The position numbers were made by a program, and so were the translations under genes. Below the pieces are notes generated by a model, which was not told the DNA's origin, made no database searches, and worked only from the letters and a program-made list of their open reading frames with translations. Shown here in pieces: positions 1-64,000 of a stretch of DNA of 64,000 nucleotides (position 1 is the first letter of the stretch; every line of letters begins with the position of its first letter). Source of the DNA: a virus (taxonomy: Duplodnaviria; Caudoviricetes); IMG/VR virus record IMGVR_UViG_2974692648_000001, positions 160,001 to 224,000 of that record, one strand, 5' to 3'.

Positions 1-355
1 ATTTACGATGATGGTGAAACAGTTAAAATCGTTGGTGATAAGTCTGAGATTGGTGATCGTGACGTCAAGCACTTGCGTCCTCTGACTTACATGGAGTTGT
101 TCTACATTAGCTGTGGTAACTTGATTGAATCCAGAATGAGTCAAATCACACGTTACCCTATTACTGGTGTGGGTTCCATATACCCGTCTAAAATCAACCT
201 CCGCACTACGATTCAGTCCAAACCTCGTATTCTCCTAGATGAATTCTGGGAAGAAGACAAACGTCTAAACAACTACCCTATTTTAACAGGTCGACCGAGT
301 TACTTTGATGCCATGTCAGTTGACGGTTCTAGACTAGAACGTCTGGGTGGTGACT
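1..355 (+). CDS. Virion RNA polymerase beta'-like catalytic subunit (phiKZ gp180-like), upstream exon, 5'-truncated by the window edge
   Basis: Frame is open from nt 1 (IYDDGETVK...). Contains TRYP (RxP motif preceding the catalytic loop) and ends RLGGD, the start of a GGDxDGD/NADFDGD-type motif, then TAA. Lies upstream of the beta-like subunit as in phiKZ gp180-gp178. Confidence 0.85.
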
Positions 356-2074
356 AAGGAATTAGTGTCAAGTCCTTACCTAACTTATTTTATAACAAAC
401 GTTAAAATAAGGAGCTGGTAATGGAAGTGAATTTTAAATTTAATGCGCGTGAATATACTTTAAAAGATGATTTGAATTTATATCGTGAAAATAAAGAAGT
501 GGTTTTATTTGAAGACCTTTCCGAAGGAACCTTTTTCATTGAATCAGGTGTGAAGGTGTTTTTAGGTAAAGCAATCATGGAATATTGGAATAGGTGTTAT
601 TTACCTAGAGAGTACTGGGATAAGATGAAAGTTGTCTTTAAAGACAAAGATAAACTGAACTTTACCCCCACTAACCTTTTTCCGTACTATAAAGAAAAAA
701 TAGAACACCCAAGTATAAAGGGTTTTTACTTTATCCCTGGGGAAGAGTTAAATGTCATTAACTCTAAAGGTGAAGTTTACCAGCTTAAGAAAGATCGGTA
801 CCGTTTACCCTATCTTGGTAAGGAAGGTGAAGATAATTCTAATTTTTACCCTTTTACGAGATGTGATGTTGTTAATAAAGATAATAGGTTATTGACACAC
901 CGTTTAATAGGGTTGACATTCTGCGACCCACCTGAAGATTACCCAAACATGCACGTCGATCACAAAAATGGTGACAAACAAGATTTCTCCCAACTTAACC
1001 TGCAATGGTTGACCCCATATGAGAATATGATGAAAGGTGCGTATAAGGATGGAAATAATAAACAGGTTATTTCTGTTGATGTTTATGATAAGTTAACAAA
1101 AAACTCATCTTCTTATCCGAGTCTTTCTAACTTTGCAAACGTGTTAGGAGTAAATCCCACTTGTGTAATAAACGCTTTCAATACCCCTAATAAGACTTAT
1201 AAAGGGAGGTACGTTATCAAGGCGACTTCCGATAACACAACCTTTGAAGAATTGTTAGATTTAAAGAAAGTTAAGTACACTAACTTTGAAAGCATGAATT
1301 TAAAAACCGGTGAAGTTTTTAAATGGCGAAACGTCGACGAGTTTATAAAAAATAACGGTGGGGGGAGAGGAACGATACGAAAGGTTTTGGAGAACAAGAC
1401 TTCCGGAATTGTGCAGTGGCATATCTTTAGAAAACCGGGTGACTCATGGAACACACCTACCGACTACGACAAAGAAATTTATCGTAGGGGGTTGCAACCC
1501 ACGACAAAGGTCTATGAAATACAGGACCTTGCAAAAAATAAAACCCACATCTGTTATGGTAAAAAAGAATTAATCCAAATCATCCCTGATATAAATTCTA
1601 GAACTATTACCTTCGTAGTTCGAGAAAAGAGAAAGTATAAACAACGTTATTTAATTAAAACCTTGAACTAATTCAAGTCCCATTAGGCACGAAAGTCCTA
1701 GACCGTTTTCTCTTGAATTGCTGGGATGTCCACAAAAGCTTACAACCAAAGGGTGGCCTGAAAGGGCTCACACAACGACCTGAGGGTGTCGAAAGACAGA
1801 AACAATAGTAAGCCTGCTCTATGCTAACCAATAACGCTAAGGAGTGTATACAAGGGACGATCAGCAGCTACGCTTCCTAAGGGGATAACCTATGGAGCAA
1901 GTTCAACGACTAGGGCCTTGCCAGCCTGTACCTACTAGCAGAGTTTAGTGGGGAAGTGTGAGAATACCTAAGTCCTTATGGATATGGTAAAGATATAGTC
2001 TGTTCCCAGTTTAAGAGACAGGGCGGGTGTCTGAGCACACCGGCTACCTAAGCGATTAGGTGGTGGACAATAAG
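356..2074 (+). mobile_element. Group I self-splicing intron (IA-like) with internal HNH ORF; exact 5' splice site uncertain
   Basis: Core motifs: P AATTGCTGGGA 1716-1726, Q ATCAGCAGC 1860-1868, R GTTCAACGACTA 1901-1912, S AAGATATAGTCT 1990-2001. Extra hairpins between P7 and P3'. P9 hairpin CTACCTAA-GCGA-TTAGGTGG 2044-2063. P9.0-like TGTTC/GGACA pairing. Candidate terminal G at 2074. Confidence 0.9.
421..1671 (+). CDS. Intron-encoded HNH homing endonuclease with C-terminal NUMOD1-like DNA-binding repeats
   Basis: THRLIG...HVDHKNGDK...NLQW...EN motif; C-terminal YPSLSNFANVLGV-type repeats; RBS AAGGAG; AT-rich relative to flanking genes. Confidence 0.9.
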   Translation: MEVNFKFNAREYTLKDDLNLYRENKEVVLFEDLSEGTFFIESGVKVFLGKAIMEYWNRCYLPREYWDKMKVVFKDKDKLNFTPTNLFPYYKEKIEHPSIKGFYFIPGEELNVINSKGEVYQLKKDRYRLPYLGKEGEDNSNFYPFTRCDVVNKDNRLLTHRLIGLTFCDPPEDYPNMHVDHKNGDKQDFSQLNLQWLTPYENMMKGAYKDGNNKQVISVDVYDKLTKNSSSYPSLSNFANVLGVNPTCVINAFNTPNKTYKGRYVIKATSDNTTFEELLDLKKVKYTNFESMNLKTGEVFKWRNVDEFIKNNGGGRGTIRKVLENKTSGIVQWHIFRKPGDSWNTPTDYDKEIYRRGLQPTTKVYEIQDLAKNKTHICYGKKELIQIIPDINSRTITFVVREKRKYKQRYLIKTLN

Positions 2075-2239
2075 CAACTTAACAGTAACGGTATCGAGGC
2101 CGAAGATTCCATCAAACAAGCTTTAAAGCGTATGGGTGAACGTAGTTACTATATCACTGGTACAGGGTCATTTTTATATGAACCTATTGTTGAGCCTCAC
2201 GAATTCTTATTACGCGCTCTAACTAGCGGCTTGGAGTAA
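2075..2239 (+). CDS. Downstream exon of the beta'-like subunit (QLNSNGIEAEDSIKQALKRMGERSYYITGTGSFLYEPIVEPHEFLLRALTSGLE*)
   Basis: Open frame starting right after G2074 and ending with TAA 2 nt before the next ATG. QLNSN sits in the register of QMAVH, which follows NADFDGD in cellular beta'. Not in the ORF track. Confidence 0.8.
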   Translation, partial: QLNSNGIEAEDSIKQALKRMGERSYYITGTGSFLYEPIVEPHEFLLRALTSGLE

Positions 2240-2241
2240 AC

Positions 2242-5200
2242 ATGCAAGACCAACAACCTTTTTACTTAGGTGAAGAGATCGATGGATTAGAAGCCATGTA
2301 TCCTTTGTTTTTCAAAGAGTACGTACTTCGACGTAAAAATGATTTAACAAATCCAGCGTTCCACTCCTTAAGTGATATTGAACTCCCACGAGATTCAATC
2401 CTTTTTTACTACCCTAAACACACTAATGACTTAGGTCCCAGCAACCACGAACCTCTGATTAATAATTATCCGGATATTGTCAACATCGGGTTTGATAGTC
2501 ATTATGTGATTGAATCAGGTAAGGCGCGTCCGGCACCACTGGATGAGCGTAAACAAATCCAGAAATATCGTAACGGACACTATCGTTACAAATACGCACG
2601 CAACATTAAAACTCCTATGGGGCGTTCTAAGGAACTCGTGGTTATTAACAACGCTTTGGGTGTGTTAAAGTGGAACTACGTCCCTAACCGCTTCCTGGCC
2701 TTTGATAAAAGCTATAACCAGTTAGCGAGTCTGCTGGACGTAGTTAACCAAAATGCGGAAGGTAATAAACGACAACTATTCTTCCGAATGGAGTTACCTA
2801 ACCAAGTTCCTATCTTTACTAAGTTTACTGAGTACTTCCGACATTACGAGAAATGCTTCGAACTTAATAAAGAAGGAGAATTAGAGTTCACTGGTCCTAA
2901 CGACCAAGCTATTCGAGATTTAAAACGCACAGGGGCTTTCTGGTTGTTAGACTGGTTTGCTTGGCTGAGTGGTAAATACGAATACTCTTTGTTCAACCGT
3001 CTTAGTGATGACGCGTTGGAGCGTCTCAATATCGTGTTCACTAAACACGGTAAAGCGGTTATCCTGAAGCCTGGCTTATTACGTTCTTGGTTAGATGAAT
3101 TAAACAAGACCGTAAAGGTTGACGGAGAAGAACAAATCGATTACAATACCTCTCAGCGACAAAACGCTGTGAAACGTACTTTAGCAGTGTTCATGAGGAT
3201 GATCGCTCAAGCTAACGTAGAGGAGGTAGAACAACATGACGATGACACAACGTCTAAAGAGGCTAATACAAAAGAAAACGGGGATGGACCGATCGGGTCA
3301 CATGAATCCGAAGAAGAAGAACTTGGTGAGGAGATTGCCGACCTGGATTCTGCTGATGATTCTGATTTGTTCAATGATTTTCTCAATGGACGTAAAACTG
3401 ACGTTGATGGACTTCCTGGACAGTCAGGAGAAGAACCAAGCGGAGGTGGTTCAGGATCAGATTCAGAAACAACTGGATCTCAAGAAACTATCGAAAGCTG
3501 GACCGATGAATTAGACGACGCTGAGTTTGTGACTGAGGAGGTTCTTCAGCCAACCAGTCACAGCCGCATGGTGGATGAATCTCCGGAAGCCGGGATCCGA
3601 CGTGCCATTGAACGCAAGGCACGCGATGGTCAGTTAACTAAGTCACAGCAAGACTTCTTCTTACGTCAAGCGGAGCGCTATAAAGATCTCGCCATGCCTA
3701 ATGGTCAGACCTTAGAAGAGTTCATGCGTATTGATGAAGAGATGTTACGTAACTTACCAAGTAAAGTTGCACCAGAGATGGTCGGTGTTCAGGATACCTC
3801 TTATCTTGAATCTACCGTAGCGCACTTGAAGAAAGGTTACGTAGAACATTTCATGATGCGTGATATGGTGAAAGCCATCATCGCTGTACAACAAGCTGGT
3901 ATTTGTGTAACTAACTTTGAACAAGAAACCATACATAATGTCGACGGAACGTATGATGTGTTTAAAGTTCAATTCCACCCAGTTGGAGGTAAACCGGTTA
4001 CTCGTTCGTTCCGTATTGCTCGGGTCGATAAAGACGGTACCTTCACAGTAGACGGTAAAAAACGCACTAAAGCTTTACAGCGTATGGACTTACCTATCCG
4101 TAAGATGGATGACTACCGAGTGGGTCTGAACTCTTACTATGGTCGTAAGTTGATCATTAGTCGTTCTAAGATGGCTGCTGACGACTACGGACTTTGGTTA
4201 TCTAAACAAGTCCGTAAACGTGCACTGAAGGATGACTTTGAGTTATTCGTGGGTAACACTTACAGTAATCAATATGCGCTTCCTCGTACCTTTACCGCAT
4301 TGTCTCGTCGTTTTAAAGGAATTAAAACTAAAGATGTCGAGTTCGTGTTTGACGTCAAAGAGATCGTTAAACGTGATCCTACTTTGGAATCAAAGATGAC
4401 GGCTACTTCAGCAGTCATTGGCTTTAAAGGTAAGACTCCAGTGGTGATTGATGAGTACGGTAACTTGAAAGCTGGTAAGGAGGGCCTAGGTCCTATCGAA
4501 GCTTATTTGGGTATCGATATTCAGAAAGCACCGATGGATACCGCAAACGTAAACATCAACGGCTATCGCTTCCCAATGGGTGTGGTGCTAAGTTACTACT
4601 TTGGTTTCGATGAGTTACTGAAGATCCTTAAGGTCGAACCTAAAGTGATCCCAGGCGGAGTTCGAGTTAAGTTGGAATCCGATGAGTTCGCTTTACGTTG
4701 TGCTGACGAAACGCTGGTATTTAATCGACGTGACCCAATGACTTCATTGGTGTTTGGTGGTATGAGTAAGTTAAATAACTTACATTCCTTTAACCGAGTG
4801 GATATGAACGACCCTGGCATCTGGGTAACGGCTATCGACAACCCTAAGGTAAAACCATCTCACTTCCAAGAGATGACCAACATGTTCGACATGTTCATCG
4901 ACCCTATTACGCGAGATGAACTAAAACGTTTAGGTCACGCTACTAGCTTTGATTATTTGTTGATTGAAGCGACAGAGATGTTGCGTACCGAACAACACGA
5001 ACATGAAGTCGAAATCAAGGAACAACGATTCATCGGTTACGAATCTTTTGCTGGTTCTATCTATCATCAGATGACCTCATCTGCTCGCCAGTACTGGGGT
5101 AAAGCGATGGACGGTCGAGCTACGTTTGACCTCAACCCTGAATCGGTGATGATGGAAGCGTGCCTGAAAGATACGTCTGTTGATATGGTTCAAGAAGTTA

Positions 5201-6603
5201 ACCCGGTTCATGAACTTAAGGAACAGGAAACAGTAACCTTTGGTGGTAACAACGGTCGTAACGATGTATCCATGGTTCGTCGGACTCGTGGTCAGTTGCC
5301 AACTTACAAAGGTGTGATTTCGGAAGCAGGTAAAGACTCGAGCAAAGTCGGTTACGTAACTTATACTACTTCAAACCCTAAGATCACGGATTTCCGTGGT
5401 AACGTAGATTTAAGTCGTGACGTAGGTAATGCCGGTCTAGGCTCTGTGACTATGAACCTGATGCCGGGTGCGAACAAGGATGACCCTAAACGTACGTTAT
5501 TCTCAGGAGTTCAGCACTCACAGGGAACTAGTGCCGTTAACTACACACCTAACATCATGCGCTCTCCTTATGACCTTGTAGTCGCTCACCGTACTTCAGA
5601 ACTCTACTCTAAACCTGCTAAGCAAAACGGTAAGGTTTTAGAGGTGACTTCGGAAGGTATGAAAATCGAGTACGAAGATGGTACCATCGACACTTATCCA
5701 TTAGGGATTAAGTTAGGGGATGCGGCTGGTGAAGTTCACCGACATAACCGTGTCACTGATTTAGTTGCCGGGGATACGTTCAAGGCGGGAGAAATCCTTG
5801 GTTGGGATGAGGTTTATTTCCAACGAGATATGGTTAACCCTCGTCAAGTGGTTTGGAAGTGTGGGGTGATGACACGCATTGCTCTTATTGAGAACCAGTT
5901 CACGTTCGAGGACTCTATCGAAATCTCTAAAGAGTTTGCAGAAGAAACTAAAACGTCGTACATCTTGGGTAATAAGTTCTACTTAGGTTTTGACCAAGGT
6001 CTGAAGATGCACGTGGATATTGGTGATGAAGTAGACTACGATACGATTTTATGTCACATCGAGGATGCGTCCTTGGTTGGTGTAGAAGAAGATCCTGAAG
6101 ATGATTTCGGTGTTCTGGACCGAATGGGCACTCGTCAAGAGAAAAGTAACCATCATGGTAAAGTGGTGAAAATCGACGTTCGTTATAACGGTAACTTAGA
6201 AGACATGTCAGAACCATTGCGTAAGTTTGTGGCTAAACACGATCGACTACGTAAGCGTTCAGCAGCAATTACTGGAGATGGTATCGTGAGCGGCAACGTT
6301 GCAGGTGGTCGTGGTATGCGTGAATCTCTTGAACCGGGACAAGTCTCTATTGAAGTCTTTGTAGAAGAATTCATCGAAACGTCTACTGTTGATAAGTTCG
6401 TTATCGGTAACCAGATGAAAGGTACGGTTGGGAACATCTTCCCTAACGAGTACTTTACCAAAGATGGACGTAAAATCCAAATACTGTTCTCTTTCAAATC
6501 CCTGTTCAACCGAATGGTACTGAGCCTTCGTGACAAACTAGTGACTAACGAATTGGTCGCTCACTCAACAAAACAAATGATCGATATCTATCGAGGTAAT
6601 TAA
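2242..6603 (+). CDS. Virion RNA polymerase beta-like subunit (phiKZ gp178-like)
   Basis: 1453 aa; beta-like motifs DGTFTVDG, ANKDDPKRTL, FEDSIEIS, DKF..GNQMKG, SLFNRM; size and synteny match gp178. Confidence 0.92.
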   Translation: MQDQQPFYLGEEIDGLEAMYPLFFKEYVLRRKNDLTNPAFHSLSDIELPRDSILFYYPKHTNDLGPSNHEPLINNYPDIVNIGFDSHYVIESGKARPAPLDERKQIQKYRNGHYRYKYARNIKTPMGRSKELVVINNALGVLKWNYVPNRFLAFDKSYNQLASLLDVVNQNAEGNKRQLFFRMELPNQVPIFTKFTEYFRHYEKCFELNKEGELEFTGPNDQAIRDLKRTGAFWLLDWFAWLSGKYEYSLFNRLSDDALERLNIVFTKHGKAVILKPGLLRSWLDELNKTVKVDGEEQIDYNTSQRQNAVKRTLAVFMRMIAQANVEEVEQHDDDTTSKEANTKENGDGPIGSHESEEEELGEEIADLDSADDSDLFNDFLNGRKTDVDGLPGQSGEEPSGGGSGSDSETTGSQETIESWTDELDDAEFVTEEVLQPTSHSRMVDESPEAGIRRAIERKARDGQLTKSQQDFFLRQAERYKDLAMPNGQTLEEFMRIDEEMLRNLPSKVAPEMVGVQDTSYLESTVAHLKKGYVEHFMMRDMVKAIIAVQQAGICVTNFEQETIHNVDGTYDVFKVQFHPVGGKPVTRSFRIARVDKDGTFTVDGKKRTKALQRMDLPIRKMDDYRVGLNSYYGRKLIISRSKMAADDYGLWLSKQVRKRALKDDFELFVGNTYSNQYALPRTFTALSRRFKGIKTKDVEFVFDVKEIVKRDPTLESKMTATSAVIGFKGKTPVVIDEYGNLKAGKEGLGPIEAYLGIDIQKAPMDTANVNINGYRFPMGVVLSYYFGFDELLKILKVEPKVIPGGVRVKLESDEFALRCADETLVFNRRDPMTSLVFGGMSKLNNLHSFNRVDMNDPGIWVTAIDNPKVKPSHFQEMTNMFDMFIDPITRDELKRLGHATSFDYLLIEATEMLRTEQHEHEVEIKEQRFIGYESFAGSIYHQMTSSARQYWGKAMDGRATFDLNPESVMMEACLKDTSVDMVQEVNPVHELKEQETVTFGGNNGRNDVSMVRRTRGQLPTYKGVISEAGKDSSKVGYVTYTTSNPKITDFRGNVDLSRDVGNAGLGSVTMNLMPGANKDDPKRTLFSGVQHSQGTSAVNYTPNIMRSPYDLVVAHRTSELYSKPAKQNGKVLEVTSEGMKIEYEDGTIDTYPLGIKLGDAAGEVHRHNRVTDLVAGDTFKAGEILGWDEVYFQRDMVNPRQVVWKCGVMTRIALIENQFTFEDSIEISKEFAEETKTSYILGNKFYLGFDQGLKMHVDIGDEVDYDTILCHIEDASLVGVEEDPEDDFGVLDRMGTRQEKSNHHGKVVKIDVRYNGNLEDMSEPLRKFVAKHDRLRKRSAAITGDGIVSGNVAGGRGMRESLEPGQVSIEVFVEEFIETSTVDKFVIGNQMKGTVGNIFPNEYFTKDGRKIQILFSFKSLFNRMVLSLRDKLVTNELVAHSTKQMIDIYRGN

Positions 6604-6604
6604 A

Positions 6605-7459
6605 ATGTCATTCGCGTTAATTGGCGCTGTAAAACGTATCCAGTTAGGTTGTTTAATCGCTGGCACGTACAACAGCAGTATTGACGGCATTTGGGGTAAG
6701 GGTAGCCATACGGCTGCCCTTGGTCTTTTTAATGTCGTTTCAAGTAAAGAAGAATTAGTGGATATCCCGGCATGGTCAAAAGCCATTGACGTAGTTAAAG
6801 GGTTCCAACGTAATGCTCAACTAACAGGCTTTTACATTGGTCGTGTTGACGGTATCTGGGGCAAAGGCAGTCAAGCAGCCTTAGATAACTTAGTCCTAGC
6901 CAGTCGTCGTTTTAACGGTCAACCTGATTTAGATCTGGCATGGTCTGAACGTGTTTGTCCTGAATTCACCCGCATTGTTAAAGAGTGGGTTGAGGCTCGA
7001 GGTTACGAACACCATGTTGGTGACTACGTGATGTCGATTATGGCGTTTGAGTCAGGTCGTACATTCGATCCTTCTATCCAGAACCAGGGTGGAAGTAATG
7101 CCTTTGGTTTAATTCAGTTCATGGCACCAGCTGCGCAAGACCTAGGATACAAATTAGATGAGATCCGCAACATGGGTCAAATCGAACAACTAGAGAAATG
7201 CGTGTTACCTTACTTCGACATGCGTGCCCGCCGTAAACCTATGCGTAATTTAGAAGACTTTTACTTGAGTGTTCTCTATCCGGCTTATGTGGGTAAAGCG
7301 TTAGATGAAGTTTTATTCCAAGAAGGTAGCGTAGGTTATCGCCAGAACCGTGGTTTGGACAAAAACAAAGACGGCAATATTCTAGTGGGTGAGATCGCCG
7401 AAACGATCTACCGCATGTATTACGAAGGCATGAAGCCTAAGAACCGGAGCATCATTTAA
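6605..7459 (+). CDS. Modular endolysin: two peptidoglycan-binding repeats plus a lytic transglycosylase (SLT/lysozyme-like) domain
   Basis: Two DGIWGKGS repeats (PG_binding_1-like); catalytic AFES followed by GLIQFM. Confidence 0.85.
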   Translation: MSFALIGAVKRIQLGCLIAGTYNSSIDGIWGKGSHTAALGLFNVVSSKEELVDIPAWSKAIDVVKGFQRNAQLTGFYIGRVDGIWGKGSQAALDNLVLASRRFNGQPDLDLAWSERVCPEFTRIVKEWVEARGYEHHVGDYVMSIMAFESGRTFDPSIQNQGGSNAFGLIQFMAPAAQDLGYKLDEIRNMGQIEQLEKCVLPYFDMRARRKPMRNLEDFYLSVLYPAYVGKALDEVLFQEGSVGYRQNRGLDKNKDGNILVGEIAETIYRMYYEGMKPKNRSII

Positions 7460-7620
7460 TGAATAAACCTGAACAATACGTTGAGGATGTTTTAGTTATT
7501 GCGAACATCCAAGAAGTAGCACGTGGTGTGCTAACTAAAATTGGTTTGGAAGTTCTTCCTCCTGTGGAAGATTCCAAGGTTGTTGAAATTGTTTCTAAAG
7601 CAATTAAAGAGGAAGCGTAA
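7459..7620 (+). CDS. Small hypothetical protein, 53 aa (MNKPEQYVEDVLVIANIQEVARGVL...)
   Basis: TAATG overlap with the endolysin stop; ends 2 nt before the next ATG; fills the gap exactly. Below the ORF-track cutoff. Confidence 0.75.
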   Translation: MNKPEQYVEDVLVIANIQEVARGVLTKIGLEVLPPVEDSKVVEIVSKAIKEEA

Positions 7621-7622
7621 TC

Positions 7623-9116
7623 ATGATTAGTACTAACTCAGTCTTGGTGGCGGCTCCGATTGCTTTATCCCGTCAAGAAAAAGAACATTCTCTTTTAGAA
7701 CACACTGCTGACTTCATCCACTCTTTAGTGGAAGTGAGTACAGGTGGCACACCATTGACGCCAGAAAACTTAGTAAAGGAAGTACCGGCTGGCACTGGTG
7801 CTACAAGTGATCATACGCCGTTGCAGAACCAATCGGTTGACATGATCGCTGAAGGTGTTAATCGTGCGTTTACACAAATCCGTACTTACTTGCGTCCAAT
7901 GGATGCGGAAATCCGTGAAGGTGTTCATCGCATTTATACGCCAACTAGTGCTATCACTGCTGTACATAACAACTTGTTCATCAGCTACGTCGAACTAGAC
8001 CATCCGTTCTTTGACTCTAACTTCTTCCCAACTAAAACACCGGACACTGTTTTTGACTACGAAAACTTCGCAGCTAAAAACTTGAAGCAATGGTCGGACC
8101 GTTTCCCTGTATTGGATGAAGAAGGTGTTGCGAAGTTACTACAAACAGCAAGTGAAGACCTCCACGCTCAAGTCGATCTAGAGCGCGCCACCGAAGTCTA
8201 CAATGAGTGTTTCGTTACAGGCAATTGGGAATTGTTGTTTAACGTTAACAACGGAGTCTTTGAACTTGGTAATGTGCGAAAGAACGCGAGTAACCTAGCT
8301 CAAGCGTACATCATTGCTTCACGCCTTGATGTAGAAGAGAATGTACTGGAAGGTGTGAGTCGCATGACTCTGGACCAATACCGTGGTTATATCCACCAAA
8401 TCCTTTCAGTGACAACTCACGCCTTACAACGTCTTCGTCACAACAACCGTGAACTGGCAAAACTCAAGCTCCCTGTCCTAAAAGTGGATATGGCTGATCG
8501 AGTTTATGAATACGGTACCGTTTCTGGAGACTTGACAGTAGGTTTGACCGACGCGGCAATTGCTGAACTTGAAGCAACAGATACTACGTTATCTGAAGTG
8601 TTAGTGGGTTACGCCAAGGCTTGTTACGATAAAGGTGGTGCAGGTTCTTTACCACTACCGCTTTCTGACGTTCAAGGTTACGTCTCAATTTACCGTGAAT
8701 ACATCGGCATGGTGAAATCTAAGATCATCTCTGAATCGGAATCCCGTGTTAAACAGGTGGTTGAAAACGCCGTAGTGAACTTCCAGAAGAAACACGGTGA
8801 GCTCAGCGACCGCCTTAAAGGTACCGAAGGTGATCTACCTTACCGTCGTCTATACGACTCAGTAAAAGACGTAGCGGACACTTGGGTGGCTCAATACAAA
8901 GAACGTGTTGTTAACCAAAACGTTCCCGTTGACGAGTTCCTAGCGCGTCCTCAGTTATCCATTGCTGTGGCTCGTAAACTAGGTATGGTGTTGGCAGCGG
9001 ATATTCTAGAGCGATCTGTGGTCACTAACGATATGTCGTTAGAACAACAACGTGTCAAACTTGCCGAAGCAGTCACTGAGTGTATTGTTCGCCTGTGCCT
9101 AGGTCGTTACCTTTAA
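7623..9116 (+). CDS. Putative virion/head protein (phiKZ gp177-like by position)
   Basis: 497 aa, predicted helical; lies between the vRNAP beta gene and the gp176/gp175-like genes. Confidence 0.6.
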   Translation: MISTNSVLVAAPIALSRQEKEHSLLEHTADFIHSLVEVSTGGTPLTPENLVKEVPAGTGATSDHTPLQNQSVDMIAEGVNRAFTQIRTYLRPMDAEIREGVHRIYTPTSAITAVHNNLFISYVELDHPFFDSNFFPTKTPDTVFDYENFAAKNLKQWSDRFPVLDEEGVAKLLQTASEDLHAQVDLERATEVYNECFVTGNWELLFNVNNGVFELGNVRKNASNLAQAYIIASRLDVEENVLEGVSRMTLDQYRGYIHQILSVTTHALQRLRHNNRELAKLKLPVLKVDMADRVYEYGTVSGDLTVGLTDAAIAELEATDTTLSEVLVGYAKACYDKGGAGSLPLPLSDVQGYVSIYREYIGMVKSKIISESESRVKQVVENAVVNFQKKHGELSDRLKGTEGDLPYRRLYDSVKDVADTWVAQYKERVVNQNVPVDEFLARPQLSIAVARKLGMVLAADILERSVVTNDMSLEQQRVKLAEAVTECIVRLCLGRYL

Positions 9117-9132
9117 TACAAGGACGGGATAG

Positions 9133-9867
9133 ATGGAACCCAATAAACTTACCCGTAACCAACTATTAAACCGTAAGGTCCTTAAAGTCCTAGAGGACGG
9201 TTCCGTTGTTGCTACCCGACACTTAGTCGGGTACATTCCTCAACGCTTTGTAGAATCCAGCTTAGCTACAGTCACAGACGTTGTAGAGACCATCGGTGCG
9301 ATTGGGTTTGTTGATCCTAAGACAGACCAATACTTCAGTATCTTTGTGCAGAGTAAATTCACGCTAATGCCAAGCAACATGGGTGAAGAATCTGTAGACG
9401 GGCAACGTTACTTAACTATGGAGTTCGAAGAAGGCGATTTAGTCTTTAAGAGTTTGAGTAGTATCCAAGATGCGAACTTAAACTTCTTTTTCTATCGTGA
9501 ATTCTCTTGGTTAAGTAAACTCCCGTGGTACACAGACTCGAGCAAAGTCCGCAGTATGTTCGACCGATCTAAGACAATCACTGGACGAGTAGTGGGAAGT
9601 TCTCCAGCGGTATTCCGTGTCTTAACCTCTTTAAACGAGCGAGACCCAGACGACCCTAACCAAGCTTATCGTTACTCTAAAGCGATCGTCGAAGGACGCC
9701 CTCCACTCACCGTTGGTCTCAACAACGGTAGCTTGCTGATTGACGGCACTTACAACCGTTTGATAGGTGGTTACGACCAAGATAACTTGATCATGGCGGT
9801 ATTGGAAAAAGATACTAAAGTGACAGCAGAAGAATTAATTATCAAAGGTGGTTTTGCTGATGAGTAA
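9133..9867 (+). CDS. Putative small vRNAP subunit (phiKZ gp176-like)
   Basis: 244 aa directly upstream of the protease; C-terminal YNRLIGGY...EELI resembles the beta' C-terminal region; synteny. Confidence 0.65.
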   Translation: MEPNKLTRNQLLNRKVLKVLEDGSVVATRHLVGYIPQRFVESSLATVTDVVETIGAIGFVDPKTDQYFSIFVQSKFTLMPSNMGEESVDGQRYLTMEFEEGDLVFKSLSSIQDANLNFFFYREFSWLSKLPWYTDSSKVRSMFDRSKTITGRVVGSSPAVFRVLTSLNERDPDDPNQAYRYSKAIVEGRPPLTVGLNNGSLLIDGTYNRLIGGYDQDNLIMAVLEKDTKVTAEELIIKGGFADE

Positions 9868-10756
9868 CACACTAACATACGGTAACATCGAATTAGCGAT
9901 GGCCGAGAACAAAGGGGTATTAAAACCCAACGCTGACGGCTACTACCGTATAGCAGGTGGTGGTTTTAACATTCCTAACCGTTTGGGTATCACGTACCGA
10001 ATGAACCAATATTTACTGTCTTGTTTAGAACAAGGCGATACAGTAGGTAGTGGTAGTGATCTTCGTCGTCGTATTGAACGCGGCGAAGCTTACATGGAAA
10101 TGAACCATCCAGTTCAGTGGTTCTATGAAAAGATCGATGGTAAAGTCGTCCGTACTCAAATCACCGATTTGATGACATGGATCAATCGACTTAAAACTAT
10201 CGACATGGATCGAGTTTGTGCTAGCATTGGTGAAATCCACCCAGACTTCAGTAAGTTCGATCCTCGCACTTTGAATGGCCCTGTGACGTTCGATATTGAA
10301 GCGATGCCTCACGGTCCTTTCGGTCACATGTTCAAAGAAAACCTGGACACACCGAAAATGGGCACTGCTGTTAGTATCCGTACCGTAACAGCTCCTCAAC
10401 AGTTTGGTTCAGTGGTTCGTGAAGTCGAATACTGGACTGGTTTGGACTGGGTACCTGAACCTGGATTTGCAGAAGCAACTAAGTACCGCACTGGAGTTTC
10501 TCAAGTAGGTGGTTTAGAGTCTTTGATGCAAGACCTAGGACACCGCGATGAAAACACTGGGTTAACTGTATCAGCGGCTGAATCCATCGAACTTATGGAA
10601 GCAGCATTAGGTAACAAGAACCAAATCGTTACTCGTGAAGGTATGGAATCGTTTAACCAACTTAACGACATGCTGGCAACGCTTAAGAAAAATCACCATA
10701 TTGTTGATGGTAAGCGTGAGGTAGTTAAGTCGGTCAATCCAATGACTCTGTTCTAG
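9860..10756 (+). CDS. Prohead (head maturation) serine protease, phiKZ gp175-like
   Basis: EMNHP (His), AVSIRT (Ser) and DWVPEPG motifs; C-terminal GLES/GMES self-cleavage-like sites. ATG 9860 follows the RBS AAGGTGG. Confidence 0.85.
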   Translation: MSNTLTYGNIELAMAENKGVLKPNADGYYRIAGGGFNIPNRLGITYRMNQYLLSCLEQGDTVGSGSDLRRRIERGEAYMEMNHPVQWFYEKIDGKVVRTQITDLMTWINRLKTIDMDRVCASIGEIHPDFSKFDPRTLNGPVTFDIEAMPHGPFGHMFKENLDTPKMGTAVSIRTVTAPQQFGSVVREVEYWTGLDWVPEPGFAEATKYRTGVSQVGGLESLMQDLGHRDENTGLTVSAAESIELMEAALGNKNQIVTREGMESFNQLNDMLATLKKNHHIVDGKREVVKSVNPMTLF

Positions 10757-10767
10757 ACCTTATTAAG

Positions 10768-10800
10768 TGGGCGGGGTTTCCCGTCCTCTTCTTTGCTTTT
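10768..10800 (+). terminator. Intrinsic terminator after the protease gene
   Basis: GGGCGGG-GTTT-CCCGTCC hairpin followed by TCTTCTTTGCTTTT. Confidence 0.6.
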
Positions 10801-10865
10801 AATAAATTTTTACTTGGGTGGTTAATATATTGGTAACTACTCTAATTCAAAAAAGGAACACGTAA

Positions 10866-11531
10866 ATGTACGTATCATACACACAAAAACTGGCTATCAT
10901 CTCTACCATGGCATCGGTGCGCGGCGAAGTGATGATCATAAAAGGTTTAGAAGAAGGCGGGCGTACTGTTTGGAACAACTATCGTGACAAGGCTACTGGT
11001 TCTCACTTGATCGAAGGCGTTGCGTTCAGTAACTTGAAAACAGAGTCTTTGAAGTCGTTCTCAGCCGCAGTACTGAAACTGGCTTTCGACGCCAAAGGTA
11101 AAGTACTAAACGGTTACAGCGATGACATGATTGTCGAGAAACACGACCGTTTCACTTCAACTATTTCTCGCCTAGCAGCAGTGAACAATCTTACTTTTGA
11201 ACGAGCGTTTTCTACTATCATGTCTACGGTTGTCGGTTACGATCAAACTATGGTTGAATCCATTCTGGAAATGAATGAAACCAAAGAAGACATTGCTAAA
11301 CTGACATTTGAACACGGCATCCGCAAACATGGTCTAGCTGACGCAGAATACGCCGACGTGATGGTAGTGAGTGCTTTGGACCCAGAACTTATCGAGCAAC
11401 TGCATGAACAACGTGACTTGTTCTGGAACGAAGCTTTAAATAACGTTGCAGGTAAAGACTACCTAGATGCTTTCGAGATGGTTAAAGACATTATTACTGT
11501 ACGTGTAGTTCAACCTAACACTTTACAGTAA
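10866..11531 (+). CDS. Conserved hypothetical/virion protein (gp174-like by position)
   Basis: 221 aa; RBS AAGGA; follows the protease as in phiKZ-like phages. Confidence 0.55.
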   Translation: MYVSYTQKLAIISTMASVRGEVMIIKGLEEGGRTVWNNYRDKATGSHLIEGVAFSNLKTESLKSFSAAVLKLAFDAKGKVLNGYSDDMIVEKHDRFTSTISRLAAVNNLTFERAFSTIMSTVVGYDQTMVESILEMNETKEDIAKLTFEHGIRKHGLADAEYADVMVVSALDPELIEQLHEQRDLFWNEALNNVAGKDYLDAFEMVKDIITVRVVQPNTLQ

Positions 11532-11543
11532 TTGCTAAATATT

Positions 11544-11568
11544 TTTAAACCTATATAACTTAGGTGAA
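11544..11568 (+). promoter_or_regulatory. Putative early (vRNAP) promoter
   Basis: TTTAAACCTATATAACTTAGGTGAA; variant of the phiKZ early motif TATATTAC; recurs at 12161, 15602, 23727 and 61718. Confidence 0.7.
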
Positions 11569-11643
11569 GAAAGACCACAGCGTCAAGGGATAGGTCATCA
11601 ACTGATTCCCTTTTATTATCATTAATCGTAATCGAGGTTACTC

Positions 11644-12090
11644 ATGTCTAAAGAAACTCAACCAAACTACTCTGATCTTCAAAAATCGCTTATTGAAAAT
11701 CTAAAGAAAAATCACGAATACAACAAAGCGACCAATGTGGTAGTTTTTGATGCTGACAAACTAGAGATGCCGGAGGGTGTAACTAGCGACACGATTCAAA
11801 ACCACGTGAACTACTTTAACCAGTTAAGCGGTGCGGTGGAAGTGACTAACGCCGAAATCACACGCGAATTACATAAAGAGAACGAAGAACACCTCATGAC
11901 CGAAGGTACACTAAACCTTCCTGGGTTGACGTTCAACACCCAACACAACCTCCGTATAGAAGTTGGTGATGACACACTTTATGGCGGTAGTACAACCATG
12001 ACGGACTTCCAACACACGGAAGAAGCTTCGGATTGGTTGGCGGCTCAGCGAGAGTCAAATGAATCTTTAGCACGTAAGTTGTTTAGCTAA
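11644..12090 (+). CDS. Hypothetical protein, monocistronic early gene
   Basis: 148 aa; RBS GAGGT; has its own promoter and terminator. Confidence 0.8.
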   Translation: MSKETQPNYSDLQKSLIENLKKNHEYNKATNVVVFDADKLEMPEGVTSDTIQNHVNYFNQLSGAVEVTNAEITRELHKENEEHLMTEGTLNLPGLTFNTQHNLRIEVGDDTLYGGSTTMTDFQHTEEASDWLAAQRESNESLARKLFS

Positions 12091-12096
12091 GCATCT

Positions 12097-12140
12097 GACC
12101 TCTACTCCTTCACGGGAGTAGGGGTTCTATTTGCTTTCTT
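12097..12140 (+). terminator. Intrinsic terminator
   Basis: CCTCTACTCC-TTCAC-GGGAGTAGGGG followed by TTCTATTTGCTTTCTT. Confidence 0.8.
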
Positions 12141-12160
12141 ATTTTTTTACTTATAGTTCT

Positions 12161-12186
12161 TTTCAAATCTATATAACCTAAGTGAA
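12161..12186 (+). promoter_or_regulatory. Putative early promoter
   Basis: TTTCAAATCTATATAACCTAAGTGAA; near-identical to 23727-23750. Confidence 0.75.
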
Positions 12187-12234
12187 TAACAATGTGTTAT
12201 TCATCATTCATTAACCTTTACTAAGGAAATATTT

Positions 12235-12678
12235 ATGTACATTACTATCGCAGTTATTGCGCTACTTTTCGTAGCGTGGGTTGTTTACTCTTACCATAAT
12301 CGAATCGATGCTTACGAGTACGGTGGAAGTATTTTTGGTAATCGTGTTTCACTTACCTTCAAGACCAAACAAGGTGACCATCACATCATCCTAGAGTTGG
12401 GTCAGCATGACGAAGAACATCGGTATGACGGAGATACATTAATCATCACTCGTGCGGTAGCGGATGCTGAGTGTCTTCGTAGATCGTTCACCGTTAAAGA
12501 CATTCGAGAAAGCGGCCCGGCTGGTGAGTTCCTTTACAAAATCATGACTGATAATCTTGAGGACGAAGACTTCATGTTCCGTCATGCTTCAAGCATGCGT
12601 AAATTACGTAAGTACGTGCTTTCAAACTTCATGACGTTACAACTACGTCACTTGTATACCAAGCAAGTTGTTTTGTAA
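12235..12678 (+). CDS. N-terminally membrane-anchored hypothetical protein (array member 1)
   Basis: Hydrophobic residues ~3-20, then a soluble beta-strand/helix domain; RBS AAGGA. Confidence 0.75.
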   Translation: MYITIAVIALLFVAWVVYSYHNRIDAYEYGGSIFGNRVSLTFKTKQGDHHIILELGQHDEEHRYDGDTLIITRAVADAECLRRSFTVKDIRESGPAGEFLYKIMTDNLEDEDFMFRHASSMRKLRKYVLSNFMTLQLRHLYTKQVVL

Positions 12679-12693
12679 GCACTAAAGTAATTC

Positions 12694-12721
12694 GATAGGA
12701 GGAACTCCCTCCTATCTTTTT
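12694..12721 (+). terminator. Intrinsic terminator
   Basis: GATAGGAGG-AACTC-CCTCCTATC-TTTTT. Confidence 0.8.
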
Positions 12722-12739
12722 AGAGCAAGTGAGGTTATC

Positions 12740-12847
12740 ATGATTAAACTATTTTTCTTTCTATTCGTCGCCTACTACTTCATTAAGTTTATTCGAACTT
12801 GGTGGCGAGCTTTAAATAATTTCAACAAACTTTTCAATAAGGATTAA
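12740..12847 (+). CDS. 35-aa membrane micro-protein (MIKLFFFLFVAYYFIKFIRTWWRALNNFNKLFNKD)
   Basis: RBS GAGGT upstream; stop 4 nt before the next ATG; hydrophobic N-terminus followed by basic/aromatic residues. Not in the ORF track. Confidence 0.7.
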   Translation: MIKLFFFLFVAYYFIKFIRTWWRALNNFNKLFNKD

Positions 12848-12851
12848 GTCC

Positions 12852-13325
12852 ATGAACCTATTAGTTATTCTACCAATCACTCTTCTTGCTCTAGTACTTT
12901 GCATTGTAGTTTACCGTCAATACAACGTAGACGGTGTTGAATCACTATTTATGCGTTGGTTCGATACTGGTGATCGTTTTACAGTAGCAGTTTACAATAC
13001 TGAAACAAACGACCACGAACTAACTCTTATGGTGGTACGTGACCGTACTCGCCCTACTGAGTTAGTATATGACAACGACAACAAATCATACGTACTTTCA
13101 TTAGGTACAAACCCACGTGAGCCTTACGAGACTCACATGCGCGCTCTAGAAGCTTTACAGTACAACCAAATCGAACGTGAAGGTAAAGAACACATCCTTT
13201 ACAAAGATCTTGAGATCATCCGTATGATCATGACCGATACTGTGGACCCTCGCTTCAACGAACAAACTAAAGATCAATTCGAGACGGTACGTAAACAATA
13301 CGCACACTTCTTGGACAGCATGTAA
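12852..13325 (+). CDS. N-terminally membrane-anchored hypothetical protein (array member 2)
   Basis: LLVILPITLLALVLCIVVY transmembrane segment; RBS AAGGA. Confidence 0.75.
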   Translation: MNLLVILPITLLALVLCIVVYRQYNVDGVESLFMRWFDTGDRFTVAVYNTETNDHELTLMVVRDRTRPTELVYDNDNKSYVLSLGTNPREPYETHMRALEALQYNQIEREGKEHILYKDLEIIRMIMTDTVDPRFNEQTKDQFETVRKQYAHFLDSM

Positions 13326-13353
13326 TACCACCGATAATAAAAGAGAAATAATT

Positions 13354-14013
13354 ATGGAATTCACAACTTTACAAGCAGCGTTAGCTATCATCTTTACTTT
13401 AAGCGTTGTGGCGCTTTACACTTACTTTAACGGGTTACGTCGTGACCCTAATAAAAGTTTCACCTTCGAAGTAACCAATACACGTGGTGTTATTATTGTG
13501 AAAGCGTGCAATGCCATAAGACCGGAGCTTGGGTTTGAAGCGCATTTCTATCCAACTAAAAGAGAGAAAGTGGAAGAGTTTGTTAAAAGCATTGACGGGG
13601 AGGAGTTGGAAATCTTTGCTTTCCGTGAAGGTCGTCAACGTCCAGCCTACGCTAAACCTCACATGCAACAATACTTCGGAAAGCGTGTCTACACGTTCCG
13701 TGGTGTGAATACTGACTCTCATTACTTGGACATTAACTTGTTGGGTGAACAGATCATCGACATTTGTTTGCAACAACAATTAACTACGTCTGAAGACCGT
13801 GTCAAGTTTGATATGGGTCTGTTACGTGATCTATTGTTTGGATTCGAATACGAAGAGATGCAATTAGCTTCACAAGTGTATTCACCGGAGATGTTTAACT
13901 CTATCGTATCAGCGAGCAAAGAGTTCTCCAAAGTGAACGCATTGAGTTACAAAATCCAATCGGATTCTGTTCAACCTAAAGTTTCATACAAGTGGTTGCA
14001 ACAACCAGCATGA
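13354..14013 (+). CDS. N-terminally membrane-anchored hypothetical protein (array member 3)
   Basis: AALAIIFTLSVVALYTYF transmembrane segment. Confidence 0.75.
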   Translation: MEFTTLQAALAIIFTLSVVALYTYFNGLRRDPNKSFTFEVTNTRGVIIVKACNAIRPELGFEAHFYPTKREKVEEFVKSIDGEELEIFAFREGRQRPAYAKPHMQQYFGKRVYTFRGVNTDSHYLDINLLGEQIIDICLQQQLTTSEDRVKFDMGLLRDLLFGFEYEEMQLASQVYSPEMFNSIVSASKEFSKVNALSYKIQSDSVQPKVSYKWLQQPA

Positions 14014-14492
14014 CTTTAATGTGGATGGGATTATTGGTCGTGGTTTTAGTGGGGGCGGGGATACACGCCCTCAATACTAAATACCATGGTGTTGGTGACT
14101 TTTATTACGTTACCTTGAGGACAGAGGAAGCCGGAAGATTGGTGCTCAATTTCGAGTGCTCTGACTCCAACAAGTCTTTCTCTTTAGTGTTAATTTCTAA
14201 TGGATTAGAAAACGTCTTAGATGAAGAATTGAACACCAGCAGTGACTCGTCCACTACTTATTTGAGTTACTACACTGGTAAACATTTCTACACGGGTATC
14301 ATGAACCAGATTCAAACGTGTCTCTATCTAAGTAGAGGAGACCGTCAACTGAAAGAAAGGTTATTGATAGTCCATGATCTAATCGCTCTAATCTATCGTC
14401 AGCAAGACACGATGCGAATCACTGATAAAGGTAACTTTGAAGTGGGGTATCGTGCAGCTAGGTGTATCAAGGCTTTAGGGAGAATACCATGA
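14010..14492 (+). CDS. N-terminally membrane-anchored hypothetical protein (array member 4)
   Basis: ATGA overlap at 14010; LMWMGLLVVVLVGAGI transmembrane segment. Confidence 0.75.
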   Translation: MTLMWMGLLVVVLVGAGIHALNTKYHGVGDFYYVTLRTEEAGRLVLNFECSDSNKSFSLVLISNGLENVLDEELNTSSDSSTTYLSYYTGKHFYTGIMNQIQTCLYLSRGDRQLKERLLIVHDLIALIYRQQDTMRITDKGNFEVGYRAARCIKALGRIP

Positions 14493-15007
14493 TCTTTGTA
14501 TTAACGTTTATCACATTACTGACCGTCGGGTCTTTATTTTCAGCAGATCAATACCAACCAATTTACATTTTTATGATCTTAGTAGTTTCAGCAGGATGGT
14601 GCATTATGAAACTACTCGACAATAAATCTCAAAAGCGTTTCCGCGTTAACGCCGTTCGTAAGGATGACGTAACTCGTTTTGAGATTTATGATCATAACGA
14701 CAAGGTTAAGTTCGTACTAGTCGTTATGGAGAACACGGAGGGGTATAGTTTATTAGAACGAGATTATCATTCTTTAAACTCTTTAACTTGGTGCACTCCT
14801 AATCAAGAACGCGACTCTTTGAATTTAGTCAAACTCCTTAGTTCATTGGACGAGTCGGAGCGCAATACCGTCACTGAACAATTCTTTAACTTACTGTTGG
14901 TGCTGACCCACCAAAAACCCGTCATCAGTCATACTTGTTATGAAGACTACTCGATCTCTGAATCCGCAAAAGAACAGTTTGCGAGTTCGCTTCGTCTGGC
15001 TCTTTAA
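14489..15007 (+). CDS. Membrane protein with two N-terminal TM segments (array member 5)
   Basis: ATGA overlap with RBS GGGAG; two hydrophobic helices, then a soluble domain. Confidence 0.75.
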   Translation: MIFVLTFITLLTVGSLFSADQYQPIYIFMILVVSAGWCIMKLLDNKSQKRFRVNAVRKDDVTRFEIYDHNDKVKFVLVVMENTEGYSLLERDYHSLNSLTWCTPNQERDSLNLVKLLSSLDESERNTVTEQFFNLLLVLTHQKPVISHTCYEDYSISESAKEQFASSLRLAL

Positions 15008-15045
15008 TAAGCGCTGATGTTCAATATACTCAGAAGGAAACAATA

Positions 15046-15522
15046 ATGAAAAGTAAATTCTCTTGTTTATTACTCATGTGCATCAGCATGGCTGTGTCAG
15101 CAGACTACGTTGTACTGGATCAAACCTCCACACAAAAATGGGAGTATAATCCAGGTAAGGACGCTTTCACCTACCAATTCAATTATCAAGTTAATCGTTC
15201 ATTGGAATTGAGTTTCTTTTGTGACCCTATCCAGGGTGAAGGGAAATTTAAATTAATACTGGATGGGCGTATATATGAAGAGAAAGATTTGGGTAAGTTG
15301 TATGGCTATGATTCGTACTACGACTTGGCTCAGAACATGGGGTTCGCTCCAGGTGAATGGAACTACGGTGACTTCGCTCATTTCTTCGCACAATACGAAA
15401 CCATATGGTTTACTGATAAGGATGGGAAGGAACTCACTTCTTTCCCCAACGACAACAGGATGGCGGCTAATGAACTTTTCTCATTCAGAAAAGAGTGTCG
15501 TGCAGTTGTGCTAGATAAATAA
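15046..15522 (+). CDS. Secreted/periplasmic hypothetical protein
   Basis: Sec-type signal peptide MKSKFSCLLLMCISMAVSA|D; RBS AAGGA. Confidence 0.7.
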   Translation: MKSKFSCLLLMCISMAVSADYVVLDQTSTQKWEYNPGKDAFTYQFNYQVNRSLELSFFCDPIQGEGKFKLILDGRIYEEKDLGKLYGYDSYYDLAQNMGFAPGEWNYGDFAHFFAQYETIWFTDKDGKELTSFPNDNRMAANELFSFRKECRAVVLDK

Positions 15523-15542
15523 TAATTAAAAAGGCTGATGTA

Positions 15543-15574
15543 GGGAGGTGGGTTATCCACCTCCCGTTCTTTTA
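15543..15574 (+). terminator. Intrinsic terminator
   Basis: GGGAGGTGG-GTTAT-CCACCTCCC followed by GTTCTTTT. Confidence 0.8.
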
Positions 15575-15601
15575 CACTTTATTTTTTTACTAAATATTAT
15601 T

Positions 15602-15621
15602 AAATCTATATTATCAAAGTG
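15602..15621 (+). promoter_or_regulatory. Putative early promoter
   Basis: AAATCTATATTATCAAAGTG, same motif family, with an AT-rich upstream region. Confidence 0.6.
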
Positions 15622-15653
15622 TTATGAGACTTAGTTTTCTTAAGGAAGCAACT

Positions 15654-16445
15654 ATGAAAGAACGCATCGACAAATATCAAGCCAGGTTTTTATGGTTAGC
15701 TGAGCAAGCTGGAATTACCGTTAATAAACCTATTGTAGGTTTTTGCACATCAAGTATTAACAAGAACGACTCCGCACACAATCTAGAACATGTGTTAGCG
15801 GTTGTAAAGCTCGGGGTGGAGCTAGGAATAAAGAAGGGATACTACGGCACCAAAGAAATGCTAATCGTCTACTACGGATGTTTGATGCACGATTTAGGTT
15901 GCCGTTGGGATAGAGCTTCGCATCATGTGGAGTCCGCTATATTAGCAGAGGAATTACTAACTTCATTTGGTGGTAAGGAATTAACTGGGGAACAAATAGC
16001 ACAAGTGGGACTGTGTTGTTTGGAACACCGCAGTAGTTATAAAGGTGGTCCGACTACGGAACTTAGTACCTTGGTGGCTTTAGCGGACCGAGGTAAACCT
16101 AACTTTCCTTTATACGTAATGCGGAGTTTCTTGTTTCGTTGTAAGGAAGAGTTGACCCAACGTCAAATGACTAACGAGATCTACAACCACTTGTTAGAAA
16201 AGTTTGGTCGTTCGGAAGGTTATAACTGGGATAGCTATCCTAGTAGTGGATTGGATTTGTTTGCTGAAGATTGGCGGACTTTTGATCGACTACTCCTACG
16301 CAAAAACGTAAATTCATTAGTCAATACCTACACTGAACAGTACAACCGAACGGGATTAGTTCGTCCGGTTGAGCACATAGACACCCACTACATGGGGTTG
16401 TGGGGTAAACGTAATAATGACCGTAAGATACGGTTTAAGGGATAA
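15654..16445 (+). CDS. HD-domain phosphohydrolase
   Basis: H...H (AHNLEHV), MHD, HH, EH and ALAD motifs; ATG 15654 follows the RBS AAGGA. Confidence 0.85.
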   Translation: MKERIDKYQARFLWLAEQAGITVNKPIVGFCTSSINKNDSAHNLEHVLAVVKLGVELGIKKGYYGTKEMLIVYYGCLMHDLGCRWDRASHHVESAILAEELLTSFGGKELTGEQIAQVGLCCLEHRSSYKGGPTTELSTLVALADRGKPNFPLYVMRSFLFRCKEELTQRQMTNEIYNHLLEKFGRSEGYNWDSYPSSGLDLFAEDWRTFDRLLLRKNVNSLVNTYTEQYNRTGLVRPVEHIDTHYMGLWGKRNNDRKIRFKG

Positions 16446-16448
16446 AGA

Positions 16449-17357
16449 GTGATTTATACAAACTTCAAAGAACTGGGCCAGCGTGTACTTAATGAAGGTG
16501 AGGTTATCCATAACCAACGCACTGGTAAAAACTGCCTTACGGTAATTAATGCGGACCTAACGTATCATAATGACTTAGGCGCTGTACCAGCTAATACTCT
16601 TCGCCAATCACCTTTCTATTTAGGTGTTGGTGAACTATTAGGTTACTGGAAGGGGTTAATGAATGCCGCGGATTTTCGTGCTTTGATGACTAAGTCTTGG
16701 GATGCGAATGCCAACGAAAATAAAGCGTGGTTAAATAACCCCAACCGTCTTGGTGAAGATGACATGGGTGTGGTTTACGGTGCAGTTGCCAACCATTGGC
16801 CGATCATGGAGTTTGTGAATCGGTCAGCGCGCATTAAGGATGACGGTACTTTAGATTTACGTCATTCTGGCGAAATTGATATACTGCACAAGATCTATAC
16901 GGATTTAAGTAATGGTCTGGATGATCGTGGTGAGATCCTTAACTTCTGGAATCCGGGGATGTTTGATTTAGGATGTTTACGTCCTTGTATGTATTCCCAC
17001 CACTGGTCACTGGTAAACGATAACATGTACCTGAACTCAACGCAACGCTCAGCGGATTTAGGATTGGGCGTAAGCTCCAACATGATTCAAGTTTTCTTGA
17101 GCAATGCGCTGATGGCACAGATTACAGGTCATCATGCTAAAGAGTCTTATCATAAGCTGGTTAACGTACATTTGTATGAAGACCAAATTGACCTGTTCCG
17201 TGGTGAGATGGAGCGAGAACCTTTGGAAGCACCTACGTTGTGGATTAACCCAGACATTAAAACGCTGGAGGACGTTCGCACTTGGGTAACTCCTAAAGAC
17301 TTCAAGCTTATCGACTACAAGCATCACGACAAAATCGTGTATCCGTTTACCGTTTAG
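16449..17357 (+). CDS. thyA: Thymidylate synthase
   Basis: RTG, catalytic LRPC, QRSAD...N (dUMP-specific Asn) and HLY motifs. Confidence 0.95.
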   Translation: MIYTNFKELGQRVLNEGEVIHNQRTGKNCLTVINADLTYHNDLGAVPANTLRQSPFYLGVGELLGYWKGLMNAADFRALMTKSWDANANENKAWLNNPNRLGEDDMGVVYGAVANHWPIMEFVNRSARIKDDGTLDLRHSGEIDILHKIYTDLSNGLDDRGEILNFWNPGMFDLGCLRPCMYSHHWSLVNDNMYLNSTQRSADLGLGVSSNMIQVFLSNALMAQITGHHAKESYHKLVNVHLYEDQIDLFRGEMEREPLEAPTLWINPDIKTLEDVRTWVTPKDFKLIDYKHHDKIVYPFTV

Positions 17358-17369
17358 TTGATTAAATCA

Positions 17370-17402
17370 GGTGGGTCCTTCGGGACCCACTCCTTTTTTG
17401 CA
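17370..17402 (+). terminator. Intrinsic terminator
   Basis: GTGGGTCC-TTCG-GGACCCAC followed by TCCTTTTTTGCA. Confidence 0.85.
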
Positions 17403-17429
17403 CTTTAAAAATTTATTAAGGATGTTTCC

Positions 17430-17879
17430 ATGCAAACTGAACCAAATAAGTTTGAATCAGAAAAGATTCGTTATCAAAGAAACAAAAAGTCAATTCTGGA
17501 ACGCTGCGATGTTTCATGTCGGGAGGTCATCCAGTCATTAAACCAATGTTGTTATCTGGGGACAAGATACTGCTGTGAGGGACATGAGACTAACGACAAT
17601 GTAGTTTATTCCATCCAAATGGTTTACCGTAATGAAGCATTTGAAAAACTTATTATGTTGTATCACCTGCTCACTGATGCTTTTGACGAACCCAATGTCG
17701 TTGAAATGAAGTTTGCAAGAAAAAGAACAACAGTCAGCAACAATAATGCCCTGCACGTAGTTACCTTCTTTGTACGTCGTGATACTTACAAGAAACCTAG
17801 CGCTGATGAAGTCTCTCAAATTTTCATGAATTGGATTGAGACTTACCGTGTTAGCGAACCGACTCATTTCTATTCATGA
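17430..17879 (+). CDS. Hypothetical protein
   Basis: 149 aa; RBS AAGGA; contains a TRYCCEGH motif. Confidence 0.7.
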   Translation: MQTEPNKFESEKIRYQRNKKSILERCDVSCREVIQSLNQCCYLGTRYCCEGHETNDNVVYSIQMVYRNEAFEKLIMLYHLLTDAFDEPNVVEMKFARKRTTVSNNNALHVVTFFVRRDTYKKPSADEVSQIFMNWIETYRVSEPTHFYS

Positions 17880-17885
17880 GGTTAA

Positions 17886-18524
17886 ATGATGAAAAATTTC
17901 TACATGCAAATAAACGACGACAACTTCCGTGTTCAGTTTACTTCCGACCGAGACAGTTATTGGACTTGCGAAACCAGAGGTGGGAAACCCGTCTGGAGAG
18001 ATAAGCTGAAATATCATCCGGAAGAAGGTGAACCCGAACGGGTGATGTTCGGTAGTCGACTGCTGTACGATAACGTTATGGATTTGTCATGTAACGACAT
18101 GCTAGATGCTGCCAAAGTTTTTGGTCTCGATGAATTGAAACCGGGCACTTACAAGATCCGACCTCCTGGTTGTTATTTCTACGAGGTAGGTTTAACTTAT
18201 TGGTATGGCATTACTGAATCGGGCCGAGTCATAGCAGTGACGCTATCTAAATCTAACTTGACCATTGAAGAATATGATAAAGAAGGGAACTACTTTATCG
18301 ACCCGGATAATGAAGGCACGCGTGTGGCTGAAGCGGTTGGGATTTTCTCTGCCGAGGAAACGCTACTTTGGGTGATGATGGTCGTCATGCGACCTGAGGT
18401 ACCTAAGATGTTAAAAAGTTATTATCGTCCTGACGACACTATATCTATCCATACGGTAAATTACAGTGAAGGTCTGATCGAGGAATGGGTCGGTAAATTT
18501 GAAAAAGCATTGGAGGAATTGTAA
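17886..18524 (+). CDS. Proteasome/HslV (Ntn)-fold-like paralog A, lacking the N-terminal Thr
   Basis: Clear paralog of 19235-19879. Shares FGL....PGTY and the strand pattern with 18524 and 19876. Confidence 0.5.
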   Translation: MMKNFYMQINDDNFRVQFTSDRDSYWTCETRGGKPVWRDKLKYHPEEGEPERVMFGSRLLYDNVMDLSCNDMLDAAKVFGLDELKPGTYKIRPPGCYFYEVGLTYWYGITESGRVIAVTLSKSNLTIEEYDKEGNYFIDPDNEGTRVAEAVGIFSAEETLLWVMMVVMRPEVPKMLKSYYRPDDTISIHTVNYSEGLIEEWVGKFEKALEEL

Positions 18525-19231
18525 TGACCATCGTCGTTTTCCATAAAGGTACTTTCATGGCCGATTCATTAAGTCGTCACGGTGCCGAATTAGAAGCAGA
18601 ACATCGAGGTCGAGAGGCTTCCAAATCACATCTTAAGATTTATCCGGTTCCTGAAGACGTGCCTAAGTTTGATGACGGAAGCGGTACGTTAAAGACTCCG
18701 GACTTCATGGGTTCAGCTGGATCGACTTTCGCTATTCGGGTGACTACACTTTTTTTAAGTGACTTGTTGACTCCGTTCGGACTAACTAATTTCGTTCCCG
18801 GAACTTATAACTTACAAACCTGCAATTTACAAGTAAACACTAATCGTGTTGCATGGTTTTTATTCCGGGTAGGTGAACAATGTTTCCGGGTTGAATACGA
18901 AGGGAACAAACTCATCATCGGTGAATTAAAAGACGCCGACATCATTGGGAGTGCCAAGGGTTCATATAACTTTTTATTGAAAGTGTTGTATGACACCTTT
19001 AATCCTCCGCTTAATAAGAAGTTTGTTGCGTTGAACTTTTTGTTGTTGTCGGGCATCGACGAAACCATTGGTGGTGATCTTTGGGTGGTAAACAAAGGTG
19101 AAAGAGAAATTACCGCGTCATCTCCCAAACTTAGTGATAAAGTTAAAAAGAAACTGGTCAAGGATTATCGTGAGAATTTGTACAAAAAAGCTAATCTCAC
19201 TTTACCTGTTGAAGAAAAGAAAGAGGATTAA
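18524..19231 (+). CDS. Proteasome beta/HslV-like Ntn peptidase, paralog B
   Basis: M-TIVV...MADS (Thr1, Asp17-equivalent), HLKI (Lys33-equivalent), GSAG, IGS, DETIGG; TAATG coupling to A. Confidence 0.75.
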   Translation: MTIVVFHKGTFMADSLSRHGAELEAEHRGREASKSHLKIYPVPEDVPKFDDGSGTLKTPDFMGSAGSTFAIRVTTLFLSDLLTPFGLTNFVPGTYNLQTCNLQVNTNRVAWFLFRVGEQCFRVEYEGNKLIIGELKDADIIGSAKGSYNFLLKVLYDTFNPPLNKKFVALNFLLLSGIDETIGGDLWVVNKGEREITASSPKLSDKVKKKLVKDYRENLYKKANLTLPVEEKKED

Positions 19232-19234
19232 ACA

Positions 19235-19879
19235 ATGTCCATAATCAGTGTAGACAGAAGCGGGTTCATGGTTACCGCCGTTACTGAGCGCGGTCCCTTT
19301 TGGTGCATGACGACTTCCGCTAGTCGCCCTGTCTGGAGCAAAGACTTCCCTATTGAACGTGAGGAAGGCGTACCAGAACATGTGATTTATGGTGCGGCTT
19401 ACGACGATGGTGAAGGGAAAGATTTTTCTTCTAATGAATTTTACGACATCATGTGGTTGTATCAAGTTGAAAAGTTAGAGGAAGGGACGTATCCACTCCG
19501 TCACCCACTTATGGTGCACAGTAAGATGGGAGAGCATCGCTGGGCTGGTTTAACTAACAAAGGTACTTTAGTTACCTTAAAACTTAACGACAGAAATTTG
19601 GAGATTAAGTTTTACGATGTTAGCGACGGTGGCAGTTATCTCATTGACAATGACCAAGAGAAAGGTCTTCCGATCGCAAGCGAAGTTGTTGGGGTTATAG
19701 ACGGTCCCGAAAGTTTGCAATGGGGGATGTTAGCTAGCCTCAGAAAGGACACCCCTAAGTTAGCCAAGGTGTTTTCTACTGATCGAGACATAAGTGTTGT
19801 AATGTCCATGAATCCAAAACCTGAAACATTAGATAGTTGGGTGACTGCTCTGGATGAAAAGCTAGGAGAATTAGTATGA
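19235..19879 (+). CDS. Proteasome/HslV-fold-like paralog A'
   Basis: M-SIISVDRSGFMVTAVTER resembles the HslV N-terminal strands; lacks GSG and D..GG; paralog of 17886. Confidence 0.5.
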   Translation: MSIISVDRSGFMVTAVTERGPFWCMTTSASRPVWSKDFPIEREEGVPEHVIYGAAYDDGEGKDFSSNEFYDIMWLYQVEKLEEGTYPLRHPLMVHSKMGEHRWAGLTNKGTLVTLKLNDRNLEIKFYDVSDGGSYLIDNDQEKGLPIASEVVGVIDGPESLQWGMLASLRKDTPKLAKVFSTDRDISVVMSMNPKPETLDSWVTALDEKLGELV

Positions 19880-20592
19880 CTTTAGTTGTTGGATTTTTAG
19901 GTGACATGATGGCTGATTCTAAGGCGATGAGCTGCGCCGAAGAGTTAGAACGTCGTCCTCGGGTTGCCACGCATGATCATCTTAAGATCATGCCCGCACC
20001 TAACTTGACCCCTCCTTATGTTGATGAAGAAGGAACAGAGCATGTTCCAGACTTTATGGGAGTGGCAGGGAACACTAATGCAGTAGAGATGCTTAAGTTA
20101 GACCCCACGGATATGTTAGGTTTGTTTGGTTTGGAGAAATTCATTCCTGGTGAATACAACATGTCTTTGATCAATTTTAACATGGATACTGACATCTCTT
20201 TAAAAGTCATGTTCCGTGTTGGTGAGAAATTCTTTACCGTGGGATTTGACGGTTCTTCTTTGGAGATCTCTAAATTAACCAACTATGTTTCTATGGGTAG
20301 TGGTGCTGGACCTTTCCGCGTCCTAACTAAGATGCTCTTTGATGACAAGGGGGTGACAGGTCAAGATCTCGCGACTACCTTTAAACTACTCATGTTATCA
20401 GGTGCGGATGTAACCGTAGGAGGAAAATTCCAATTCCTGTTATCCGGAAAGGATAACGTTTTTAGCGAGACACCTAAGATCACTCAAGAAGACCGAGAGA
20501 AATTAGTAAAGCGTTACAAAGAGACGCTTTACAAACTAAGCGGTCACGAACTCCCTAAAGAAGCGGAAGAGGAAAAGATTGAGAAGGAGTAG
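19876..20592 (+). CDS. Proteasome beta/HslV-like Ntn peptidase, paralog B'
   Basis: M-TLVV...MADS, HLKI, GVAG, MGSG, DVTVGG; ATGA coupling to A'. Confidence 0.8.
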   Translation: MTLVVGFLGDMMADSKAMSCAEELERRPRVATHDHLKIMPAPNLTPPYVDEEGTEHVPDFMGVAGNTNAVEMLKLDPTDMLGLFGLEKFIPGEYNMSLINFNMDTDISLKVMFRVGEKFFTVGFDGSSLEISKLTNYVSMGSGAGPFRVLTKMLFDDKGVTGQDLATTFKLLMLSGADVTVGGKFQFLLSGKDNVFSETPKITQEDREKLVKRYKETLYKLSGHELPKEAEEEKIEKE

Positions 20593-20595
20593 GGT

Positions 20596-21165
20596 ATGAA
20601 GGAAAACACCATCAAGTTGGTGTTACTGGACGTGATCAAAGCTTACCACTCATACCTTGGAAACGAGGTATGGGAGGAAACCCTATTGAAAGCCAACAAT
20701 GGGGATTGCATCTGGATAGCTCAACTTACGGCGTATGTGCTCAGACATGCGTTTGATTTTTCGATAGACATACAGAGTTCCCCTCACCATACATTCTTAG
20801 TGTATGACGGAAAGGTTTACGATTCTCTTAACTTTAACGGCGGAGATGTATTCAGTCTCCCCTTTTACGGAGTATCAAGTAAATGTCGAAAGGAAGTTTC
20901 TCCTCTGGATTACTTTCATTTGGAACCTTGGGATGAAGATATCTATTCGGTAATTCACCATGTATGTAATCATTATGGAATAATCCCCATGGGGAACGTG
21001 GGGTATGATTTTGGGAATCCTAAACCCATCGCTATTATTAGTAGTGCGGAAGAACAAAATCGTTTAGAGATTATGGACATTGATGTTGAGTATCGAATTT
21101 CAGCTGGATACGAGACGGAACATGTGCATGTTGTTGAAGTTAAAGATAATAACCTAGGTAATTAA
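20596..21165 (+). CDS. Putative papain/transglutaminase-like Cys-His-Asp protein
   Basis: NNGDC..IA, PHHTF..YDGKVYD; paralog of the N-terminus of 21553. Confidence 0.55.
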   Translation: MKENTIKLVLLDVIKAYHSYLGNEVWEETLLKANNGDCIWIAQLTAYVLRHAFDFSIDIQSSPHHTFLVYDGKVYDSLNFNGGDVFSLPFYGVSSKCRKEVSPLDYFHLEPWDEDIYSVIHHVCNHYGIIPMGNVGYDFGNPKPIAIISSAEEQNRLEIMDIDVEYRISAGYETEHVHVVEVKDNNLGN

Positions 21166-21167
21166 GA

Positions 21168-21560
21168 ATGTTGTTCACAGTCGGTGCGTTAATTAAAAAT
21201 GCGGAAGGTAAACTATTGATCCAAAATCATAAAAAGATTGGTGGGTTAACCATCCCTAGTGGTAAATTGGATGATAACGAACGTGACGTGGTTGGACTGA
21301 CCCGAGAATTGAAAGAGGAATTGGGCGTAACAACCCTTTGGGTTGGTAAGCGTTTAGGTAAGTGGCGACAGACCTACGAGGGTTTAGGTGTTGTCGATCA
21401 AGCTCTATACGAAGTGGTGTTAAACGAAGAACCTCGAAACATGGAACCAAACAAACACACTTCCCAAACTTGGATGTCCATTGAGGAGATCAAATCAAGT
21501 GGGGAGAAACTCAGCGGATATTTAACTAAAGTTTTAGAACTGGAGAAAACAAATGAGTAA
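21168..21560 (+). CDS. Nudix hydrolase
   Basis: Complete Nudix box GKLDDNERDVVGLTRELKEELGV. Confidence 0.92.
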   Translation: MLFTVGALIKNAEGKLLIQNHKKIGGLTIPSGKLDDNERDVVGLTRELKEELGVTTLWVGKRLGKWRQTYEGLGVVDQALYEVVLNEEPRNMEPNKHTSQTWMSIEEIKSSGEKLSGYLTKVLELEKTNE

Positions 21561-22815
21561 ACAAATTAAAGAATTAATGTACCAACTGGTCGATTCATTC
21601 TCGATTATTGCTAACCTTAAACACCATAAAGCGGTTCAGTATTTGAACAGCGGGCATTGTTACGCGGTGGCGACGTTAGCACAACACATCTTAAAAGAGA
21701 AATATGACATCACAGTGAACTTGAAGTCTCACCCACATCATAGTTTCTTTGAATATGACGGTGTCTACTACGATACTTTGTTTCCGGTAGGTTATCCACT
21801 ACACCCTTCTGAGGTGTGGCGTATGGAAGAGGCTCGGTGTCGTAAGACTTTAGATGACTGGGCGTTTGGAGAGTGCATGATGGTTAACCCAGACCCAACT
21901 ATCATCGCTTGGGTGGAGTACGTTACGGAAAGACTCGGAATCAGTCAACCTAAGTTTTACTGGGAGATGATAGAAACTTTCGAAGATCGTTCTACTTATG
22001 ATAAGAAAGCAACTCGTAAAGTCTACCATCACAAACTAGGCAAGTACCGTCGTAAGGTTAAACGTTACCGTCTCCGAGCATGGAAGTTCCGTAACGTAGA
22101 ATGGAAAACGTTCATGATTGGTTGGATGGCGGAGTTTACCCCTTATCCGGAAGATCTTTGGGTGGATTTAGAAGTCATTGAATACGATAAGTGGGTGAAG
22201 AAAGTAATCTCTACCGTTTACCCTCCTTACGAAGAAGTGATGGAGAAGTGTTTTGGTGACGATGTCTTTGACTCCCCTAATGTTCAAGCGATGGGTCGAT
22301 TAAGTGACATCTGTACAGGTGGTGAAGTGGGGTTTAAGCGGGACAACCTTTGGGGTGTATGTGCCAGCACTGGTCTCGAGTTAAGTGCTTCTATGGAAGT
22401 GAAGTCTCCTGTGGGACCCCTAGAGGTTTCGGAGGAAGTGGATAAAATACTGGAAGACGCAGCACAGCACTTGAATGAGAAACACCAACAGTCTAGTTTC
22501 CCTCGTGGTTGTTCTGCTAACGTCAAAATGTACGATGATGCTTGTTATCAACATTACATGAATGCACGGTCTGAAGCCCCAGGTCTTTTGAACTTGACAT
22601 GTCATCACTGGAAGGTAATCGACGAGGCTTGCAAAAGAATAAAGGACGGGGAAGTCTTTGATCCTAAAAGAGTGCTTACATTAGGTTCACCTGATAAACT
22701 AGAAGATGATCCTAAACGTGTACTCTTTGCCGTCGAAGATAACGAGGGTAAAGTGAGCTACACGAGTGATCGAGAAGCGTGGTTAAATAGGGACTCCGGT
22801 GACTGCGAGGAATAA
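21553..22815 (+). CDS. Putative Cys-His-Asp protein with a C-terminal extension
   Basis: NSGHC..VA, PHHSF..YDGVYYD; basic central segment. Confidence 0.55.
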   Translation: MSKQIKELMYQLVDSFSIIANLKHHKAVQYLNSGHCYAVATLAQHILKEKYDITVNLKSHPHHSFFEYDGVYYDTLFPVGYPLHPSEVWRMEEARCRKTLDDWAFGECMMVNPDPTIIAWVEYVTERLGISQPKFYWEMIETFEDRSTYDKKATRKVYHHKLGKYRRKVKRYRLRAWKFRNVEWKTFMIGWMAEFTPYPEDLWVDLEVIEYDKWVKKVISTVYPPYEEVMEKCFGDDVFDSPNVQAMGRLSDICTGGEVGFKRDNLWGVCASTGLELSASMEVKSPVGPLEVSEEVDKILEDAAQHLNEKHQQSSFPRGCSANVKMYDDACYQHYMNARSEAPGLLNLTCHHWKVIDEACKRIKDGEVFDPKRVLTLGSPDKLEDDPKRVLFAVEDNEGKVSYTSDREAWLNRDSGDCEE

Positions 22816-22836
22816 CATCGTATGTAAGGAGAATCT

Positions 22837-23043
22837 ATGAGTAAACTAGCAATAGCGGCTGTGGTGGCCGCTACTTTATCAGCACCACATCCACTAACAA
22901 TAACGCGTGATTGGGAAGAAAGTTTTGACTACGACTTTCTTGCAACTGAGTTAAGAAGACCGCCTCTCAAAATCAACGCGGTTGGCACGAGTAGTCAGAA
23001 CAACATACGTCATTTTTATTATTACATTAGAAGGAACAACTGA
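22837..23043 (+). CDS. Small hypothetical protein
   Basis: 68 aa; RBS AAGGAG; hydrophobic N-terminus. Confidence 0.65.
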   Translation: MSKLAIAAVVAATLSAPHPLTITRDWEESFDYDFLATELRRPPLKINAVGTSSQNNIRHFYYYIRRNN

Positions 23044-23044
23044 G

Positions 23045-23416
23045 ATGTTTAAAAAGGAAAACTTGAAGATTCTTGTTATAGGGGTAGTGTTAGCGATCAG
23101 TTATCAGGTTGCCCTGAGCCTGGTGCCCAATACTTATGAATCAGAAGGCGAAATTGTCAATATCCGCGAGGAGGTTCATCAGATCGATGTCATTAACTTT
23201 CCAACCGTCGGTGAGAGTAAACGTGTCGAACCAGAAAGTCACTCCTTCGTACGCTATGAGATAGAAGTCTTAATAAACAGAAAGATAGTCTCTTGCATAT
23301 TAAAGGAAGAACAATACGGTTTGTTAAACGGGACTAATTTCGTTAACATGTCTTATGAGATGATGGACAACGGTGAGTACCGTTGCATGAATTTGAAACC
23401 TGCTGAGGACGTGTAA
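23045..23416 (+). CDS. Membrane-anchored small beta-barrel (OB-like) protein
   Basis: TM segment, then EGEIVN...YEIEV...C.L pattern; ATG 23045 is preferred over the tracked start. Confidence 0.6.
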   Translation: MFKKENLKILVIGVVLAISYQVALSLVPNTYESEGEIVNIREEVHQIDVINFPTVGESKRVEPESHSFVRYEIEVLINRKIVSCILKEEQYGLLNGTNFVNMSYEMMDNGEYRCMNLKPAEDV

Positions 23417-23715
23417 TGAAAACCAGTACTAGTTGGGTGTGTCGAGCTGTTTCTGCTTCCCTGATCACTGCACTGTCGTTGTTCATAATTTGGTGTGCGG
23501 TCAATTACCAGATATTCATTGTGGAAGGTTATGTTACCGATGTGTTTAAAGTTGATGGTTCTGAGTACGATTACTTCATTCGAACGGAAGTGGATTTATT
23601 CCAATGTCGGATTGGGGAAGAAGAACATCTCATCATTGGGGAGGAGCGTCACTTGAGTGTTATGTATGGTGAGTACCCAACCGGAGAACGGACTTGTCTC
23701 TATATCGGTATTTAA
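23416..23715 (+). CDS. Membrane-anchored small protein, probable paralog of 23045-23416
   Basis: TAATG overlap; TM segment, then EGYVTD...YFIR...CRIGEEE...GERTC. Confidence 0.65.
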   Translation: MKTSTSWVCRAVSASLITALSLFIIWCAVNYQIFIVEGYVTDVFKVDGSEYDYFIRTEVDLFQCRIGEEEHLIIGEERHLSVMYGEYPTGERTCLYIGI

Positions 23716-23726
23716 CATACAGTTAC

Positions 23727-23750
23727 TTTCAAATCTATATAACCTAGGTG
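23727..23750 (+). promoter_or_regulatory. Putative early promoter
   Basis: TTTCAAATCTATATAACCTAGGTG; one mismatch to 12161-12184. Confidence 0.75.
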
Positions 23751-23793
23751 TTAAGTAACTATCTTTCATTAACCTTTAATAAGGAATATCACC

Positions 23794-24057
23794 ATGGACT
23801 TTCTAAAAGAAAAAGCTACTGTCAATGAACTTCGTGTAATCAAAGCTGTCACTGGTCTAGCTATCGGTGGTGTTTCAATCGCGATGAATGAAGAACTTCC
23901 AGTAGGCAAGCTTGCTTGTACCGCAGCAGGTACTACGATGGCAGTCATGAATACTTCAGAAAGAGACACTCGTCGTCTAGGTGCTCGTGAAAATGCTATC
24001 TGGGAAACTGTAGGTAGTGTTGCGCTTGTTAGTATCGTCGGAAGCCTATTCTCATAA
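23794..24057 (+). CDS. Small Gly/Ala-rich hydrophobic protein
   Basis: 87 aa; RBS AAGGA; first gene after an early promoter. Confidence 0.75.
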   Translation: MDFLKEKATVNELRVIKAVTGLAIGGVSIAMNEELPVGKLACTAAGTTMAVMNTSERDTRRLGARENAIWETVGSVALVSIVGSLFS

Positions 24058-24077
24058 ATCTTTAAAAGGAACCTGTC

Positions 24078-24479
24078 ATGGAAAACTTCATCTACAATGG
24101 GATCAACTACATGGACCTTGTGAAAGCAAGCGTTGGTGAACACACTATCTATATCAGTAAATGGGATGTAGAAAAGAAGATCAAAAACGATGTTATTCAA
24201 CTTACAGAAGAACGTCCAACTGAGTTCAACACAGAACTCCATATTGAAATTAACTTGACTATTTATTCAAGTGTGATTGTTCATGTGGTTGATTCCTTGC
24301 AAGCTCTGGAGATTGCTAAAGAGCTTTCTTCTAAGCTTAGTAAAGAAGTTACCATTTATTCACATGCTCGTCATTTAGCTCGATTCCTAAAAGGTGAGCA
24401 GGTCGGTCAGGTGAAAACATTGGACGATTTCTATACGAACATCACTGAAGAACAACGAGCACTGACTCGCTTAAAATAA
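24078..24479 (+). CDS. Hypothetical protein
   Basis: 133 aa; RBS AAGGA. Confidence 0.75.
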   Translation: MENFIYNGINYMDLVKASVGEHTIYISKWDVEKKIKNDVIQLTEERPTEFNTELHIEINLTIYSSVIVHVVDSLQALEIAKELSSKLSKEVTIYSHARHLARFLKGEQVGQVKTLDDFYTNITEEQRALTRLK

Positions 24480-24494
24480 ACAGAATGCAGAAAA

Positions 24495-24523
24495 CCTCCT
24501 ACTACCCAATGGGTAGTAGGAGG
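24495..24523. terminator. Bidirectional terminator between convergent units
   Basis: CCTCCTACTACCC-AAT-GGGTAGTAGGAGG, with A-rich and T-rich flanks. Confidence 0.85.
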
Positions 24524-24558
24524 AACCTTTCAGTTTATTTTTTTTTTCGTTCAGGTTA

Positions 24559-25458
24559 TTAAACCATCACGTTTTTGTTCTTCACTTTAGAAGCACGGTC
24601 TTTCATCTGCTCCATGATACCAGTATCACGAAGAGACTCAAGTACTGCCGTACGATCTTTAAAGCCAGACGGAATGCTGGAACCGATGTTGTTATACAAC
24701 GGTAGTTTCTTCAAGAAAGTACGAGCAACTTCACGTACCGCCAGAGTATCGAACTCCGTCAAACCTGTGTATTCCATGTTGATCTCACGGATTTGACCAG
24801 CTTCGTCTTTGTTACGACGAATACCCACTTCTACAGTCGAACGAGGCATGACCGCTAGAGTCATGGCGGCGTGAGCGATGTCACGCATGTTTTCTGTAGT
24901 GTTGAACATCAGTAGTGTGGCTGAACGTTCATCGATAAGTAGGTCACCCGGCTCACTCAGAACAACAGCACGCGGAGCACCGATGTCGGTATCGTGACCA
25001 CACCATTTCACCCAGATAGAGTGTAGGTTAGTGAAGACTTCACCTACGACGTCATTGCCTTGGAATGAAATAGGGCCTAGGGTGCGAGTACCACCAGTAG
25101 GCACGCTTAACGTACGACCAGACCAACGAACATCACCGAACTCTAGTTCAGTACGGTCCGTTGGACCTTGCCATGTACGGGCACGTGTTTCAAACCACGC
25201 TTTAGCCAACGCATGCAGATAGTTACCCGCAGGTAGACGACTGAATAGCGCAGGAGTGGACATCACGAAACACCAACCTTGTTGGTCAATGTGTGGATGT
25301 TCACTAACGTAAGCGTAGGAATCCGGCGCAAAGCCGTATTGACCACCTTGAGTGCCGTCCAACGTAGCGCGATCGCCTTTGTCGGTGTTGGCAAAGAAGG
25401 CAGACGAGTTAGACAGGATTGTCTTATTGCCGCGATGCGGCTGGTTAGAAGCTGCCAT
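24559..25458 (-). CDS. Tail tube protein (phiKZ gp30-like)
   Basis: 299 aa immediately downstream of the sheath gene; GGQYG motif; size and synteny. Confidence 0.8.
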   Translation of the reverse strand: MAASNQPHRGNKTILSNSSAFFANTDKGDRATLDGTQGGQYGFAPDSYAYVSEHPHIDQQGWCFVMSTPALFSRLPAGNYLHALAKAWFETRARTWQGPTDRTELEFGDVRWSGRTLSVPTGGTRTLGPISFQGNDVVGEVFTNLHSIWVKWCGHDTDIGAPRAVVLSEPGDLLIDERSATLLMFNTTENMRDIAHAAMTLAVMPRSTVEVGIRRNKDEAGQIREINMEYTGLTEFDTLAVREVARTFLKKLPLYNNIGSSIPSGFKDRTAVLESLRDTGIMEQMKDRASKVKNKNVMV

Positions 25459-25463
25459 CTAAA

Positions 25464-27602
25464 TTACCCCTCAGCTGCCAAGTCTTGCTCGTTGCGGGCA
25501 ACGAGAGACATATCCATCATGTACTTACCTTTACGGAAAGCAACATAACCTGTTACGTAAAGAACGGAACGAGAATCCGCAGCACCTTCGTTGTACGTAG
25601 GTTCAACCACTATATCTTCGAACATTGTCCCTAGGTTTTCACGACATTTCGTTTCAGCACGATCTTTAACGATCGCCGCGTATTCTTCTGCCGTGATGGT
25701 GGTGTCGCCAGAAACCAACGTCCACGTATCTGCGATGATCTTCTCAACGTTTACCGCAGTGAACACCGTAGTCCAGTCCTTAAGAACTGAATCTTGGTGA
25801 GGGTAAATAGTTGGAAGCGCAGGACGGTAAAGTTGTTCTTGGTTGTACGGACGTAAAGTACAAGCACCACTGTCGAAGTTGTTTGCTGCGTTAGGATCCG
25901 CTTCCAAATCTACTGTTGGGTCGTACATAGTACGAAGTAGACGGTTGTTAGCGTGATCTGGAGAATTCGCTTTTAGCAACTGACCTTGAGAGTTACCACC
26001 GAACAATGCCATGGCGTAAGCAAGGTCCAGTACATGAGAGAAACGCTCGCCAGACTCTTCATTGATCTTAGCCATTTCCCACATTGCAATCATCGCACGA
26101 CATGCAGGTGTACCATATTTCTCTGATTCAGGGAACAGACGAAGACGGTTAGTGATGTACGTTTGACGAGAGTAGTGTTCTTCGATGGTTGCTTCTTTTA
26201 GCCATTCTGCCGAAGCAAAGATCGCCGCATGGTCTTTACGAGACGCAAGAAGTTGGATCAGTTCGTCAACGATCTCTGAGTTGAAACCAACATCAAAGAT
26301 GATAGATTGACGGTTACGAGTCCAGTCCAAGATCTCTAGAGACTTGCGGTACTTCATGATATCTTCAAGGTATAACGCTTGAGTTACCTGCCACGCATCC
26401 TTACGGTTCAACTCTTCCACCGGACCTTTCTCAGGATCGAAGTTGTAAGAACGAGAAAGTGTCACACCTTCTGGTACCGAACGATCTTTAGTAAGGAAAG
26501 GAGAAATACCGCCCGTAGCGTCTAGCTGAGCACCCATGTTGAACAATCGAGTAGGCGCATCTACTTCGATTGCGTAGTAAGGGATGCCTTCGTGGTTTAC
26601 AGCAGTCAGTGGGTTGATTTGTTTGTAAGGCTTAACACCTTCCAAGTAAACCAAGTTTTCTGGCTTAGCTGCTTCTTCGACACTGAATAGGTCTTTACAC
26701 AGAGCTTCAATAGACTCGTGGTAAACGTGAGCTTCGTAGAACGGAGCAGCACGTGGAGTCATTGGACGGTTAGCTGTTGCACCTGTGTAAGCACCGATCG
26801 CTTCTTTAACACCGTAACGAACGTTGTTAGCACGAGTGTCAAACAAAGTGAACTGCACTTCTTCAGTATTGATCAGTGTTTTAGCAATCACGGGAGTGCC
26901 GTAGATTGATTTCTCGTACAACTTCATGTTGAACGGGAAGACACCGAACTGAGATACAAACTCAGCAATACGAGAGAAGTCCGCTGAACCAGAGATACCT
27001 GCATAGTGACCCATGCGGTTGTAGATATCACCGATGCCCGCCGGTAGCTCGTAAAGTGGATAGATGGTGAAACCAGGTTCACCTTCTGCACCTTCACCAG
27101 TAATCGGTTTCAAACCTTTGTACTCAGTATCAGTGATATCAAGTAACATCGGAGTAATTTTACGACCTGGTAAAGTTACGTCACCTGAGTCTACCGGAAT
27201 ACGAGCACCGTTGTCATCAAGTACGAATTGTTGAGCTGCGTCACGCTGGTATTGCTGAATGTCTCCAGCAGTAACTTTAACGCCCACTGCCACACGAGCA
27301 ATCTCGTTGTTTGCTGTTAGACGACGCATGCCTAGTGAAGCCTGACCACCACTAGCTAGAGTTTGGATCAGTGCCGCGATCGGGTTGTAGTACGGACCAT
27401 CAGTATCTTGGATATCCCCATAGAGATCAGCCAAGTCACTCACGTTGATGTACTTTTGTCCGAGAGGTCCTTTAGGAGTAACCGCACTAATAACTGGGAA
27501 GTTACAAGGGTAGGAAGCGAGCTGAGGAGACACGATAGGACGTGAATCATCGCCGATACCTTGGTTACGGACTTGTCCCGGAACTATAGATGTAAAGGAC
27601 AT
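25464..27602 (-). CDS. Tail sheath protein (phiKZ gp29-like)
   Basis: 712 aa; N-terminal PG....GI.D.S and TPKGP; FDVGF; PESEKYGTPACRA; divergent from the gp28-like gene. Confidence 0.88.
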   Translation of the reverse strand: MSFTSIVPGQVRNQGIGDDSRPIVSPQLASYPCNFPVISAVTPKGPLGQKYINVSDLADLYGDIQDTDGPYYNPIAALIQTLASGGQASLGMRRLTANNEIARVAVGVKVTAGDIQQYQRDAAQQFVLDDNGARIPVDSGDVTLPGRKITPMLLDITDTEYKGLKPITGEGAEGEPGFTIYPLYELPAGIGDIYNRMGHYAGISGSADFSRIAEFVSQFGVFPFNMKLYEKSIYGTPVIAKTLINTEEVQFTLFDTRANNVRYGVKEAIGAYTGATANRPMTPRAAPFYEAHVYHESIEALCKDLFSVEEAAKPENLVYLEGVKPYKQINPLTAVNHEGIPYYAIEVDAPTRLFNMGAQLDATGGISPFLTKDRSVPEGVTLSRSYNFDPEKGPVEELNRKDAWQVTQALYLEDIMKYRKSLEILDWTRNRQSIIFDVGFNSEIVDELIQLLASRKDHAAIFASAEWLKEATIEEHYSRQTYITNRLRLFPESEKYGTPACRAMIAMWEMAKINEESGERFSHVLDLAYAMALFGGNSQGQLLKANSPDHANNRLLRTMYDPTVDLEADPNAANNFDSGACTLRPYNQEQLYRPALPTIYPHQDSVLKDWTTVFTAVNVEKIIADTWTLVSGDTTITAEEYAAIVKDRAETKCRENLGTMFEDIVVEPTYNEGAADSRSVLYVTGYVAFRKGKYMMDMSLVARNEQDLAAEG

Positions 27603-27669
27603 AAATAACTCCGTTGGTTATTGTTTGTTAACTACAAGTTTTTTGATCAAAAAACTCACTTCCCATCAA

Positions 27670-27730
27670 TCGTATGACAGGAAACACTGTCTTATAACTG
27701 AAACGTAGAAAGTAAGTTTCTACATAGGAT
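27670..27730. promoter_or_regulatory. Candidate late (TATG-type) promoters for the divergent sheath and gp28-like operons
   Basis: TATG at 27673 (+) and CATA at 27723 (-). The motif is only 4 nt, so support is weak. Confidence 0.35.
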
Positions 27731-27747
27731 TCAATACGGAGTTTATC

Positions 27748-28626
27748 ATGTTTTCTAATGCTTACGACACATACGTGGGTAAACCATTAGCACACCTAGA
27801 CCACGTCCCTTCTACGCTGAAACGTTTAGCGTTAATGAAAGACTTGGTAGACATGGGTGACGGTGTGCACACTATTAACCACAATAATGGTCAAGGTATC
27901 CCTTTCCTTAACTTCCCTCTCTCTATGGTGGGTCTAAACCGCAAACCAATTACGGTAATGGATGATCGCCCCTACACAAACAAAAACGGTCTGGTGACTA
28001 ACAACTCTGAGCGCACCGCTCTGTTGGTTACTGCTTTCGTGCAACAAGACGTCATTGAAGGTAACTTGAGTACCATTCGTTCTACTTCATCTGTAGTGGG
28101 TCGAGCTGTTTCCCGAGCTTGGGGTAGTCAGATCGTTCGTACCGCAGGTTTAGAAGAAGAGAAAGCACTTAGCATTTACGTTATCCTAATGCACTACTAC
28201 AACTGTCTTATTAATAAAGATGAAGGTGACTTGATCTTTGTTACACAAAACATGTGCCAACAAGCCATGGGTATCCCTCGTAACCGCAGCCTTGAAGTTC
28301 TGGAACAAATTGGTTACATCAATACACTTCCTCAGCTGCATGAGACTTTGGTTAACTACCCAGGCATGTACAAGCTGAAGAACCTTAAGTTGAAAGACTT
28401 GGTTGCACTAGGTCAACGTATCTGGTATTCGGCGACAGGTAAACAGATTGTTGGTGCAGGTCTGGAACATCCACCATTGTTAATCGGGATGTGTGCGGCA
28501 ACCGTGGCTAACAAAAACGCTTACGGTAAAACACCACTAGGAATGCAGCTGGATCCTAAGTACAATGAGAAAGGTAACCGTTCATTAATGATGACTATCA
28601 CTAACTCTTACCCTATCATTCTTTAA
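27748..28626 (+). CDS. Virion structural protein (phiKZ gp28-like)
   Basis: 292 aa; MF..AYDT..G start and LEHPP motif; synteny. Confidence 0.7.
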   Translation: MFSNAYDTYVGKPLAHLDHVPSTLKRLALMKDLVDMGDGVHTINHNNGQGIPFLNFPLSMVGLNRKPITVMDDRPYTNKNGLVTNNSERTALLVTAFVQQDVIEGNLSTIRSTSSVVGRAVSRAWGSQIVRTAGLEEEKALSIYVILMHYYNCLINKDEGDLIFVTQNMCQQAMGIPRNRSLEVLEQIGYINTLPQLHETLVNYPGMYKLKNLKLKDLVALGQRIWYSATGKQIVGAGLEHPPLLIGMCAATVANKNAYGKTPLGMQLDPKYNEKGNRSLMMTITNSYPIIL

Positions 28627-28650
28627 CTATCACACGTCCAAGGGGTCTTT

Positions 28651-31233
28651 ATGACAGCCAATAACTACAGCAGCCCCTTAGCGCGTTACGCCATTAAAGA
28701 GATGTACTCTAACCCTGGGGTGGCTCGTCAGTTTCAATTGCAGCTGACGCAGGTCTCCCCGGACGTTGGGTATATCAACGTCTTCCAATTCATGGGGCGT
28801 TATATTAAAACACCGATCGAACGAGAATACTTTTTGATGTTTAACATGGCGGGCTTTGACGGCTCGACATGGAACTTCAAAGACTTACTCACCAGAGTAG
28901 ACCCGGTGAACAAATGGATTAACGTAGCTAAGATCTGTAAAGATCGCGGGATGATTATCGACATCTATGGAGATGACGGTCGTCTATACCCTAGGGATAA
29001 ATGTTGGGTGATGTCTACTTATGACGGACAACACATCCTTGCTATCCAAAAACTAAGGGCTTTCAAATACGGTTGGGAACAAGCACGTTACTTACACTGC
29101 TATACAGTCCAGACCGATTTGTACAACCCAGTAACTAATCCTGATAATAAAGACTGGCCTCGCTTTACTTCTAACAATGGCAACAGTGTTGAAGAAAAAG
29201 ATCGAATGAAGATCATTTACAGCGAGTACAAAAACCTTCCAGGATTGACCTCTGTTTATTTGAACGGGTATTTGTGGAATGGCTTCCCTAGTGATAGTCA
29301 GCTACTAGGTTCAGAGACCATCGAGATCACCAACGACCCGAGTGTTTGGAAAACTGAGACCTACGCCATTGATTCCCTACAGAACTTTTATTCTATCCGG
29401 GATGAAACTCGTAAGCTTATCATCCACCCTAAGAAAGAAGAAGGGGACTTCCTTTACCGTTACGTTTCAGACGTTTCGTTCTACTTAGTGGAAGGAAAGG
29501 GACGTGGCATTTACTTGCATCGAAACCGAGCTAGTAACTTCCGTCAGTTAACACACCGAGACTTTGCTGTGGATTCTACCTTAGTGGATGACATGAGTAA
29601 CTTGGAAGACATGTTAAAGGACGAAACACGCTACTTGCGATTGGTGTATCGTAAAAACGATTATGCTCAAGAAATGCAGCACGAGTCTAGCGGAGTTCGT
29701 TATTTGTACCGCATGAATGACCAAAACATCGTCGGTGCGTTAGTAGGAATTAACTCCACGGTGGAAGAGTGGAAAGCAGCCAACCTAGAGAACGCTGAAA
29801 CTAACCTTTACTTAGACCGCCCTTACGGTGAGTTAACTCACGAGCAAGCGGTGGAAGCGATTGGGTATAACCGAGCAACTCAGGTGTTGTGTGGCACACC
29901 CGTTTCTTATGACCCTACTAGTGGAATGGAACTGGATGTACCTCCAGCGTGTCGAGAACACTTGACGTTATTTGAATATGACGCAGACGGCTTGTTCTTA
30001 AGAATGCGGGACTTCGCCAAGATACGACACGTGTTACCTTCACCGGACGCTCACCTGGTTGAATTCTATCCTGGGAAACCTGGCTTACGAATCCACATGG
30101 ATATCGGTCGGGACACGATGGTGGTGGATAAAAACACAACCCCGCGTTTTTATTACCAGAAAGTCACTACCGAAGGTAATTTGGTTGGGGAACGTTTCTA
30201 CGCGGTGGAAGGGGAACACTACACCTTTGACCGTGAAACTGGTACGGTCAACTGGGGATTACCTAGTTCCATGTTTATTGGCATGATTTTGTACAATGAC
30301 CAAACGTTGTACAAAGAGTTTACTCTAGATCATATCGATAACTCATTGTCTTTCAGTGTTACCGAGGAATGGGTGCAAGGCGGGATGCTTACTGATGTTG
30401 CCCCGGCTAACATCATGGTGATTATGAATCGTCGCTCGTTAATTGAAAATGTCGATTACGTGGTTCGTTTCCCTCACATCTATATTGTGAATCACCAGTA
30501 CCTGAAAGCTGACGGTAATGACTTCGTACTTTATTGTAGCGAGTGGAGTCCTATTAGTGATACAGAGCCTGTAGAGCAAACTGAGCTTGGTTACGTTACA
30601 GGTGGGGTGATTGGTCACAATACTCGCTACAACATCCGAGAGGACCGTGTGACGCGCACTACCATAGGTGGTAAAGTTTGGGATCCACTGAAAGTACCGG
30701 TTGCGGAGTTACATCCCCCTAGTGAGTTATTAAACCCGTACAATGGTCTTCCTTATGGTGTGAAACACTGGTACTTACCAATTCGTGATTGGGTTCCTTA
30801 TGACCTGACAGCAGGATGGAAAGAAGCTCGGGACCAAGACAAACGTATGAGTGATTACTTGACGTTGTTTGCCCGTAAACCAGAACCAGAAGTAATTCCA
30901 AGTTTGATGGACAAGTATCGAGTATTCAGTCCCTTTATGAATGCGGTTGTTAACCAGATACTTTTAGGTTTAATCGAACTGGATGACCTACCTCCGGGGG
31001 AATCTTACTCGGAAGACTATGTATTGCGTAAAACAGCGGAGTTCCAATGGTTGTTAGAACACGACCCCGTTACTCGCAACTACGATAGACGGTACTTTGC
31101 CGTATTCCCTTATGTTCAACAAACGATGGTTTCGGTTACTCCTAAGGAACTCATCTTCATCCGACGTATTAACGAGGTGTTCTTACAAAGCCGCGTTAAT
31201 ATAAATGGACACTTTGAGGTTAAACATGTTTGA
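28651..31233 (+). CDS. Virion structural protein (phiKZ gp27-like, probable baseplate/tail component)
   Basis: 860 aa; FRQLTHRDF, LIENVDY and YNIREDRV motifs; synteny. Confidence 0.75.
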   Translation: MTANNYSSPLARYAIKEMYSNPGVARQFQLQLTQVSPDVGYINVFQFMGRYIKTPIEREYFLMFNMAGFDGSTWNFKDLLTRVDPVNKWINVAKICKDRGMIIDIYGDDGRLYPRDKCWVMSTYDGQHILAIQKLRAFKYGWEQARYLHCYTVQTDLYNPVTNPDNKDWPRFTSNNGNSVEEKDRMKIIYSEYKNLPGLTSVYLNGYLWNGFPSDSQLLGSETIEITNDPSVWKTETYAIDSLQNFYSIRDETRKLIIHPKKEEGDFLYRYVSDVSFYLVEGKGRGIYLHRNRASNFRQLTHRDFAVDSTLVDDMSNLEDMLKDETRYLRLVYRKNDYAQEMQHESSGVRYLYRMNDQNIVGALVGINSTVEEWKAANLENAETNLYLDRPYGELTHEQAVEAIGYNRATQVLCGTPVSYDPTSGMELDVPPACREHLTLFEYDADGLFLRMRDFAKIRHVLPSPDAHLVEFYPGKPGLRIHMDIGRDTMVVDKNTTPRFYYQKVTTEGNLVGERFYAVEGEHYTFDRETGTVNWGLPSSMFIGMILYNDQTLYKEFTLDHIDNSLSFSVTEEWVQGGMLTDVAPANIMVIMNRRSLIENVDYVVRFPHIYIVNHQYLKADGNDFVLYCSEWSPISDTEPVEQTELGYVTGGVIGHNTRYNIREDRVTRTTIGGKVWDPLKVPVAELHPPSELLNPYNGLPYGVKHWYLPIRDWVPYDLTAGWKEARDQDKRMSDYLTLFARKPEPEVIPSLMDKYRVFSPFMNAVVNQILLGLIELDDLPPGESYSEDYVLRKTAEFQWLLEHDPVTRNYDRRYFAVFPYVQQTMVSVTPKELIFIRRINEVFLQSRVNINGHFEVKHV

Positions 31234-34200
31234 GAAAGATTTAAAAAGTCCCTCTCAGTCATCCGTCATTCCGGGAGCTGGTCCACAGCTCCCTAATGAA
31301 AATGACCGTGGGCGTATGCACTATATCTGGGAGATTTATGATCCAGATACAGTGAAACCGGGTGAAGCGCATCGTTATGTAGTTCCCCGAGAAAAAGAAA
31401 TCGTAATTGATCCTATCGCAGAAAAGAACTACGTGGTCACCCGCGTTAACTGGGAATCGGATTTAAAATCTACACTGGAACCTATCTTTGATAATGGTGA
31501 AGGCGATGGTGGTGCGGATGGCATCTTTGGCCTCCCTTCTGGTTTCCAAGGTGAGGCTGTCGTTGCAATTGACTACTCAGTCCGTCCTAACCGTGCTGTG
31601 ATCGATGGTCAGGTTATGGCTCCGGGCGCGGCGTACGCGTTGTTGTACGAAGGCAACACCGTAGGAGATGACGGCAAAGTTATCTCTGTTGTATACTCTA
31701 ACAACAACCAGTTAGTATCGAACCGCGTCCCAGTTACACTGGCAGCTTACCATGAGCTCAGCAACAAAGAGATCATGATTACTCAACCGTTCTCTGTGAA
31801 CCGTAATCCTGATGAGTTGCCGGATGGGGCACGCTGTACTTTGGTTTGGTACGATATCAACGGTAACGTGATTCCTAAAGCCCGTACGTTGTCAGTCCAA
31901 CACACTGCAATGATGCGTGACCACCAAGTTGGTAAACGTTACATCACCCGTGTCGAGCTCGTGGCTCCTTGGTTCCTGAACACCAGTGATCCTAAAACGC
32001 TGAACGTTCCAGTCAACACTATGTTGCAGAACTTAGCGTTCCGTGCAGTAGTGCACTACAGTGATGGTTCTAAGTCAGACGAGCTTAGTATTGACGGTCA
32101 AAAGATTCAGCTACTTGGGTTAAACGAACACAAACCATCTACACCTAGTCAGCGCGGTACGTTGACCTTGGTTTATAACTTAGATTCGGATGAGTACATC
32201 TACGAAGCACAACCTGGCAACCCTAACCAGTTCCGTGATTCTTACTGGATGTTGGCGGTACCGTTTGACGGCGCTTACTCTCCTAAACTCTACTCTTATC
32301 CGACTTGGGTAAACGGCCAATACATCCTGAAGCACTTCCTAACGGATTTAGACCGTAACTTCATGATCGACGCAACTGATCACGTACGTATTAATGAACT
32401 GTCCCCAGCTTTCCGTCCTACCACTTACGGTGTGGAACAAACGCTGGAACTGAACTGTCGTTTAAGTGACGTAGTTCCTACGTTCAAACCGATGATCATG
32501 CGTCAGTCTACAACATTCGTGTTGAAGACACCGGGTACTGAACCAGGCAGTAAGTTTGACGTTCGTTATTCTTACGATCAGGGTTCTTACTCGGACCCCA
32601 CGTTTAAGGCAGTTAACCAAGCAGACGGTCGTCAAGAAATCATCTTTGGTGGTGAATACGATGACATGGAAGATTGGTTAGAGCAGACGTACAATGCCGT
32701 TGAACCAGGGTTTAACCCGCAGCGTGAGAAAGGTCCTATTCGTCCTACTCACTTCGAAGTATTGGCGAGTTCGGGTAAAACATACGAATACGAAATCAGC
32801 CGTTATGCTGAAAAGATGTATTTGGATGTTCAAGAACCTCAAGGTCGGACTATCTACGTTCGCTGGATTCATGAATCCATTCAGGGTGATCGCTTGATTC
32901 TGGCTACCACTGGTATCTCTATTGATGTTACCGAAGGTCCAGATACAGAAACGCCAGTTCCAACTACTATCGAGTTTGACAGTTCGGTACCTAACAGTAT
33001 CGGTGAAATGCAAATCATCGAGTTCTCTGGACGTGTTTACGATCAGAAAGGTGCGTTGGTAACAGACGGTCTAACTAAGATGTTGGTTAAAGGTGGTGTG
33101 ATCTATGATTCGACACCTCGTAAGGTCGACATTGGTTTAGACGGGACATTCCGTTTCTTTACATGGTCTGAACGTGTTAGTGGTTCTACTGAAACCTTTG
33201 AATTTGATTTTGAAGTTGCAGGTGAGGAACCAGAATACTTCCTAAGCAAAGACATTCGTATCACGACCAACCCTGAACAACAAATTGGTGAGTTCTTCCC
33301 TTACACACCAACTAAGGCGAGCATTAACAAAGCGGGTCGAGCGTACGGTCAATTACTGGACGAAGAAGGTACTCCATTGCGAGACACTGAATTCTTCTCT
33401 TTTGTTGACAACGACTTGGACTCTATTCGCCGTGAGACTACGGATGAACAAGGTAAGTTCCTACTCACCCGTATCCACAAAGAAGGTCAAGATCGTACCA
33501 CGTTCCACATCGCAACTATGGGTGGTCGTAAGGAACATCTTTTACGCTGGGTGGAAACGGAACCATATGGTGACCGCATCATGCTTGATGTGGAAGACAT
33601 GGATTTCGTTGGCGAAGAACCTCTATCGGTTACAGGTCGTGTTTACGACCAATATGGTGACCTAGTAGTAGGCGTGCCGGTTAAAATCGGTTACGGTCCT
33701 TTGTGGGCTACTTACACTGATACTTTATCGGTTGAGAATGGTAAATACGAGCTAACGGGTTCTCCTAAAGAGCCGGGCATGAGTTACCAAGTGGTGGTCT
33801 GGACTGAGAACGATTTCTCCTTTGGTACAGTGGAATGGTCTGAAGCACCTAAGGTAGCCTTCGACATTGTCATGAGTCCGGATAATGCACCGGAAGCGCC
33901 GGCAGGCACCAGTGTTCGCATTTCGGGTCAGTTGGTGGATGAAGAAGGTAACAACTTCACAAGCGATAGCCGTACACCGGTTTACATGAAGGAACTGAAA
34001 GACGCGGACGAGACGATCATCTACGCTGGTTTCGATGGACGCTTTGAAGCCGAAGTAGGTCCTTACGGGGACTGGGAAGAAACCACGTTTGTGTTCCGTC
34101 TAGAAAACGGTAACCAAGGTAGTCACATGATTCGTTGGATGGGGGAACCTCCACGTCTTGCAAAGATTACATTTGACGATGGATTACCAGTAACGAGTAA

Positions 34201-35989
34201 AGTTGGTGAGTCAGTAACCCTAAGTGGCAAGACTTTCGACCAACATGATGAGGCTTACTTACCGGGCGTTCCATTTGAATTTGAAGTGGAGTTCGCAGGC
34301 ACTATCGAGAAAGCCCAATCAGACGGCAATGGCAACTGGACTTATGAAGCGGTAGGGGTTAAGTCGGGTAGTACGACTTACGGATTCTCTGCTAACAACC
34401 GTGCAGTGGGTTCTTACACCATCAACTTCACTGGTGACATAACAGTTACACCACTACCAAACGACGATCGTTTATTCCGTGTTCCTAACGGCGTTAACCG
34501 TACTATTGGCTGGTATGTGTTGGACGAGTCTGGTGCAGCTAAGGCGAACGTAACGCTGTCTTTGCGTCAAAAGGCAACGATCTATTCACCTGAACGCGAT
34601 CTCGGCACCATTACTACGGATGAACACGGCATTGCTACATTCGAAGCCCCTTATTTAGAAGGTGAAGAAAGTGGTGCTTACATCGCATCTCTGGGTGTGA
34701 AAGAAGCCACCGTCGTTGTTGGATGGAGTGATGAGTCGGGTATTAGTGTTACCATGACGCAAATGTCTGTACCTACGATTACCTACGGAAGAGAGTTGTT
34801 ATTCACTGGTGTAATGCTGGATGAAAACGGTGACCCGTTAATTCCAGATGACGTTAACACGGGCATTAGACTGGGTGGTTACGATCGCAACACGTTCGAA
34901 CACATCCCTGTTTCTATCCGCGGACTAGACCCTATTACGGGCGAGTTCACAGCGTACATGACCAGCGAGACTTTCGTTACTAAAGACATCGTGCTTTACA
35001 ACGAAGTGAACAACGAACTTCATACGGTCGAATGGGCTGCCCCAGATATTACCGGTGCGTACATTGAGTGGGATCTTTCAAGTTCACCTAGTGTGTTAGT
35101 TGCTGGTGAAACTTTCCCGTTCCGAGGTAAGATCTACCAAGCTAATGGTGAGCTATATACACCGCGTGCTCCAGAGACACTTTCTGTGACGACGGATGAA
35201 GGTCCTCATGCGGATGCAAACATCTACCAAGATGGTACAGTGATGTTAGAGATCACTAATGCATCAAGAGGTGTGCTGACTTACTCATTGTACCGTGACC
35301 CTGCGGCAACCATCGATGACTCTCTTGAGATCGAATGGGTAGAACAAGCGTCTGTGGGATTCACCCCATACTCATACAGTGAAGTCCCTCAAGGTGAATC
35401 TGGTGAAGTTTGGCTGATCTATAAGCAAGATGGTGACCAACCAATCCAATACCGTGATGTATTAGTGGGAGTTGGTAATCCGGGTCCGGATAACGTTCCT
35501 AGAACACTTACTACCGATGAATTCGGTATTGTGAAAGTCACGTTACCTTACAACGACACCGAATCAAGTAAGTCTATTGCCGGCATCTTAGGGGAAACGG
35601 TTCCACTAGCCATCCATAACCTCACATGGGTTGAGGATACTGTTAAAGTGGGTACTTCTTTCCGTGACCTATCAGTCCCTAGTAAAGTAGAGATTGGTGC
35701 GGAAGTGGAAGTCGTCGGTGAGGTGTTGGATAAATCCGGCGCTCTTACTGATTACAACGGAGTAGGTATTTACGATAAGACCACTCATACTTTCCACGAA
35801 AATGCCGTGAACTCGGATGGTAGCTTTAGTGTCAAACTAGGACCTTTGAACGAAGGTGACCATCATTTAGTAGTTTACACGGGTGCTGAAATTTCAGAGC
35901 ACGTTGTGCGTTGGGATTCAAGCTTTGTTAATTTTGACTCTGTTGGGATTGATGAAAGCTCTAACCGTGTGGCGTTAATCACTAAATAG
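31226..35989 (+). CDS. gp26-like virion protein (first ~570 aa) fused to ~1000 aa of Ig-like repeats
   Basis: ATG 31226 follows the RBS GAGGT. A non-repetitive N-terminal region (GAYSPKLYSYP) runs to ~32930, followed by G.v.DQ.G / TDE.G repeats. Confidence 0.8.
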   Translation: MFEKDLKSPSQSSVIPGAGPQLPNENDRGRMHYIWEIYDPDTVKPGEAHRYVVPREKEIVIDPIAEKNYVVTRVNWESDLKSTLEPIFDNGEGDGGADGIFGLPSGFQGEAVVAIDYSVRPNRAVIDGQVMAPGAAYALLYEGNTVGDDGKVISVVYSNNNQLVSNRVPVTLAAYHELSNKEIMITQPFSVNRNPDELPDGARCTLVWYDINGNVIPKARTLSVQHTAMMRDHQVGKRYITRVELVAPWFLNTSDPKTLNVPVNTMLQNLAFRAVVHYSDGSKSDELSIDGQKIQLLGLNEHKPSTPSQRGTLTLVYNLDSDEYIYEAQPGNPNQFRDSYWMLAVPFDGAYSPKLYSYPTWVNGQYILKHFLTDLDRNFMIDATDHVRINELSPAFRPTTYGVEQTLELNCRLSDVVPTFKPMIMRQSTTFVLKTPGTEPGSKFDVRYSYDQGSYSDPTFKAVNQADGRQEIIFGGEYDDMEDWLEQTYNAVEPGFNPQREKGPIRPTHFEVLASSGKTYEYEISRYAEKMYLDVQEPQGRTIYVRWIHESIQGDRLILATTGISIDVTEGPDTETPVPTTIEFDSSVPNSIGEMQIIEFSGRVYDQKGALVTDGLTKMLVKGGVIYDSTPRKVDIGLDGTFRFFTWSERVSGSTETFEFDFEVAGEEPEYFLSKDIRITTNPEQQIGEFFPYTPTKASINKAGRAYGQLLDEEGTPLRDTEFFSFVDNDLDSIRRETTDEQGKFLLTRIHKEGQDRTTFHIATMGGRKEHLLRWVETEPYGDRIMLDVEDMDFVGEEPLSVTGRVYDQYGDLVVGVPVKIGYGPLWATYTDTLSVENGKYELTGSPKEPGMSYQVVVWTENDFSFGTVEWSEAPKVAFDIVMSPDNAPEAPAGTSVRISGQLVDEEGNNFTSDSRTPVYMKELKDADETIIYAGFDGRFEAEVGPYGDWEETTFVFRLENGNQGSHMIRWMGEPPRLAKITFDDGLPVTSKVGESVTLSGKTFDQHDEAYLPGVPFEFEVEFAGTIEKAQSDGNGNWTYEAVGVKSGSTTYGFSANNRAVGSYTINFTGDITVTPLPNDDRLFRVPNGVNRTIGWYVLDESGAAKANVTLSLRQKATIYSPERDLGTITTDEHGIATFEAPYLEGEESGAYIASLGVKEATVVVGWSDESGISVTMTQMSVPTITYGRELLFTGVMLDENGDPLIPDDVNTGIRLGGYDRNTFEHIPVSIRGLDPITGEFTAYMTSETFVTKDIVLYNEVNNELHTVEWAAPDITGAYIEWDLSSSPSVLVAGETFPFRGKIYQANGELYTPRAPETLSVTTDEGPHADANIYQDGTVMLEITNASRGVLTYSLYRDPAATIDDSLEIEWVEQASVGFTPYSYSEVPQGESGEVWLIYKQDGDQPIQYRDVLVGVGNPGPDNVPRTLTTDEFGIVKVTLPYNDTESSKSIAGILGETVPLAIHNLTWVEDTVKVGTSFRDLSVPSKVEIGAEVEVVGEVLDKSGALTDYNGVGIYDKTTHTFHENAVNSDGSFSVKLGPLNEGDHHLVVYTGAEISEHVVRWDSSFVNFDSVGIDESSNRVALITK

Positions 35990-35999
35990 GAAATAATAA

Positions 36000-38900
36000 A
36001 TGGCAGGTATTATCAGAGGGAACTTACTCGATGCTGAAGGCAACGAAGTAAACCCGGGTAAACCCGTCACATTAAAGGCCGTCCGATCGGACGGCCTACC
36101 TGATGTGACTATCACGACCAATGATTCTGGTCATTGGTCCTTAGAAGTGAACGCTGAAGTCGACTCTCAGGTCGACTTCACTTTTATTTACAATGGGGTG
36201 GATGTAGGAGCACACGCAGTGCGTTTCATTGAAACAGCTGAAGTAGTAACCTTGCCGTATTCTAATTTCCGCGTTAAAGTGGGTAACACTGGTGTTATTG
36301 CATTTGCGGTAAAAGACGATCAAGGTAATGGGGTTCCGTATGCGGATGTAACTATCCACCGTGACGACGAAAACTCCGAACCAGTGACAACTCTAAGGAC
36401 TGACCAATTTGGTATCGTCACTTATACGGTTCCGCCTCACAACGTTTATGAACGTGTGGGGTTCTGGGCTAAGTCTGGAGGCACTACTGCGTTTTGGGGT
36501 GTTCAGTACGAAGATGGGGAAGAAGAGTTTGCTATTTCAATGGCTAACTTCCATTACACTGAGCAATTAGGTTTGGGTAATGAACTATTAGTCATGGGCG
36601 GTGGTAATGACCCTTGGGGATCGTTAATTTACAACCCACCTAAAGTTCTTTTTAATAAAGACACTCTGACTGAGGTCACTTACACCGAGATCTCTGATGA
36701 CTTAACCAACAACGTATTCCTAACAGTCGCGGGGTTATCTGAAGGTAATCACAACTTTGTGTTTGCAATGGAATCCGAATACCGTGAGTTTGTTGTTGAA
36801 TGTGGGGACTTCCAAGAAGAAACCATTAACACAGTAAAGCGCCATTACCCGACAGCGACCAAGTTTTTTGTAAACATGTGGTCAACGCTGGAAGCGACAG
36901 TTCAAGTGGATGGTGTGGACTATAAGCCTCACGGCGTAGTTTACATGACCGTTGAGAGAAACGAAGATTCGATACAATCTTTGGTTTGGCCTAATGGTAA
37001 ATTCGGTTATCCTGTTTCTGGTAAAAACGGTGACGTCTACCAATACACCATTAAGAACGGTGACGCGGAAGTTCTGGCAGAGCATCCGGCTTACGTCGTT
37101 GATGGTAGTGTAAAACTTTGTGAATACTCAGTGGATACCCTCCCTACCTTGGGCAAGGGCACAGTTGCGTTCGCTATTGTTGATGATGAAGAGAAGCCAG
37201 TGACTGGCGGGTTTACTCTCGTTAACCCTGGAACCAATGCATCTGAACAAGTTGAGGTTACTGACGAATTTGGTATCGTTGAAGTAGAAGTAAGTCGTGC
37301 TTCAGGTGAGAATGAAACATTCGTGTTGTGTAGTATCGGTGGGTTTGCTAGTGTGAATCACAAAGTTACCTTCACTGGCGCTCCTGTGGCTTCTGAGTTC
37401 CGTAACTTGGATATCCCAACACAAGGTGATACTGAGACTCCTATCACTGTAACAGGGCAAGTCTACGACCAAGGTGGAAGTGCATTTAAACCACCTCGAT
37501 TGGGTGTGTTTGATAAACAGAGCTTAACACATCAAGCATTCGACGCTTCTCTTATCGGAAGTGACGGTACGTTCTCTTTTGAGTATGGTCCTTTGTCACA
37601 AGGTCAACACGACCTCGTCTTAGGTTCTTCAGGTATCATCTCTGAGAAACGCACACATTGGTCCATTGGTTTCCCTGATGGTCTTCGCACCGAACGCATG
37701 AACTACTCCACATACCCTAACGCTTATGTTGGTGACGACGCTATTGTGGCAGTCCGTGCAAGTATCGTAGAAGACGGGTTACTGGTTCCTGTTGTCGGTG
37801 TTCCTGCGACAGCTTACATCAATGGCCCTGGTGTGACCGACGTTGAACTGGAAACTAAGTTAACTGACGCTAACGGTATTGCGGAATTCAACATCCCGGC
37901 TTCAGTCAATGAAACTACCTTAAACGGCAACTACGCCATCACGATGGTGGTCGGCCCTAACGTAGTTAGAACTGACATTACTTGGTTGGAAGGTTCTGAT
38001 GTAATATCAGGGTTTAGTGACTTGGATTACAACCCGACCATTAATACTGGTGGTGAACTGGTTTACACCTACCGTCCTTTAAACCAAGACGGCCAACCAA
38101 TGGCGGACCGTGGCGTTTACGTGACTCCGATAGATCATTTCCAGATTGGTGCTTACAATGCTACCATTTATGAAAATGCTGACGGGTCCTACACTGCGGA
38201 ATTCCCAACAATGGAAGACGGGACTTACGACGTTGTATTCCATTCAGGAAACGCTCAGGAACGCATGTCATTGACTTGGGGTGCGTATCCGGTAATCAAC
38301 CCTACCTCAGTACTACTTGACTTCCTATCACCTACCTCTGGTGTAGTAGGAAGTGACGCTATTGTGTCGGGTAAGATTGTGGATGAGAACGGTAGTGTGA
38401 TCCGACCTACCGCTGGAATGCGTTTAACTGTTCGTGATGAAACTGGCTCAGAAATCCACGTTAGGGTTAAACCTGATGGGTCTTGGTCATTCGCTGCGAA
38501 CTCCACCATCGCTAAGACTAAGTCTTACAACATCCTGCATAGCGGAACAAACCTCTATGTTCATCAGATCGATTTCCATGAAACTCCTACGGTTACTTTC
38601 ACCGACTACACTGGTGACAAAGTCGCTAAGACTCACGAGGCGATGTTAGCTACTGTGGTTAAGGATGTGGATGGTAACGGCATTCCAGGGATGTTGGTGG
38701 AGTACAAGAACGATGACACTCACTACGGTTCAGTAATCACTGATGAGTTTGGTATCGCGGAATTCACTATTCCGTTTAACCTAGAGACCATCGTTTCCCC
38801 TACAGTAGAACAGGATTATGTTGTTGCTCATATTAGCGACACTATCTCTGATGACGTTACTGTTCGTTGGGCAGGTGATGATGAAAACTCCGCAATTGAA

Positions 38901-41900
38901 ATCATTGACTTGGTGGTGGACTCGGATGTGTACGAAGGTACCACCGCTACCATCACTGGTAGGTTGATCGGTTCATTGGGTACGAACGATAACGCTTGGA
39001 TGTGGTTAACAGTCTTTAACAAGACAACGCTGGAAAGTAAGATGTTCAATAACAACATCATGCTGGACGGCACGTTTGAGATCGAAGTGGGTCCTTACCC
39101 TATGGGTCTTAACCAATTGGTTATTGCAACCAACAGTTACACCACTCCTATTTCGTTAGAAGTTACAGAAGCGCCTATCGTGCTTAAAGAACTACGCACA
39201 CTTCCTTATTCAACCAGTAAGGTTAAGTCTGCTGGAAGCGCTACGCTTGCCTATGCTGCTATTAACTCTCTAGATAAGGCAATGGTGGGTGAAACTGTAG
39301 AACTACGCTTAGCGAGCGATACAGGCATCCTGTTGGACACTGTAGTGACCGACAAATACGGTATTGCGGAATTCACTGTTCCAGACAACGAAAGTACACC
39401 GAACACTGGTGACGTTACGTACGTTGCTGTGAGTGGTGAGTTCTCAGCTCAGTCGACCGCATCTTGGGGTGAAACTGGTGTTGTAATTGAATCCCTAGAT
39501 GGGTTCGAGGCAACTGGGTTGGTTAGTAGTGGGGCTAAGGGTGTAATCAAACTGAGTCCTTTGAGTAAGCTTGTTTACGACTCAGGTTCTTTTGCACAAG
39601 ACCCTAATGGTAAACTAACTCCTTGGGAGACCATGACGCATGTCCGTGGTGCCACAATTAACGTCTTTGATAAAGTTACGTTGACTGCGATCCCACACAG
39701 TCGTGTGAATGTTGACGTTGACGTAGGCGGTGAGAAGTTTGACATTTACACAGTCGACGCTCTTCCAGATGGTTTCTACGATCTAGTTGTTTACTCAGAC
39801 AACGCAATCGAAACAGCAACCATGACTTGGGACACTGAAACTGAACTAGCGAAGCCAGATCGTTTCGTATTAACAAACAGCATTACTACAGCGTTTGTAC
39901 AAAACGACACAAACCAATGGTTGGATGGTGATGTTCAGTCTACGTCGGGTCCTGCTTTTGAACTGACGGGTTACGTAGAACCAGTAATGGTTGGTTCACA
40001 AGAACACCCAGTTTGGATCACACCTAAAGGACGATTCGTGACTAAACTGAGCGAACCTCGTTCTGAAGGTGTTCATTCGTACGACTTTAAGGTTGACGGG
40101 ACAGTGGTGGATACGAAGACTATCACGTTCTACGATAGCCTTAACGTAGAGCTACTTCCTTACACCACCCCTAACCCAGTTAAGGGCAAAGTTGCGACTA
40201 TCGCAGCTGTAGTTAAAGACGGTAGTGGTGAGGTGGTTCCGGGTGCTTGTGTGACACTTACCCCGGGTGCACGTATTACTTACGAACACTCAGTTAACCT
40301 CAATAGTGACTTTAATGGTTCTGTTGAAATGACGTGGGAGTACGACGAAGCTTATCCAGAGTTTACGTTAATCACTGGTTGTAACGGTAAGCGTAATGGG
40401 GAACGACAACTATTACGTTGGGTTGAATCTCCTGAACTCACTGGGGATAGTTTTGAAACACTGGTTGTGCCTGAGAAAGTGGTTGGGGATGACAAAGCAA
40501 CGATTACTGGTAAGATCTTAGATCAAGAAGGTAATCCTTACGCTAATGGTGAATTGTTGGTTTACAACAAAATCACTATGACGTCAACAGACCTTACTAC
40601 AGCCATCCAGCCAGATGGGACGTTCTCTACGGAATTGGGACCTTACCCATTCAACGCTTATGAGTTAATCTTCGCGACTCGTGGTAACGTAGATCGTCGT
40701 ACGGCAGTATGGGGTGGTAGTGGTATCTTAGCAAGTATCGAAATTGATCCTGATAGCGGCACACGTGGTCTATTAGGTGATACGGTTGAGATCTTTGGTA
40801 GTTCCACGGATACCATCGGGACACCCTTCACACCAGATGAAGGCATTTACACTCTGGATGTTGTGAATGACAAAAACGATGATGTTCTTCCAACGGTAAT
40901 CGATGCACAAGGTAACTGGTCCTTTAATGCGACTCATGACGTAAGTGAAACGGTCACGTATACCTTTAAAGATGGCGAAACAGTCCTAGCGACTCATGCT
41001 GTTGAGTTCTTTGAAGGCGCAGGCACTTTACGTAACTTCGACGCCCCTAGCACGGTTAAGGTGGGTCTGAATGAAGACTTCACATTAACGGGTAAAGTGT
41101 ACAACACCATGAACAAACTTTACCGACCAATCGTTGAAGAATTGTTCACACTGGTGCTGGATGAGACTACTGAGTTCCAAGGCACGATTCATACTGACGG
41201 TACATTCAGCGTGAAGCCGACGAACGATAAAGTGGAAACTCAAAGCTTCACCTTTAAGGTCGGAGAAGACACTTACGACACGGTAGACATCAAGTGGTGT
41301 CAGACTGTAAGCTTAGCGTTTAACGCAGACTCTCAACCTAAAGCTGTTGTCGGTGATGATGCTTATGTGTCAATCCGAGTGGTGGATGAGAACGGTGAAA
41401 GCGTTACCGGACGCACAGTGGAGTTCTATGAAGGTGAAGTCACAGGTGAACCTCTAGATACTGAGGACGTCTACAGTGAGACCTACATTGGTTACTGGCC
41501 TAAAGAAGCCACTGAAGTGGGTGACGTAGTAATCACTGCTAAGTTGGGTGGTATCCAAGATACCTTGACGCTGTCTTGGGTAGGTAACGATCCTAAGATC
41601 GCGGCTGGATTTGGTCGTAAGACCTCAAGAACTGGTTACGTGGTTGACACTAAACCGGCTTCTGGTACGACAGCAACACTACGAGGTACAGTTGTAGACC
41701 AAGACGGTACGCCGTTAGCAGGCCCGCAATTCCTTAAAGTGTTTGATCAAGGGTCGTTTGACTTAACGGATTACTCTGCACAAGTTCAGGCTGATGGTAC
41801 GTTCGATATCGAACTCCCAGTCAAACCAGATGGTACTTACAACTACAGTCTTGTTACTGAAGGCAATGTGGGTTCTATCAGAGGTATTTCTTGGGACGCG

Positions 41901-44900
41901 GAAAACGAAGACCTGAAAGCGGTTAAGTTGGATGCGAGTGTTCCTACTCAGGTTAACGTTGCTAGTACACATACTCTCCAAGGTACTATCTTGGATAGCG
42001 CCGGTGACACCATTGCTCCAGCTAAGAGTATTACGGTTTACGTAAACAGTAGTGAAGGTAACACCTACGAGTTCACAGTTACACCGGACGGTACATGGTC
42101 GTTTGCTTACACCTTTAGCAATGAAGGGGATGTGTTGTTCGACTTCCACACTTACCAAGGTAAGTACTTGGGGTCTGTCACCATCACGGTTGAAGAAGCA
42201 GCGCCGGTATTCACTTCTATTGAGTGGGTTGGTGAACAACCTACAGAAGGGATGGTCGGTGAGTCTGTGAAACTGACTGCGGTTACTTTAGATCAATACG
42301 GAAATCCGATCGATGGCGTTTCGGTACGACCATTCATTAATGGTGAGCCACAAAACGCTTTCCGTTCTCCTCCGGGTGGTTCTTGGAGTCTGGATTACAC
42401 TTCAACTGAAGCAGGCCCAGTACTTTACGAATTTGGTTGGGAACCAGACGTTGCTCGTATTGGGCATACTGTTGAGTGGAAGCTTCCAGTGGATTCAATC
42501 GAGGTCATGCGTTATTCTGACTCTAACGCAGTACCGGGACAAACCGCGTTTGTACCTTTCGCTGCACTAGATAGTTCAGGTAAGGGCATTGCGGGTGTTC
42601 CTATTGCTCTTCACTTGGATTCAGCATCAGGAACGTTATTGACCACGGTAACTACCAACGAGTTTGGTATTGCTGAGTTCAGCGTTCCTCAGAAAGGAAG
42701 TAACGCTAACCGTTTGATCTACGCTAAATACGGCGATATTGTAAAAGAGCGTCGTCAATGGTGGGCTAACGATCCACTTACACCTCCAACTGGATTCGCT
42801 AACTTAACGGTTACTAACCCAGTACCTGAAGGTGAGCGCGCACTAGTTAGTGTTCAAGCAGTAGCAAGTGACGGTAGTCCTCGTCCGTTGTCCACGGTAG
42901 GCATCTTTGATCCGGAAATATTGGATCAGGTATTATTTAACCGTGTAACCACTGGTGAGTCTAAATCTCACTTACTGGACTTTGCGCATAGCGGAACAGG
43001 AACTAAGACTTACATCTTAACTACTGACGCTGGTCGTCAAGAGTTCTCGGTGACATGGGAAAGTAAACCGGCAGTCACGCCAAACGACTTAGTGTTCGAC
43101 GCGGATTCTCCGGAATCATTAGTAGTGGGTGAATGGAACACGTTAAGCGGTAAATTAGCGGTAGACGGGGTTCCAGTAACTGAACTGGATCACTACGTTA
43201 AGGCGACAATGACTGTGGGTGGTAAGGAGAGCTACCTAGACTTGGATGTTAGCAAAGGGACGTTCCGTGTACTGGTTAAACCAACAGCGGCAGGAACAGA
43301 AAACTACGACTTCAAACTTAATGGTACGAGCGTTGTGGTAAAGTCCTTCCGTCACAGTGACAACGTGACGTTAAACGACGTGAGTGTGTTATCGGTCACC
43401 ACACCTCAGATAGGTGACCCTGTGGTACTGAGTACTGTAGTGAAAGATAGCGAAGGGAACCCTATCCCTAAACTTCCGGTGACGTTTAAACTAGCCGGCG
43501 GGAACACACTCGCAACATTAAACACGGACGTCAAAGGAATGGTAACACATTCAGTGCCTTACCAATCCGGGACAATGTCTTCTGACTTTGAAATTAAAGT
43601 GGGAAGCGTCGTAGAAACAGTAACGGCAACTTGGAAGCCAACTAATGAACTTATCGACGTGGCGTTTGAAGGGCTAACTACCCCGGCAACGGTTTACGAT
43701 GGTGAATTAGCGAAAGTAACAGGTAAGTTAATCAACCAACAAAACAATGGGACATCAACAACTAAGTTTGAGATTTACCATCGTGGGTTATTAACGCACA
43801 CCAGTCATGCCACCGATGTACAGCCGGATGGTACGTTCGACTTTAATATTGGTCCGTTTGCAGTAGGGGTGAATGAGTTCTACTTCATCATCAACGGTAA
43901 ACGCATTGAACGTAGCATCGAGTACATTGAACGCACTGACCCAGAACTGAATCGTGTTGAGTTAGATGAGGGTAATCCTACGTCAGGGTTCTCTGGCGAA
44001 AACTTAACCATCAGTGGTAAAGGTTACGATCAATACGGTGATCCAATTGCAAACGCTCAGGTTCAATGGGCGATCTCTGGTGATGCACAACCTGCATTAA
44101 CCACAGGTCCAGATGGTTCATTCAGCACAACAGTTACGCACAACACCAACGCTAGCATCACCTACCGATTCGGTGGCAATGATGGTATACCGGTGGCTAA
44201 CTTGAGCATTGCGTGGACCGTAGCGACATCAAACACGATGGCGTTTGTTGGTACATCGCAATGTAAGCAAACTCAAAACAACGAGGCTAACATTGAGTTG
44301 TACGTGAAAGACCAAGACGGTGTTGGAGTTCAAGATGCTCAGATCGTAATTAGAGATCAGGGTTCAGAAACTCCTATTGCGACACTGACAACTAACGTAC
44401 GTGGTTTAGCGTCTTACGCTATCCCTTATGAAGCAGGTAACGATAACCGTACTATCGAAGCGACTCTGGATCAACTGACCGAGACGTTAGACATTACGTG
44501 GTATCCTGCGGTGACTAAGTATGCGACCGGGTTTACTCGTCTCTACATGGATAACCGCCCTGCTTCAGGAAAATCAACGACAGTACGTGGTCAGTTAGTT
44601 GATCAAGATGGCAATCCAATCACAACGGCTTCAACGTTGGGTATCTTTAACACGATTACCTTGGAGAACTATGATTACATCGATCGACTACAACCAGACG
44701 GTACGTTTGAGTTTGAGTATGGTCCTGAGGCTGACAGTAACTACCCTATCTCGCTCTTCACCGATGCTGGTCATTTCGATGAAACGATCATTTGGGATTT
44801 GAATAACGCTGACATGAAACGTGTGGTGTTTGACAACAACATTCCTAGAATGACGAAGAGTAACGGTAGAGTTAGTCTGCACGGTACGTTTGTGGACAGT

Positions 44901-46583
44901 GATGGTAACCCATTCACTCCGTTGTCTAATACCGCGTGTACAGCCACTGGGGATAATGGTGACGCCTTTACGGGTACCATTAAAACGGATGGTACGTTCG
45001 AAGTTGAAGTATGGTTCCCTGAGTACCGTACTCACAAAGTCGACATATCAGCACCAGATAAGACTTACCTAGGAACTTACTCTCTGGTAGTGACCGCAGA
45101 CAACATCATTGATGAAATGCCTTACTCAGCTAACGTTGCAACCACGGGTCAACCGGCAACAATGGCAGTGAAAGTCGTGAACCAAAGTGATGTTGCGGTA
45201 GAGGACACTGTAGTTACTGCTCACTTGGGTGACCCAAGTAATCCGGCAGTGGTGACAGCGAACACCGACGCCAGAGGTATTGCGACCATGAATGTTCCGG
45301 CTCCAGCGGAAACAGGTAAAACGACGGTCTACTTTAAGAACGGTACTTCGGTACTTGACGCAGAGGTGGATTGGAAACCTGTGGAAGAATTGGTCGGTAA
45401 GACATTCGAAGATGTTGTGACGTCATCTCCAGCTGAATACGGCCAACCAGCTACAATCAGTGGTAAGCTGTTAGATCAGAACGGGGACGTGTTACCGGGT
45501 CGTAACCTTGGTGTGTATCACTTGAACGGAGGTACGTTGTTGAATACCACTGTAGTGAAGAACGATGGAACAGGGTTTACTCTGGAAGTTGGTCCTTTAA
45601 CTACAGGAACACATCAGTTAGTGTTGTTCACGGGTAATGCTGAACGTTATGAAGAGATTACATGGAACGTGGAAATTCCTCCTATTGGAAAACTAGAAAC
45701 GGTCTCGTTCTCTTCAACGAAGGCCCCAAGTGGTCAACCTGCCAAAGTTCACTTCTACGTCCTTGCACCTAACTACGGTCGCGTCAAAGACGTTCCGGTA
45801 ACTGCACGTTGGGGTAATGCTCAGGGTGAAGTTATTGCAACAGAAATGACGAACTCTGAAGGCTTGGTAAGTTACACCTTACCGGGAACGAATGAGTCTG
45901 GTGATCGACTAGGCACACATACGGTTTACGTTGAAGTTGGTGGTAAGTCCATCACGGATACCGTGGAGTGGGTGGACGATGAATTGATCGGTGAATCCAT
46001 CATTGAAATCGACAACATGCAGAACATCGAATACGGGGAGAAATTCCTAGTTCGCATGACGGTCAGAGATCAAAACAACGAACCTATCCGTAATCCGGGA
46101 TACAGTCTGTTCCAACCTAAATCTCGTCAAGAGGTTATCAATCTGGTTCGAATCGACTACCCGGGTGATGATGTGGTGTTCCAAGCAACCGCACAATCAA
46201 GTTCAGTAACGGAGTTGTATGTGGGTACTGATAATGACTATCGTGTTATCCCTGTTAACTGGGATTACGCTAACGACATCATTAAACCAGTGACCGCAGC
46301 GATCGATGTTGATGTTCCTGAGTATCATCCTGTGGGTGTTGACTCAATAGTGAAAGGTAAAGTGCTCGACACCAATGGTTTAGAGTTCCGACCAACCACT
46401 ATACTGAAGCTGAAAGCACGTCGTGTTAGCGATAATTCAGAAACTGAGTTGACGGTCATGCCAGATGGCGAATGGGCGTTTGTTGTGAACGAACCTACTG
46501 AGTCTGAAGTAGTGTACAAGTTAATGTACGGCAACGTAGAATTAATGGAATACACGGCTAAGTTCGGTACTCCTGCAAGCTAA
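36000..46583 (+). CDS. Giant Ig-like (Big_1/invasin-type) repeat protein, 3527 aa; putative virion fibre/adhesin
   Basis: Recurring D..G.Pv.G.....TDEFGIAEF and vtG.v.DQ.G....DGTF...GP motifs, about 100 aa per domain; no signal peptide. Confidence 0.8.
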   Translation: MAGIIRGNLLDAEGNEVNPGKPVTLKAVRSDGLPDVTITTNDSGHWSLEVNAEVDSQVDFTFIYNGVDVGAHAVRFIETAEVVTLPYSNFRVKVGNTGVIAFAVKDDQGNGVPYADVTIHRDDENSEPVTTLRTDQFGIVTYTVPPHNVYERVGFWAKSGGTTAFWGVQYEDGEEEFAISMANFHYTEQLGLGNELLVMGGGNDPWGSLIYNPPKVLFNKDTLTEVTYTEISDDLTNNVFLTVAGLSEGNHNFVFAMESEYREFVVECGDFQEETINTVKRHYPTATKFFVNMWSTLEATVQVDGVDYKPHGVVYMTVERNEDSIQSLVWPNGKFGYPVSGKNGDVYQYTIKNGDAEVLAEHPAYVVDGSVKLCEYSVDTLPTLGKGTVAFAIVDDEEKPVTGGFTLVNPGTNASEQVEVTDEFGIVEVEVSRASGENETFVLCSIGGFASVNHKVTFTGAPVASEFRNLDIPTQGDTETPITVTGQVYDQGGSAFKPPRLGVFDKQSLTHQAFDASLIGSDGTFSFEYGPLSQGQHDLVLGSSGIISEKRTHWSIGFPDGLRTERMNYSTYPNAYVGDDAIVAVRASIVEDGLLVPVVGVPATAYINGPGVTDVELETKLTDANGIAEFNIPASVNETTLNGNYAITMVVGPNVVRTDITWLEGSDVISGFSDLDYNPTINTGGELVYTYRPLNQDGQPMADRGVYVTPIDHFQIGAYNATIYENADGSYTAEFPTMEDGTYDVVFHSGNAQERMSLTWGAYPVINPTSVLLDFLSPTSGVVGSDAIVSGKIVDENGSVIRPTAGMRLTVRDETGSEIHVRVKPDGSWSFAANSTIAKTKSYNILHSGTNLYVHQIDFHETPTVTFTDYTGDKVAKTHEAMLATVVKDVDGNGIPGMLVEYKNDDTHYGSVITDEFGIAEFTIPFNLETIVSPTVEQDYVVAHISDTISDDVTVRWAGDDENSAIEIIDLVVDSDVYEGTTATITGRLIGSLGTNDNAWMWLTVFNKTTLESKMFNNNIMLDGTFEIEVGPYPMGLNQLVIATNSYTTPISLEVTEAPIVLKELRTLPYSTSKVKSAGSATLAYAAINSLDKAMVGETVELRLASDTGILLDTVVTDKYGIAEFTVPDNESTPNTGDVTYVAVSGEFSAQSTASWGETGVVIESLDGFEATGLVSSGAKGVIKLSPLSKLVYDSGSFAQDPNGKLTPWETMTHVRGATINVFDKVTLTAIPHSRVNVDVDVGGEKFDIYTVDALPDGFYDLVVYSDNAIETATMTWDTETELAKPDRFVLTNSITTAFVQNDTNQWLDGDVQSTSGPAFELTGYVEPVMVGSQEHPVWITPKGRFVTKLSEPRSEGVHSYDFKVDGTVVDTKTITFYDSLNVELLPYTTPNPVKGKVATIAAVVKDGSGEVVPGACVTLTPGARITYEHSVNLNSDFNGSVEMTWEYDEAYPEFTLITGCNGKRNGERQLLRWVESPELTGDSFETLVVPEKVVGDDKATITGKILDQEGNPYANGELLVYNKITMTSTDLTTAIQPDGTFSTELGPYPFNAYELIFATRGNVDRRTAVWGGSGILASIEIDPDSGTRGLLGDTVEIFGSSTDTIGTPFTPDEGIYTLDVVNDKNDDVLPTVIDAQGNWSFNATHDVSETVTYTFKDGETVLATHAVEFFEGAGTLRNFDAPSTVKVGLNEDFTLTGKVYNTMNKLYRPIVEELFTLVLDETTEFQGTIHTDGTFSVKPTNDKVETQSFTFKVGEDTYDTVDIKWCQTVSLAFNADSQPKAVVGDDAYVSIRVVDENGESVTGRTVEFYEGEVTGEPLDTEDVYSETYIGYWPKEATEVGDVVITAKLGGIQDTLTLSWVGNDPKIAAGFGRKTSRTGYVVDTKPASGTTATLRGTVVDQDGTPLAGPQFLKVFDQGSFDLTDYSAQVQADGTFDIELPVKPDGTYNYSLVTEGNVGSIRGISWDAENEDLKAVKLDASVPTQVNVASTHTLQGTILDSAGDTIAPAKSITVYVNSSEGNTYEFTVTPDGTWSFAYTFSNEGDVLFDFHTYQGKYLGSVTITVEEAAPVFTSIEWVGEQPTEGMVGESVKLTAVTLDQYGNPIDGVSVRPFINGEPQNAFRSPPGGSWSLDYTSTEAGPVLYEFGWEPDVARIGHTVEWKLPVDSIEVMRYSDSNAVPGQTAFVPFAALDSSGKGIAGVPIALHLDSASGTLLTTVTTNEFGIAEFSVPQKGSNANRLIYAKYGDIVKERRQWWANDPLTPPTGFANLTVTNPVPEGERALVSVQAVASDGSPRPLSTVGIFDPEILDQVLFNRVTTGESKSHLLDFAHSGTGTKTYILTTDAGRQEFSVTWESKPAVTPNDLVFDADSPESLVVGEWNTLSGKLAVDGVPVTELDHYVKATMTVGGKESYLDLDVSKGTFRVLVKPTAAGTENYDFKLNGTSVVVKSFRHSDNVTLNDVSVLSVTTPQIGDPVVLSTVVKDSEGNPIPKLPVTFKLAGGNTLATLNTDVKGMVTHSVPYQSGTMSSDFEIKVGSVVETVTATWKPTNELIDVAFEGLTTPATVYDGELAKVTGKLINQQNNGTSTTKFEIYHRGLLTHTSHATDVQPDGTFDFNIGPFAVGVNEFYFIINGKRIERSIEYIERTDPELNRVELDEGNPTSGFSGENLTISGKGYDQYGDPIANAQVQWAISGDAQPALTTGPDGSFSTTVTHNTNASITYRFGGNDGIPVANLSIAWTVATSNTMAFVGTSQCKQTQNNEANIELYVKDQDGVGVQDAQIVIRDQGSETPIATLTTNVRGLASYAIPYEAGNDNRTIEATLDQLTETLDITWYPAVTKYATGFTRLYMDNRPASGKSTTVRGQLVDQDGNPITTASTLGIFNTITLENYDYIDRLQPDGTFEFEYGPEADSNYPISLFTDAGHFDETIIWDLNNADMKRVVFDNNIPRMTKSNGRVSLHGTFVDSDGNPFTPLSNTACTATGDNGDAFTGTIKTDGTFEVEVWFPEYRTHKVDISAPDKTYLGTYSLVVTADNIIDEMPYSANVATTGQPATMAVKVVNQSDVAVEDTVVTAHLGDPSNPAVVTANTDARGIATMNVPAPAETGKTTVYFKNGTSVLDAEVDWKPVEELVGKTFEDVVTSSPAEYGQPATISGKLLDQNGDVLPGRNLGVYHLNGGTLLNTTVVKNDGTGFTLEVGPLTTGTHQLVLFTGNAERYEEITWNVEIPPIGKLETVSFSSTKAPSGQPAKVHFYVLAPNYGRVKDVPVTARWGNAQGEVIATEMTNSEGLVSYTLPGTNESGDRLGTHTVYVEVGGKSITDTVEWVDDELIGESIIEIDNMQNIEYGEKFLVRMTVRDQNNEPIRNPGYSLFQPKSRQEVINLVRIDYPGDDVVFQATAQSSSVTELYVGTDNDYRVIPVNWDYANDIIKPVTAAIDVDVPEYHPVGVDSIVKGKVLDTNGLEFRPTTILKLKARRVSDNSETELTVMPDGEWAFVVNEPTESEVVYKLMYGNVELMEYTAKFGTPAS

Positions 46584-46592
46584 TGTAAAGTA

Positions 46593-46634
46593 ATAACTCA
46601 GGTGGGTTAGACCCACCTGAGTTATCTTTATTTT
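46593..46634 (+). terminator. Intrinsic terminator between the two giant genes
   Basis: ATAACTCAGGTGGGT-TAG-ACCCACCTGAGTTAT followed by CTTTATTTT. Confidence 0.85.
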
Positions 46635-46730
46635 CCACTTATTTAAACCCCACTGAGAATTTATTGAACGAAACGCGTAACTGGGTTCTCCCTTGGCCCG
46701 GTGTGTATAACAAGCAAAAGGAAGATACTA

Positions 46731-49700
46731 ATGACGGGTGTTATTAGAGGAAACTTGTTGAAAGGTGACACGACGGTAAAACCTGATGGACCCGTCAGTC
46801 TTACCTTGAAACGAGACGATGGACTTCCAGATACGGAAGTCGTAACTGATGCTGATGGTAACTGGCAAGTCGAGGTTGAGTCGGCAACGAAAAAGAAAGT
46901 CAAATTTAGTTTCTTTGACAAAAGCAAACCGCTTGGTGAACACGAAGTGGAGTTTGTCAAGGAATTGGAAATCATTCCTGCATCCGGTCGATTCACTAAA
47001 GAAAACCTGAATGGTTTCCACGGTCGATTAATTGATCAAGATCTGAATCCGATCTCTGATGCGGAGATCACTTACAAACGTAAGTACGACGACGCTGAAA
47101 ACTGGATCGAAAGCAGCGTCACAACAAACGAACACGGTTACTTCAACGTAATGTGGGGGATTAACGAACTGGAGCCTAAGAAGCTTTACATTCAAATCTC
47201 GTACGGGGATTTGAGTGATGAGTTTACTTACGACTTTTCTGATGGTTCTTTAACCACTTATTTTGTTGACCCTGTGGGACAAGAAGAGTTAGCCCCGGGT
47301 GAGACCTTGAAAGTAGTCGGACGTGCATTCCCGAATTACGGTTCAGGTGACGTTAACCTCACCGAGGATGCGTTCCTTGGTCACTTTGTGGACAACCCAC
47401 TTTATTTCGTGGATAACAGTGAATCATTAGAGAGTGGCGGTAAGTTCTCCATCGATGTGGATGGGACACACGCCACTTTAATGAGTAACAACGGTAACCT
47501 AGAAGTAAAACCACCTGTGGTTCAGGGGTTAAAGCCGCCCGCGATTATGCGATTTGGTGTACGCAGCGTGCTTATCAACAACCCGGATCTGCATTACAGT
47601 GGAAGTTTCCCACTTACTTGCTCGGTGTATACAGCGGATTACAAAAAGCCGAATGTGGATTCTAGTGAGTTGGAATTCTACGATTTCAATAACTCCCCGC
47701 ATTCTTACGGCAGTTACCTGACAGAAGGTAATGACCGTTGGTATGCTGGTGAAGACTTTGTTAGTATTCGGGAAGGTGGGTATAAACACACAGTACTTTG
47801 TCGTGGCCGACCACTAGCCGATAATTACGTCCGCTGTTTTACTGACGGTGATATGCTTAACTTGGTAGGCGGCACTAGAAACTGGGTCCATGTGGGCAAC
47901 GAAGTCGTAAACCGTCTTGCGTTGACTGACAACCAAGGAAATCCAAGATCGGGAGTAACGGTTTCTTTCTTCAAAGGAGATTCGGAAACAGCGTTCCGTC
48001 AAGCAACCACAGACGACCTAGGTTTAGTGGAAATCACGCTCCCTACGGAGAGTGAAGTAACTCGCACCTTTATGCGTGCAGAAGCAGATGGTGTTGAAGC
48101 AACATGGTACAATGACTGGGTCCCAGTCACACTAGAAGTTGTAGAGAGTGTTTCTACACCTTTCCTTCCGGTTTATTTTGACCGAGATTTCTTCATGTTT
48201 TTAACTACTCCTTTGGGTAAAGATGGTCAACCATTTAACCCTCAGGACAGTGGTGTATACGAAGGTCTCACGATTCAGTTATTAGACCGTTGGTACGTTC
48301 GTCCTTACCTCAGTAAGCGCGATGGGGCTTGTGAATACCTCCTTCCACTACAAGACGATACCAACCCAATTAAAGGCGGTCGGTTATCTATGACCTGTGA
48401 CCACTTCCACACAGAAAAAGATGTCGTGGTTGGTAAGCGTGTGGGATTAAACCCACTGCCTTACGCTCAGGGAACAAGTGTTGCTAATCAAGACCTAACC
48501 ACTGGGTGGTTGTTGTTGGACGACGCTCTGGAACCAGTAGAAGGTGGTGTGATTGATGTCTGGATCGATGATCGAAGTGGTGCAGTAGATCATAAACTAA
48601 CCACCGACAAATACGGGATTGTGGAAATCACAGTTCCTTTTAAAGAAGGTGAGTTGGTACGCAAAGCTTACGCTAAACACGGGACGGATCAATTTGAACT
48701 AGAATTGATGTGGACTGAGAAAAACGCAGCTTGTCAAATTACGATCACTCCTCCTCAAGGTGACATCGGTGTCGATGAACTCGTCACGTTTGACGTACGT
48801 TCGTTAGATCAACACGGTAACGAAGTTAATGAAGAATCCCCAGTTCTCTTTAACATGTATGGCTTCTCTAACCTCGGTGTTTACGACAAAGTCACACACA
48901 AAGTCGAATACCTTGGGTCAGACCGCACTACCGATGTAAACGTACAGACTAACGATAAAGTTGGTGAGCAAGAGTTGGTGTTCTTTACCGAAGCTGGATT
49001 TAAAACGGTTAAGTTCAATGCCATCCAACGTCCGGTTCGTAATACAGATCGCTTAGAGTACAGCTCGAGTACCGCATTCCCTGATTCTGAAGCCTTGGTC
49101 GGCTTCCGTGTTTCTGATGATAATGGGCAAGGTGTTCCGGGTGAAACTGTCGAGATTCGATACTTAGGTGAAGAAGTCGATAAGTTAGTAGGCAATACTT
49201 GGATTAAGGTTCACGAAGGTGGGTCTGACGAAGTCATCACAACTTTGACTACGGATGAGTTCGGTATTGTCGAATTCCCTACCACCATGCCAACGGATAC
49301 CGGAACTCATAGCTGGAGTGGTACAACGGTAAGTGCGGGTCCTAAAGACAGAAAGGGTAAAACAGACGTTTACGTCCATTGGCGTGACGGGATTATCACT
49401 GACCTGAAGAATGTGAAGTCGATCCCGGTTACCGAGTCGGGTGAGAAAACGGTGTTCTCCGCAGAGTTGTGGGAAAACGTCAGTGCTGACAACCAAGTCA
49501 TCACTGAAGACAACATGCACATTCACGTTTACATAAAAGAACTAGATCGTACTCTAGAGAACACGGGCACTTTCTATAAGGGTCATAAAGTTTGTTCAAT
49601 AGATGAGGTCTTACCGGACGGCACATACCACGCGGTACTCTATGTTCAGAACGCACAACACGAGGTTACTTTATCGTGGGGTTCTGTGGCAGGTGTTAAT

Positions 49701-52700
49701 CCGACTTCATTGGTTTACAACAACTTTGTTCCTAAGAAGTTCCCTATTGGTGCGCGTTACATATCTTCGGTCAGCCTTAACGATGATGACGGTAAGATTA
49801 CTGCAATGACTAGAGCGGTTAATGTAGAGGTTTACAACTCTGACAACCAAGTCATGGGCGAAGGTGTAATCGATGTTGATGGTAACGGTCGCATCCAATG
49901 GTCTACCAACTACGGTACTCCGAACCCAATCGAAACGTATGAGTTCCGAGATGGTTCAAAGGTGTTGTTCTCTATGACGGCTGGTCTTGTTACGTGGCCT
50001 AAGATTAAGATGACTCCTTACAACCTAACCAACCCGGTTATCGGTCAAACCATTACCGTTGGCGCGTTTGTTGAGAACGAGGAAGAGACGGAAGCAGTAG
50101 ATGGCATCTATGTGACGATGGAAGACAACTACGGTAACTTGCTTGCTGAAGGGGAAACGGATGAATTCGGTTTCTTTGACATCAGCTATGACCGTATTGG
50201 AGAAGAGTCACATATGTTCGTTCGAGCTAAATGTGGTCAAAGTTCTAACTATGAGACCGCTCCTTGGACTGACACCAACTCACCTCGTTGGGTAGACTTG
50301 CAGCTCACCAACCCACCAACTAGCGTGGATAACGACGGAAGTGTCTTCATGAACGGTATGATGCGGGATCAGGATGGTAATCCTGCTGACCGTGTTGCTT
50401 ACAGCGTTTATGATGTTCGTAACCGTAGCAGTATCGGTGGTCGTAGTAAATCAGACGGTCGCATCGAACCTTCCTTGGACAACATTGCATTGGGTAAAAA
50501 CCCTGTCGTTGTAACTAGTGCCAACGGGATGGTTAGACATGTGGTCAATTACAAAAAGATGCCGGCGTCTGCTGATATCGTAAGTGGTCATAGTGAAGCC
50601 ATGGCCTTTGATGGCAATCCTGAGGTCACTTATCAGCTGAAGGATAGTGAAGGGAACAACTACGTGCCTAACGAGGGCGAGGTGGTAAACTTACTTACTC
50701 AAAGCGGGCGCTACCAGAAACACGGCACCCCAGTAGGTCCGACGGGTTTAGTTACGATGCCTTGGTTCAGTAAAGGTATAGGGCATGAAGTCTACATCCT
50801 TGCTAACGAAGACATGTCTAAGGCTCTCAACACCACGCCTACTGAGCACATTGCGATTAAGGAAGTTAAAGTATTCCACGCTAGTGACTACCCTCAGTCT
50901 GGTGACCCGGGCATCATGTTGGCAAACGTTCAAGACTTTAACGATAACCCTATCCCTAATATCGAGTTCCGTGTGAAAAGCACTACCGATGGTTTCGAGT
51001 TAGATGCGGTTTACAAAACTGATGCCAACGGTGTTGGTAAGGTGTTGTTAGCCGGCCAGTCTGACGGAACAAACATCTCGGTCGAATTGACCTGTGGTAA
51101 TGCAGTTACAAGCTACTCTATTGGTTGGGAAGATGGAGGTGAGTCTAGTCCCGGAACGGTGATTTTAGATGCATTACCTTCGGAAGCTTCGGAAGACGAC
51201 AATCTTCCAATTACAGGTAAAGTTGTTGATAGTGAAGGGAATGGGATTAGTGACGCGTTCGTTTACTTGTACATAGGGACGCCGAATAGTACCTATTACC
51301 AAGAGGACTCTGTTAACGCGGATGCCGATGGACGTTTCTCTATCACCCCTTGGCTGGAATCAGGAAACCTCAAGTTCCTTGTAGTTAACGGGAACGACTT
51401 TGATAGTGCCGAAGTATTGTGTTACTCAACACCTATGGTTACTATGACTAACCTCACTATTCGTGATATTCACGAAAATCAGCGTGGTCGTGTCTCTGCC
51501 CTCTATAAGGACAGATACGGTAATCCGGTCCAAGGTGAAACTGTTGAGTTCCGATTTGACAGCGCAAGTGGTGAGTTAATAGATACCAAAACCACTAACG
51601 AGAAGGGTCATGCGTGGACTGAAGTTACTTGGACGCAAGCACAAGGACACAGTGAGATTTACGCTGTTTGTAATGAGGCATCGGACTCTACCTACATTAA
51701 TGTTGCAGAAGCGGGTGATGTCGCTCCAGTGGTTTCTACTATCGCTTGGCACAACAATGTTGGTTTCGTTCATCCAGAAATGCCAGCACTGATAATGGGT
51801 AAGGTATTAGACCAACACGGCAACCCGTACTCTAAAGCGGAGGTGAACTATTATCGTCCTGACATCGGATCAAGGAATATGACTTATACTGACTCAGATG
51901 GTAACTTTACCTTAGAGGTCAGTCCGGGTCGTTTCGATCCTACCCGTAAGGATTTGTTTGGTGTACGTGGTAAGTTTACTGAGATCGCTCCTAAGTGGAA
52001 CATGGGAACCAAGTTCAAGTCTGGAGCTATTAAGTTTAACAAACCTGATTTTCCTGAAGGCATTCCATACGACTCAACCATCACCTTATCCGGTACCGTA
52101 AAAGATACCGATGGAAGCATGGCTGAAGTGGGTGACGCTGTAATTAAACTGAAGGCGCGCGTTCGATCTGAAGGTTCGGAGCTAGGGTTGAAAGAGTTCA
52201 CGGTTTCACCTGACGGTACTTGGTCTGTTGACATCCCAACGCCGGATAAAGAAATTAAGTTCGATGTCTGGTTGGAAGATGAATACGGGAATGGTTGTGA
52301 TCGTGTCGCACTTTGGGCAGGTCCACCTAAGACCAAGACACTAGCGTTTGCTCCACCTACACATGACTACATCCCTGAAGGTCAGAATCATACACGAGTG
52401 GTTTACTACTTGCTGGATGAAGAAGGCAAACCTATGCCTAACGTATCCATCGACTTTAAATATAAAGGCGATGCTGATTCTCGTTGGAATTATGGTTCAA
52501 TGGATCGTACGGATGAAGATGGTCACGTTAACACCCGTATTCAGTTACGCAACAGCACGACTATTGAGTTACGTATTAAAGCTGAAGGGTTAACGACCAA
52601 ACACACTATCGTCAGAACAAGTGATCCGGTCGGCACGAACTTAGTTGGGGTTTATTACCCAGACTCAACCAGTGTCTCTCGTGGATTAACTGGTTGGGCT

Positions 52701-54383
52701 AAGTTAACTGACATTAGCGGTAAAGCGATCCCTGACCTTAGTGATGTGAAGGTTGGTATCTACGACCTTGTGACTAGGGAAACATACGACCTGAAACCTT
52801 GGATGTTGGATAACATCAACATTGCCTATAACTTTAATCCGCCAGCTGGCAGACATCGCTTCATGCAGTACTCCGACGCTTACATGGACTACTACCAAGT
52901 TCCTAAGGTGGTAGAGGTGACCGAAAGTGATCCTTCTGAGGTGGTAGTGCCTACGCAGGTAGTGTTATCTCCGACCATAGAAAACGGTGGTCTTGTGACA
53001 CGGTCGAACATGAACATTAAAACGGGATTCCGTTTAGTTGACGACCAGTACCGTGATTGGAATGCAACTGGCGAGGTAAATGTTTACGATGATTACGTTG
53101 GGCTACTGCGTGAGACCAAATCAGAGGGTGAAGTTCATCAGGTTCAGATATATGATCCACTCGATCCTGGTTTACGCACTTGGCGTGTGTTCGCTGACTA
53201 CAAAGAAGTTGGCACAATCCCAATCTTCATTGTGGAGGGTGACGACGTTATGAACTTGGTACCGGGATCTACTGTAGTTAACCGAGTGGATCAAACGGCG
53301 GTTGCGATGTTCGGTTGTTATTCAGCGACTAACATGACCCCTACTGTCGGTAAAACAGTAAACGTTTGGGAAGTTGGAAAGGAAGGAGCTAAACTGAGTC
53401 TAACCACTGACGATAGAGGATTAGTTGCGTTTGACTTACCGGCACAAACCACACCGGGTGTTTACCACTACATAGTGGAGTACGACGGTAATCAAGTGCC
53501 GTTCGACTTCCATTGGGTAGCTGCGGATATGGTATTGGGTGAAAGCTTTGGTGAGACATTCTTCCCGACTGTATGGGCTGAAGAAGAGTACCAAGGGTTC
53601 AAGGCCGAGGTAGTCGACCAGAACGGTGACGTCGTAAGTAACGGTGTGAAAGGTATTTCGGTTAAGGACCTTGATGATCCTGAAATGAATTACTGGTACA
53701 ACATCGATGGGGAATATGTGAGACCAGCTTACTTTACTAAGGGCAAACACTTAATTGGCATGTCGGCTGGTGCGGTAGCTGAGACGTTTAACATCTTCAG
53801 CGGTAATGCTACTGGACTCCGTACTTTGGCTTACGCTCAAGGTAAGGGTCTGGATGGTCAGAACCTGAAGGTGGCGTTTGGTCTAACTAACGAATCATTC
53901 GTACCGATTAACGGTGCAGTGGTTAAAGTGTGGATAGGAGAGAAATCAGGTGATTCTCATTACGAGGTGACTACTGGTACTTACGGTATCGCCGAGTTTG
54001 ACATTCCTCAGCCTGAGGGTGTGACACGCACTTGGTTGTACGCGGAATCAAATGGTCATGAGTTGAAGATACCGGTTGTTTGGGCTAAGAAACCAACACC
54101 AAGTAAATTCAGCACACTGACAGTTCCGACTTCAATCCCGGCAGGATCTACGCTGGACTTCTCTGCAACGATTGTTAACCAAGATGATACGCCAGATAGC
54201 ATCGATAGCTGGAAAGCTATTCATGGTGGTGTGTACGTTAAGGCTAACCAGAAGTTTGAGTACTTGTTCTCAGCGTCTGGCGATCATTCGTTAAACATCA
54301 TTGGTGATCTATCACCGGGTACTCACGAAATTGTGTTCTTCACATTGGCTGGGTACGAGGTGAAACAAATCACTATCACTTAA
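46731..54383 (+). CDS. Second giant Ig-like repeat protein (~2550 aa)
   Basis: ATG 46731 follows the RBS AAGGA. N-terminus MTGVIRGNLL is homologous to MAGIIRGNLL of the 36000 protein; same repeat motifs. Confidence 0.8.
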   Translation: MTGVIRGNLLKGDTTVKPDGPVSLTLKRDDGLPDTEVVTDADGNWQVEVESATKKKVKFSFFDKSKPLGEHEVEFVKELEIIPASGRFTKENLNGFHGRLIDQDLNPISDAEITYKRKYDDAENWIESSVTTNEHGYFNVMWGINELEPKKLYIQISYGDLSDEFTYDFSDGSLTTYFVDPVGQEELAPGETLKVVGRAFPNYGSGDVNLTEDAFLGHFVDNPLYFVDNSESLESGGKFSIDVDGTHATLMSNNGNLEVKPPVVQGLKPPAIMRFGVRSVLINNPDLHYSGSFPLTCSVYTADYKKPNVDSSELEFYDFNNSPHSYGSYLTEGNDRWYAGEDFVSIREGGYKHTVLCRGRPLADNYVRCFTDGDMLNLVGGTRNWVHVGNEVVNRLALTDNQGNPRSGVTVSFFKGDSETAFRQATTDDLGLVEITLPTESEVTRTFMRAEADGVEATWYNDWVPVTLEVVESVSTPFLPVYFDRDFFMFLTTPLGKDGQPFNPQDSGVYEGLTIQLLDRWYVRPYLSKRDGACEYLLPLQDDTNPIKGGRLSMTCDHFHTEKDVVVGKRVGLNPLPYAQGTSVANQDLTTGWLLLDDALEPVEGGVIDVWIDDRSGAVDHKLTTDKYGIVEITVPFKEGELVRKAYAKHGTDQFELELMWTEKNAACQITITPPQGDIGVDELVTFDVRSLDQHGNEVNEESPVLFNMYGFSNLGVYDKVTHKVEYLGSDRTTDVNVQTNDKVGEQELVFFTEAGFKTVKFNAIQRPVRNTDRLEYSSSTAFPDSEALVGFRVSDDNGQGVPGETVEIRYLGEEVDKLVGNTWIKVHEGGSDEVITTLTTDEFGIVEFPTTMPTDTGTHSWSGTTVSAGPKDRKGKTDVYVHWRDGIITDLKNVKSIPVTESGEKTVFSAELWENVSADNQVITEDNMHIHVYIKELDRTLENTGTFYKGHKVCSIDEVLPDGTYHAVLYVQNAQHEVTLSWGSVAGVNPTSLVYNNFVPKKFPIGARYISSVSLNDDDGKITAMTRAVNVEVYNSDNQVMGEGVIDVDGNGRIQWSTNYGTPNPIETYEFRDGSKVLFSMTAGLVTWPKIKMTPYNLTNPVIGQTITVGAFVENEEETEAVDGIYVTMEDNYGNLLAEGETDEFGFFDISYDRIGEESHMFVRAKCGQSSNYETAPWTDTNSPRWVDLQLTNPPTSVDNDGSVFMNGMMRDQDGNPADRVAYSVYDVRNRSSIGGRSKSDGRIEPSLDNIALGKNPVVVTSANGMVRHVVNYKKMPASADIVSGHSEAMAFDGNPEVTYQLKDSEGNNYVPNEGEVVNLLTQSGRYQKHGTPVGPTGLVTMPWFSKGIGHEVYILANEDMSKALNTTPTEHIAIKEVKVFHASDYPQSGDPGIMLANVQDFNDNPIPNIEFRVKSTTDGFELDAVYKTDANGVGKVLLAGQSDGTNISVELTCGNAVTSYSIGWEDGGESSPGTVILDALPSEASEDDNLPITGKVVDSEGNGISDAFVYLYIGTPNSTYYQEDSVNADADGRFSITPWLESGNLKFLVVNGNDFDSAEVLCYSTPMVTMTNLTIRDIHENQRGRVSALYKDRYGNPVQGETVEFRFDSASGELIDTKTTNEKGHAWTEVTWTQAQGHSEIYAVCNEASDSTYINVAEAGDVAPVVSTIAWHNNVGFVHPEMPALIMGKVLDQHGNPYSKAEVNYYRPDIGSRNMTYTDSDGNFTLEVSPGRFDPTRKDLFGVRGKFTEIAPKWNMGTKFKSGAIKFNKPDFPEGIPYDSTITLSGTVKDTDGSMAEVGDAVIKLKARVRSEGSELGLKEFTVSPDGTWSVDIPTPDKEIKFDVWLEDEYGNGCDRVALWAGPPKTKTLAFAPPTHDYIPEGQNHTRVVYYLLDEEGKPMPNVSIDFKYKGDADSRWNYGSMDRTDEDGHVNTRIQLRNSTTIELRIKAEGLTTKHTIVRTSDPVGTNLVGVYYPDSTSVSRGLTGWAKLTDISGKAIPDLSDVKVGIYDLVTRETYDLKPWMLDNINIAYNFNPPAGRHRFMQYSDAYMDYYQVPKVVEVTESDPSEVVVPTQVVLSPTIENGGLVTRSNMNIKTGFRLVDDQYRDWNATGEVNVYDDYVGLLRETKSEGEVHQVQIYDPLDPGLRTWRVFADYKEVGTIPIFIVEGDDVMNLVPGSTVVNRVDQTAVAMFGCYSATNMTPTVGKTVNVWEVGKEGAKLSLTTDDRGLVAFDLPAQTTPGVYHYIVEYDGNQVPFDFHWVAADMVLGESFGETFFPTVWAEEEYQGFKAEVVDQNGDVVSNGVKGISVKDLDDPEMNYWYNIDGEYVRPAYFTKGKHLIGMSAGAVAETFNIFSGNATGLRTLAYAQGKGLDGQNLKVAFGLTNESFVPINGAVVKVWIGEKSGDSHYEVTTGTYGIAEFDIPQPEGVTRTWLYAESNGHELKIPVVWAKKPTPSKFSTLTVPTSIPAGSTLDFSATIVNQDDTPDSIDSWKAIHGGVYVKANQKFEYLFSASGDHSLNIIGDLSPGTHEIVFFTLAGYEVKQITIT

Positions 54384-54395
54384 TCATAACTAACT

Positions 54396-54436
54396 ATAAC
54401 CGAGTAGGACTTTCGTCCTACTCGGTTATTTATGCA
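54396..54436 (+). terminator. Intrinsic terminator
   Basis: ATAACCGAGTAGGAC-TTTC-GTCCTACTCGGTTAT followed by TTATGC. Confidence 0.85.
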
Positions 54437-54471
54437 TCGTATAGACCCTAGCCATTAAGCAAGGAGTTATC

Positions 54472-57400
54472 ATGGGTGCCAAATTAGAATTTAAATTTAA
54501 CGAACAAGAACAAGTTTTAAAATACCTAAGCATAGAGAAAGAAACACTCCCTACGAAGCTAGTGGATGAACCTTCAGACGACGTACCGGAGCGTAACTGG
54601 GAGGAGTTATTAAAAGCACACTGGGAAGAAGACTCTCTGAGTTCTTTAAAGACCGTCCGATTCATGAAGGACTTTGAAAGATATCGAGCTAGACCTGATT
54701 TAAAGACCACCAATAAATCTTTCATCCGTACTATGGACGTATTCCGCCGCATGGGCATCAAGAACTGTGCTTTCCACTTACAACTTAACAACCCTATGTT
54801 GGTTGGAGTGGACCCTCGTTCCCCAGACTTAACAGATGATCAACGACTAATGATCATGAAAGAGATGCAAGAGAACTTCTGGTATTTCTTAAGGGAAGTG
54901 TGTCACTTAAACGGTGGTATCCGTTTCCGTGCTAACCGTGCTAACATTTCCTTTGCGTGGTGTTGGTTAAACCACCTGACTACAATGTTAATCCTCCCAC
55001 GTCAGCAAGGTAAAGAATTATCTGTTGATGCTAAAATCAAAACTATGAATGGATGGGTTCGAAACGGAGACCTTAAACCAGGTGATGTGATACTGACGTC
55101 TAAGGGTGATCCATGTAAAGTTAAGGGGGTTTATCCTCAAGGGGTTAAGTCTTTATATTGGGTTACTATGGAAGACGGTCGTCGGGTGAAGGCAGGTCTT
55201 GATCACTTGTGGAAAGTATTTGACTGGGGTAAGAATCGTTGGAAGATATGCAGTACTCGGGAATTGATCTCTGATTTATGTAAAGGACGTAAATGCAGTA
55301 TTCCTATCGCACTCCCAGAACACAAGACTGATGTTAAGCTTCCTGTCCACCCTTGGCTACTGGGGATGATCTTAGGAGGAAATGGGATTACTGGTGCGCT
55401 AACCAAGATTGGAAACAAAGATCCAATTGTGCGTCAAAAACTAGATCACATTCTAAGCCTCCACGAGAAACCTATAGTGACCGGAAAGGGGATCCCAGAC
55501 GAATACCTTACCTCATCTTATTTGCAGCGTGTGGAGCTTGTACAGGGCTTAATGGACGCTCATGGGGAAGTGACACCTACAGGTAATTTGTTATGGGTAA
55601 ATGACGACGTGGAATTCAACGTGCGTTTGACTGAGCTCGTTCGATCGGTAGGTGGCGTAGTTTATACAAGCGAAGATGGAACCTGTTTAGAAATCAACGA
55701 CCCTGCGTTAGACTTATTGGTTTCAGTAGATTATAAACGTAATCTGTTGAGACATAACTCTAAGGGTGTAGCGAGACCCACTCAGTTAGAGATTACTTCT
55801 ATTGAGTATGCTTGTGACGAAGAAGCGTTATGTATCGAGATAGATGACCCAGAACACCTGTACGTTACAGACGATTACATCGTAACCCACAACACGGTTA
55901 CTGCACAATGTATCTTTTTCTGGTTAACTTACATATCTGGTCGTGCTTACGAGTCTCACCTCATTACTCTGAAAGACGATAACCGACAACAATTCGTTGA
56001 TGCGATTAAGGGTATCCGTAACAATATCCCGTCGTGGATGACGAACGTCACCTACCGAGATAAAGACGCAGGTAACTCGTTAACGTACTCTGCCTTTGGT
56101 GATGAGGTTAAGAACAAACTCACTATATCGGTACCACAGATCGGTCAGGAAGCAGCACGAAACGTTGGTCGTGGTTTAACCATCAAGTCTCGTTTCATAG
56201 ATGAGCCTGCGTACATTAAGTGGATGGAAGAAATCCTCAACGGTGCTGGCCCATCTACGTTGACGGCTCGTGAAAACGCCCGCAGACTAAATGAACCTTA
56301 CGCTACTGGGTTCATTACAACACCTGCGAGTATACTGACAGAATCTGGTCAGTATATGTACAACATCCTCATGGAGTCTACGGAATGGCGTGAAAACTAT
56401 TTCGATACTTACGGGGAATCTCATCTGTACGATGTGCTGTTGAAGAACGCACCCAAAGCCACTACTAGTCCGTCAGTTGGCATGGTCTTCAACTACCTGC
56501 AACTTGGTAAGAACCGAGACTGGGTTAAGAAAACCATCGACGAACTTAAGTTGTCACTCAGTGAAGCTAAGATCGACTTGTTGTTGATGTGGGATGATAA
56601 TGGTAAAGGTAAGTTATTCGATGACGAAACTCGTGATGCGTTGAATGATGCTAAACGTGGTCGTAGTTGGAGTCAACAGATCTCCGGTACATCTTTGTTC
56701 TTTGACTGGTTCATCACAGAAGAAGAACATGCCGAGATTATGAGTGGTGGAAAGAACTCCACTTTCTACTTAATTGGTTTGGATACTTCTGGTGCGGTAG
56801 GTCGAGACGCTTGCACTATCGTAGTGCGAGATATCAGAGACGGCTCTGTAGCGGGTGTAGGGCGTTATCAGCGTGCTTTCTTAACCGAGGTAGGGATGGT
56901 GGTCCAAACATTGCTCATGGAGCTTCCTAACTCGCTATTGATACCAGAACGTAACTACGCTCACCACATGATCGATCAATTGTTACAATCACTCCCTGCT
57001 ATGGGACTGGATCCATTTAAGAAGATCTATAACCGCATCTTCCAAGATCCGATGAAATACCAAAACCATTACCGTGATATTAAAGCCCGCGCCTTTGGTA
57101 ATCGCAACGACGTGTTCTATTTGAAATACAAAGAGTTCTTTGGTTTCAACACTGGAGCGAAATCACGTGAGACCATGTACGGGTTCTTAGAAGAAGCGGT
57201 GAGCTTAACCGGGTCTGGGACCAACTACACTAAATTGATTGACGAGTTAACTAACTTGAAGATTAAGAACGGACGCATTGACCACGAAACTGGTAACCAC
57301 GATGATATCGTAATCAGTTGGTTATTAACATACTGGTTTATTAAGTTAGGGGAAAACAAAAATGAATACGGTATTCCTGCTGGCATTGCCTTAACTAACG

Positions 57401-57684
57401 TTAATATGTTACGCCTTGGTGAAACCAAGAAAGAACTCTCCGATCCAGTAAAACAAAAACGCATTGCTTTCTACCGACAAAAAATCGATGAAGTAAGTGC
57501 GAAGTTGATGGACTGTGATGACCCTATCATAGTCGCACGCCTTGAAGTGGCTCTGGAGCGTTTGCGTGATATGGTTCCGGATGATGTCCGTAAGTCGATT
57601 ACAATTGATGATATTAAACGTCAAGCTGAAACCGAGCGTAATAAACGTATGTTGGAAAACAAGCGTAAAGGGTATCGTCGTTAG
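54472..57684 (+). CDS. terL: Terminase large subunit (phiKZ gp25-like), intein-containing
   Basis: Walker A PRQQGK|T split by the intein; Walker B FIDE; ITT coupling motif; nuclease motifs IGLDTS and HDD. Confidence 0.93.
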   Translation: MGAKLEFKFNEQEQVLKYLSIEKETLPTKLVDEPSDDVPERNWEELLKAHWEEDSLSSLKTVRFMKDFERYRARPDLKTTNKSFIRTMDVFRRMGIKNCAFHLQLNNPMLVGVDPRSPDLTDDQRLMIMKEMQENFWYFLREVCHLNGGIRFRANRANISFAWCWLNHLTTMLILPRQQGKELSVDAKIKTMNGWVRNGDLKPGDVILTSKGDPCKVKGVYPQGVKSLYWVTMEDGRRVKAGLDHLWKVFDWGKNRWKICSTRELISDLCKGRKCSIPIALPEHKTDVKLPVHPWLLGMILGGNGITGALTKIGNKDPIVRQKLDHILSLHEKPIVTGKGIPDEYLTSSYLQRVELVQGLMDAHGEVTPTGNLLWVNDDVEFNVRLTELVRSVGGVVYTSEDGTCLEINDPALDLLVSVDYKRNLLRHNSKGVARPTQLEITSIEYACDEEALCIEIDDPEHLYVTDDYIVTHNTVTAQCIFFWLTYISGRAYESHLITLKDDNRQQFVDAIKGIRNNIPSWMTNVTYRDKDAGNSLTYSAFGDEVKNKLTISVPQIGQEAARNVGRGLTIKSRFIDEPAYIKWMEEILNGAGPSTLTARENARRLNEPYATGFITTPASILTESGQYMYNILMESTEWRENYFDTYGESHLYDVLLKNAPKATTSPSVGMVFNYLQLGKNRDWVKKTIDELKLSLSEAKIDLLLMWDDNGKGKLFDDETRDALNDAKRGRSWSQQISGTSLFFDWFITEEEHAEIMSGGKNSTFYLIGLDTSGAVGRDACTIVVRDIRDGSVAGVGRYQRAFLTEVGMVVQTLLMELPNSLLIPERNYAHHMIDQLLQSLPAMGLDPFKKIYNRIFQDPMKYQNHYRDIKARAFGNRNDVFYLKYKEFFGFNTGAKSRETMYGFLEEAVSLTGSGTNYTKLIDELTNLKIKNGRIDHETGNHDDIVISWLLTYWFIKLGENKNEYGIPAGIALTNVNMLRLGETKKELSDPVKQKRIAFYRQKIDEVSAKLMDCDDPIIVARLEVALERLRDMVPDDVRKSITIDDIKRQAETERNKRMLENKRKGYRR
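55015..55893 (+). mobile_element. Class 3 intein (293 aa) with a degenerate LAGLIDADG domain
   Basis: Starts ELSVDAKI and ends VTHN|T. WCT signature: HLW (block B), ALCIEI (block F), VTHN (block G). Confidence 0.9.
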
Positions 57685-57696
57685 GTAAAATGCAAA

Positions 57697-57732
57697 TATA
57701 ACTCCTACCTCCCTAGGGAGGTAGGAGTTATA
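57697..57732. terminator. Perfect 36-bp palindrome, bidirectional terminator
   Basis: TATAACTCCTACCTCCCT|AGGGAGGTAGGAGTTATA between the convergent terL and tmk genes. Confidence 0.8.
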
Positions 57733-57868
57733 ACTTTTATCGTCTTGCCGGAGCTTAAGTTACCGCCAAATAACTTAACGCAAGACTACCTTACCAAAAA
57801 GAGGAGTTATCATGTGTCCCACTTTCCAAACCTAGACCACACATAAAATGTAACACTTGGGTAAAAGT

Positions 57869-58492
57869 TTACATCCCGAGTCGTTTTAACTCTTCATAAA
57901 CTTCATCTGGATCATTAGAACGAATCACTTTAACGTTCGAACTTAATTGCAATAAACGCAATGAGTTCTGGTACTCTTTTTGGAAGTGACAGAAAACAGT
58001 TGGGTCACTGATGTGTGTCTCAATCGCTTCGGTTTCTTCTCGGTCTTTACCAAGTCGTTCGATGTAAGTTGGATGATCTATTTCCAAATAAACAACTACA
58101 TCCGGCGTCACGTTTTTAGATAGATAGCGACCTGCTTGTACGTTAGCCAGTAAAATGGCGTTGGCGTCGTGGTTTTTGTCTTGTTGGTAAACCATGGAGG
58201 TTAAGAGACAACGGTCCGTGATAACACACTGTCCTGCCTTTAGAGCCGGGTTTACTTTTTCTTCATAGAGTGCGACACGTTGGGCGACACTCATATGGAT
58301 CTGGGCAACCTTAGGGATCGTAGGGGAAATAACCATCTTACGGATAGTCTTCCATTCCTCAGAGTCTTTACGAGGTTCAGCGAGCAGTACGGGGCGTTCT
58401 AGGTTGTCCGCCTGCATCTTCTCTAAGATCTTTTCGATCATGGTGGATTTGCCGGCGTAATCTAAGCCTTCAAACGCAATTACTTTATTCAC
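57869..58492 (-). CDS. tmk: Thymidylate (dTMP) kinase
   Basis: FEGLDYAGKST P-loop; EP; TDR...SMVYQ; PD motifs. Confidence 0.92.
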   Translation of the reverse strand: MNKVIAFEGLDYAGKSTMIEKILEKMQADNLERPVLLAEPRKDSEEWKTIRKMVISPTIPKVAQIHMSVAQRVALYEEKVNPALKAGQCVITDRCLLTSMVYQQDKNHDANAILLANVQAGRYLSKNVTPDVVVYLEIDHPTYIERLGKDREETEAIETHISDPTVFCHFQKEYQNSLRLLQLSSNVKVIRSNDPDEVYEELKRLGM

Positions 58493-58515
58493 AACTTAAA
58501 AAATCCTTAATAAAA

Positions 58516-58541
58516 CGTAGGGAGTCTATAGACTCCCTACG
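58516..58541. terminator. Perfect 26-bp palindrome (terminator or processing hairpin)
   Basis: CGTAGGGAGTCTA|TAGACTCCCTACG; reads as hairpin plus TTTTA on the minus strand. Confidence 0.7.
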
Positions 58542-58550
58542 ATAGTAAAA

Positions 58551-59921
58551 TTAAACACGGTCTTTAGTTAATACACGTAGCACGATATACAACATTAGGG
58601 CAGTGCGTAATGCAGAGTACGTAACACGAGTACGGATACCGGTCAGGTCTTGTACGATGTCATCTCCCATGGCACGCATTTTCAGAATAGATTCATTCTG
58701 GTTACGAGGGGATGCGTAAGTTCCCGCCATACGTGTGATTACCTCACGAAGATTAGTCTGACGAATTCGGTTAGAGTTTAAGTACTCAAACAAATGAGTC
58801 AGCACCTCATCTACGAATTCCTGGTAATATTCGCCACGTTTATTCCGTGCCTGATAGTTACCAGGGAACTCTTTAAGAACACGTTCTAGTTTATCCTTAG
58901 GGGCGTTATCGATCTTTTTAGTGATCACGTCCGCTAGTTCCTCTTTATAGAAACCAGTAGGGGCGGTAAGGATGATTTTAGCGTAGTTCTTATAAACGTT
59001 AACTTGCTTGGTAATCTCCTTGACAGTCATACCTTCTTCCATGTTAACTTGAGCTTTATCAAGCTGCATGATGTTAGTACGGTTTTTTACGTCATGGAAC
59101 ACTTTGTTGATATCGTTAACTAGACCACGAAGACGGTCCTGAATATCACCTACCATGTAAATGATTTTCTTATCGTCGTTCATTTGTGTAAACGTTTTAT
59201 AGTGTATCCCGGTAGTTGGGCTGATGATGTACTCAGCACGCGCCAAGAACAGCGCTCGCCAACTTTCATACTTTTTAATGTCGTACTTCAGGCTAAGGCG
59301 GTTATACGTCTCATAAACGATCTCAGGCTTCGCTAGGTACTTGTAGTCATTGTGAATCATTGAAGTGATACATTTACAATGATACATGAAAAGTACCATG
59401 ATCTGGGCTTCACGTTTCATACCCGCCGGGAGTTGCTTGGAATGTTGGATCTTCCAAAGCAGATAAGGAATGGTCAAGTTAAAAACGTCACCGGTTACCG
59501 CCCAGTCTTTGTTAACCCACTTACACTCGTGGAGACTTTCCTTCAACTCTTCCTCATCGACATCCCAAATGTCGGTAAACCATTCGTTACGGTCAGCCGT
59601 AGTGAATGTGATTTTTTGCAAACCGAGATAAGGAGAACCAAAGAAGTCACCGTAGTCAGTGATACCGACTTTACGGGTCGTGAAGTTAAACATGTAACGC
59701 TTTAGACGAGTTGCCCACTTAACGTCGATGACTAGATCACGACCAAAGTGTTCACAAACATCCAAGATGGCATTATCACGTTTGTAGTTAAAGTTAGGAA
59801 TCAACGACTCCATACCGTCGATCAGGAATTCATCCTGGGACTGGTACGGTTGATCGTTGAATAAAGATACGGTGGGTTCGTAGAAACTCTCCCCACCAAA
59901 CACGTCGTGTTCTAAAAACAT
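58551..59921 (-). CDS. Conserved phiKZ-like protein, probably virion-associated (gp32-like, tentative)
   Basis: 456 aa; acidic N-terminal leader with GGES/GMES protease-type sites; C-terminal LRTALMLYIVLR. Confidence 0.5.
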   Translation of the reverse strand: MFLEHDVFGGESFYEPTVSLFNDQPYQSQDEFLIDGMESLIPNFNYKRDNAILDVCEHFGRDLVIDVKWATRLKRYMFNFTTRKVGITDYGDFFGSPYLGLQKITFTTADRNEWFTDIWDVDEEELKESLHECKWVNKDWAVTGDVFNLTIPYLLWKIQHSKQLPAGMKREAQIMVLFMYHCKCITSMIHNDYKYLAKPEIVYETYNRLSLKYDIKKYESWRALFLARAEYIISPTTGIHYKTFTQMNDDKKIIYMVGDIQDRLRGLVNDINKVFHDVKNRTNIMQLDKAQVNMEEGMTVKEITKQVNVYKNYAKIILTAPTGFYKEELADVITKKIDNAPKDKLERVLKEFPGNYQARNKRGEYYQEFVDEVLTHLFEYLNSNRIRQTNLREVITRMAGTYASPRNQNESILKMRAMGDDIVQDLTGIRTRVTYSALRTALMLYIVLRVLTKDRV

Positions 59922-60766
59922 TACATTCTCCCAGGAACAGTCTTACGAATCATTTCTGCTTTACGCTGAGTATCGGAGTAAGACATAAACTTGAGCCATT
60001 CATTTTCGAAGTACTCTTTGTAATCTTTCCAAGCATCTTGATATCCGTAAACTTCGTCTCGGATAGAGTCCACGTTTACTCCACCACGAACCACACCTTC
60101 GTTAATTTTGTTACGAACGTTTTTGTAAATGTGCGCTTTGGTTGCGTGTTCTACTAAAGTCGCAAAGTAAGGATAAGCTCGTGGGTTGATGTGGGATAAG
60201 GCATCGTCAGATTCCAATACCATACGAGCAGTCATAGAAAAGATGCCTGACGGACAATTGCTGATAATGAACGTGTTATTACCGATCACTTGGATGTTGG
60301 TAAACGTTTGCGGGATCGCTCGGTTAGATCGAAGTCCGTTCAACATACCTGCGGTCATGTCATTCAATGCACCTTCACCACAACCCACGTTTTGAGCGGC
60401 CATGGAAAGTGCACCACTAGAAGCTCCAATAGAACCTTGGTATACTTCCGCTACTGAGATGATCTTACGACCACCAGTTACGAAGTCTGGGACTTGTACT
60501 TGGATTTTACCGTGACCTAACTGGATGATACTGGACCCAGTCAAATCAATTAATTCTGTTACGCCACCTTGGACGTTACACTGTTTGAGGACCACCCCAT
60601 GGATAACACGTTCTCGTAGACCCTGCTCAACGCTATAGTTGATCGGTTCTGATAACCAGTTATCCACTACGTTTTGGTTAGGGTTAGCAAACGCTAGCTC
60701 CAATACGTAACTTGAGATGTCCCCGCCTTCTACTACTTCGTTGATTGCATAATCTACGCAGTTCAT
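59921..60766 (-). CDS. Conserved phiKZ-like hypothetical/virion protein
   Basis: 281 aa; TAATG-coupled to the 456-aa gene. Confidence 0.55.
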   Translation of the reverse strand: MNCVDYAINEVVEGGDISSYVLELAFANPNQNVVDNWLSEPINYSVEQGLRERVIHGVVLKQCNVQGGVTELIDLTGSSIIQLGHGKIQVQVPDFVTGGRKIISVAEVYQGSIGASSGALSMAAQNVGCGEGALNDMTAGMLNGLRSNRAIPQTFTNIQVIGNNTFIISNCPSGIFSMTARMVLESDDALSHINPRAYPYFATLVEHATKAHIYKNVRNKINEGVVRGGVNVDSIRDEVYGYQDAWKDYKEYFENEWLKFMSYSDTQRKAEMIRKTVPGRM

Positions 60767-60817
60767 AATACGCTACCTTATGAGTTGTATGGTCGGTGAG
60801 TGGTTCAATAAAATTCC

Positions 60818-60856
60818 AAAATGCAAAAATAAGGGGTAGGGGATGGGACCCCTACC
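60818..60856 (-). terminator. Minus-strand terminator with no ORF upstream of it
   Basis: GGTAGGGG/CCCCTACC stem; the minus strand continues CCTTATTTTTGCATTTT. Confidence 0.65.
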
Positions 60857-61060
60857 GAACCTTAAAATCAACCTAAATATTGAAACCCAATCGCAAGACA
60901 TTCCGGGCCAAATGACCATCGAAAGACAACCAACCACAGCGTCTATCGTTTAAGAGTTACCTTGCTATATAATAGGTTTTAGGATTTAATGTATAGTTTC
61001 TTTAACTGGGATTCTATATTTAATGTCAGATTTCAATAACTTATAACAGGAGTAACGACA

Positions 61061-61654
61061 ATGTCTTTTCCTTATAAAGACGTCGTAGCCGCGCTGCAAT
61101 TTGTATTGCTCCGCATGATTTACGACAACTTCAGTACCATCGTTCACGCCGGCCATCGAGAACTCGTCCGCAATGGTGGAGTAGAAACTCACATCGTTTA
61201 TTTTGGTTCCGCTCAAGGTGGTTTCCAAGTTATCATGCGTCGGGATACTAAAGCCCGATATCACTTGGATTTTTTAAATGTACCATTCCCTTTAGGGGAA
61301 CGTGATTTTACCGTCACCTTAGGTCGAGGAAAGAATTTGGTTAACCATAGGGTCATGAACGATGTGGGTGCTCGGCTTAACGCTTTCTTGGGTGATTCAA
61401 CTTACGCTAAAAAGAAATCCTTATTAACTCGTCATGTGTTGGAATACGCCAGCAAGGATGTGGAGGTGGAAATCCCCGGATGGTTTACCCGTATGCTAGG
61501 AACTCATCAATACAACTTTAACGGTCAGATTGATAAAACCGGACTCCCGGGATTAACTCTAGTCCACGAAACAAAATGGAAGTGGTTTGAAGGCAGCAGT
61601 GAAGTCGGTATCCACGTCCATCTGTTTGGTGGAGTTAAGGAAGTCTTGAAATAA
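61061..61654 (+). CDS. Hypothetical protein (early paralog trio, member 1)
   Basis: 197 aa; RBS AGGAG; CTATAT motifs upstream at 60965 and 61014. Confidence 0.75.
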   Translation: MSFPYKDVVAALQFVLLRMIYDNFSTIVHAGHRELVRNGGVETHIVYFGSAQGGFQVIMRRDTKARYHLDFLNVPFPLGERDFTVTLGRGKNLVNHRVMNDVGARLNAFLGDSTYAKKKSLLTRHVLEYASKDVEVEIPGWFTRMLGTHQYNFNGQIDKTGLPGLTLVHETKWKWFEGSSEVGIHVHLFGGVKEVLK

Positions 61655-61664
61655 ATTAGGATAT

Positions 61665-61694
61665 GTGGTGGGGTTACACCCACCACTTTTTTTT
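61665..61694 (+). terminator. Intrinsic terminator
   Basis: GTGGTGGG-GTTACA-CCCACCAC-TTTTTTTT. Confidence 0.85.
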
Positions 61695-61714
61695 CGGCTT
61701 TTTATTATAAATCA

Positions 61715-61735
61715 GTTCTATATTACTAAAGGGAA
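61715..61735 (+). promoter_or_regulatory. Putative early promoter
   Basis: Exact TATATTAC at 61719-61726. Confidence 0.7.
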
Positions 61736-61766
61736 GGACATTAGTGTATCGCGTCAGGAGCTTATT

Positions 61767-62345
61767 ATGAACCACTTTATTGAAACGCTTTTATTCCAAC
61801 AGTTTTACGATAACCTGGATCAATGGTTGGCTTTACGTTTTAAGGCTATTGAAGAAGGGTTGTTAGAACAACCATGTGGACAAGTAGTAAGGTTTAATGA
61901 ATTAGACGTTACTTATCAAATCACCCGCCACGGTGTGGTGAGGGTTCATGTGGATTGGCTACAACACCGGGCTTACGGGATGGTGTTTGATTTTCATAAA
62001 GACGAACATTTAGCGGTAGATTTCTTTAAAGATACTTTTAAAAAATACGTCGGTAAGAAACGAGTTGAGGATGCTAAGTTTAAACTCACCGCTATTGTGA
62101 AACACAGTATACCGGAAGCGATCATGCGGTCTATGGAATCCGGTACTTTAAAACACTACGAACCAGTGCAAGGTAACTTAGGTACTCCGTTCTCAGCATA
62201 CGTACAACCACGTGTACTGGAACTTGGTGGGGTGGTTTACGAACTTGTGTTTAGTTTCCAAAATTCATTAGGAGGATATGAAGAATGTGTGATGGGCGAT
62301 CTAGAGGTCCGAACATGGACCTCGCTTACCGACACCACGTGTTAA
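61767..62345 (+). CDS. Hypothetical protein (trio member 2)
   Basis: ATG 61767 follows the RBS AGGAG; the tracked start lies inside the terminator. Confidence 0.75.
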   Translation: MNHFIETLLFQQFYDNLDQWLALRFKAIEEGLLEQPCGQVVRFNELDVTYQITRHGVVRVHVDWLQHRAYGMVFDFHKDEHLAVDFFKDTFKKYVGKKRVEDAKFKLTAIVKHSIPEAIMRSMESGTLKHYEPVQGNLGTPFSAYVQPRVLELGGVVYELVFSFQNSLGGYEECVMGDLEVRTWTSLTDTTC

Positions 62346-62908
62346 CGTTGTTGAAAGAATTGACTTTCAATTTAGGTCCTGTCTTAACAAGGCGGGTGAA
62401 CGGTGGGTTTGCTGAAGAGTCTTACCCCTTGTTTGATTTGAACATCAACGGGGGTCAATGTCAGTGCACTATCTACGGTTTTGGTGACGAGGTAACACTA
62501 ACCTTGTATGGATTGCGATCTCTGCTAGGAGATAATGTCCAAGAAGGTGTTATCTACCGATTCAACGTTAATAACGAAGAAGAAGTAATCGAGGTACAAG
62601 ATCTGTTACGTGATCTATTGGGACCTTACTTTATTAAACACTTGACTCGTGAAACTGAAGAGGAAGCTAATGCTTTGTTCTTCACTCGTGTGAGTGCTAT
62701 TAAGGATGCTGGTGCATTTCGTAATCGCAATTGGTTCCGTAAAGAACAGGTCATCGGATTCTTTTACTTAGACGCTTATTTACGTGTAGAACAAGTAGTG
62801 ATTCGACGAGGTAAGGGTAGAGGTAGGTGTTATTATCATGTGACACGAACTTCGTTATTAGGTAAAGAGACTAAAGAAGTATTACCTTGTCCTAGAGTCT
62901 TAGATTAA
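62315..62908 (+). CDS. Hypothetical protein (trio member 3)
   Basis: ATG 62315 follows the RBS GAGGT. Confidence 0.7.
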   Translation: MDLAYRHHVLTLLKELTFNLGPVLTRRVNGGFAEESYPLFDLNINGGQCQCTIYGFGDEVTLTLYGLRSLLGDNVQEGVIYRFNVNNEEEVIEVQDLLRDLLGPYFIKHLTRETEEEANALFFTRVSAIKDAGAFRNRNWFRKEQVIGFFYLDAYLRVEQVVIRRGKGRGRCYYHVTRTSLLGKETKEVLPCPRVLD

Positions 62909-62915
62909 GTAAAGG

Positions 62916-63707
62916 GTGAGTTATATGGACTTAGATGAATTTATTGATCAACATAATTTGGTGGGAGATCTTCTCAACAAAGATATGTTCGATCTTTATC
63001 AGAGCCTTCCTCACTATAGTCGGCCCACGTTTCTATATCCAATTCTTCTATCTAAGATAAAGGAAGATCCGGATTTTGAACTGTGGGAGCGTCACTATCA
63101 GTGGGATTTTATCAAAAAGGGTAAAAGAGGTCAAGGTTTCTTTGAATCCCCTCATCTGTTTATAAGTAGTCACGGTAGAGTGTATAACTCAAAGAGTGGT
63201 AACTTTCTCAAAGGGTCGACGAAAGGAGGTAAAGGTGATTACTTGAGACATAACGATACTATTTCAGGTAGGAACATTCGCATCCATCGTGCCGTCGCAT
63301 GCATGTTTGTAGGTAACTATACAAACAAACCTTTAACTAAGTTGCTGGTCAATCATAAAGACCTAGATAAACAACATAATTTCTTTGCTAACCTCGAGTG
63401 GTGTACTCAAAAAGGTAACACTCACCACGCTATAGATGAACTAGGTAGCTTCTCTGTTCCTCGGGTTTATTACCTTTGTGAAGTTGTTAAAGGGGGTCAA
63501 TTCCTCAACCACAAATTCATCATTTCAGGTGAAGTTGATTGTAAGAAGTACCGGATGACTCATGCTTATTTAGCGGCTAAAGATGAAAATAAAACTTGCA
63601 ATAACTGTAAAGTGGAGGTAATCGATAAGAGTGAAGTCGATGATAGGTTATTAATTAAAAACCAATCTAATCGATTCAAAGGTTGGTTAAAGAAACCTAA
63701 AAGATAA
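62916..63707 (+). CDS. Free-standing HNH homing endonuclease
   Basis: ISSHGRV (NUMOD4-like), IHRAVA and VNHKDLDKQHNFFANLEW...N..H motifs. Confidence 0.9.
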   Translation: MSYMDLDEFIDQHNLVGDLLNKDMFDLYQSLPHYSRPTFLYPILLSKIKEDPDFELWERHYQWDFIKKGKRGQGFFESPHLFISSHGRVYNSKSGNFLKGSTKGGKGDYLRHNDTISGRNIRIHRAVACMFVGNYTNKPLTKLLVNHKDLDKQHNFFANLEWCTQKGNTHHAIDELGSFSVPRVYYLCEVVKGGQFLNHKFIISGEVDCKKYRMTHAYLAAKDENKTCNNCKVEVIDKSEVDDRLLIKNQSNRFKGWLKKPKR

Positions 63708-63846
63708 TTAAAAACTAAGTGACATGTATTATATGTTACAAAACCTTTTTACCCCATTTTTATTGAACGGTTACTTTGTACTCTAAAATCTTGTTATTTT
63801 ACCTGTTTTTTCATCGTTATTTTCACCCCTAAAAGTGAAAGGCGAT

Positions 63847-63990
63847 GGGGAGAAAGAGGGGCAAGGTGATAGGGGCAAGGTGATAGGGGTGTCAAGGTTG
63901 AGTGGGTGTCAAGGTTAGTTGGTTCAAGTTAGTTAAAAGATTCGGGCAAAGCCCAAGATAATTAATATTAATATATTAATATATCTAACT
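63847..63990. repeat. Tandem degenerate GGGG..CAAGGT repeats followed by an AT-only palindromic tract
   Basis: AGGGGCAAGGTGAT x2 (63857-63884), GGTGTCAAGGTT x2, GGTTCAAGTT, then ATTAATATTAATATATTAATATAT. Confidence 0.8.
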
Positions 63991-64000
63991 ATAGAGTATG

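Follow-up and report, generated by a model that had tools for sequence, protein, structure and literature searches.

Genes at the Locus

The window, meaning the whole 64,000-nt stretch of DNA analyzed here, belongs to a phiKZ-like Vibrio jumbo phage, an Aphroditevirus. Its genes are ordered tube and sheath, then a gp28-like gene, a DUF7193 gene, an extended gp26-type gene (hereafter the anchor), two giant fibre genes, and the terminase; the phiKZ order for comparison is gp25 (terminase)-gp26-gp27-gp28, then gp29-gp30. The anchor thus occupies the gene position of gp26, flanked by the gp27 homologue on one side and the terminase on the other, and near gp28, sheath, and tube. In phiKZ, gp27 is described as the scaffold of the outer baseplate (PMC13250141, PMC13742148). 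Separately, the region spanning the anchor and giant 1 is mosaic, with the nearest relative switching within a few hundred residues. The features are collected in Table 1.

Table 1. Features of the anchor and giant fibre region (window coordinates).
Feature	Position	Strand	Remarks
phiKZ gp27 homologue (DUF7193)	28651..31233	+	PF23823, 1059.6 bits; synteny with phiKZ gp27; adjoins anchor upstream
Anchor	31226..35989	+	gp26-type baseplate part plus arm of ~ten Ig-like domains
Orphan 24-residue tail DSSFVNFDSVGIDESSNRVALITK	35915..35986	+	follows last complete domain; W codon 35912-35914
TAG stop and 10-nt spacer	35987..35999	+	TAG 35987-35989; AGGAAA Shine-Dalgarno-like site; two TAA codons (35994-35999)
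Giant fibre 1	36000..46583	+	3527 aa; ~36 Ig-like domains by length; ATG 36000, +1 frame relative to anchor
Giant 1 N-terminal module (putative docking)	36000..36233 (aa 1-78)	+	starts at B strand; R.DG..D at aa 29
Terminator-like hairpin, 15 pairs	46593..46625	+	between giant 1 and giant 2
Giant fibre 2	46731..54383	+	2550 aa; ~26 Ig-like domains by length; ATG 46731; own ribosome-binding site
Giant 2 N-terminal module	46731..46961 (aa 1-77)	+	paralogue of giant 1 module

The mechanical ORF of the anchor opens at 31205, and the annotation of relatives (MFEKDL) places the start at 31226. Its gp26-type part covers approximately residues 1-575 (31226-32950). By BLASTP, this part aligned with phiKZ gp26 (552 aa) at E 3e-47, with 26% identity over 530 aa and homology along the whole length of gp26, while family searches matched phrog_3430 (E 1.2e-140) and also phrog_27497. 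These matches identify the anchor as a true homologue of gp26, which has homologues in 287 phage records. The phiKZ protein, which cross-links the outer baseplate, is reported to occupy its star lobes, with five copies in each (PMC13250141). We found no virion structure or proteome for Aphroditevirus, and the lobe location of gp26 is known for phiKZ only; by analogy, the anchor would likewise be present in multiple copies in the outer baseplate. The Ig arm that follows, approximately 1000 aa long, is not homologous to the C-terminus of phiKZ gp26. In 8/9 anchors, the first Ig domain after the gp26 part has its own A segment (HMM position 11-12).

The Anchor Ends in an Orphan Strand

The anchor ORF terminates in ...HVVRWDSSFVNFDSVGIDESSNRVALITK*, and its tail corresponds in position to the A/A′ strand segment with which a next domain would open. 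On a 114-position profile of the internal Ig-like domains, the tail occupies positions 3-27, with five residues beyond. A profile of ten anchor tails aligned to columns 10-32 of the internal profile (profile-profile P 0.0029), a score equalled in 1 of 300 column shuffles, consistent with the original prediction that the anchor ends in a first strand only. A profile restricted to the A strand, which is a weaker test, ranked the anchor tail third of 274 ORF tails (E 1.5, non-significant). Within the arrays, 132 of the 153 internal domain copies possess an A segment, which would belong to, and pack on, the domain that follows it. The eight fibres whose last domain is of this Ig-like type stop 0-19 residues past that domain. 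The 3527-aa protein was said to close with a complete domain, and does so, its last copy covering HMM positions 3-110 of 114 and leaving a single residue over.

Codon variation among five phages indicates purifying selection on the tail. Over the final 16 codons of the anchor there are 12 synonymous variants versus 1 amino-acid variant, compared with 12 versus 10 in the preceding 24 codons. Tail length is W+24 in 7/7 distinct Aphrodite-type anchors, and a W+24 tail with ...SN.V.LI is kept in anchors that are just 54-56% identical. The motif SN..[AVI]LI occurs once per anchor (9/9), is absent elsewhere in 29 proteins (55,894 aa), and has been retained in two genera; the Tidunavirus form of the peptide, SN..LI, is situated 37-47 residues before the C-terminus.

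Both Giants Open with a Related Module

Giant 1 begins MAGIIRGNLLDAEGNEV...RSDGLPD and giant 2 begins MTGVIRGNLLKGD...RDDGLPD. Residues 4-83 of giant 1 fall on positions 35-113 of the internal-domain profile, as anticipated for a protein that starts at the second strand, and twelve long-type N-terminal modules from such fibres begin at approximately column 34. The two modules are also more alike than internal repeats, as originally proposed, scoring 46.6 bits versus 22.3 for the best internal repeat. Identity between them is 8/10 over the first ten residues and 23/70 over the rest, the B strand being the best conserved portion. The motif R.DG..D is present in 19/20 fibre N-modules and absent elsewhere in the same 29 proteins (55,894 aa). 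The comparison supports a single dedicated N-terminal module shared by both giants. A 66-nt stretch inside the module is invariant at the DNA level.

Family searches place the full-length giants well above the Pfam gathering cut-offs of 34.9 bits for Big_1 (PF02369) and 32.3 bits for CarboxypepD_reg (PF13620), with 107.3 and 65 bits, respectively, for giant 1 and 121.3 and 71.7 bits for giant 2. These Ig arrays would act as long adhesive fibres. Residues 1-85 of giant 1 scored below both cut-offs, at 18.8 bits for Big_1 (residues 8-77 on model positions 24-93 of 93) and 13.9 bits for CarboxypepD_reg (residues 5-51 on positions 2-46 of 82). Neither N-module matched PF08400, the N-terminal domain family of prophage tail fibres, at E values up to 10. 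As leads only, an ESM-Atlas neighbour cluster of the module carries PF08400 (score 0.89), and a solved stand-alone SusC N-terminal domain (PDB 9hfj) starts at the first strand of the module (E 0.48).

On the domain profile, tail and module are complementary, the one ending no more than one or two columns from where the other starts. Counting from the last W to the G of the B strand gives a spacing of 31 over the gene break versus 29-32 at 13 internal junctions. Among the cis copies most similar to the module, every one retains its A segment. Taken with the conservation described above, the alignments support an Ig-like domain unit divided between anchor and fibres, at a break that is itself conserved and under selection.

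The Gene Break

Simple read-through had been excluded from the outset since the anchor stop and the giant 1 start lie in different frames, and the reading holds: TAG ends the anchor frame, and two TAA codons directly precede the ATG in the giant 1 frame. The stop, 10-nt spacer, and start are identical in 4/4 Aphroditevirus-type GenBank records. A sequencing frameshift, against which the prediction was to be checked, finds no trace in contigs from 4/4 runs (4 studies), which are free of indels at the break. No Rfam element was detected in the spacer. In Tidunavirus, the corresponding genes are separated by 125-129 nt with stem-loops within the gap. Fused relatives, which the prediction had suggested seeking, did not emerge, with both motifs together in 0/163 proteins and no fused form. 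The spacer layout suggests translational coupling and permits no fusion product. Faulty assembly as the source of the split, or its bridging by read-through or frameshifting into one protein, is thus very improbable; we found no support for this reading beyond the 10-nt distance between the genes, and the conserved break, the indel-free contigs, and the stops in both frames refute it for practical purposes.

Relatives and a Second Split Position

Related phages carry two to five such fibres (four to five in Tidunavirus), reaching ~3900 aa. A second split position in Tidunavirus is also complementary, with exceptions. Seven A+B tails fall on columns 19-44 of the profile (P 4.3e-5, with 0/200 shuffles as high), and eight short-type modules begin at approximately column 46, although their alignments suggest that they may retain a shortened B strand. 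Donors and acceptors do not always balance: the window has one donor type and two acceptors, and phiKT1028 has one or two donors versus five acceptors, its first fibre being without a tail. VP4B and pTD1 are close relatives rather than independent samples.

A Proposed Split-Domain Joint

We propose, with a probability of roughly 55%, that these elements make up a modular joint by which Gorgonvirinae jumbo phages attach fibres to the outer baseplate, with the anchor tail completing the N-module in trans. A gp26-type baseplate protein carries an added Ig-domain arm ending in a conserved A/A′ peptide, and the remainder of the further domain to which this peptide corresponds is missing from the anchor gene. 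Each downstream fibre gene opens with a dedicated Ig-like module of ~75 aa beginning at strand B. The tail is predicted to bind this module by lying as its missing edge strand, and either giant 1 or giant 2 would thereby be tethered to one anchor copy. Giant 1 is probably translationally coupled to the anchor, and giant 2 would use its own ribosome-binding site behind the hairpin. Two alternative fibres on one anchor are plausible; if the anchor is multicopy like phiKZ gp26, both giants may coexist on one virion and need not exclude each other. Such a probable split-domain fibre joint would be a variant form of strand complementation.

The main competitor, less favored but to be taken seriously, holds that the N-module is an autonomous, complete beta-sandwich of the CarboxypepD_reg or tail-fibre N-terminal type that docks elsewhere, for example on the Ig arm or another baseplate protein, with the tail serving another role, such as contact with an adjacent anchor or some other part of the baseplate. 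The CarboxypepD_reg match beginning at model position 2, the starting strand shared with SusC, and the PF08400 cluster all point this way, yet the family matches are all below threshold. The excess of acceptors over donors is also in its favor. The C-termini of phiKZ gp26 are described as entering the gp157 ring or touching other gp26 copies (PMC13250141), a precedent for the alternative role of the tail; the tail here, however, ends a ~1000-aa arm that is not homologous to that C-terminus. An autonomous module would moreover leave unexplained why tail and module meet within one or two columns at two split positions, and why every module-like cis copy has an A segment. Improbable, in our judgment, is an evolutionary scar, in which fibre cassettes (terminator, ribosome-binding site, N-module) recombined into a longer Ig-repeat gene and produced domain fragments without a function in binding; in that case the anchor may not carry the giants. 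The mosaic region would suit such a history, as would the 66-nt invariant stretch as a possible recombination handle and the closest outgroup, Klebsiella phage Miami, where a plain 571-aa gp26 is followed by a terminase-type gene. A neutral remnant should decay, however, whereas the tail is constant in length, under purifying selection, and retained in its motif in two genera, and no fused form appeared among the 163 proteins. Complementation in trans accommodates these observations best.

More tentatively, and rather doubtful as a whole, Gorgonvirinae may build branched fibre trees from separate Ig-array proteins by means of a small split-joint code with two socket classes, the domain being cut between A′ and B in class 1 and between B and C in class 2. 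Under this scheme, one long-type and one short-type fibre would hang on the anchor of VP4B and pTD1, and two further fibres on the pair of tandem A+B tails at the end of the first fibre, four donors thus serving four acceptors. The anchor of Aphroditevirus, as a multicopy protein, would present both giant fibres in mixture. New adhesins could be swapped by recombination at the conserved module, leaving the baseplate untouched.

If the joint is real, dividing a single small domain between genes lets a virus attach interchangeable, very long adhesive fibres to a conserved protein of its baseplate. It would explain a gp26-terminase fibre cassette of two to five genes with a fixed anchor, give a function to the largest genes of these Vibrio phages, which are relevant to aquaculture, and carry strand complementation over from bacterial pili to cytoplasmic virion assembly. 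The peripheral baseplate and fibres of chimalliviruses are described as largely unmodelled (PMC13742148).

Comparison with Known Systems

The related phage phiKZ likewise has several paralogous fibres with a conserved N-terminal attachment part: gp131, gp133, gp134, and gp135 are reported to share a gp131-like N-terminal docking region at the outer baseplate, attaching at the star lobes that also contain gp26 (PMC13250141). As described, those fibres dock under gp130 via a six-helix bundle and gp131-like domains (PMC13250141), whereas the shared part in the window is an Ig-like module, the partner proposed for it is a gp26 homologue with an extended C-terminus, and the Ig arrays measure 2550-3527 aa. 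In the 'fibre cloud' of the chimallivirus Goslar, AlphaFold predicts that DUF7941 proteins at the peripheral baseplate join head to tail through a contiguous intermolecular beta-sheet (PMC13742148). That domain family is different, and in the arrangement reported, a globular N-domain receives a disordered linker and the proteins form homo- and hetero-oligomeric filaments (PMC13742148), without a split of a repeated Ig domain.

PF08400 and the SusC N-terminal extension offer a further likeness, as leads, in that the protein opens directly with the strand motif I.G.v.D..G.P and an N-terminal beta-sandwich serves attachment or regulation. Unlike PF08400 or stand-alone CarboxypepD_reg domains, most of the cis copies here (132/153) are preceded by an additional strand segment.

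In chaperone-usher pili (Fim, Pap), an incomplete Ig-like fold is completed by a beta-strand of another polypeptide, giving a non-covalent and very stable joint. The anchor-fibre joint as proposed would share this principle, an Ig-like fold completed by the strand of a second chain. The original prediction is supported in part: the split of the domain and the shared module hold up at the sequence level, and the details differ from those of pilins. The chaperone-usher acceptor lacks its C-terminal G strand, whereas the phage N-modules reach HMM position 113 of 114 and lack the N-terminal A/A′ (or A+B) strands; correspondingly, the pilus donor is the N-terminal extension of the next subunit, and the candidate in the phage is the tail at the C-terminus of the anchor. 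No chaperone or usher Pfam families occur among the 42 window ORFs scanned, and assembly of the phage joint would be cytoplasmic, unlike that of the pili. Where chaperone-usher pili build a homopolymer, the phage joint would link an anchor to different fibres.

Genome Setting and Gene Order

The virus record holding the window comprises 237,509 bp with terminal repeats. Its nearest records belong to Gorgonvirinae, genus Aphroditevirus, by GenBank classification. Vibrio phages 2 TSL-2019, USC-1, Aphrodite1, and phiKT1019 are 75-95% identical to the window at the DNA level, and the Tidunavirus phages pTD1 and VP4B are more distant matches. The gene order of the window (tail tube and sheath, then gp28-like, DUF7193, anchor, giant 1, giant 2, and terminase) mirrors that of phiKZ (gp30 and gp29, then gp28, gp27, gp26, and gp25). 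The anchor, a gp26-type outer-baseplate protein extended by an Ig-like arm, is homologous to phiKZ gp26 over its first 575 aa (E 3e-47, 26% identity across 530 aa). According to PMC13250141, phiKZ gp26 cross-links outer-baseplate components, and the outer baseplate has six star lobes with five gp26 and two gp27 apiece. Klebsiella phage Miami, the nearest outgroup examined, encodes a 571-aa gp26 homologue followed by a terminator and a terminase-type gene, and the Ig arm and fibre genes are thus a lineage-specific insertion.

Coordinates of the anchor, the giant fibre genes, and associated features (positions in the window unless a source is named)
Feature	Source	Position	Mechanical ORF start	Likely true ATG	Basis for start
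Anchor		31226-35989	31205	31226 (MFEKDL...)	related annotated genomes
Anchor stop codon		35987-35989			
Giant 1		36000-46583			
Giant 2		46731-54383	46701	46731 (MTGVIRG...)	related annotated genomes
Junction compared across runs		35910-36193			
Mosaic stretch		31226-36524			
Palindrome core		36077-36096			
Palindrome region		36054-36121			
Stretch folded as RNA (96 nt)		36040-36135			
Terminator-like hairpin		36155-36180			
1510-aa ORF, outside the window	own genome, G000:C1	~117.4-121.9 kb			
First fibre, VP4B	L004	27603-32762			
First fibre, pTD1	L009	27607-32787			
First fibre, phiKT1028	L034	11898-16808			

The Gene Break

The original prediction held that an Ig-like domain is divided between genes, with an orphan first strand left on the anchor and both giant fibre proteins beginning at the second strand. 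All points of this arrangement were confirmed: the anchor ends in ...HVVRWDSSFVNFDSVGIDESSNRVALITK directly before its stop codon, giant 1 (3527 aa) begins MAGIIRGNLLDAEG..., and giant 2 (2550 aa from its likely ATG) begins MTGVIRGNLLKGD.... The two N-termini, proposed to resemble each other more than internal repeats, score 46.6 bits mutually versus at most 22.3 bits for any internal repeat; their B strand, comprising the first ten residues, is identical at 8/10 positions and the remainder at 23/70. Giant 1 also terminates as had been described, in a complete domain with one spare residue.

The anchor stop and the giant 1 start lie in different frames, again as predicted, and two TAA codons immediately precede the giant 1 ATG in its own frame. 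A sequencing frameshift had been named as an alternative, and contigs from 4/4 runs (four studies) span the junction without an indel and list no substitution across the compared interval. The stop, the 10-nt spacer, and the start are identical in layout in 4/4 Aphroditevirus-type GenBank records, and an Rfam search of the junction returned no family at threshold. A search for RNA data sets over the junction listed none. In the Tidunavirus relatives, 125-129 nt containing stem-loops separate the corresponding genes. The gene break is genuine.

The anchor C-terminus is under purifying selection. Across five phages, 12 of the variants in its last 16 codons are synonymous and one changes an amino acid, versus 12 and 10, respectively, in the 24 codons upstream. 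All seven distinct Aphrodite-type anchors carry a tail of 24 residues after a Trp. Even the P0158 and P0159 anchors, at 54-56% identity overall, retain W plus exactly 24 residues, with ...SN.V.LI[TS][KE] at the very end. Motifs were counted in the 29 proteins of the gene cluster (55,894 aa, seven phages and four further contigs): SN..[AVI]LI occurs once per anchor (9/9) and R.DG..D in 19/20 fibre N-modules, the Ig-like N-terminal modules of the fibre proteins, and neither is found elsewhere in the 29. The anchor and N-module motifs never meet in one protein among 163 stored sequences. A search for fused relatives found no gp26-type protein among those of 2791-5000 aa, a range that ends short of the ~5100 aa a fusion would measure.

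The Anchor Tail as a Probable First Strand

An internal-domain profile of 114 positions was built from the 19 internal copies closest to the N-termini, each with its 32 preceding residues. Giant 1 residues 4-83 align to profile positions 35-113 and the anchor end to positions 3-27, with five further residues past that. By profile-profile comparison, ten anchor tails match columns 10-32 (P 0.0029; 1/300 column shuffles as high), which run from the Trp of the preceding last strand up to just ahead of the B strand; the twelve long-type N-modules, those starting at the B strand, begin at approximately column 34. The spacing from the last Trp to the Gly of the I.G strand is 31 over the gene break versus 29-32 at 13 internal junctions. 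A profile of only the A segment (the first-strand A/A' part of the domain) placed the anchor tail third among 274 ORF tails with E 1.5, too weak a result on its own.

The A segment is present in 132 of 153 internal domain copies. In 8/9 anchors, the first Ig domain after the gp26 part has its own A segment with no Ig domain ahead of it. Eight fibres finish with a domain of this type, leaving 0-19 residues after it. Read from sequence, the A segment is part of the domain that follows it and would pack on that domain; on this assignment, the anchors would carry one segment in excess and the fibres would be one short. P0009, a 3712-aa giant-1-like protein of a 244-kb contig, has the same N-module as giant 1. 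Its C-terminus extends 24 residues beyond the last Trp, equal to the anchor-tail length; considered as an A segment, this C-terminus was rejected, having given no alignment there alone (P 0.084, placed elsewhere).

Distribution of the N-Module

An N-module profile was searched against 1.84 billion representative proteins. The N-module forms a distinct family of narrow distribution. Among the best 150 matches, the full module is confined to the extreme N-terminus of this lineage's fibre proteins (15 matches); a sixteenth N-terminal match, P0059, was discarded as an unrelated repeat protein. Whole genomes encode two N-modules (this genome, TSL-2019, and phiKT1019), four (VP4B and pTD1), or five (phiKT1028), all of which start consecutive genes between anchor and terminase. 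In a quick tree built from 118 domain copies, 16/16 N-modules group within one 19-row subtree (SH-aLRT 92) that also holds three internal copies. No wider relatives appeared in metagenome scans or a bacterial-genome scan, IMG/VR yielded the same five phages only, and PDB sequence searches gave marginal matches only. Outside the window, a 1510-aa ORF of the same genome contains two weaker internal Ig-like copies (E 8e-4 and 0.002) and lacks an N-terminal module.

A Second Split Position in Tidunavirus

Tidunavirus anchors keep the SN..LI peptide 37-47 residues short of the C-terminus, and those of VP4B and pTD1 as well as the anchor P0160 end in an extra partial domain. With the tandem partial domains that close the first fibres of VP4B and pTD1, these make seven segments, which match profile columns 19-44, spanning strands A and B (P 4.3e-5; 0/200 shuffles as high), and eight short-type N-modules, which would start after the B strand, begin near column 46. 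Because the segments end at column 44 and the modules start at about 46, this second split position is also complementary. In MAFFT alignments, the opening residues of some short modules can also fall on the B strand. Judged from the alignment, both break points would lie at turns, one A'-B and the other B-C.

In VP4B and pTD1, which are close relatives, the first fibre ends in two tandem partial domains made of strands A and B only. This architecture suggests that the first fibre may carry sockets for two more fibres. Both phages pair one A-only and three A+B donors with one long-type and three short-type modules. As a rule, such count matching fails in Aphroditevirus, with one donor versus two acceptors, and in phiKT1028, which has five acceptors, an orthologous first fibre that ends directly after a complete domain with no tail, and an anchor whose terminal tail aligns weakly to the profile (P 0.016). 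We therefore set it aside as evidence. With no tail on its first fibre and a weakly aligned anchor tail, phiKT1028 is also an exception to the second split position.

Nucleic-Acid Features Inside Giant 1

A perfect 20-bp palindrome, GGCCGTCCGATCGGACGGCC, lies within the giant 1 N-module, where it encodes the AVRSDGL stretch. The 237.5-kb genome has no second copy of it; all five Aphroditevirus-type records show it a single time in giant 1, and neither giant 2 nor Tidunavirus contains it. The surrounding ~66 nt are nearly DNA-invariant across five phages and, in run X2, assembled into a high-depth contig piece of their own. Folded as RNA, the 96-nt stretch reaches -40 kcal/mol (z -6.0; 0/200 shuffles as stable). 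This element might serve as a handle for recombination or act as a regulatory hairpin. Some 52-60 codons into giant 1 lies a terminator-like hairpin (11 pairs, then CTTTTATTTA), which may reflect chance, as 13 such sites were found versus 9.8 expected.

Discussion

We propose, with a probability of roughly 0.55, that the anchor tail completes the missing strand of the N-module in trans, a reading drawn from alignment and conservation. The main rival is that the N-module is a complete, stand-alone sandwich that docks elsewhere, the anchor tail having another partner. Consistent with that rival, the module start falls on model position 2 of CarboxypepD_reg (13.9 bits, under the cut-off) and on the point where the solved SusC N-terminal domain begins (E 0.48). 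As a lead only, the prophage tail-fibre N-terminal family turns up in one ESM-Atlas neighbour cluster (score 0.89). A stand-alone sandwich, although possible, leaves the complementarity at both split positions unexplained.

The split could also be purely a scar of recombination, and the region from the anchor to giant 1 is clearly mosaic. The gp26 part of the anchor is 98.6% identical to that of phage 2 TSL-2019, and the final 115 aa of the anchor match USC-1 at 97% identity versus 75% for TSL-2019. Giant 1 resembles USC-1 and Aphrodite1 from aa 1 to ~130 and TSL-2019 from aa ~130 to 175. Selection on the anchor tail nevertheless makes a pure scar unlikely.

Strand completion in trans, the reading we prefer, can be set beside known systems. 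Within chimalliviruses, phiKZ fibres gp131/133/134/135 share a common N-terminal docking region (PMC13250141), and for Goslar DUF7941 proteins an intermolecular beta-sheet is predicted to link them head-to-tail (PMC13742148). Term searches of PMC7400271 and PMC10587174 returned no micrograph descriptions of fibres. In the open-access literature, searched under American spelling, we found no account of a phage fibre joint made from a split Ig domain or of strand complementation in phage fibres. Chaperone-usher pili assemble by donor-strand complementation, and the split-domain joint proposed here would follow the same logic. In strand, polarity, compartment, and helper proteins it would differ from those pili, and would thus be no member of the chaperone-usher system.
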